Shown piece by piece: positions 1 through 31,948 of a DNA stretch of 31,948 nucleotides. Numbering within the stretch: the stretch's first letter is position 1; the number at the start of each line of letters is the position of its first letter. The position numbers and the translations under genes were made by a program. The stretch covers positions 1-31,948 of the IMG/VR virus record IMGVR_UViG_3300005805_006431. One strand, given 5' to 3'. The notes under the pieces were generated by a model, which worked only from the letters and a program-made list of their open reading frames with translations, was not told the DNA's origin and did not search any database. The stretch comes from a virus. Lineage: Duplodnaviria > Caudoviricetes.

Positions 1-298
1 TAGCTGCAGCAGTAGCAGGAGTTGTGCCTAATATGTTCCAGTTAGTAATCTTATCTTGTTGAAAGCTTCTACGGATAGGCTTCTTACCCAGCCCTTCTAT
101 TTCAAGGGCTACTAAGTAGTTCTCACCGTCTCTGGTTTCAACTTTGATGGGTTCTACCTTCTTCCAACCTCTTTTGATTTCGTTATCTCCTGTGTAGTAT
201 ATAGATACCTGCTTTCCTGAGGAAACCATCTTCTGCGCTGTTGCGTCATCCAAAGGGGCTTCTAATAGTAGATTGAGTATGTTTCTTAGATTTCTCAC
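1..298 (-). CDS. Partial WYL-like domain protein (3' end runs off the window)
   Basis: Not in the ORF track. Read manually from GTG at 298: MRNLRNILNLLLEAPLDDATAQKMVSSGKQVSIYYTGDNEIKRGWKKVEPIKVETRDGENYLVALEIEGLGKKPIRRSFQQDKITNWNIL..., open to the edge. The V-x-I-x-Y...VEP...YLVA...RSF..DKI pattern resembles the WYL SH3-like fold. Confidence 0.55.
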   Translation of the reverse strand, partial: MRNLRNILNLLLEAPLDDATAQKMVSSGKQVSIYYTGDNEIKRGWKKVEPIKVETRDGENYLVALEIEGLGKKPIRRSFQQDKITNWNILGTTPATAAA

Positions 299-317
299 GT
301 ATATAAATATCTAGACA

Positions 318-348
318 CAAAGATAAGTATTATACGTTATAAATCAAA
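318..348 (-). promoter_or_regulatory. Bacteroidota primary-sigma promoter (-33 TTTG / -7 TAnnTTTG)
   Basis: Minus strand TTTG (348-345), 19-nt spacer, TATCTTTG (325-318), upstream of the GTG at 298. Confidence 0.65.
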
Positions 349-1169
349 TCATTGTAAAAATGATAATGACAGAATCCTATGCGTTGAAAATATATATTTT
401 TATGGGATGGGTCTCCCACTCTGTTGAACATAATAAAATCCATTAATTCTTCTAGTTCTTCCTCTACTAGGTTGCACTTTCTCAAAGTTCTGGTGGACCT
501 GCCTAGGTGCGTCTCACAATCAAACTTGATATCAAATTCTATCTCCCAGGGCTTTATATGTGGCTTATACTTTTTAGCCCCTTCATAAACAGATATTTTA
601 CGCTCAATATCGTCGCCATACAGACTAGAAACAGCATGGACATAGAGAATGAAAAAAGGAGTTTGAGGAGTCCATAGCCCGCTTTCAAAAATTTCATTTC
701 GGTTTATATGTAGTAAGTTTTCCTTCCCACCAGCCCGCAGCATAGATTCGTAGCTAAAGCCTGGCAGATAATAAAACTCTGCCTCTTCCACTTCCTGAAC
801 CAATATATCTGGGGATATTATAATGTCGTCAGCACTCTTCCATAAATATGGATGATCTGGGAGGTTCTCCTTTACATATTTGAATATAGACTCATCTAGG
901 TCAATGGTACCAAACATATGACCCCTATTCACCTCAGAGTGCAGTATAACGCAATTAGGGGCGATTTGGCGGCACTTCTTATGATAATCGTCTATTGTAC
1001 TCTGTGGGACTTCTTTGTCCGTATTCGTGGCTACAATTACTTTATCGAAGTTATCAAGGAATGCTTCTAGATAAGGTTGAAACTTGTCTAGTTTCTCTAG
1101 GCTTTCCTCACCACTGATATGTGCGGTGAAACCATAGCATGATTTGTCAAGCAAGCTTTTTAACAACAT
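330..1169 (-). CDS. Hypothetical protein, possibly a divergent GT-A fold glycosyltransferase
   Basis: 279 aa from ATG 1169 (MLLKSLLDK...); the track start at 1193 overlaps the upstream gene more. NRGH motif and YLWKSADDII (beta strand plus acidic pair) resemble GT-A. Last gene of the GT cluster. Confidence 0.4.
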   Translation of the reverse strand: MLLKSLLDKSCYGFTAHISGEESLEKLDKFQPYLEAFLDNFDKVIVATNTDKEVPQSTIDDYHKKCRQIAPNCVILHSEVNRGHMFGTIDLDESIFKYVKENLPDHPYLWKSADDIIISPDILVQEVEEAEFYYLPGFSYESMLRAGGKENLLHINRNEIFESGLWTPQTPFFILYVHAVSSLYGDDIERKISVYEGAKKYKPHIKPWEIEFDIKFDCETHLGRSTRTLRKCNLVEEELEELMDFIMFNRVGDPSHKNIYFQRIGFCHYHFYNDLIYNV

Positions 1170-1992
1170 TCTTAATAAATTGAGGGTATTCAAGCATTAA
1201 GGATCTGAGAGGTTCTGGGTACTGTCCTACTGGCACATACTCATACCATATGTTATCTCTCTGTAATATGTCTTTTGCTTCTTCCACCGCAGATATGATA
1301 ACGTCTTTTGATGCAATATGAGGCCTATTGAACTCCGTATGTGCAAACGATTCTATCTTGATCTTGATCTTATCTATACCTCCTAGGTATGAAAAATGCC
1401 AACCTGCGTTGGGGATTCTAGGAAAGTGATTCCTGTTATCACGGATGTACTGAGGAGTTGTACCTTTAAAGAATTTACCTGAGGATGCTACCGTAGCGTT
1501 CCACAATCTATCCCTACCATGCATTTGACAATTCATATAGTAGCAGTGGAAAAACACTGTGAGTGCTACAGCTTTGTCTGGGCTATCTGGAATGGAGGAA
1601 TTGATTAGTGCATCAATAGCTGATGGGTTAGGCATTTCATCCAGATCTCCAAGTAGTACCAGATCGTCATCTTCTATGAACTCATTGGCATAAGACAGTG
1701 CGTTTCTCTGTTGGTTCTCTAGCATCCATGCGCCATCTGTAGGAGTATAGGTTTCCACTTTCTCAAATACTATGTTCTCTGTGGATTGTTCTATAGGTAG
1801 GTAAACTATCTTGTCTTTCCATCTGTCATACCTAGACATATTCTCTTCTAGGTGGTATGGCTTTGGTTTACCACTGTGGGTTAGATTCGATTCGCAAATC
1901 ACGAATTTATCTACTTTATCCCCTAATAACTTTAAACGAAACTCTAATAGATCTAACTCATTAAAAAAACAAAACGCATCTATTACTTTCAT
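1147..1992 (-). CDS. Glycosyltransferase family 17 (MGAT3/GnT-III-like N-acetylglucosaminyltransferase)
   Basis: IDAFCFFNELDLLEFRL, FVICESNLTHSGKPK, ENQQRN, GDLDEMP and GWHFSYLGG...KIESFAHTE are the characteristic GT17 blocks. Confidence 0.85.
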   Translation of the reverse strand: MKVIDAFCFFNELDLLEFRLKLLGDKVDKFVICESNLTHSGKPKPYHLEENMSRYDRWKDKIVYLPIEQSTENIVFEKVETYTPTDGAWMLENQQRNALSYANEFIEDDDLVLLGDLDEMPNPSAIDALINSSIPDSPDKAVALTVFFHCYYMNCQMHGRDRLWNATVASSGKFFKGTTPQYIRDNRNHFPRIPNAGWHFSYLGGIDKIKIKIESFAHTEFNRPHIASKDVIISAVEEAKDILQRDNIWYEYVPVGQYPEPLRSLMLEYPQFIKNVVKKLA

Positions 1993-1994
1993 AT

Positions 1995-2627
1995 TTACTT
2001 AAATTTATAACCAGTTTGTTTTTCTATAAACTCTACGGGAACTTCTCTAGCTTTAAGTCCCATAACCGCAGATTTAGTATTATAGAAATGGAATGCCATC
2101 CATTCTTTTGTAGATACAATGTATATTACTTTCCAACAATCAGTTGGCACTGTAACTAATCCTATCTTCTTAGCAGATCCCCATGCTCCACACCATACTT
2201 TCACAGAGTCTTGCTTTAGAGATATCTCTCTAGTAAATTCCTCTAGCTCCTTCCAGTCTCCTCGATTAATAGATGGCTCCTGCGGAGTCATATTTGAAAA
2301 GAAGAACGACTCTCTCATAGCAGTAGAATCACACGCTGCGTCTGCTGCATTGAAATTGTGCCCCCTGTCATATCCTGATTTGACATAGTCTTGATCTAGA
2401 TTTGTGTGCTTAGGAAGCAGTGGATCCAAAACAAACCTGTTACTTCTAGGATATTTTGTGTCACAAATTAATGCTTTTTTTGTTACAACCCAATATACTC
2501 TCTTTGGATATCTGAGAACGGTATCAAATTCTGTTTCGTATTTCTTGTGCTTTATAAGAACAGTGTGTTGAGAATAAGTTAGCTGAAAGGCTAATACGCA
2601 TACTAATAAAGCAATAATCTTTTTCAT
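1995..2627 (-). CDS. Secreted DNA/RNA non-specific endonuclease (NucA/EndoG, His-Me finger)
   Basis: YDRGH catalytic motif, SNMTPQ..INRGDWKELE, VPTDCWKV. N-terminal signal peptide MKKIIALLVCVLAFQLTYS|Q. Confidence 0.9.
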   Translation of the reverse strand: MKKIIALLVCVLAFQLTYSQHTVLIKHKKYETEFDTVLRYPKRVYWVVTKKALICDTKYPRSNRFVLDPLLPKHTNLDQDYVKSGYDRGHNFNAADAACDSTAMRESFFFSNMTPQEPSINRGDWKELEEFTREISLKQDSVKVWCGAWGSAKKIGLVTVPTDCWKVIYIVSTKEWMAFHFYNTKSAVMGLKAREVPVEFIEKQTGYKFK

Positions 2628-3346
2628 CGGTCGAGTCTGTAGTGAGTAAATAATCCGTGTCTATGTGCAACCGTGAAATCTTGCTCCTGCCACCATCCGT
2701 CTATCTTTCCTTCAAGCTCATTGCCTTGTCCAGCAAAGGGGCTAATATTCTTTATATAAAACTCTTTCTTGTATACGCAAGGGTTGTTGGTTTGATTTGC
2801 GTACTTAGACTTACAATAATACATACCAGTGTCGGGATCTTTTTTGATATGTTCTGGGTAGATTTGTTCAGGATCTTGTCTCCAATGTACACACTCAAAT
2901 AGATGTTTAGGGCTATCCATCTCTCTGCCATTGTACTGTAGAGTGTATAGTGGGTCTCCAAAGTCATATCTGCTTCTCATCTTTACCACATCCGCTTTAT
3001 CTGTTTTTACAGCTTCTACAGCGGTCTGTAGTTCATCATACACTATATCAAAGTATTTCTCTAATACGATCCAATCATTCTCTAATAGAAGGATGTAAGG
3101 AGACTCTGCTGCGTGTGCTAAGGTGCTTAGCCCTTTGCCTATACCAACATTTTTATCGCTTAGAATGATATCAGTACCAAATGAATGAGCTAGTTTATAA
3201 TCGGTCTGGGTAGCCTGTTGTGCAAATATGCAAACATCATTAACCATATCTAACAGACCGGATGCTTTATAGGTGTTTAGAGTGTTCTCTAATGTCCTAT
3301 AGGCATTCCAAGTCAATATTCCAACAGACAGATTAACCTTTTGCAT
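2624..3346 (-). CDS. GT-A fold (GT2-like) glycosyltransferase
   Basis: SVGILTWN N-terminal strand, KNVGIGKG, YILLLENDW (ExD variant of DxD), C-terminal FTH. Confidence 0.7.
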   Translation of the reverse strand: MQKVNLSVGILTWNAYRTLENTLNTYKASGLLDMVNDVCIFAQQATQTDYKLAHSFGTDIILSDKNVGIGKGLSTLAHAAESPYILLLENDWIVLEKYFDIVYDELQTAVEAVKTDKADVVKMRSRYDFGDPLYTLQYNGREMDSPKHLFECVHWRQDPEQIYPEHIKKDPDTGMYYCKSKYANQTNNPCVYKKEFYIKNISPFAGQGNELEGKIDGWWQEQDFTVAHRHGLFTHYRLDR

Positions 3347-3932
3347 TCTTGTAAATATTTAAGAAGTCATTATATGATATTACTCCTAACAGTTCGTCTT
3401 TATTGCTTGTATAAATAGACCAAGTCAGCTCTTCCATTTCATACTTCTTAATTAGCTCTTGACTCCCTCTTCTTATAATGCCGCATCCCCAATCAAGATT
3501 TACTGTTCTTATTTCCAGATCTGGTCTAGTGCCTTTTAAATGTACTACAGTTTTCCATACGTCACCAGTCCAAGGTCCGTCGTTAATACTTTTTCTTTGT
3601 TCTATTTCATTTTCAGGTAAACAGTCATGAAGCACTATTGTACCCCCTTCTTCTAACACGTTTAGAGAGTGGTTAACATCTCTCAGAACTTGATCAGAGT
3701 GGTGTAGCCCATCTATGAATATAATATCGAATTTATTAGCAGGATCATGCTGATGAAAAAAAGCATCTGAAGTGCCTACAAAATCACACTTGTTTCTTGG
3801 AGCTGGGTCTACTGCATACTTATATTCTGCTTTAATTCTGTCGCAGTTAGAATAGTAATCTTGTACTCCTACTTCTAAGTACCTTTTGTAATTGTTTTGT
3901 TCTACTAAATAATTAATAATGTCCCATCTCAT
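3333..3932 (-). CDS. Class I SAM-dependent methyltransferase (Methyltransf_24-like)
   Basis: YLEVGV (motif I), FDIIFIDGLH...VLRD, GGTIVLHD, WTGDVWK. Confidence 0.85.
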   Translation of the reverse strand: MRWDIINYLVEQNNYKRYLEVGVQDYYSNCDRIKAEYKYAVDPAPRNKCDFVGTSDAFFHQHDPANKFDIIFIDGLHHSDQVLRDVNHSLNVLEEGGTIVLHDCLPENEIEQRKSINDGPWTGDVWKTVVHLKGTRPDLEIRTVNLDWGCGIIRRGSQELIKKYEMEELTWSIYTSNKDELLGVISYNDFLNIYKNAKG

Positions 3933-4585
3933 AGTTTATATTTTTCTTCGTATATTTTTACATCTCTATTTTTAATTTCATCAAATATAGGATCGTTTGA
4001 TGTTGAACTCATCTTAGTCTGTATAGGGCAGAACAATAAAAAGTTTTGTCTACCTGCATGTTTATTCCTGTGGAATATCACATCATCTCCAGCCCATATT
4101 AATAGCTCTTCTGGTATAACAGGATAGTGGTCCTTGTGCATGATCATACAGATTCCAAATCCCCACAATCTCTCTGGTATCCCTACTATTTTAATCTCGG
4201 ACATATTGTATCTAGCTGGTTGTTCGACTTCGTGTATCATCATGTAGCATGCTCCAATCACTCCCATGTTTGCTAGATCAGCCTGGGATAGTATGTCAAA
4301 CATATTATTAGGTACAGTTATATCATCATTTAGAATGCCTATGTAATCTTCTTTGGCTAAAGATACTCCATAGTTCCATGCTGGATTTACATATAGATTT
4401 TCCCCTGCTGAGTATATTTTTACTTTATCGTTTGTAATAAAGTTTTCTGGAGGGCCTATCTCTGTATTATCTATGATTATAATTTCAGACACAGCATTAT
4501 CCTCGTTCAGTATTTCTAACAGAACATTTGTTATATTAACACAACGAAACAGTGTAGGGATTATTATCGAGAACTTTTTTGCCAT
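3929..4585 (-). CDS. Glycosyltransferase family 2
   Basis: FSIIIPT, EIIIIDN, NLYVNPAWNYG, ILNDDI, WAGDD. Confidence 0.85.
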   Translation of the reverse strand: MAKKFSIIIPTLFRCVNITNVLLEILNEDNAVSEIIIIDNTEIGPPENFITNDKVKIYSAGENLYVNPAWNYGVSLAKEDYIGILNDDITVPNNMFDILSQADLANMGVIGACYMMIHEVEQPARYNMSEIKIVGIPERLWGFGICMIMHKDHYPVIPEELLIWAGDDVIFHRNKHAGRQNFLLFCPIQTKMSSTSNDPIFDEIKNRDVKIYEEKYKL

Positions 4586-5502
4586 TCGTTATACTTTTCT
4601 ATTACTTTGTTTACTCTCTGTACTTGAGTATGACTGCCTAATACTTTGTAGTATCCATTAGTAGCTATGCGCTCTCTGTCTTTCTCTCCCTCACTGCTAA
4701 GGTAGTAATTTATTTTAGATATACATTCGTATATGCTAGAATAATATACAATATGTTCTCCTTCTACAAACAAATCATTCATGTGTGTATGTTCAGGAAG
4801 CTTATCAGTTATAACTAACTTTCCACAGGCCATTCCTTCAAATACTCTTCTGGTTACCTCTTGCCATCTGCTATGTTGAAATACTATCTTACCACTGTTT
4901 AAAAAATCTCCATACTCTTCTCCTGACAATCCATTTCTATTTATAAATCTATCTGGCATTATCTGAGATAGATAATCCATTAGGTCAGATGCATTTGGTC
5001 CTCTGGTAGTTCTTACTGGAGGTAGCTCATCAAAAGGTGTAAACGAACTATACGGTTTATGTATTGTGGTATCTGCAAAATGAGTCCACCATAAAGCATC
5101 CATACCCATTTCTTTATACTTTGCACAAGAATCATACGCAGGAGTGAGTATCAGATTAAATCTACTTGCCTTTACAGAGTTTCTCTCAAAGTTCTGTGGA
5201 TCATCTCCTGACTCCATTACCCAATATGATTTGGTAGATTTTGCTTTATCTAGAAGAGGAGAATCAAATCTTCCCCAATCCATGTAGAATACAATGTCAG
5301 GAACGAATTCTCCAGAATCAGAATCGCTAAGCATTTTGCTAATACCACTGTCTACGTATCTATCTCCCTCTCCAAACAAAGAGAATATCTTGGCTTCCCA
5401 TCCTCTTCGTTCAAATTCTCTCACTACACTTAGAGGAGTTGTCCAAACATCTGTGGGTCTATGCGCAAATATAAATGCTACTTTATTTCCTGAAAATGAC
5501 AT
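4564..5502 (-). CDS. GT-B glycosyltransferase, CgeB/Glyco_trans_1_2-like
   Basis: C-terminal TRRVFEGMACGKLVITD...LFVEGEHIVYY...RERIATNG...HT..RV is typical of CgeB-like GTs. Start taken at ATG 5502 (MSFSGNKVAF). Confidence 0.8.
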   Translation of the reverse strand: MSFSGNKVAFIFAHRPTDVWTTPLSVVREFERRGWEAKIFSLFGEGDRYVDSGISKMLSDSDSGEFVPDIVFYMDWGRFDSPLLDKAKSTKSYWVMESGDDPQNFERNSVKASRFNLILTPAYDSCAKYKEMGMDALWWTHFADTTIHKPYSSFTPFDELPPVRTTRGPNASDLMDYLSQIMPDRFINRNGLSGEEYGDFLNSGKIVFQHSRWQEVTRRVFEGMACGKLVITDKLPEHTHMNDLFVEGEHIVYYSSIYECISKINYYLSSEGEKDRERIATNGYYKVLGSHTQVQRVNKVIEKYNEWQKSSR

Positions 5503-6118
5503 CGTATGTGTTATTATAACTTTTATAATCGTACTCACCGTATCCCAAACTGAATAGGTATTGAATCATCTGCTCTTCCTTTTCCCAGAATCTGTGTTCT
5601 CTATGTATTCCTATTTCAATCATGATTCCTATAGGATGGTGGGTAGTAAGTAAATCTTTTGCTCCTTCAATAACCAAATACTCTGATTGCTCTACGTCTA
5701 CTTTGATTACGTCTGGGTAAACCAAGTCAAGTTCTTTTACAATACTTGACAATGATCTCCCCTGTATTATTTCCTTGCTTCCATAGTTGTGAATCTCAGA
5801 TAGAGTATTCCACCCAAAATTAGTTCCATCTACAGATATCTCTACTTCTCTATCTGTATCTACAACTGCACAATTGATAGTAGTAATTCTAGGATTATCT
5901 TTGTATTTCTCTGTGATATAATTATAGTATTCCTTAACAGGTTCAAACAATACACAGTTTATGTTTGGATTAATCCCTAGAACCATGTCAGTCATGGCTC
6001 CTACATTTGCACCAATATCATAAAACATTCCTCCTTCAGGAATTAATTCAGCAAGGAGTCTTGGTTTATCTCCTGCATCTCTTCTTATAACATCTTCCCA
6101 TGCTTTACAATCAGCCAT
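5483..6118 (-). CDS. FkbM family methyltransferase
   Basis: FYDIGANVG, LFEP, NCAV, IKVDVEQSE..VIEGA. Confidence 0.88.
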   Translation of the reverse strand: MADCKAWEDVIRRDAGDKPRLLAELIPEGGMFYDIGANVGAMTDMVLGINPNINCVLFEPVKEYYNYITEKYKDNPRITTINCAVVDTDREVEISVDGTNFGWNTLSEIHNYGSKEIIQGRSLSSIVKELDLVYPDVIKVDVEQSEYLVIEGAKDLLTTHHPIGIMIEIGIHREHRFWEKEEQMIQYLFSLGYGEYDYKSYNNTYDVIFRK

Positions 6119-7028
6119 CTATCAGTTGTTTGAACTTATTCATTACAGTTTCTGGTTTGAACTTATCTACCAGTTGTTTCATTTTATACTGTTCTTTTTT
6201 GAAGGACGCTAACATAACAAACAGTTCATTATGGGAAGCGTAATAAAATCCTTTGTCTTTTAGAACTTCTATATGATTTCTGTCTCTACATTGAATATTT
6301 GTAAATACAGGTTTATCTTGGTGTAGAAATTCACATATAGCCAATCCAAACGATTCTCCTTCAGTTCTACCATGCAACATCGCATCGCATGTATTGATGA
6401 ATGCTGTCTTACTAGCCATGTCTGTAGTAGCCTCTACGTATACTATATTTGGATGTGTGTACGTAAAAGGTTTGGTATTCATGAAAATAAACTTGATACC
6501 TCTTTCTGCTAAGGTACCTACCACATCTCCTAGGTATGGAACATCAAACTGATCGTATCCTCCATATCTACCTATGACTATATCTTCTGGAGAAAAGCCT
6601 AGTTGTTCTCTGAAGTCTTCTTTGATATCTGGTAGTGATACTATATGCGGAAGGTAGTCCACACCGTGCTTGTCTCCTAACCACTTACTCACAGCTACGT
6701 ATACGTCTCCGTGTTTATGTGAGGCATCAAACACAGCATGGACTATGTTCTTTACATTTGGAAATAGCTTTCCATCATCGAAACCTGCTTTGATTAGATA
6801 TGCAGCATCAAGAGAATATTTTGACGATAGCTGTTCAAAGTTATCGTACAGAATAACTCTATCTCCGAATCTTTCTGTGAACTTATCTAGTGCAGTTAGA
6901 TCAGATTCTTGTGGTGCAAATACGTACGAACTCCATCCCAAGATTCGCTCGGCATAATTGGCGTAGTCATATAATGCGACTTCTGTTCCTCGGATTCCGA
7001 GCTGATTGGAATGAAACGCGACCTTCAT
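6111..7028 (-). CDS. GT-B (GT4-like) glycosyltransferase
   Basis: Start at ATG 7028 (ATGA overlap with the upstream stop): MKVAFHSNQLGIRGTEVALYDY. C-terminal HGRTEGESFGLAICEF carries the E-x7-E motif. Confidence 0.8.
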   Translation of the reverse strand: MKVAFHSNQLGIRGTEVALYDYANYAERILGWSSYVFAPQESDLTALDKFTERFGDRVILYDNFEQLSSKYSLDAAYLIKAGFDDGKLFPNVKNIVHAVFDASHKHGDVYVAVSKWLGDKHGVDYLPHIVSLPDIKEDFREQLGFSPEDIVIGRYGGYDQFDVPYLGDVVGTLAERGIKFIFMNTKPFTYTHPNIVYVEATTDMASKTAFINTCDAMLHGRTEGESFGLAICEFLHQDKPVFTNIQCRDRNHIEVLKDKGFYYASHNELFVMLASFKKEQYKMKQLVDKFKPETVMNKFKQLIDG

Positions 7029-7648
7029 AGAGTTTCGTAAAATTTGTTTTGTAACTCTTGCCTTTGAATATCTTTGATATGCAATAGACAATAATCTTCT
7101 GTTTCAAAAGGAAGGATAGTATGGGTAGTGTGCCCAGTCAATCTCTCATGTACTTTATTTACCCAGTAGATCTCAGGCTTGTTCTTAATGATACGAGTCT
7201 GTGGATCTGGATAGTTAATGTATCCTTTATCATTCTTATTCCATCCCCACACTTCTAGATGCTTAGGAGTAAGTCCCTGTACTACGTTTACACGTGGCAC
7301 CATAAACATTTCTATATCTGGGTTATTGAATAAAATTTCTTTTAAAGTGAGAAGTAGGTTATCGTGTACATTCTCATCTGCATCTATAAAGAATATGTAC
7401 TCTTTGGTGCACTTGGACTTAGCGAAGTTTTTATGTGCTGCGAAGTCTCCGTCTAGTGAATGCTGATGTAAATTGATTCTATCTTCAAATACTGAAAGCG
7501 TCTGCTTTGTTGTTTCTTCTGTAGAGCTATCGTCTACTACAACGATCTCATCTTCAGGTTGAATATACTTCAACAGTCTTTCAAGTAGAGGACGCAAATA
7601 AATTGCTCCCTCATTATGTGTAGTTATGCAATATGATATACTTACCAT
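7025..7648 (-). CDS. Glycosyltransferase family 2
   Basis: ISYCITTHNE, EIVVVDDSS, FAAHKN, FFIDADE (DxD), PDPQTRI, VHERL. Confidence 0.88.
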   Translation of the reverse strand: MVSISYCITTHNEGAIYLRPLLERLLKYIQPEDEIVVVDDSSTEETTKQTLSVFEDRINLHQHSLDGDFAAHKNFAKSKCTKEYIFFIDADENVHDNLLLTLKEILFNNPDIEMFMVPRVNVVQGLTPKHLEVWGWNKNDKGYINYPDPQTRIIKNKPEIYWVNKVHERLTGHTTHTILPFETEDYCLLHIKDIQRQELQNKFYETL

Positions 7649-7652
7649 AGTT

Positions 7653-8096
7653 TTAAATTAAACCCGCGGCTTCAAGGGCTTGTGAAAAATATTCTTGGTC
7701 AAAATGAAGAACATGTTTCATGTCTGTTTTAAATTTATGATAACCCCCTTCCGATTTTTTGAAACGTTCTTTCTCATGCTCTTCAACCGGAACGTGAGGA
7801 GCGAATGCCCATTTCCAGTCATGTCTTGACGTACCATCTGGAAAAATGATTCCCACTCCCTCTTTGGTTATCGTAACAGGATACCAGACGAAGCCTTCTG
7901 AATCCGTGTATTTTATATCTTTAAATAGAGAGGGCAACATAGATTCGTAGGCTAGAATAGCTTCTGTGTTCTCTAAAAGCAGGGTGTTTGTGTTGAATCC
8001 GCACTGTAAACAGTCCCAGCTTATAATCCCATCATGATGTCTTTCATAACATAAAGGACTACCGCATCTTCTGCATTTTGTGAGTTGATCTTGCAT
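7653..8096 (-). CDS. Hypothetical protein with N-terminal zinc ribbon
   Basis: CRRC and CLQC pairs near the N-terminus; no other recognisable motif. Confidence 0.6.
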   Translation of the reverse strand: MQDQLTKCRRCGSPLCYERHHDGIISWDCLQCGFNTNTLLLENTEAILAYESMLPSLFKDIKYTDSEGFVWYPVTITKEGVGIIFPDGTSRHDWKWAFAPHVPVEEHEKERFKKSEGGYHKFKTDMKHVLHFDQEYFSQALEAAGLI

Positions 8097-8120
8097 ATTA
8101 GTCTTTTAAAATTTTTATTA

Positions 8121-8948
8121 TTATATTACTGCTCTACCTTTCATTTTCTCCCAATCTCTATCTTTACGCACCACATTGTTTGTGTCTCTAGCTGCTTTAA
8201 GCACATTGTTAACTGTGTTTAAGTTATCAGATAGATGTATTAATGCGGATAGGTCTTTAGGGAAGCAGTGTCCTCCAAAACCAAAATCACCATCATGTCC
8301 AGGCACAGACCAATGTGAATGTCCTAGTCTTTCATCATACACTGCATACTCCACTATCTTATCATAGTCCACATCTAACTGTTGACACATTTGATATATC
8401 TCATTGGCAAATGAAACTTTAACAGATAGAAAAGAGTTAATAAGATATTTTACCATCTCAGCATATGTGGAATCTGTTTTGATAATGTATGCATCTGGAA
8501 ATACCTTAGAGAATATTTGTTTCAGAGAAGTTATAGCTTTTTTAGGACCTCCCAATATAATCCTCTCTTGGTTATTATAATCATCTATAGCATTTCTTTC
8601 TGTAAGGAATTCCGGATTAAACGCTACAGTTATATTTTTAAATTTCTCATTCCATCCTTTTGTAGTGCCTGGAGGTATAGTAGATTTTACTACAACTATC
8701 TTATCTCCTTTCTCATTTATTGTAGATAACACCCCTTCAAGTATGTCTACATTACAACTACCATCTGCATTCATCGGAGTTGGTAGGCATAAGAATATAG
8801 TCTTGCATTCTGTGAGAATGTCCTCAAAAGTTGAATTTCTTTTTTCCACATCCAGATCGAATGTTTTTACTTCATAGTAATTCTTAAACTTTTGGTAAAC
8901 CGCATTACCTACAAATCCCTGTCCTATAATTCCTATCGTCTCAGTCAT
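8121..8948 (-). CDS. UDP-glucose/GDP-mannose dehydrogenase family protein (short, lacks C-terminal domain)
   Basis: GQGFVG Rossmann motif, CLPTP, KSTIPPGT, NPEFL, AEMVKY..N, GFGGHCFPKD with the catalytic Cys. Only 275 aa. Confidence 0.88.
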   Translation of the reverse strand: MTETIGIIGQGFVGNAVYQKFKNYYEVKTFDLDVEKRNSTFEDILTECKTIFLCLPTPMNADGSCNVDILEGVLSTINEKGDKIVVVKSTIPPGTTKGWNEKFKNITVAFNPEFLTERNAIDDYNNQERIILGGPKKAITSLKQIFSKVFPDAYIIKTDSTYAEMVKYLINSFLSVKVSFANEIYQMCQQLDVDYDKIVEYAVYDERLGHSHWSVPGHDGDFGFGGHCFPKDLSALIHLSDNLNTVNNVLKAARDTNNVVRKDRDWEKMKGRAVI

Positions 8949-9174
8949 TGAGTTGTTGTTTTAAATTCTCACCGTTTGTGTAAGTCCATGTCGATCCTTG
9001 AGGGTAACGTACTGCAGTTGTGCCTGATGAAGATACACTAAATTTAGATGTAGTTTCGTCAGTTACTTTTGATAATACTTCTTTAATACTGTCCCACTGT
9101 TTAGGAGTGGCAGTAAAATCATTACATGCTTCTACGAATCCCTTCATCCAAATTACGAATTCTTTTGATGTCAT
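8941..9174 (-). CDS. Small hypothetical phage protein
   Basis: 77 aa ORF packed between neighbours, ATG start, overlapping the downstream gene. Confidence 0.6.
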   Translation of the reverse strand: MTSKEFVIWMKGFVEACNDFTATPKQWDSIKEVLSKVTDETTSKFSVSSSGTTAVRYPQGSTWTYTNGENLKQQLND

Positions 9175-9177
9175 AGT

Positions 9178-10032
9178 TTATTTTTGTAGACTTTTTATAT
9201 ACTCTTTTAATTGGTCTTTAGGATTCCATCCCAATCTATCTAGAGCATCGTTATTTAATCTTAGAGTCTTCCTATAATTTCCTTTCACATCCTCTACATA
9301 TTTTCTATTGTTATACTCAAATAGATCAGCAACCTCATTTAGAGAGTAGTTACATCCTGTGCCAAGTTCCCATGCATCTTCATGTTTCTCATCACTCTCA
9401 GCTATTCTTATAAGCCCATCTACAATATCATCTATGTGTGTAAAGTCTCTGCGCTGTTCTCCATCCCCATGTATAATAATCGGCTCTCCTTTTGCTATAG
9501 CATGTCTCCATATTCCTATAACTGCTGCCATATGAGAATCTACTAACTCACCTGGTCCGTATACATTATAGAATCTAACTATCTCTGCATTAAGATTGTA
9601 TATGTTTTTATACAGTTTAATCCACTCCTCTCCCATGTGTTTAGTCATAGCATAAGGAGATAGTTCTGGATTGTGGTGCCTTGATGATGATCCTGAGTAT
9701 ATTAATTTTGATTTATTTCTCAGTGCGTAGTCAACTACTCTTTTTGTTCCTTCTACATTTACACTAAATGTCCAAGAAGGATTTTTAAATGAGGGCTGTA
9801 TTCTACTCAATGCTGCTAAGTGAAATATATACTTGTAATTTTTATCAGGAATATTATCCATAGCACGAACATCTCCACGAAGAAATTTGGCTCCTAATGG
9901 TTCTACGGACTTGGCTTCAATGCCTATAGACAAATCATCTATGACATCTACTTGATATCCGTTTTTAATTAGTCTATCAACCAAAGCATATCCTACGAAC
10001 CCACACCCTCCTGTTACTAATACATTTGTCAT
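9178..10032 (-). CDS. NAD-dependent epimerase/dehydratase (extended SDR)
   Basis: TGGCGFVG, HLAA, SGSSS, YAMTK (YxxxK), RFYNVYGP, GDGEQRRDFTHIDD. Confidence 0.92.
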   Translation of the reverse strand: MTNVLVTGGCGFVGYALVDRLIKNGYQVDVIDDLSIGIEAKSVEPLGAKFLRGDVRAMDNIPDKNYKYIFHLAALSRIQPSFKNPSWTFSVNVEGTKRVVDYALRNKSKLIYSGSSSRHHNPELSPYAMTKHMGEEWIKLYKNIYNLNAEIVRFYNVYGPGELVDSHMAAVIGIWRHAIAKGEPIIIHGDGEQRRDFTHIDDIVDGLIRIAESDEKHEDAWELGTGCNYSLNEVADLFEYNNRKYVEDVKGNYRKTLRLNNDALDRLGWNPKDQLKEYIKSLQK

Positions 10033-11318
10033 TGTGATACAGTTTCTGCTGATTTAGTTTTTAATTTAGGCAGAGCTAGAGGAACAGGAATACTAATCTT
10101 AGGAACATTGTTATTAAGTATCTCTGCTAGCTTCTCAACCATAGTATCAAAGCTAAATTGTGTTCTAGATATGTGCCCTTGTCTCTTACCCATTTCTACA
10201 TATTTGTTATAGTTCTCATATACCTCTTTCAAAGTCTCTTCCACTGATTTAGGATTAGCTTTGAACCAACGTGCCTCTTTCATTATAAACTTATTGGCAG
10301 CAGATTCATGCACGTTAGCAATCTCTCCTTTCACAAAGATATTGTATTCTGGATTTAAAAAGTCAAGGTGTCCACTAAATGGTGAAGCTATAATAGGTTT
10401 GCTAGATGCTGCTGAGAATTCTAGATAAGGTCTTCCAAATCCTTCGTTACCAACCAAAGCAAATGCTTTTACCTTTGGATGATTATACAGTTCATTCATC
10501 TCCTGATCTGTAAGATTTCCATACAGTAGATAAATGTTAGGCATGTCTCCACCAACAGTTTTTCTAATAGCATCTATACTGTCTAGTATTTGTTCTTCTT
10601 CTATGATGCTGAATCCAGCCATAGACGTTTTTAAAATCAATGCAGGACGCTTCTTTTTGTCTTTAAATGCTGTAAGGAATGATTTGATTAGAGTAGTAAG
10701 CTGCTTTCTATCTTCTCCTATATCTCCTTGTAACCAGTGGGCTACAGCAAGATAACAGAACTCTTCTTTTATGTCGGATAGATCAAAATTAGATTTATCT
10801 AGTCTTTTGAAGATGTTTGTATTCACTCCCTCAAACAATACTTGCACAGGCTTTTCTAGTTTAATTGTACCCGTCTTTTGTTTTGTTTTATCATCTAGTC
10901 TATCAAATACAGACTCTGAAGCAATCTTCTTTCCAAACTCCGAGGATACAATGTTGAAAGTCATTCTGTTAAGACCCTCTAGCATCTCTGCTGGAAGTAT
11001 AGTTGTCTCTACGAGTGCAGACAATCCTACATTCACTTTACCTACTGGTTGAAACTCATTAGATACGCTTATCTGCATCCATACGTCTGGTTGCTTAGCT
11101 AGCTTTCCATCTACAATAATTCTACTCAATAGATCTTTTTCCTCTGGAATATTTGGATCCAAAGCACCAAATGGAGTATCTCCCCACCTTTGTGACAATA
11201 GTTTTATATCCCACTCTTCTCCTTTTACTTTGATAAGAGCTTTTAAAAAATCTCTACTACGACCTCCGTATCCTGATGCAGTGTCTACTGGACAGGAGAC
11301 TACACATAATGGTTTCAT
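10029..11318 (-). CDS. GT-B glycosyltransferase family 4-like
   Basis: SGYG N-terminal loop, DRKQ, NEGFGRPYLEF (E-x7-E), SGHLDF. Confidence 0.8.
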   Translation of the reverse strand: MKPLCVVSCPVDTASGYGGRSRDFLKALIKVKGEEWDIKLLSQRWGDTPFGALDPNIPEEKDLLSRIIVDGKLAKQPDVWMQISVSNEFQPVGKVNVGLSALVETTILPAEMLEGLNRMTFNIVSSEFGKKIASESVFDRLDDKTKQKTGTIKLEKPVQVLFEGVNTNIFKRLDKSNFDLSDIKEEFCYLAVAHWLQGDIGEDRKQLTTLIKSFLTAFKDKKKRPALILKTSMAGFSIIEEEQILDSIDAIRKTVGGDMPNIYLLYGNLTDQEMNELYNHPKVKAFALVGNEGFGRPYLEFSAASSKPIIASPFSGHLDFLNPEYNIFVKGEIANVHESAANKFIMKEARWFKANPKSVEETLKEVYENYNKYVEMGKRQGHISRTQFSFDTMVEKLAEILNNNVPKISIPVPLALPKLKTKSAETVSQ

Positions 11319-11330
11319 TATAACAGTTTT
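11310..11330 (-). repeat. 21-nt direct repeat, copy 2 (AAAACTGTTATAATGAAACCA), spanning a GT4 start
   Basis: Identical to 12764-12784. Confidence 0.9.
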
Positions 11331-12772
11331 TATTGAATTGACATTGGGAATTTAATAGTCTTCTTTGGGCGATCTGTGATCTTTCTAATATGATATCTTT
11401 TTTTAGGCTTCCAATTGTTAATCACATTGGTTACGTTCTCTATAAAAGAATCTGCCATTTTACTACTAGACATCTTAGCTTCATCTGATGTTACCCACTC
11501 TCTTGCTTTCAATCCTCTGCGTTCTCTTTCTTCATTTCCCATCTTATACACTTCCATGATTGCATCTGCTGCATGACGGAAATCAACTCTGTCGTCAGAT
11601 ATGTATGGAGTTGGAGGGGATCCTTGAATACTCAAATTAGAAGGGAACACTGGAATAGCCCACTCACCGCACTTCTTATACTTACCAGCATGGTTAGTGC
11701 AGAAGCTTTCAGTGAACTCAATCCATTTACCATTCCCATCTTCGAATCTCATTTGATCCTGCATACCACCTGTCACGTTTGCAATAATCATCTTACCACA
11801 CATCATAGATTCAGTGAGAGATAGTCCCCAACCTTCATTAGAAGATAGAAGTATTGTAGCATCTGCTGAGTTATATAGCATGCGCATATATTCTACAGGA
11901 GCTCCTGGATTAGAGAAAATTACTTGATGTCCTCTGTCTCCTAACAGCGCATCTATTACTACAGGAAGATTTGTTCCGTTATCATCTACTTTATGAGTAT
12001 GTAGTACCAAACAACACTTGTCCGCTTTCTCTTTGGGTAGTTGATCTATAAAGTGCTTAAAAGCCAAGATAGTATCAGGAATAGATTTTCTTCTAATGTT
12101 ACGACTGTTGAATAGTACAACGAAATCGTAGTAGTCGCTTTGTAGTAAGCCCTGTTTAAAGTTTTGTAGCTTATTGTATTCAGCATGATCTTTCTTTATA
12201 GGATAGAAATGTTTTTCATCTATTCCGTGAGGGAAGTAGCTAAGGAACTTTTCGTCTGCATATTCTCCAAGTACTACTTTATTTAAGATATGCGTCTGCT
12301 TAGATATAGCTAGCATGGCATCACATGATCTGTAAAAACTCTTATTGTACAAGGGAGCAGGCTCACAATCCCAAATGTTAATATAGATCATTGGGATCTT
12401 TGTACGGATCTCATGTTCTATCTTAAACAACCACTCATAGTATCTTGGGTCTGTAATAAACACCAACGCATCTGGCTTCTCTGTTTTGATCAGGAATCTA
12501 ATCATATCAGCGTTACCATAACCATCAGTTGGATACAAGGTAACAGATGAATCTGGGATACCTGCTACTTCGTTTGTAGATTGGCATAGATCCATTCTTT
12601 TATTCTTGTCTGGGTGGTTGATGGCTCCCCCGACGATTGCATAGTTAAATGCGTGGGAAGTGCCTATTACAATGTCTCTAGATACGGTAGCTATTCCTGA
12701 GAAGAATCTTACGTCATCTCCAATGTACAATATCTTCTTTCTCTTTTCTCTTTCTATATAACCTGGTTTCAT
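11330..12772 (-). CDS. GT-B glycosyltransferase family 4-like
   Basis: FSGIATV, PHGID, NSRNIRRK, SSNEGWGLSLTESM (E-x7-E), TGGMQDQ. Confidence 0.85.
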   Translation of the reverse strand: MKPGYIEREKRKKILYIGDDVRFFSGIATVSRDIVIGTSHAFNYAIVGGAINHPDKNKRMDLCQSTNEVAGIPDSSVTLYPTDGYGNADMIRFLIKTEKPDALVFITDPRYYEWLFKIEHEIRTKIPMIYINIWDCEPAPLYNKSFYRSCDAMLAISKQTHILNKVVLGEYADEKFLSYFPHGIDEKHFYPIKKDHAEYNKLQNFKQGLLQSDYYDFVVLFNSRNIRRKSIPDTILAFKHFIDQLPKEKADKCCLVLHTHKVDDNGTNLPVVIDALLGDRGHQVIFSNPGAPVEYMRMLYNSADATILLSSNEGWGLSLTESMMCGKMIIANVTGGMQDQMRFEDGNGKWIEFTESFCTNHAGKYKKCGEWAIPVFPSNLSIQGSPPTPYISDDRVDFRHAADAIMEVYKMGNEERERRGLKAREWVTSDEAKMSSSKMADSFIENVTNVINNWKPKKRYHIRKITDRPKKTIKFPMSIQ

Positions 12773-12784
12773 TATAACAGTTTT
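12764..12784 (-). repeat. 21-nt direct repeat, copy 1, spanning a GT4 start
   Basis: Identical to 11310-11330. Confidence 0.9.
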
Positions 12785-12789
12785 ATTTT

Positions 12790-12990
12790 TTAAAGACTTC
12801 CGCTAGTAGCTAAGTGATTGTAAGTCAACATTTTAAGTTTAAAATCTGAATCTGTCAGATATAAATGAATGGTTCTGTTTACAAACTTTTGAAGAGATAA
12901 ACCAGTCTTGGCACTTTCAACTTTGAAGTTTTCCGCCAAGTCCTTATGTATCTTCACACTTGTTAGTTTCAACTTATCTTGCATATGCAT
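12790..12990 (-). CDS. Small putative ribbon-helix-helix DNA-binding protein
   Basis: 66 aa (or 64 aa from the second Met). LTSVKI alternating strand, helix HKDLAENFKVESAKTG, helix LSLQKFVNRTIHLY: an RHH-like pattern. Confidence 0.5.
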   Translation of the reverse strand: MHMQDKLKLTSVKIHKDLAENFKVESAKTGLSLQKFVNRTIHLYLTDSDFKLKMLTYNHLATSGSL

Positions 12991-12991
12991 A

Positions 12992-13020
12992 GTATATATT
13001 TTGTATATATAAATATATAC
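12992..13020. promoter_or_regulatory. Inverted repeat / candidate operator upstream of the RHH-like gene
   Basis: GTATATATTT (12992-13001), 9 nt, AAATATATAC (13011-13020) form a perfect 10-bp inverted repeat. A third GTATATAT (13003-13010) lies in the spacer. Confidence 0.45.
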
Positions 13021-13034
13021 GATATGACAAAATC

Positions 13035-13985
13035 CTACGCTTCTAACATATTTTTTTTATCACATAGATCTGGTCTATCCTTAAATGGACAAAATCTACA
13101 ATTGTTACCAGATGAAATCTTGGTATAGTACTTCTCTCTGTATGTGCCATCCGGATTAAAACAATCATCTAGGAAGTTATTCAGTCTCTGAACTGCTTGA
13201 TGCACTTTTGTCTTACCGTTAGCTGGTTCATGTATCTGCAGTCTTGGCTGTGGGAAATCTGCATTCTCGTATATTTTCCTTTTCAGAATCTGGAACTGTG
13301 GTACTATCTTCTCCACAGGCACACCGAACTGTTTAGAGAAGTAATTCTTATACAGAAGTATCTGGGACTGCTTGGTTTCATCTTTCTTCTCATAATCCTT
13401 CCATCCTCTGGTAGATGTCTTGAAATCGATAATATAGACCGTTCCGTCGGTGTTATTCCTATAAACCATGTCTACATACCCCTGGAACAAGAAAGTGTCT
13501 GTATTGTCCTTTATTTCAACCAGGATGGGTACTTCCATACCTAGCAGTTCACATCCACGGGTAGAGAAGTATGCTAATCTCTTTTTCTTTATAAATGTAA
13601 GTATTTCTACCCCGTCTTGATAGAACTCAGCCATTTCCTCTTTGTTGGAGAAATGCTGACCTCCATTGTTGACTACCTCTTTTACGTACTCCTCTTTGAA
13701 TCTCTTTTCAAACATTCCTATCATATCAAATTCATCAGATGCTTTCACTGAGTCGTTGAATAGGAGTGTAAGGTATGTTTGAAGAGCTTCGTGTATTGCT
13801 GTACCAAATACGGTGTTTATACTTGCTGTAAACAGATAGTGTCCTTTTGCGTAGTTTAAATACCATCTGTGTGGACAGGCTTCGTATACTGAAAACTGAG
13901 AGAAAGAAACATTCTTTTGGTCAGCCCTTTTCTCTTTACGTATTTTGCTTGAAATACTTTCTGATAACGCTATTGCTTCTTTCAT
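13035..13985 (-). CDS. PD-(D/E)XK nuclease, Cas4/AddB-like with four Cys (Fe-S type)
   Basis: SFSQ..YEACP, FGTAIHEAL, E..GYVD..IIDFKT, Q..Y, C-terminal CRFCPF.....C. Confidence 0.85.
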   Translation of the reverse strand: MKEAIALSESISSKIRKEKRADQKNVSFSQFSVYEACPHRWYLNYAKGHYLFTASINTVFGTAIHEALQTYLTLLFNDSVKASDEFDMIGMFEKRFKEEYVKEVVNNGGQHFSNKEEMAEFYQDGVEILTFIKKKRLAYFSTRGCELLGMEVPILVEIKDNTDTFLFQGYVDMVYRNNTDGTVYIIDFKTSTRGWKDYEKKDETKQSQILLYKNYFSKQFGVPVEKIVPQFQILKRKIYENADFPQPRLQIHEPANGKTKVHQAVQRLNNFLDDCFNPDGTYREKYYTKISSGNNCRFCPFKDRPDLCDKKNMLEA

Positions 13986-14176
13986 TCTAGTTTTGATATG
14001 AGATTCTCTATCTCTTCTGAGATAATATCTATCTTACCCATAAGATAATGGAATTGCATTTCCTTATCTGGATCGGATATGTTTTCATCTCTAGACAGTG
14101 TTTCTATCTGCAGATTGTAATCTTCCATCTGCTTTTGATAGCTTTCTAGTTTCTCTGTTATTTCCTCTTGTGTCAT
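13982..14176 (-). CDS. Small acidic coiled-coil hypothetical protein
   Basis: 64 aa, ATGA overlaps with both neighbours. Confidence 0.65.
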   Translation of the reverse strand: MTQEEITEKLESYQKQMEDYNLQIETLSRDENISDPDKEMQFHYLMGKIDIISEEIENLISKLE

Positions 14177-14421
14177 TCTGTTTCTTTTTCTTCTTCTGAT
14201 GCACCTGCAGGCATGAATTCTTTATTCACGTGCTTGCATGAGATGCAATAAAAAGTAGGGATAGGAATAATCTGATCTTTGTTACTGCTAGTTGCTACTA
14301 AGAACTTAGATACCTTTCTTAGCATGACTGCTTCTGAAAACATCTTACCTCCACACTTCTCACATACTACTCCTACAGTCTGATCAAATCGAATGTTTGC
14401 TAATGGATTTTGTTGTTGCAT
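14173..14421 (-). CDS. Small zinc-ribbon protein
   Basis: CEKC and CISC pairs in 82 aa. Confidence 0.7.
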   Translation of the reverse strand: MQQQNPLANIRFDQTVGVVCEKCGGKMFSEAVMLRKVSKFLVATSSNKDQIIPIPTFYCISCKHVNKEFMPAGASEEEKETE

Positions 14422-14431
14422 GATTTTTATT

Positions 14432-16078
14432 TTACATGAATTGGCTATAATCTATATCTTCTTTCTTTTCATCTCCTACATAGTAAACTACTGACTCTGT
14501 GGTTAGAATTGTTCCTGCTACGCTTGCAGCATTCTCAATTGCAGTACGAGTTACTTTAGTTGGATCTAGAATACCTTGACCTAAGAAATCTTGAATCTCC
14601 CCAGTCTTAGCATTGTATCCTACCCACATTGGAGAATCACTATCTTCTCTTGCACTCTTAACCTCACTTAGAATAGCGTGGGTATCTTCTATACCTGAGT
14701 TCTTTAGGATAGTATTGAATGGGGCATACAATGCCTTCATTACAATCTTTACTCCAAGCTCTTGGTCAGAATTGTCACATGATACATCTTTGATTGCACC
14801 AACACAGTTTATAAGCGCAATGCCTCCTCCTGGAACAATTCCTTGATCTAGCGCTGCCTTAGTTGCATGAAGGGCATCTTCTACACGATCTTTCTTCTCT
14901 TTCATTTCTACTTCACTGAGACCTCCTACGTTGATGATTGCTACTCCACCAGTCAATTTAGATAATCTCTCCTGAAGCTTTTCTACTTCAAAATTAGATT
15001 TAGCAATTTCAATCTGTGTCTTTAGATCATTCAATCTCTGCTCTATAGCTTCTACTTCCCCTTTACCGTCAATGATTGTTGTATCCTTAGCTGTTACGTT
15101 TACTACACGAGCCTTACCAAAGTATTGTTTAAACTCATCTGTTTTAATCTTATCTACTTTGTGTCCTTTGGTTGGAGACACTACTGTACCCCCTGTAAGA
15201 ATTGCAATATCTTCTAGAATAGCAGTTCTACGTTCACCAAAGTCAGGAGCTTTTACAGCACACACTTTAATAGTATTGTTCGCTTTGTTTACTACGAGGA
15301 TAGCTAGTGCTTCGTTCTCAATCTCTTCTGCTATGATTAGTAGAGGGAGATTCTCTGAGTGTGCTGCCTGAAGCAAAGGAACTACTTGTGCTGTGCTAGT
15401 TAGCTTTCCATCATATAAAAAGATCAAAGGCTTTTCTAACACTGCCTGCATCATAGTATTGTTGGTAACAAAGTATGGAGACTTGTATCCACGATCAATC
15501 ATCATACCTTCCACAACTTCTAGAGATGTCTCTCCGGACTTTGATTCTTCTATTGCTACCACTCCATCAGTTCCTACTTTATCAAGCGCAGTTGAAATGA
15601 GTGTACCAATCTCACCATCATTGTTAGCTGATACAGTAGCTACTTGTTTGATTTGATCCTCTGATGAAATGTCTTTGGATAATTTCTTTAAAGATCCTAC
15701 TACAGCTGCTACAGCTTTATCAATACCTTTTTTTACTTCTACAGCGTTAGATCCTTGGGTGATTGCTTTTACACCTTCGTTTACCATAACCGTTGCTAGT
15801 AGTGTAGAAGTTGTAGTACCATCTCCTGCTTTATCTGCAGAACGTACAGATACAGTTTTTAACATTTGTGCTCCAATGTCTTCTACTGGATCTTCTAGTT
15901 TAGAGAATGCTTTTGCTACAGTCACACCATCTTTGGTGATTTTAATCTGACCATCAGCTTCTCTGATGATAACGTTTCTACCAGAAGGTCCTAACGTAGA
16001 TGATACGCTAGCATTAAGTTTGTTGATGCCGTCTAGTACCTTCTTTTTAAGATCTGTTCCGAACTCTGTCTTTATCAT
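14432..16078 (-). CDS. groEL: Chaperonin GroEL (phage-encoded)
   Basis: TLGPSGRNV, ITKDGVTVA, AGDGTTT, GYKSPYF, KAPDFGERR, KLQERL, RVEDAL, PGGG, DPTKV. No GGM tail. Confidence 0.97.
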   Translation of the reverse strand: MIKTEFGTDLKKKVLDGINKLNASVSSTLGPSGRNVIIREADGQIKITKDGVTVAKAFSKLEDPVEDIGAQMLKTVSVRSADKAGDGTTTSTLLATVMVNEGVKAITQGSNAVEVKKGIDKAVAAVVGSLKKLSKDISSEDQIKQVATVSANNDGEIGTLISTALDKVGTDGVVAIEESKSGETSLEVVEGMMIDRGYKSPYFVTNNTMMQAVLEKPLIFLYDGKLTSTAQVVPLLQAAHSENLPLLIIAEEIENEALAILVVNKANNTIKVCAVKAPDFGERRTAILEDIAILTGGTVVSPTKGHKVDKIKTDEFKQYFGKARVVNVTAKDTTIIDGKGEVEAIEQRLNDLKTQIEIAKSNFEVEKLQERLSKLTGGVAIINVGGLSEVEMKEKKDRVEDALHATKAALDQGIVPGGGIALINCVGAIKDVSCDNSDQELGVKIVMKALYAPFNTILKNSGIEDTHAILSEVKSAREDSDSPMWVGYNAKTGEIQDFLGQGILDPTKVTRTAIENAASVAGTILTTESVVYYVGDEKKEDIDYSQFM

Positions 16079-16248
16079 GATTTTTTTGTTTTTTCTTCTT
16101 TACTCTTTTCTACTAGCTTTTCTATAAACCACTGCTCTGACATTAAAGCGGATTCTATAAGCATTATAGCCCCTTTGTTATTTATTTGTATTCCTTTGTC
16201 TGTTAGGTTCTTAAACTCTTCTAATAGAGATTGCATTGGGGTTTTCAT
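16075..16248 (-). CDS. Small hypothetical protein (57 aa), coupled to groEL
   Basis: Not in the track. MKTPMQSLLEEFKNLTDKGIQINNKGAIMLIESALMSEQWFIEKLVEKSKEEKTKKS*. Its TGA overlaps the groEL ATG (ATGA) and it fills the gap exactly. Confidence 0.7.
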   Translation of the reverse strand: MKTPMQSLLEEFKNLTDKGIQINNKGAIMLIESALMSEQWFIEKLVEKSKEEKTKKS

Positions 16249-16252
16249 ATGA

Positions 16253-16582
16253 TTATAATTTGAATTGATCGCTGTTTTTGTCTACCGCAAATTCTACTTC
16301 AATTTCATCTCCGTTATGTCTGTCTGATAGAAAATCAATCATTGGCCCAATAGGAGTAAGATTGTCTTTGTCAAGCAATTCAAAGTTCATCTCTTTCACC
16401 AACTCTCCACCATCTAAAGACCACGTCATTGCTTGTAGTCTAGCATAAGGTTGTCCTTTGTATAAAACAACCTCTTGTTTTACTTCAAAATCTCCTGGCT
16501 GATAACTTTTTTTACCAATACCTAATACTTTACATCCTGTGATTACTGCAATTAATGCTGCTGCGATAACATACTTTTTCAT
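16253..16582 (-). CDS. Putative lipoprotein
   Basis: MKK, a hydrophobic stretch, then the lipobox ITG|C at residue 17. Confidence 0.75.
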   Translation of the reverse strand: MKKYVIAAALIAVITGCKVLGIGKKSYQPGDFEVKQEVVLYKGQPYARLQAMTWSLDGGELVKEMNFELLDKDNLTPIGPMIDFLSDRHNGDEIEVEFAVDKNSDQFKL

Positions 16583-16594
16583 GACTGTATTTTT

Positions 16595-16888
16595 TTATTT
16601 AATGATTGAAAGAATTTCTACTTCTCTGCACACATAGTATTCTTCTCCATCGACTAATACTTGTGTTACTACAGACTTTGGAACAATAACAGTGTCTCCT
16701 ACTGCTACATTCATTGGATAGTAATTACCCATGTGAGGATTGTACATACCTTCTCCTACGCTAACTACTTCAAAATAGTTAGATCTTTCTTTTCCAGTGT
16801 CCGGTATGATGATACCTCCTACCATTTGATCTTCTGCTTCGATCTTTTTCAAAACGACTTTGTCGTGCAATGCAACTAGTGTACTCAT
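16595..16888 (-). CDS. groES: Co-chaperonin GroES
   Basis: LHDKVVLK, mobile loop VGGIIIPD, VVSVGEG, VAVGDTV, DGEEY...EILSII. Confidence 0.93.
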   Translation of the reverse strand: MSTLVALHDKVVLKKIEAEDQMVGGIIIPDTGKERSNYFEVVSVGEGMYNPHMGNYYPMNVAVGDTVIVPKSVVTQVLVDGEEYYVCREVEILSIIK

Positions 16889-16899
16889 TTTATTTATTT

Positions 16900-19206
16900 T
16901 TAGTGTCCGTCTCTTAAGTTATGTGCCAGTGCTGGAGGTGCTACAAGTTCTAGTGATAACTGTGTAGTATTCTCCATACAGTCCTGCACTATTTTTGAAG
17001 CCTCCTCAGACTTACTCTCCTCTACTTCCATCACCAATTGGTCATGGATCTGTGCAATCACTTGGCCTTTTATTCCGTTTTTCTTGAACTCACGATTGAT
17101 TGCTATAGCTGCACGATTTACAATAGATGCTGCTAAGCTTTGAATCTGATAGTTCATTCCGTTGTTCAATCCGTTCTTATAATCTCTCACCATATTCAAT
17201 ATCACGTCTTTATCCAAATGAGCTTCCAATTTCTTTTGGAACTCCCATTCAAGTAGAGAATCTCCGAATTTATTGTAAAGATACTTAACTTTTGGTAAAT
17301 GACGAATTCTTCCTACCTGAGTTTTTATATACCCATTTTTCTTTACAAATACTTTGGAATCCTCCATCCACTTCTTTAAATTAGGAAATCCATTCAGGTA
17401 TCCGTCTATAAGCTTTTGCGCTTCTTTTGTAGACACCTCAATACTCTTTCCCAGTGCATAGGCTCCCATGCCATAGGGAATACCCAAAGAATATGCCTTG
17501 GCTTTCTGCCTGACATTATTGGCCATCTTTTTAAGATAGTTAGGAGCTTTCTTATCTGGAGAATATTGATCTAGCTTTTCTGTCTTGATAGCAATAGTAG
17601 AGTAGAAATCCCAACCATTTCTAAAGATGTCTTTGAGCCCCTCATCATTGGCTACGTGTGAGAATACTTTGGGTTCAAGAGATTCGTAGTCACAATCTAT
17701 GAAGATATTACCAGGTTTGGATATAAAGAATCCACGAATCATATTGGTATATTTTATCACAATAGGATCCTCTTCTCCATCTTCTTTTGGTCTCGGTAAT
17801 TGTTGCGCATCTGAACCGTATCTACCTGACACCGTGGCATGCTGCTTATAGTAAAAGTAGTACATACTGTCTTCTACCTTATCTATAAATCTATCCATGT
17901 AGGTAGATTTGATCTTAAGTAGTTTATTGTAGATACGTAAATTCTTAGCCCATTCGTACTTATCCGCAATAGATTGTATAAAATCATCATCAAACTTATC
18001 CTTGCCTTTATCCGTAGCTGATAGTGGCTTTAATCCAAGAACAGTGAACGCTATGCTACCCAAGTGGTCTTTCGATTGGATATTGAAAAATTGCCCTTCT
18101 TGACTCTCTTTCCAAAGCCTCATGCTGATTTTCATTATGATATCGGAATCGAGTAACATAGCGTCACCTGTCTTGAAAAACTCTTTAACGGGGCCTTCCT
18201 CTAGCAGTGCTAAAGATGCAGCAGATATCTTATACTTACCTGTCTTTTCTGATATAGGTAAATTGTATTTATACTCTTTTACAATCTCTTGTGCATAGTT
18301 TCCTTTATGGCTAGGAGGAAATGTTTCCAATGCTTTGTCTATAACCCACTCTTTTACTTTTGGATTCTGTAGAAGTTCTTTGATTACTATGCTCCTGTAT
18401 TTGTTTAGATCTTCTATGATCTCTTCTCTTGATTTAAGCATGAGGGGCATATCAATCATCACACCGTTACTCTCCATAGGTATAGTGACTTCCTTGTATA
18501 AAGGCATCACTTCATCTTCAAAGAAGAACTTCTCTAATCCTTCAGTCTTTAGTGTTTTTATGTAGTAGTTGTAAACACGTAGAGTAAGATCAGTATCTGC
18601 ACAAGCATATTTTGATAGGATGGGCATATCTGCTTTCCATATCTCGTAGTTCTCTTTTGTGGTTGTACCACCATTAGCTTTTATAGATTCTTTCAGTAAC
18701 ACCTGCTCTTCATTGGCTTCCTTCTCCATATCTAATCCCAAGTGTTCCTGTATTGCTACTGCTATATCTTTCAATGCAAAAGATCCTCCGAATCCTTCAC
18801 CTGCTCCTTCTTCTGATACTGTGTGTACTAATAGAAGTGTATCTGCGTATATACTGGGCACTATATCCACGCCATAGAATTCTTTTACGAATCTAGAATC
18901 GAATGACAAGTTATGCCCTATGATTTTTTTATTGAGTAAAAGAGTGATTACTTTTTTTGCAAGATCGTGACAAGATTCTCCCATGATAGTACTGTCTACA
19001 AGCTCTCCATCTTTCATTATCATGGTTGGCATGTAGTATCCTACTCCTACTTCTCCTGATACGGATAGTCCTATTATCTTACCTGTTCTGGGATTAAGCG
19101 ATGTAGTCTCTGTATCAAATGCAATTAACTCATTGCTTTTAATATGAGACACCATCTCTCTCAACGTCTCCGGAGTATCTACCGTGACGTATCTTTTTTC
19201 CTGCAT
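16900..19206 (-). CDS. polA: Family A DNA polymerase with 3'-5' exonuclease (no 5'-3' exonuclease domain)
   Basis: ExoI AFDTETT, ExoII GHNLSFD, ExoIII YACAD; TVSGR; motif A DYESLEPK; motif B RQKAKAYSLGIPYG; NYQIQS; motif C QIHDQ. Confidence 0.93.
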   Translation of the reverse strand: MQEKRYVTVDTPETLREMVSHIKSNELIAFDTETTSLNPRTGKIIGLSVSGEVGVGYYMPTMIMKDGELVDSTIMGESCHDLAKKVITLLLNKKIIGHNLSFDSRFVKEFYGVDIVPSIYADTLLLVHTVSEEGAGEGFGGSFALKDIAVAIQEHLGLDMEKEANEEQVLLKESIKANGGTTTKENYEIWKADMPILSKYACADTDLTLRVYNYYIKTLKTEGLEKFFFEDEVMPLYKEVTIPMESNGVMIDMPLMLKSREEIIEDLNKYRSIVIKELLQNPKVKEWVIDKALETFPPSHKGNYAQEIVKEYKYNLPISEKTGKYKISAASLALLEEGPVKEFFKTGDAMLLDSDIIMKISMRLWKESQEGQFFNIQSKDHLGSIAFTVLGLKPLSATDKGKDKFDDDFIQSIADKYEWAKNLRIYNKLLKIKSTYMDRFIDKVEDSMYYFYYKQHATVSGRYGSDAQQLPRPKEDGEEDPIVIKYTNMIRGFFISKPGNIFIDCDYESLEPKVFSHVANDEGLKDIFRNGWDFYSTIAIKTEKLDQYSPDKKAPNYLKKMANNVRQKAKAYSLGIPYGMGAYALGKSIEVSTKEAQKLIDGYLNGFPNLKKWMEDSKVFVKKNGYIKTQVGRIRHLPKVKYLYNKFGDSLLEWEFQKKLEAHLDKDVILNMVRDYKNGLNNGMNYQIQSLAASIVNRAAIAINREFKKNGIKGQVIAQIHDQLVMEVEESKSEEASKIVQDCMENTTQLSLELVAPPALAHNLRDGH

Positions 19207-19211
19207 AACCT

Positions 19212-19898
19212 TTATTTTGTAGAGAGTCTCAGATATATAGCAGGTATACTTTTAATTACTTCACCATCAAAAATGACATCGTAATTGTGCATATATCCTT
19301 TACCGTATACGTGAGTCTCTTTTATTATATCTTTAACGATTCCTTTTTTGCCTACGTAGTCTTTCAAATATATGTTTAATATTGCAGACTCTCTCAATTC
19401 AACTGGTGTGTCTACATCAAAATAAGCAAATCTATCTTTGTCATTGTACACTTCTCCTACACCAGTGCTTCCAAATCCACCTTCTCCTCTATCTGTTTGT
19501 GATAGCTCATTCTCTTCATAGAACACAGCAGGTAGTGGAAGTTTCATTAATACTCCTTGCGCTATTCTATCTCCAGTAGAGTATGTGAATATATCAGTGC
19601 CATGATTAATAAGAAGAACTTTAATCTCTCCTCTGTAATCAGAATCTATAGTTCCTGGTGAGTTGAGTACTGTGATTGAATGCTTTAGAGCCAATCCGCT
19701 TCTTGGTCTGATTTGAAGTTCATACCCTTTTGGTAATTCCATCGCAAGACCCGTACCTATTAACTTAGATTTACCGCTTTCGATTGATCCACCTTCTGTG
19801 CATCTTAAATCAAATCCTGCGGCTTGTTCTGTTTCGTATTTAGGTAGTAATGCGTTTTGGTTTAGTCTCTTTACTTTTATCGTAGGTAGCTTTTCCAT
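19212..19898 (-). CDS. dut: Trimeric-type dUTPase with ~80-aa C-terminal extension
   Basis: AAGFDL, RPRSGLA, GTIDSDYRGEI, GDRIAQ, RGEGGFGSTG, followed by an extra domain. Confidence 0.93.
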   Translation of the reverse strand: MEKLPTIKVKRLNQNALLPKYETEQAAGFDLRCTEGGSIESGKSKLIGTGLAMELPKGYELQIRPRSGLALKHSITVLNSPGTIDSDYRGEIKVLLINHGTDIFTYSTGDRIAQGVLMKLPLPAVFYEENELSQTDRGEGGFGSTGVGEVYNDKDRFAYFDVDTPVELRESAILNIYLKDYVGKKGIVKDIIKETHVYGKGYMHNYDVIFDGEVIKSIPAIYLRLSTK

Positions 19899-20131
19899 TA
19901 TTCATCTTCAATGTTAACAAGAAGTGCTTCTTCTATAATCTCTGATCCTTCATCTCCTGATTGTACTTCAATGAATCTATCTTTAGAAAAACAGTTATAC
20001 GGAGAAGGCGGTTGTACTTCGTATAGGAGTACATGTCCTGATTCTTTTACTTGGGCTATAGTGTAATAGTTACCTTCTTCTAAGATTCCTGTGAATCCTC
20101 TAACACATTTTACAATTCCATTTGCTTGCAT
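19898..20131 (-). CDS. Small hypothetical protein
   Basis: 77 aa, AAAAGGTTATG start context, 1-nt stop/start overlap with dut. Confidence 0.65.
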   Translation of the reverse strand: MQANGIVKCVRGFTGILEEGNYYTIAQVKESGHVLLYEVQPPSPYNCFSKDRFIEVQSGDEGSEIIEEALLVNIEDE

Positions 20132-20137
20132 AACCTT

Positions 20138-20344
20138 TTATTTTGTTTTTTTAATTTCGTTTTCTGCTTTACCTATTCTGGTTTCTATTTCGTCTAGTGT
20201 TTCTTTTATGCTGCTGATTATAGCATTCATCATGATTGCATTCTTTAAAAATTCTGTATTAATATCTTTCTGTCTTTGGTGTACATAAAACAAGAAAGCC
20301 ATTCCAATTAGATTGAGAAAAATGAGTATTGCATATACAAGCAT
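20138..20344 (-). CDS. Small membrane-anchored coiled-coil protein
   Basis: N-terminal hydrophobic helix (LVYAILIFLNLIGMAFLFYV) and heptad-like C-terminus, directly downstream of a promoter. Confidence 0.65.
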   Translation of the reverse strand: MLVYAILIFLNLIGMAFLFYVHQRQKDINTEFLKNAIMMNAIISSIKETLDEIETRIGKAENEIKKTK

Positions 20345-20358
20345 AAAAAGAATTTTAA

Positions 20359-20390
20359 CAAATATAATTACCTATTCTTTATTTTCCAAA
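20359..20390 (-). promoter_or_regulatory. Bacteroidota primary-sigma promoter
   Basis: TTTG (20390-20387), 20-nt spacer, TATATTTG (20366-20359). Confidence 0.7.
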
Positions 20391-20548
20391 ATTTCATTTC
20401 CACGTTTTGGTGGTTTGGTATAAGGACAGTGTTTACACTTATTTCCGCAGCAATATCCCCTACGTGTTAAATAGAGGGCAGTAAATACTATGAGCCCGGT
20501 ATTCTCATCTATGTAGTAATCTACGCCCTCTTCTAACTTCTTCTTCAT
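20372..20548 (-). CDS. DUF5522-like small Cys-rich protein (58 aa)
   Basis: Not in the track. MKKKLEEGVDYYIDENTGLIVFTALYLTRRGYCCGNKCKHCPYTKPPKRGNEILENKE*. The RGYCCGxxCxHCPY signature is present. Confidence 0.8.
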   Translation of the reverse strand: MKKKLEEGVDYYIDENTGLIVFTALYLTRRGYCCGNKCKHCPYTKPPKRGNEILENKE

Positions 20549-20550
20549 CT

Positions 20551-20820
20551 TTACACCAGCAATGCTCTATCAATAGAATTTTTATAGGAGATGATAGGTT
20601 TAGATCCTACCAATTTCTCTATAAGCATTCCGTCCTTTTCAATGACTACGTTAGGTACAGAAGTGATTCCATACTTTACAGCTTGGTCTGGGTAATTGTC
20701 GACATCATATTCTATGAATTGTACGCCTGACGGAAACTCAGATTTCATCTGTTCAAATGCTGGGGCTAACATTCTGCATGGTCCACACCACTCTGCTGAA
20801 AATTTTATTACAGTTACCAT
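20551..20820 (-). CDS. trxA: Thioredoxin
   Basis: FSAEWCGPC active site and cis-Pro loop SVP. Confidence 0.93.
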   Translation of the reverse strand: MVTVIKFSAEWCGPCRMLAPAFEQMKSEFPSGVQFIEYDVDNYPDQAVKYGITSVPNVVIEKDGMLIEKLVGSKPIISYKNSIDRALLV

Positions 20821-20830
20821 ATTATATATT

Positions 20831-22681
20831 TTATTCTACTGCACAAGCACCACCTGCACAGGCAGCAATTGCACCAAAGTTTACAGTATCATCATCTTCG
20901 ATGACGTTAGTCAAATCAATAGAATGCAAGTGAGACACTCTCTCTTCATATTGTTCTTTAGTAATATCCTCGAAAGGAGCTTGTGCGTAGCTACCTCCCC
21001 AATAAGGAAGTACAGAAAGACCATTATAGTGTTGGCGATTATCCCACATCCACTCTCCTACTTCTTCCCATTCATTCTCCTTGATAGATACAGTAGCAGA
21101 TACGTTGTGCGTATTGTAACCGTTTCTATGCCCACTCTTGATCCAGTTTACAGAGAAGTGCTTAACACGCTCTAATAGTTCAATAGGCGACTCTGTTCTC
21201 ATGATAGAACCTTCTGGGGCTTTGATAGGAATACGAACACACAATGTGTCATGTGAACGCAATACATCGTCCTCACATAGTTCTGGGTGCTTCTCCATCA
21301 AGTACTTTGCAATATCCTCTGACTTGTTAAATCTAACTGTTCTGAGGTAGTATTCATTGTGCCATGCATGGATACCAGAAGATGTACCAAGTACACATGA
21401 TGTGGTTCCAGATGGTTTGATACAAGTTACACGAGCTGCTTTGTTAATGCCAATCTCTTCAGAATAATATGCGTTTACTTCTTTAGCCAAATCAGCAGCT
21501 TTTTTAAGATCATATTTAAGGATCTCACCGCTACCAATTCCTGTCATACCGATACCCAATAGCGCATCCTTTTCAGTGGTCTTTTGCCAAACAGAACGGA
21601 GATAGTGGAAATCAGTGAAAGATGCTTGTAGTGTTCCAAAGAATGCAGCTACCCTTACACGTTCCATCAAATCATCTTCGTCTTTTACATCTGATACATT
21701 CACCTCACAAAGGTTACAGAACTGGTATGGACGGAGTGCAATCTCACAGCATGGGTTAGTTCCCCACTCCGGATTCTTTGTCCAATAAAAACCAGGCTCT
21801 CCAGAGTTACTTAATTCAATCTTCTTCCACAGTGCTTTGAATTGTTCTTCAGTGATTTGTCCACGTTCAAGAACTGCTGAGTTGTTTGCACGACCACGCT
21901 GTTCGTTTAGTTCCCACCAGTTACCGAATTTACAGGTAAGCATATCTTCATCATCATGGCTGAATAGTGCAATCATAGCAGCTCTACGGATACCTCCTGA
22001 CAACACGCTATTTGCAATGTGACACATGATATCGTGTACTTCTAATGTAGACAATCTTTCACCATTCTGCTTACGATCTAGTACCGCTTCTATATGGAAT
22101 AAACATGTCTTAAGTGGCTCAGGACCAGGAGCTTTACCCCCTGCTGTTACAAGTCTTGCACCTTTGGCTCTGATATCACGGAAGTCAAACATTGGTTTTG
22201 GTCCTTTGCCAAAGTATGATTTCATCAATACTTTTACAGCATCAGCCCATCCGATAATACTATCTTGGATAAGAAATCTTTTGTGTTTAATTGGTCTGAT
22301 AATTTCTGGTAGCTTCTCAACGTGTTGAAACTGAACGGAATATCCAACACCTGTTCCTCCAAGCAATAGAAACATCGCTTCAGAGAAACTATGTAGACTA
22401 TCCATTGGAAGATAGCAACAGTTATAAATTCTTGCATTGTTTACTTCTGCTGCAACGCCTGCAAATTGCAATGCACGCATTGATGGAAGTACTTTTTTAG
22501 CACGTATAAAATCTGCGTTCTGCATGATTTCCTTTTTAAGCTTTGGAAACTTCTGCATCATCATAACTTCATACCTCGTAACAATCTCATCCCATGTCTC
22601 CCTTCTTTTTAATTCTGGAACATATTTGGCGTACTTAGAGAAAATAGTGACTTGACTTAAGATTTCTGATCCTAATTCCAT
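20831..22681 (-). CDS. nrdJ: Class II (adenosylcobalamin-dependent) ribonucleotide reductase
   Basis: LPSMR, YNC, GTGVG, GGIRRAA, GEPG, TNPCCEI, CNL, KPSGT, C-terminal CAGGAC redox pair. No ATP cone and no adjacent small subunit. Confidence 0.88.
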   Translation of the reverse strand: MELGSEILSQVTIFSKYAKYVPELKRRETWDEIVTRYEVMMMQKFPKLKKEIMQNADFIRAKKVLPSMRALQFAGVAAEVNNARIYNCCYLPMDSLHSFSEAMFLLLGGTGVGYSVQFQHVEKLPEIIRPIKHKRFLIQDSIIGWADAVKVLMKSYFGKGPKPMFDFRDIRAKGARLVTAGGKAPGPEPLKTCLFHIEAVLDRKQNGERLSTLEVHDIMCHIANSVLSGGIRRAAMIALFSHDDEDMLTCKFGNWWELNEQRGRANNSAVLERGQITEEQFKALWKKIELSNSGEPGFYWTKNPEWGTNPCCEIALRPYQFCNLCEVNVSDVKDEDDLMERVRVAAFFGTLQASFTDFHYLRSVWQKTTEKDALLGIGMTGIGSGEILKYDLKKAADLAKEVNAYYSEEIGINKAARVTCIKPSGTTSCVLGTSSGIHAWHNEYYLRTVRFNKSEDIAKYLMEKHPELCEDDVLRSHDTLCVRIPIKAPEGSIMRTESPIELLERVKHFSVNWIKSGHRNGYNTHNVSATVSIKENEWEEVGEWMWDNRQHYNGLSVLPYWGGSYAQAPFEDITKEQYEERVSHLHSIDLTNVIEDDDTVNFGAIAACAGGACAVE

Positions 22682-22747
22682 GATATATAATTTTTATAGA
22701 TTTTGAATATACACAACAGATATTTTTTGTCCAAAATTTTGGGAAGA

Positions 22748-22776
22748 CAAAAATAAATACCCGTCAAACAACCAAA
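22748..22776 (-). promoter_or_regulatory. Possible Bacteroidota-type promoter upstream of nrdJ (short spacer)
   Basis: TATTTTTG (22755-22748) with TTTG (22776-22773), but the spacer is only 17 nt. Overlaps a TATTTAT motif. Confidence 0.35.
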
Positions 22777-22828
22777 AAAAATTCAATTGCTCAGATTTTT
22801 TTTAGTCGGTTTTGTTATGCTTATTGAA

Positions 22829-24181
22829 CTAACTTTTAGTGAACTTTTTCTTTAGTGCCTGAATGTCATCTGCACTAAAATCTCCCCTTCCTCCATCTTC
22901 TTGATTTTCAGAATCTTCATCGTAAAGATCCTCAGATATATCTATATACCCCTTGTTTAAGTCAATTTTGGCAGAGTATGTCATGCCATCTGGACCTAAC
23001 CTAGATTTCATAATATGGAACCTTCCGGTACCGTTTATTTTATCTCTTCTGCGTCTGGATAATGATACACTGAAGTCTGCTATCATCATTTTCTGAAAAC
23101 TACCCGCTACCTTATCCCCTTCGATAATCTCATCCTTTGCACCCATACGGTTGATTTGGGACGGACACACGATTGGGATGTGCATATCTTTGGCCATTCC
23201 TTTAACGTCTGTATAGATGTCGTCTATCTCCTCCTTGCTTTCTTTCCTCAATTTACGAGGCTTTAAAAGGTCAGGGTAGTCTATGATTACTATATCAGGG
23301 ATAAAGTCGCTATTGGCCTCTAATTGCTTTAGATGGGATTCTATACTATCTAGGGAGGCTCTGCCTGGAGAATACTCCTTGATCACTATTTTACCCTTCA
23401 AATCCCTCACTGCCTTCTCCACTTCCTTTCTGTGGTGCTTCAGCATCTTCACTTCCACTCCCGTTAGGATAGAATCGATCTTTTTACCTACATACCTCTC
23501 ATCTAACTCTAGGGTGTAATAAACCACTTTAAAACCCATTTTAAGGCAATTTGCGGCTATGTTACACACTACGGTAGACTTTCCTATTCCTGGAGGGGCG
23601 AAGAGAAGCATGAGGTTCCCTTGGCTTATACCACCGTCTGTGATGTCATTGAAGACTTTCCAGGGGAACGGTACCTTCCTATCTTCTTCCTCTCTGAATC
23701 TGGATTCGATATCCTTGTCGTATTCGTGACCGATATTCTTCTCCATTCCTGCTTTGAGGGCATCGTCAATCATCTTTCTAATGCCTTCAAACTCACCGTT
23801 CTTTAAAAGGTCTACTGAAGATAGTAGGGCTTCTTTTAATCGCTGGTTTCTACAGAAATTGAAGAACTCCTCTTTCACATACTCCACATCATCTTGGGTG
23901 GCTATGTAGGACTGTTTAAGTTCCTCTTTTATAGATACTTGCAATACTTCATTCTTCTCCTTCTTGAGTTCTATCTTGAGAACCTCCATCGTAGGATAGG
24001 TATGATATTTTGCGTAATATTCTAGGACTGTGTTAACAATCCATTTATGTGCTGGTGATTCAAAGTAATCAGCAGTTATTACATCTGCAATATTCTGTAA
24101 GAATAGTTTATCGCTGAGGAGCGAGGAGAGTACTTTGATCTGAAACTGGTGGCCGTATTGGTTTAATTTGCTTGCTGTCAT
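22829..24181 (-). CDS. Replicative DNA helicase, DnaB / T4 gp41-like (SF4)
   Basis: Walker A APPGIGKS, YTLEL, Walker B IIDYPDLL, PSQINR, KSRLG. Confidence 0.9.
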   Translation of the reverse strand: MTASKLNQYGHQFQIKVLSSLLSDKLFLQNIADVITADYFESPAHKWIVNTVLEYYAKYHTYPTMEVLKIELKKEKNEVLQVSIKEELKQSYIATQDDVEYVKEEFFNFCRNQRLKEALLSSVDLLKNGEFEGIRKMIDDALKAGMEKNIGHEYDKDIESRFREEEDRKVPFPWKVFNDITDGGISQGNLMLLFAPPGIGKSTVVCNIAANCLKMGFKVVYYTLELDERYVGKKIDSILTGVEVKMLKHHRKEVEKAVRDLKGKIVIKEYSPGRASLDSIESHLKQLEANSDFIPDIVIIDYPDLLKPRKLRKESKEEIDDIYTDVKGMAKDMHIPIVCPSQINRMGAKDEIIEGDKVAGSFQKMMIADFSVSLSRRRRDKINGTGRFHIMKSRLGPDGMTYSAKIDLNKGYIDISEDLYDEDSENQEDGGRGDFSADDIQALKKKFTKS

Positions 24182-24188
24182 AACTCCA

Positions 24189-25226
24189 TTAATAATTATT
24201 CAAAGTAGCAAAAACATTTATCCATGTATCTAAATTCACTATCGCAGCGCCCATCTTATCGTGATGATAAAGCTTGATGAAATCTAGCTTTTTAAACGAT
24301 GGTGTTTTAGTATGGTACGCTTCGACTATTTGATTTTCAACATCTTCCATAATGTTAGGCTCTCTGATGTTCATAATCTTGTAGAAGATCTCTAACTGTT
24401 TATGAATATTCAAAACTTTTTGATACAAATGTGATTTTTTCGGAGGATTATTACAGATATCATAGATATCATTTAATGTTTTTCTCTCTTCATTAGATAG
24501 TATCTCAAAAAGCTTTACTGCACTTTTTTCTCCCATACCAACTACTCCTGGAACATTATCCGATGTATCGCCTGCTAATACTTTTAGAAGTATGAAATTA
24601 TTAGGATGCACTCCGTATTCTTGCAGCACATCTACAGTTTCATAGATCTTTTTCTTAGTAGGACTGTACAGCGACACTCTATCATTGACTAGCTGCATGA
24701 AATCATTATCAGATGACATGATATACACTTTAGCATCATCATACTCTTTATGTATTCTCCCTGATAGGAATCCTATTACGTCATCTGCTTCTAGTTTGTC
24801 AAATGACATAAGAGTTAAAGGGAGACATTTTAAGTAGTCTACTAAACGAACTAGTTGATTATACTGTGCATCATCTTCATCCGATTTATTATTAAAGGAT
24901 TTATAATTCATGATGCGCCCAGTGTCTCTAGTTCCTTTGTAACCCTGATAGAGATACTTCCTGTTTACCGACCCGCCTTCACCGTCAAAGACGATTACTA
25001 CGCGAGTCGGTGTTAACAGTTTTATCGCATGTCCCAGAGATTTGAGAAATCCTACTAGCCCTCCTACTTCATTTCCTGATAAGTTCACTCTGTCCACAAC
25101 AGCGAAGCTTCTTAAGAAAGTATTCATACCATCTATAATAAGAACTCTACTATTATGGTGTAGGCTGGTAGGCTTCTCGGTTTTATTTATACGAGAAAAT
25201 ATGTCGAGCAGTTTATCTTTATTCAT
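24189..25226 (-). CDS. 5'-3' exonuclease / flap endonuclease (Pol I N-terminal domain / T4 RNase H-like)
   Basis: LIIDGMN, VFDG, YKGTR, EADDVI, SSDNDF, GDTSDNVPGVVGMGEKSA (H3TH). Start taken at ATG 25226. Confidence 0.9.
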   Translation of the reverse strand: MNKDKLLDIFSRINKTEKPTSLHHNSRVLIIDGMNTFLRSFAVVDRVNLSGNEVGGLVGFLKSLGHAIKLLTPTRVVIVFDGEGGSVNRKYLYQGYKGTRDTGRIMNYKSFNNKSDEDDAQYNQLVRLVDYLKCLPLTLMSFDKLEADDVIGFLSGRIHKEYDDAKVYIMSSDNDFMQLVNDRVSLYSPTKKKIYETVDVLQEYGVHPNNFILLKVLAGDTSDNVPGVVGMGEKSAVKLFEILSNEERKTLNDIYDICNNPPKKSHLYQKVLNIHKQLEIFYKIMNIREPNIMEDVENQIVEAYHTKTPSFKKLDFIKLYHHDKMGAAIVNLDTWINVFATLNNY

Positions 25227-26292
25227 CACCAGAGGTGTTGTCAACTACACTACCGTTATCTTCTTCTTCGATTACATCATAATCTTCACTGCCTAGGATT
25301 CTAAGCCATTCTGATGAATGCTCCTTTTTGTATTGATCGATATACTTTTTGTCGTCATCGATGAATCCATGAGGAGTTGCAATGATTCTACCTACAGTAG
25401 TTACTCCAGTGATGTGATTTTTATCTACGGAGATCTTGGTACGTTTTGCAAACTCTACCTCTTTACCATTCTTGGTAGCTTTGATTTTATTTGTACCAGC
25501 TCCAGTAACATTACCGAATGTAACTACGAGAGTGGAATCTAGGAACATAGTGTTTCCACCTTTGTTCTTTAGCTTAGGCATCTCCATAGGCACAGATGGT
25601 TTCTCTACCCACACTTTATTTACTACAATAAGAGTGTTTGTATATGGAGAAGTTTCTTTGCGTGATCTAACGATACGTTGATTTACAAAGTTTCCAAACT
25701 GCACCGACATTGCACCTGCATTCCATTCATTGTTATTCTTATTGGACTCTACTGACATTCTACATGGAATAGATCCTACGGAATCCCAAAGGAACACTAG
25801 ATCAACAGGTAGATTACCTTTAGCCTGCTCATCTAATAGATCCATGATAAACGCTGCTACATCTTCGATGGTGCTGAGATGGTCTCTATCAACATAGATG
25901 AAATCACCTCCATAAGAAATCTCACCTGTTTCTTTATTTACTGTCTCTTCTACTTTAAAGCCCATGATCTTAGCATGGTGCCAATCCCATTTCATCTCTG
26001 TAATAATGAATACAGGAAGCTTCCCCATCTTTTGAACATTCACTGCAGCCTCAATCATTGCAGTAGTTTTTCCAGTATCACTGTGACCACGGAATGTAAT
26101 TACGTGTCCGTGAGGAATACCAGGCAGACTAATAGCATTTTGAAACGCAGGAGAAAGCGGAATCCATTCTTGTTTTTTGAAAGATACTCCTTCTGTCAAA
26201 TTCTTAGATTTTTTAAAGTTCTCTAGATTAAAGGACATACCTTTCTTAAGGGCATCTCCAACAGCACCCTTAATATTCTTTTTTTCAGACAT
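25219..26292 (-). CDS. RecA/UvsX-like recombinase
   Basis: Walker A GHSDTGKT, Walker B FLWDSVG, KGG motif, KNH. Lies between SSB and the exonuclease. Confidence 0.8.
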   Translation of the reverse strand: MSEKKNIKGAVGDALKKGMSFNLENFKKSKNLTEGVSFKKQEWIPLSPAFQNAISLPGIPHGHVITFRGHSDTGKTTAMIEAAVNVQKMGKLPVFIITEMKWDWHHAKIMGFKVEETVNKETGEISYGGDFIYVDRDHLSTIEDVAAFIMDLLDEQAKGNLPVDLVFLWDSVGSIPCRMSVESNKNNNEWNAGAMSVQFGNFVNQRIVRSRKETSPYTNTLIVVNKVWVEKPSVPMEMPKLKNKGGNTMFLDSTLVVTFGNVTGAGTNKIKATKNGKEVEFAKRTKISVDKNHITGVTTVGRIIATPHGFIDDDKKYIDQYKKEHSSEWLRILGSEDYDVIEEEDNGSVVDNTSGDE

Positions 26293-26302
26293 ATACTATG
26301 AT

Positions 26303-27133
26303 TTATTCTTCGTTAAATAACTCGTCAAACTTAGAAGCGACATTACCTGGTTTACTATCTGGAGTAAACGGAGTATCATCTTCTTCCTCTGCTACAGCAA
26401 TAACCTCTTCTGTTTGTTCAGTGGTAGGTGTTTCTGCTGCTTCTTGAGGATTAATGTAGTTTTGGAGCATTGTCTTGATTTCATCATAAGTGTACTTCTT
26501 ATACACCTCTGTGATTTCTTTCTGATTCTCCAACACTTTTTGTACGAGTGCTGCATCTTCTGAGATAGCAGATACGTTTCTCTTAGGAGTTACGTTTACA
26601 GCTACATAGTTTACATCACGCTTACCGATCTTGATAACATCGTTGTAACCTTCAATGGTTAAATCTGTACCATTGGTTACATCAGCAATGTCACCGAAGT
26701 CATCATCTGCCATGATGCTTAGTAGTTTTTCGTAAGTGGTCTTGTTAAATTCCCAAATACGTGCACCCAAGTTTTCTTCACCGCGTACTAATACTTGTGC
26801 ATAGTACTTGGTTCTTGGTCTGAGTTTTGATGCGAGAGCTTTGCTGTCCTCAGTGTTTTCATTGTAAAGTTCTTTTACCAACTGAACTACTGGATCTTGC
26901 TCTCCGAAGTTTTCAAGATTGTAAACACTTTTCTTGAAAATGTTGTACTGGTGAAAACTTACTTCTGCAAATGGAAAATCTCTGTTAGATTTTCTTGGTA
27001 GGATTCTGACTACTTGCTTTCCGAGTTTTGGTTTCCAGAAAAGAGCTGCGTAATCGATTTTTTCGTAAGCTGATGTTGAGGATTTAGATTGCAGCTTAGA
27101 CAATCTTTCTTTGATTAGATCAATCTTAGACAT
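26303..27133 (-). CDS. Single-stranded DNA-binding protein (T4 gp32-like)
   Basis: FWKP...VRILP, DPV, YGD-like DFGDIAD..GTDL, acidic tail ending FDELFNEE. Adjacent to the recombinase. Confidence 0.75.
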   Translation of the reverse strand: MSKIDLIKERLSKLQSKSSTSAYEKIDYAALFWKPKLGKQVVRILPRKSNRDFPFAEVSFHQYNIFKKSVYNLENFGEQDPVVQLVKELYNENTEDSKALASKLRPRTKYYAQVLVRGEENLGARIWEFNKTTYEKLLSIMADDDFGDIADVTNGTDLTIEGYNDVIKIGKRDVNYVAVNVTPKRNVSAISEDAALVQKVLENQKEITEVYKKYTYDEIKTMLQNYINPQEAAETPTTEQTEEVIAVAEEEDDTPFTPDSKPGNVASKFDELFNEE

Positions 27134-27155
27134 AACGATAAATTTTAATAGTTAA

Positions 27156-27186
27156 CAAAAATAAAGAAAAGAAATCAGAATACAAA
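27156..27186 (-). promoter_or_regulatory. Bacteroidota primary-sigma promoter
   Basis: TTTG (27186-27183), 19-nt spacer, TATTTTTG (27163-27156), upstream of the SSB gene. Confidence 0.7.
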
Positions 27187-27636
27187 TTATTTTGCAGAAT
27201 TATTTTTATCCACATTGATGATCTCGTGGATTTTGGTCTGCAGCTTTACAAACTTGTCGTTTTGGGTAAGCAGGATGCTATTACGGTAATCTTCCCAATT
27301 GATTTTGAAGTTGGGATCCCGTACTCCATTGTTGAGGGATTCTACAAGCTTGTTGAGAGAGTTGATAGTGTACAGTACGTTGCACTCCTTCCTGCGGTGC
27401 ATTAGAATAGTGTTGGGAAGGATTGATTTTTTGTCTACGTTTTCAGCTTCAATATTGTATGTGCAGACGTATTCGTTTGGATTGCTAGTTTCTAGCACGA
27501 AAATCTTCGCATAGATGATCTCATACCGACTTTGGATCTCATCTATCGTAGCCTGTAGATCTTCTTTTTTCGTAAACGTGCAGAATAGCTTGTTCAAGTA
27601 ATCTATTGTTGATTCAAAAAATTCATTGTATATCAT
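27187..27636 (-). CDS. Hypothetical protein in the replication module
   Basis: 149 aa (NKLFCTF...CTYNI...TILMHRRKE.N.LYTINSLN...W..Y.N). No function recognised. Confidence 0.75.
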   Translation of the reverse strand: MIYNEFFESTIDYLNKLFCTFTKKEDLQATIDEIQSRYEIIYAKIFVLETSNPNEYVCTYNIEAENVDKKSILPNTILMHRRKECNVLYTINSLNKLVESLNNGVRDPNFKINWEDYRNSILLTQNDKFVKLQTKIHEIINVDKNNSAK

Positions 27637-27665
27637 AGATAAATATTAAAAAAGTGAGGTAAAAT

Positions 27666-29003
27666 TTATAAAATCTTCATTTCTTGATAGTTAGGACCGT
27701 ATTTGCATGAAACTTTGTATCCATCCTGCTGTAATATGGCTTGAATGTCACAAAGAATCTGCTTTCCGTCCTTTTTGCTGTAGTCAAACAGGAAAGAATC
27801 ATAGTTGTATAAAACAAGCTTAGTCTGCTTATCCTCCAGTAATTTAAGTATATCATTGAGTATCAGTATGTTACGTTCTGTTTCGTAGTTTTGTAATACA
27901 TAAGGCAGCACTTGTGTTTTAGAAGTTATCCCCCTAATAGGTCTTTTTGATAGAAAACTTTCAATATACCCCTTATTTTTATAGAAATTCCACAGAGATT
28001 CCTTTAACTTCTTAACTTTTGCAAAAAATGGAATGTCCTCTATTTCTTTTTTCACAGAATCAGTGTACAGCAATTTGAATGTCAAAGCCTTGCTCTCCTC
28101 ATACTGTTCTCTAGTTATTTCATCTGTACCAAAATAGTACTTGGCTAGGTGAGTATGGATATCGTCATTCTCAAAGCTATACCCGCATTGATACGCTAAT
28201 ATACGAACGTGATACGATTGGAAATCAAACTCAAGCATCATGTCGTTAGAAGGTATAAATGCAGCCCTGCTACCGTCATTCTTATTTAATGCAGCGAAGT
28301 TGATACCATTGAATGAATTAGAGGGTCTTCCTGTGACAGTGAAGAGATTGTAGTGGGTATAGATAATGTCTGATTTAACTCCCATTAAAAGCGATTTAGG
28401 CTCGTAATGCTGCATAAATCGTTCATTGTTGATCTTTATACCTATCTTCTCTATATTGCTGAATATGGTGGTTGCTAGGTCTCCATACAGCTTGTAATAC
28501 TTTGATTTGAACCATGCTGTATCAAATTTGAGATCAGCTACAAGATTCTCATATTTCTCAAAGTGTTTGCATATAGGAATGATCTTGTTTATGTCTGGTC
28601 TAAATTCATACTTCTGCTGAAAGAATCTATGCGCCATGGTATTGTACTTAGATTCCTCCAGCACCTCTCCTGTGGATAGATACTTTCCCAGACTCACGCA
28701 GTATACATTATTTTCTCTATTAACAAATGACTTGAATCTTTTTGCATCTATAGCATAGATGTTGCCTGGTTTGCTAATAATAAAGGATAATACTTGTTCT
28801 TTTGAAAGAGAGAAGGCCTCTGTGTGATCTACGCACAGGATAAATCCCATTCTAGACCTAAAAGGCTTTATGTATACTAATGATATCTCTGCTATGCTTG
28901 GATGGCAGTTATCATTGAATGGAATAATATCAATGAAGCAATTGGTAAAATCGTATTGGGAGAATTTCTGCAGCTGCTGTTCTGTCTCAATAATATAATA
29001 CAC
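27666..29003 (-). CDS. Short, divergent family A polymerase-like protein
   Basis: TVTGRPSN, SRAAF, motif A LEFDFQSYHVR, DIH, motif B SKALTFKLLY, LQNYET, motif C YNYDSFLFD. N-terminus lacks recognisable Exo motifs. GTG start. Confidence 0.8.
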   Translation of the reverse strand: MYYIIETEQQLQKFSQYDFTNCFIDIIPFNDNCHPSIAEISLVYIKPFRSRMGFILCVDHTEAFSLSKEQVLSFIISKPGNIYAIDAKRFKSFVNRENNVYCVSLGKYLSTGEVLEESKYNTMAHRFFQQKYEFRPDINKIIPICKHFEKYENLVADLKFDTAWFKSKYYKLYGDLATTIFSNIEKIGIKINNERFMQHYEPKSLLMGVKSDIIYTHYNLFTVTGRPSNSFNGINFAALNKNDGSRAAFIPSNDMMLEFDFQSYHVRILAYQCGYSFENDDIHTHLAKYYFGTDEITREQYEESKALTFKLLYTDSVKKEIEDIPFFAKVKKLKESLWNFYKNKGYIESFLSKRPIRGITSKTQVLPYVLQNYETERNILILNDILKLLEDKQTKLVLYNYDSFLFDYSKKDGKQILCDIQAILQQDGYKVSCKYGPNYQEMKIL

Positions 29004-29019
29004 TTACATAACCTTTGTA

Positions 29020-29051
29020 CAAATATAGGTTATTTTGCGTATTGAGACAAA
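29020..29051 (-). promoter_or_regulatory. Bacteroidota primary-sigma promoter
   Basis: TTTG (29051-29048), 20-nt spacer, TATATTTG (29027-29020), upstream of the short PolA. Confidence 0.7.
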
Positions 29052-29554
29052 TTTTTAAAATAATTCTTTACTCCCACTATTGTTTTTTCTACAATATCAA
29101 GAGTTCTTTTATTTGTATCTATTATTCCGTATATTGGGAGATTGGGATCAGATAAATCATCATATAGGGCCCCTGTTATCTTCCAATCGAACTTTGCAGT
29201 AACATACAGAGGGTCTCTTGTAGCTTTGTTATAATCTACTTCGTTTACTTCAGTGATTGTTTCTAATCCACTGTTTACTCTTTTCGTTACGTACCTAGTG
29301 AAACTGCCTTTGTTATAATCCTGTTGTGTAGGCATTGGGTAAAAGAACGCAGGAGGTACAGATTGATTTGATACAAACGGAGATGTAGCAGGAACTAATT
29401 CAACTGTAGATGTAGAATACTGTTTGCCTGAAAAGAATCTATTATCATTTGTAGCATAGTAATATCCTGTGTACGGAACTTTAGTGCTTTTAATTATGTA
29501 CTCACTTCCTGAGGTATATTTTACTGCTAATATTTCTGATAATGGGTAATACAT
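29030..29554 (-). CDS. Hypothetical phage protein
   Basis: 174-aa Tyr-rich ORF immediately downstream of the large structural-like gene. Confidence 0.7.
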   Translation of the reverse strand: MYYPLSEILAVKYTSGSEYIIKSTKVPYTGYYYATNDNRFFSGKQYSTSTVELVPATSPFVSNQSVPPAFFYPMPTQQDYNKGSFTRYVTKRVNSGLETITEVNEVDYNKATRDPLYVTAKFDWKITGALYDDLSDPNLPIYGIIDTNKRTLDIVEKTIVGVKNYFKNLSQYAK

Positions 29555-29564
29555 TCTTTATGTC

Positions 29565-31948
29565 TTAAAATAATCCTGCTCCTAATCCTGTTTCTGGTAA
29601 AATATCTAACTTATATCCTACGGCTCTTGGTATAGGTTTTCTTAGCAATCCTGTTGGGGTTATTGCTCTAGAAGGATTTACTAAATCAAAAGTAACATTT
29701 TTGTTACCTGCTTTAACTTTTGAGATTAAATTCAACAAATCTTGGGTAAAAAGGTTTGAAAGATCAGGGTCGCCCTTTAGAACTGCAAATAGTCCTGTTT
29801 TCAATATAAGATTTTGAACTTGCTCTGGTTCGCTTATATTATCAAATCTTTCAAATAGACTTGTATTTTTATTTTCAACTAAATATTTGTCGGATAAATC
29901 TTTAACTATAACAGACAAATCAATGCCTTCTACTGGATAGTTGACTATAGCTGCGTCTGTGTACGTATTAGCTTTCGTTTTTATTATAGGATTTTTAGAA
30001 TCTAATGCTATATATGGTTCTCTAAACAGCCCTCTAAATATCCTGTTCCCGTTAAGTTTATACTCTCCTTTTAACATATCTACTGTAACAGCAGCTAAAA
30101 TGTTAAATATATGTATCAAAGAAAGTAATTTTTGCGTGTCAGACTCTGCTTCTTTAGATAGACCCTCAAGGATTCTTTTAGATGTATCTGATGCTTCTTT
30201 CTGCCTTGCTGCCTGATCTAACAAGCAAAGCATAGTTGTTAAACTAGTAGTCCATGCATTAGTATTAACATCATTGCTTAGTCCGGTTATAATAAACCCA
30301 ACTCTTTTATTTTCATAATCTTTAGGCAGTACATCTTTGTTTACTGTTATAATTTCTCCTATGGTAAACCCAGATATTCCATCAACAGTAAGTTCTATAG
30401 AAATAGGCACTACCGCTTTATAATCGGTGCCCCTATCTATCTGAACCAATAAAGAGTTTAAATATGAATTTGCAGATTCAGCACTTAGTTTAAATTCAGG
30501 AACAGGGCTTAATCCCCTTAAAACATACTGACTTACATATTCAATTAAAACTTGTAAATTGTTTATGTAAATTTCTCTAGCTTTCTTTTCCTCATTTTGA
30601 ATATAAGAAGTATCCGATAGCTCTTGAAATATTCGGCTAGTCAATCCCTTGTTTAAATAATTATAAGTCGACGTTTGTATTGCTGATACATTTTCTCTGT
30701 TTTGAGCTGAGATAGCGATCATGGTTGCTTGAGAAGGAAATATCTTAGACATTATCTTATGACTACGAACAATTGAGTTATTACCAGAAACATTCATTTT
30801 AAACTTATTGTCAAACTTAGAACTTGCTGGTGTTTCTACATAGTGTTTATCTATAATGACTACCTTGTTATCATTTACGTATTTATCAAAATCATTTATA
30901 GAACCCAATGCAAAAGATACTTGCGACAACACTTCTGATATAAACTTTCCTAGATATACAAACCCTCCGTTCTCCTTATTTTGCTTTTTGTATATTTCTA
31001 TTATATTGGCAATGTTTAGGTAGATGTTTTTTATCTGTCCAAAATTAGTATCTGCATACAAGTACGGTTCTAGTTTTTGTCCTACTACACTGGGGTCAAA
31101 CTTTTGATCTCCGTTTTTATTTACAGTAGGATATTCTTCAGATGGAATTAAATTAGGAACAAATCCTTTTGACGTCTTTCCATCTTCATCTTCTTTATAA
31201 AATAGTGTAGCTTTTTCATTTTTTATTAAACAAATTGTTGGATCTACACTTACACTATTGAAAGAGGCCTGGCATAAACCATTTGATAAATTGTCTAAGT
31301 TTTCTGGAGTAGCGGGGATCTCAATATTAAATAAAGGTTGTTTAGATGTATCATATAGGTTTTTAAAAACATTTAATACATGTAAAAAATATCCCATTTG
31401 AATATATTGATACAACCTCCTGTCTCCTGGAATTCCTTTTGATTGCTTACTGAAGAATAAGACATCTGAATAAGTATATATCGATTTATCTATACTCTTT
31501 TTGTCTTTTTCTTTTATGTCATTGTCTATTTTAGTAATAACTGGATATCCATCCCTTTTGTTTTTAGGAGTTAAACTGCAGTATTGATCCATCAGTTTTT
31601 CAAACTGGGTTTTCAGTTCTTTTCCTAAAGTCTGCGGTGATGTGCCTTGTGCTGTATTTCCATTTTCAGCAGACTCAATTTTTGCAGTGTCTACAGTTTC
31701 TACTATTTCGGAAGTTAAATTATTCATTCGTATAGAATCAATAACGTCTCCTATGCTAATCAAAACAGTTGTACATTCGTATCCACCGTTTGGCATTAGA
31801 ACGTATTCAAAGTTCTTTATAGAACCAAGAACTCCATCATAATTACCAGAGTATTTTACTCTAAGATTTTCTAATTGATTATATATTCCTTCTTGTGTTT
31901 GTCCTAAAGAAAAACAATCCATTGTATTAAAAGCAGAATCTCCTATTC
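29565..31948 (-). CDS. Large protein, probably a tail/baseplate hub-like virion protein (5' end outside the window)
   Basis: The frame stays open from ATG 31922 to the window edge. NYDGVLG.IKNF...GGYECT and PISIELTVDGISGFTIG...FIITGLSNDV....WTTSL resemble beta-barrel hub (gp27/VgrG-like) segments. The function is inferred. Confidence 0.5.
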   Translation of the reverse strand, partial: IGDSAFNTMDCFSLGQTQEGIYNQLENLRVKYSGNYDGVLGSIKNFEYVLMPNGGYECTTVLISIGDVIDSIRMNNLTSEIVETVDTAKIESAENGNTAQGTSPQTLGKELKTQFEKLMDQYCSLTPKNKRDGYPVITKIDNDIKEKDKKSIDKSIYTYSDVLFFSKQSKGIPGDRRLYQYIQMGYFLHVLNVFKNLYDTSKQPLFNIEIPATPENLDNLSNGLCQASFNSVSVDPTICLIKNEKATLFYKEDEDGKTSKGFVPNLIPSEEYPTVNKNGDQKFDPSVVGQKLEPYLYADTNFGQIKNIYLNIANIIEIYKKQNKENGGFVYLGKFISEVLSQVSFALGSINDFDKYVNDNKVVIIDKHYVETPASSKFDNKFKMNVSGNNSIVRSHKIMSKIFPSQATMIAISAQNRENVSAIQTSTYNYLNKGLTSRIFQELSDTSYIQNEEKKAREIYINNLQVLIEYVSQYVLRGLSPVPEFKLSAESANSYLNSLLVQIDRGTDYKAVVPISIELTVDGISGFTIGEIITVNKDVLPKDYENKRVGFIITGLSNDVNTNAWTTSLTTMLCLLDQAARQKEASDTSKRILEGLSKEAESDTQKLLSLIHIFNILAAVTVDMLKGEYKLNGNRIFRGLFREPYIALDSKNPIIKTKANTYTDAAIVNYPVEGIDLSVIVKDLSDKYLVENKNTSLFERFDNISEPEQVQNLILKTGLFAVLKGDPDLSNLFTQDLLNLISKVKAGNKNVTFDLVNPSRAITPTGLLRKPIPRAVGYKLDILPETGLGAGLF

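Follow-up and report, generated by a model that had tools for sequence, protein, structure and literature searches.

The 445-aa PolA-like protein encoded in the sequence studied here (the window, a single-strand phage fragment of 31,948 bases) is a new member of the already published divPolA1 family, in which the glutamate that serves as sugar gate in family A polymerases has given way to histidine. What the protein does we infer from its sequence and surroundings, and we give an even chance to its being a primer-dependent, short-patch, non-proofreading DNA polymerase. It is likely a helper polymerase rather than a primase substitute, because related phages encode an ordinary primase.

Family membership and domain architecture

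The divPolA1 family was defined by computer analysis (Yutin, Tolstoy, Mutz, Wolf, Krupovic and Koonin 2024, Virol J 21:200, PMC11348598), with gp001 of Flavobacterium phage vB_FspM_immuto as prototype and 14 phages in the paper. According to its text, members keep the palm residues, have a truncated thumb and a dead exonuclease, and head loci in which replication genes follow and a regular polymerase (family A, B or C) is encoded near GroEL/GroES. That text gives the definition without experiment, and our literature search found no bench work on the family. The words “steric”, “histidine” and “ribonucleotide” are absent from the main text, though the Fig. 5 alignment or the three supplements may show the histidine.

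Each of the defining traits (homology, palm, thumb, exonuclease and context) is found in the 445-aa protein and its locus, and nothing sets it apart from the family. Immuto gp001 matches it with 35.2% identity at 98% coverage (E 1e-64), and its GTG start codon is taken as right because the N-termini of relatives read MYYIIET. A word-index search picked out 2182 of 6429 candidates as relatives, and a full scan with HMMER gave 696 clusters at 50% identity (E up to 1e-30), far more than the 14 phages treated in the text of PMC11348598 and extending the family to a phage of 484 kb and to Microcystis phage Mel-JY01. The family proper occurs in six of 50,697 annotated phage records, namely four of Flavobacterium phage immuto, Mel-JY01 and the 484-kb LR756508; the remaining eight matches there were weak and belonged to ordinary PolAs.

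As in canonical family A enzymes, a Klenow fold with motifs A, B and C is present. Pfam DNA_pol_A matches aa 210-350 (E 3.4e-9), phmmer matches Klenow (E 7e-4) with DFQSYHVR opposite DYSQIELR, and the family profile aligned with E. coli Pol I over 229 columns (hhalign, probability 95.6%). Against the window's own PolA, the same profile aligned at motif A alone (probability 1.3%); two PolA-related genes are present, as the first-pass annotation had it, but its term “paralog” is a loose one for them.

In the predicted model, 429 of the 445 residues align to the 601-residue Klenow chain, and the overall fold is predicted to be Klenow-like. The protein is small because the thumb has been lost while the exonuclease fold is retained, a cause that had been missed when it was described, rightly as to size, as minimal. 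The thumb of the bacterial Pol I large fragment (Klenow, Bst) has 118 residues versus 33 in this divPolA1 member, and among 150 relatives the inclusive span of the stub is 16-36 (median 34). Rows for ExnV1, RNase D and RRP6 cover aa 1-189 of the model, columns 25, 27, 90 and 151 (mapped to Exo I/II/III by eye) are variable or hydrophobic, and the 445-aa protein has no Pfam exo domain match. The earlier remark that no Exo motifs are visible therefore holds for the acidic residues, which are replaced, but not for the domain, whose fold is still there. Bacterial Pol I also carries a 5'-3' exonuclease in the same protein, whereas in the divPolA1 locus this is a separate gene.

Table 1. Features of the divPolA1 locus and related elements (window coordinates unless another record is named)
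Feature	Position	Strand	Remark
divPolA1 gene, 445 aa	27666..29003	-	dead 3'-5' exonuclease fold, thumb stub, fingers, palm
Exonuclease-fold N-terminal domain, aa 1 to ~189 (end approximate)	28437..29003	-	without conserved catalytic acids
Thumb stub, E185 to Y218	28350..28451	-	33 residues; 118 in E. coli Pol I (E541 to Y659)
Motif A, D260-F-Q-S-Y264-H265	28209..28226	-	His at E710 steric-gate site, aromatic at I709 site
Motif B, Y301 (R754 site), K305, F309, Y313	28065..28103	-	
Q371 (Q849) and invariant new acid E374 (A852 site)	27882..27893	-	
Motif C, Y401-D402-S403-F404	27792..27803	-	YDSF; HDEL in Pol I
TATATTTG, upstream of divPolA1 gene	29020..29027	-	matches TAnnTTTG
TATTTAT, probable late-promoter element	27639..27645	-	upstream of small gene
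Always-linked small gene, 149 aa as called	27187..27636	-	ferredoxin/ACT-like N-half
gp32-like SSB	26303..27133	-	Pfam gp32 E 9.8e-21
RecA/UvsX-like recombinase	25219..26292	-	
Stand-alone 5'-3' exonuclease (flap nuclease)	24189..25244	-	Pfam 5_3_exonuc_N E 2.1e-29
DnaB-like replicative helicase	22829..24181	-	
Conventional exo+ PolA beside GroES/GroEL	16900..19206	-	Glu gate, Leu at 762 site, HDQ; swappable replicase
Sigma-like gene copy	L107:14825-15628	-	
Sigma-like gene copy, immuto gp118	L006:33174-33872		
Sigma-like gene copy	L121:3042-3743		
Sigma-like gene copy	L129:8397-9185		

The active site and its histidine gate

Both the phmmer and the hhalign alignments to E. coli Pol I place His265, encoded by CAC at 28211-28209, at the position of E710. 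This agrees with the first-pass annotation, which had also recorded correctly that both catalytic aspartates and the Lys and Tyr of motif B are kept: D260, D402, K305 and Y313 correspond to D705, D882, K758 and Y766, and F309 to F762. Conservation was assessed in representatives of 150 clusters, which share 27-52% identity with the query. D260 and R226 are invariant (150/150 each), as are D402, K305 and E374 (149/149 each), followed by Q371 (148/149), Y313 (146/149) and F309 (143/149); variable catalytic aspartates, named beforehand as the mark of an inactive relic, were not seen. The gate residue is His in 148 of the 150 and Gln in two, with Glu, the steric gate of canonical family A, as well as Gly and Ala in none. 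It is likewise His in 130/130 closer proteins and in 55/55 readable motifs at loci found via the small neighbour gene, and both His codons are used (41 CAC, 40 CAT). The two relatives with Gln, P0138 and P0142 (YQV and YQI), are natural controls.

Compared with Klenow and Bst, the family has His for E710, Tyr for each of I709, R754 and H881, Ser or Ala for E883, and a new invariant Glu in place of A852. Tyr or Phe occupies the I709 site in 145/150 and the H881 site in 149/149; the R754 site is Tyr in 106/150 and Arg in 9/150 (Arg in 22/210 of another set of relatives), the H734 site is Tyr in 37/149, the Q708 site is Ala, Ser or Gly, and N845 is kept in 122/149. As for the YDS of motif C, the Asp is fixed but the third position, the E883 site, varies (Ser 115, Ala 32, Gly 2). 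The polymerase gene has a dN/dS of 0.15 (146 close pairs, range 0.03-0.25), a value somewhat higher than that of neighbouring genes (0.06-0.10) but one of clear purifying selection. The near-universal histidine, the changed contact sites and this purifying selection together point to a pocket that was rebuilt once and then kept.

PMC10520511 describes a single electrostatic network in Bst polymerase, made up of E658, R615, Q797 and D830. The Arg, Gln and Asp of this type of network are kept in divPolA1 and the new invariant Glu374 lies one helical turn past Q371, which suggests that Glu374 substitutes for the lost gate carboxylate, supplying what E710 gives to the R668/Q849 network.

T7-type single-subunit RNA polymerases (T7, N4 RNAPII, mitochondrial) have a palm and fingers ancestry in common with divPolA1, equally have no Glu gate, and carry D-S-F in motif C as the window protein does. 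The YDSF had been read correctly, but calling it RNA-polymerase-like is misleading, because YDA is frequent among members, immuto and Mel-JY01 being two examples, and because the ordinary PolA of Bacillus phage JL combines a DYSQLELR gate with a VHDSI motif C. The T7-type pairing of Gly at the gate with an HDS motif C was not found in the family (His gate, Y-D-S/A/G), nor was whole-chain likeness to these polymerases with an N-terminal promoter-binding domain. In T7 RNA polymerase the gate residue is Gly542 and the F762 site is taken by Met635, whereas divPolA1 has His and retains F309. D787 of the T7 enzyme, on the other hand, lies three residues past H784, which we take to be equivalent to Q849, just as E374 lies three past Q371.

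It is unlikely, though worth weighing, that the His/Tyr pocket admits rNTPs and that the protein uses them to lengthen DnaG primers or invading 3' ends, the resulting RNA or mixed r/d chains then passing to the replicase of the phage, whatever its family. This would fit the absence of the Glu gate, the aromatic residue at the I709 site, the T7-like spacing of E374 and Q371, and the retention of divPolA1 alongside PolA and PolB replicases alike. Klenow I709F alone raises rNTP use, as reported in PMC4854868. However, the Taq-derived gate variants in the table of that paper all carry E615G, His is larger, not smaller, than Glu, the F762 equivalent is kept where T7 RNA polymerase has Met, and His can itself act as gate, as it does in PolC, an enzyme of a different fold (PMC13492167).

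Replication module, linked small gene and probable promoters

The genes of the window run in the order 785-aa gene, 174-aa gene, divPolA1, 149-aa gene, gp32-like SSB, RecA, 5'-3' exonuclease and DnaB, and the window also codes for ribonucleotide reductase, thioredoxin, dUTPase, an exo+ PolA, GroES, GroEL and many glycosyltransferases. Our analysis upholds the initial description of a complete exo+ PolA (Pfam PolA E 2.9e-63, exo E 7.8e-12) and of a separate PolA-like gene at the head of an SSB-RecA-flap nuclease-helicase module. In loci with 6 kb downstream of divPolA1, RecA follows in 32/32, SSB and DnaB each in 31/32 and FEN in 30/32. The module is headed by divPolA1 whether the replicase is PolA or PolB: among ten records, a full PolA occurs in immuto (gp199) and in genomes G001 and G006, PolB in G004, G005, G007, Mel-JY01 and LR756508, and G002 has a PolA match confined to a short frame, with no replicase found in G003 (68% complete).

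Several features of these genomes are recorded here for their own sake. At the F762 position the conventional PolA of the window carries Leu (KAYSLGIPYG), and its thumb region is unusually long (209 residues versus 118). In G002 (C1:48053-48538) the regular PolA matched only in a 203-aa frame, and in LR756508 (W02:C1:260623-266900) PolB extends across 1022-aa and 625-aa frames; both are split or interrupted genes. The 174-aa gene (29030-29554) has no Pfam or PHROG match, and in most loci a relative of it immediately precedes the polymerase gene. The replication module of Mel-JY01 contains a 428-aa gene (L005:21493-22779) that matches the S-adenosylmethionine lyase family (E 4.4e-10). Genes for glycosyltransferases and methyltransferases, together with nucleotide-sugar genes, fill a 12-kb block at window positions 330-12772, and its first two GT1-like genes belong to the core of the four genomes under comparison.

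No primase family match was obtained in the 34 window ORFs scanned, as had been noted before, an absence uninformative by itself because only a 31,948-base fragment is covered. A DnaG-type primase is encoded in 5/5 long contigs of relatives, and in Mel-JY01, LR756508 and immuto (gp091); Zn ribbon, EGxFD and DxD are intact among the five DnaG copies listed, and none was found in two related fragments 40% and 52% complete. The idea that the protein replaces a primase is weakened by these ordinary enzymes.

The conserved core of the small neighbour gene probably begins at the TTG at 27597-27595, a start codon standing just before the core in 60/60 loci. The gene lies within three genes downstream of the polymerase in 72 of 76 loci; conversely, the polymerase lies upstream of it in all 54 loci with 1.5 kb of upstream sequence, some contigs being shared with other counts, and both genes occur in the same six of the 50,697 annotated records. 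Its dN/dS is 0.07; in its model (pLDDT 85.6, with disorder in the first 12 residues) one half is ferredoxin/ACT-like, and no informative structural match was obtained. Linkage does not single this gene out, because SSB, FEN and DnaB are linked as tightly and co-vary with the polymerase equally well or better (distance correlation 0.91-0.94 versus 0.89). In one subclade a gene of ~350-450 aa with KGEI-x-E-V-K, nuclease- or mobile-gene-like and devoid of Pfam matches, stands between polymerase and small gene (L069:1981-3210, L048, L068, L079, L062, L070, L049, L039).

The element upstream of the divPolA1 gene matches TAnnTTTG, the consensus of the Bacteroidetes host promoter element; the exact pattern precedes 14/73 related polymerase genes and is not universal. 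TATTTAT, by contrast, lies upstream of the small gene in 43/66 loci and of the polymerase in 1/73. In a subset of 170 immuto gene starts it precedes 18/70 in the structural half and 10/100 in the other; it is biased to the coding strand in G001, G004 and G005 (75:10, 54:14, 38:15), and TATTTAT(A) occurs 18-38 nt upstream of many structural genes, in NC_055915 before terL, portal, sheath, tube, hub, tape measure and tail spike. The late promoter of T4 is TATAAATA, whose reverse complement is TATTTAT(A). From the structural-half enrichment and the strand bias, TATTTAT probably serves this phage group as a late promoter. A conserved sigma-like gene of 230-270 aa, hypothetical in the immuto annotation, has a weak sigma-70 region 2 match (E 6e-5); it is a candidate late sigma factor that could read TATTTAT. 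Around 67600-75100 of NC_055915, a run of small genes each follow a near-identical GTTG...TATATTTAG(G/A)TATCAATAATTAAAA element, a putative repeated cassette of strong early promoters.

CCPol offers a precedent for priming by such a protein: it is a PolA that primes only with its small partner MP, their genes adjoining each other and a helicase gene (SCCmec, PMC7581432), and here too the genes that come after a reduced PolA include a small one and a helicase. As described in that paper, CCPol retains E710 and F762 but little of the exonuclease domain, whereas the divPolA1 member keeps the exonuclease fold and has His at E710, so that the CCPol combination is not found in it; MP is predicted to be largely beta, the divPolA1 neighbour alpha/beta and ferredoxin-like. 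If the pair acted in this manner, the neighbour would bind the polymerase, replace the template grip of the thumb and prime de novo with it, at origin firing or fork restart, leaving the lagging strand to DnaG. Beyond the precedent, the linkage, the shared records and the low dN/dS of the neighbour are in keeping with such a second primase, but we think it decidedly improbable given the intact DnaG motifs in relatives, the equal linkage of SSB, FEN and DnaB, the neighbour's own late-type motif and the ~410-aa gene that splits the pair in one subclade. Moreover, since CCPol keeps E710, His has no part in the precedent.

Proposed role in phage replication

A primer-dependent, short-patch DNA polymerase would fill gaps and extend 3' ends, including those delivered by the recombinase, in the service of its SSB, recombinase, flap nuclease and helicase neighbours, after which the main replicase would take over. 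Lacking a thumb, it would have no grip on the duplex and would add few nucleotides per binding (distributive synthesis); together with the stand-alone 5'-3' exonuclease it may amount to a split Pol I, serving primer replacement and D-loop extension. The bulky His265 above an intact F309 would still be a sugar gate, probably a leaky one. This role is supported by the retained catalytic and minor-groove residues (D260, D402, K305, F309, Y313, R226, Q371), by the fixed place at the head of the module and by relatives having a separate DnaG and a family A or B replicase; a fixed helper would explain how the main replicase changes family while the module stays put. Of the functions first proposed (PolA-derived primase, primer extender or recombination/repair polymerase), the evidence favours a helper polymerase and disfavours the primase. 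Two considerations weigh against a gap-filler: ordinary gap-filling would need no rebuilt pocket, yet several substrate contacts have changed together, and T4-type replisomes are not known to need such a helper enzyme for Okazaki maturation.

The changed contacts might instead reflect a nucleotidyl transferase for a special substrate (modified nucleotide, diphosphate donor, 3'-end capping or pyrophosphorolytic editing) that adds one nucleotide at a DNA end, which we rate as still less probable than a second primase. R754 and H734 function in phosphate binding, and the mostly Tyr R754 site, the Tyr at the H734 site, the small residues at the Q708 site and the missing thumb, while metal ligands and K758 stay invariant, could be understood in this way. 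The template and minor-groove readers R668, Q849, N845 and Y766 are kept, however, which fits templated synthesis, and Arg remains at the R754 site in some members. A catalytically dead scaffold, loading helicase or recombinase with its fold only, would agree with the low similarity to other PolAs and the loss of thumb and exonuclease, but is very improbable with both Asp and the Lys invariant across such divergent relatives and synonymous codons at each site. Least probable of all is a single-subunit RNA polymerase for middle or late genes, to which the DSF of motif C, the absent Glu gate and the need of TATTTAT for some reader might point, since the promoter findings and the candidate late sigma factor count against it.

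A very large group of aquatic phages has the divPolA1 gene in its core, and the cultured member of the group, immuto, makes the protein testable. The Glu sugar gate is treated as the norm of family A, and hundreds of natural His clusters test both how a gate is rebuilt and whether RNA synthesis lies within the evolutionary reach of a DNA polymerase. Proof that the protein simply fills gaps would be a modest gain, adding a Pol I that is split and thumbless. If it is ribo-tolerant or priming, replicase swapping would be explained and an engineering scaffold offered. We consider it possible, though doubtful, that divPolA1 has been rewired for ribonucleotides (His/Tyr for Glu-Ile, RNA-polymerase-like Glu) and initiates RNA-containing primers, alone or with its neighbour; were this true, priming would be uncoupled from the replicase, and PolA, PolB and PolC could be freely swapped.
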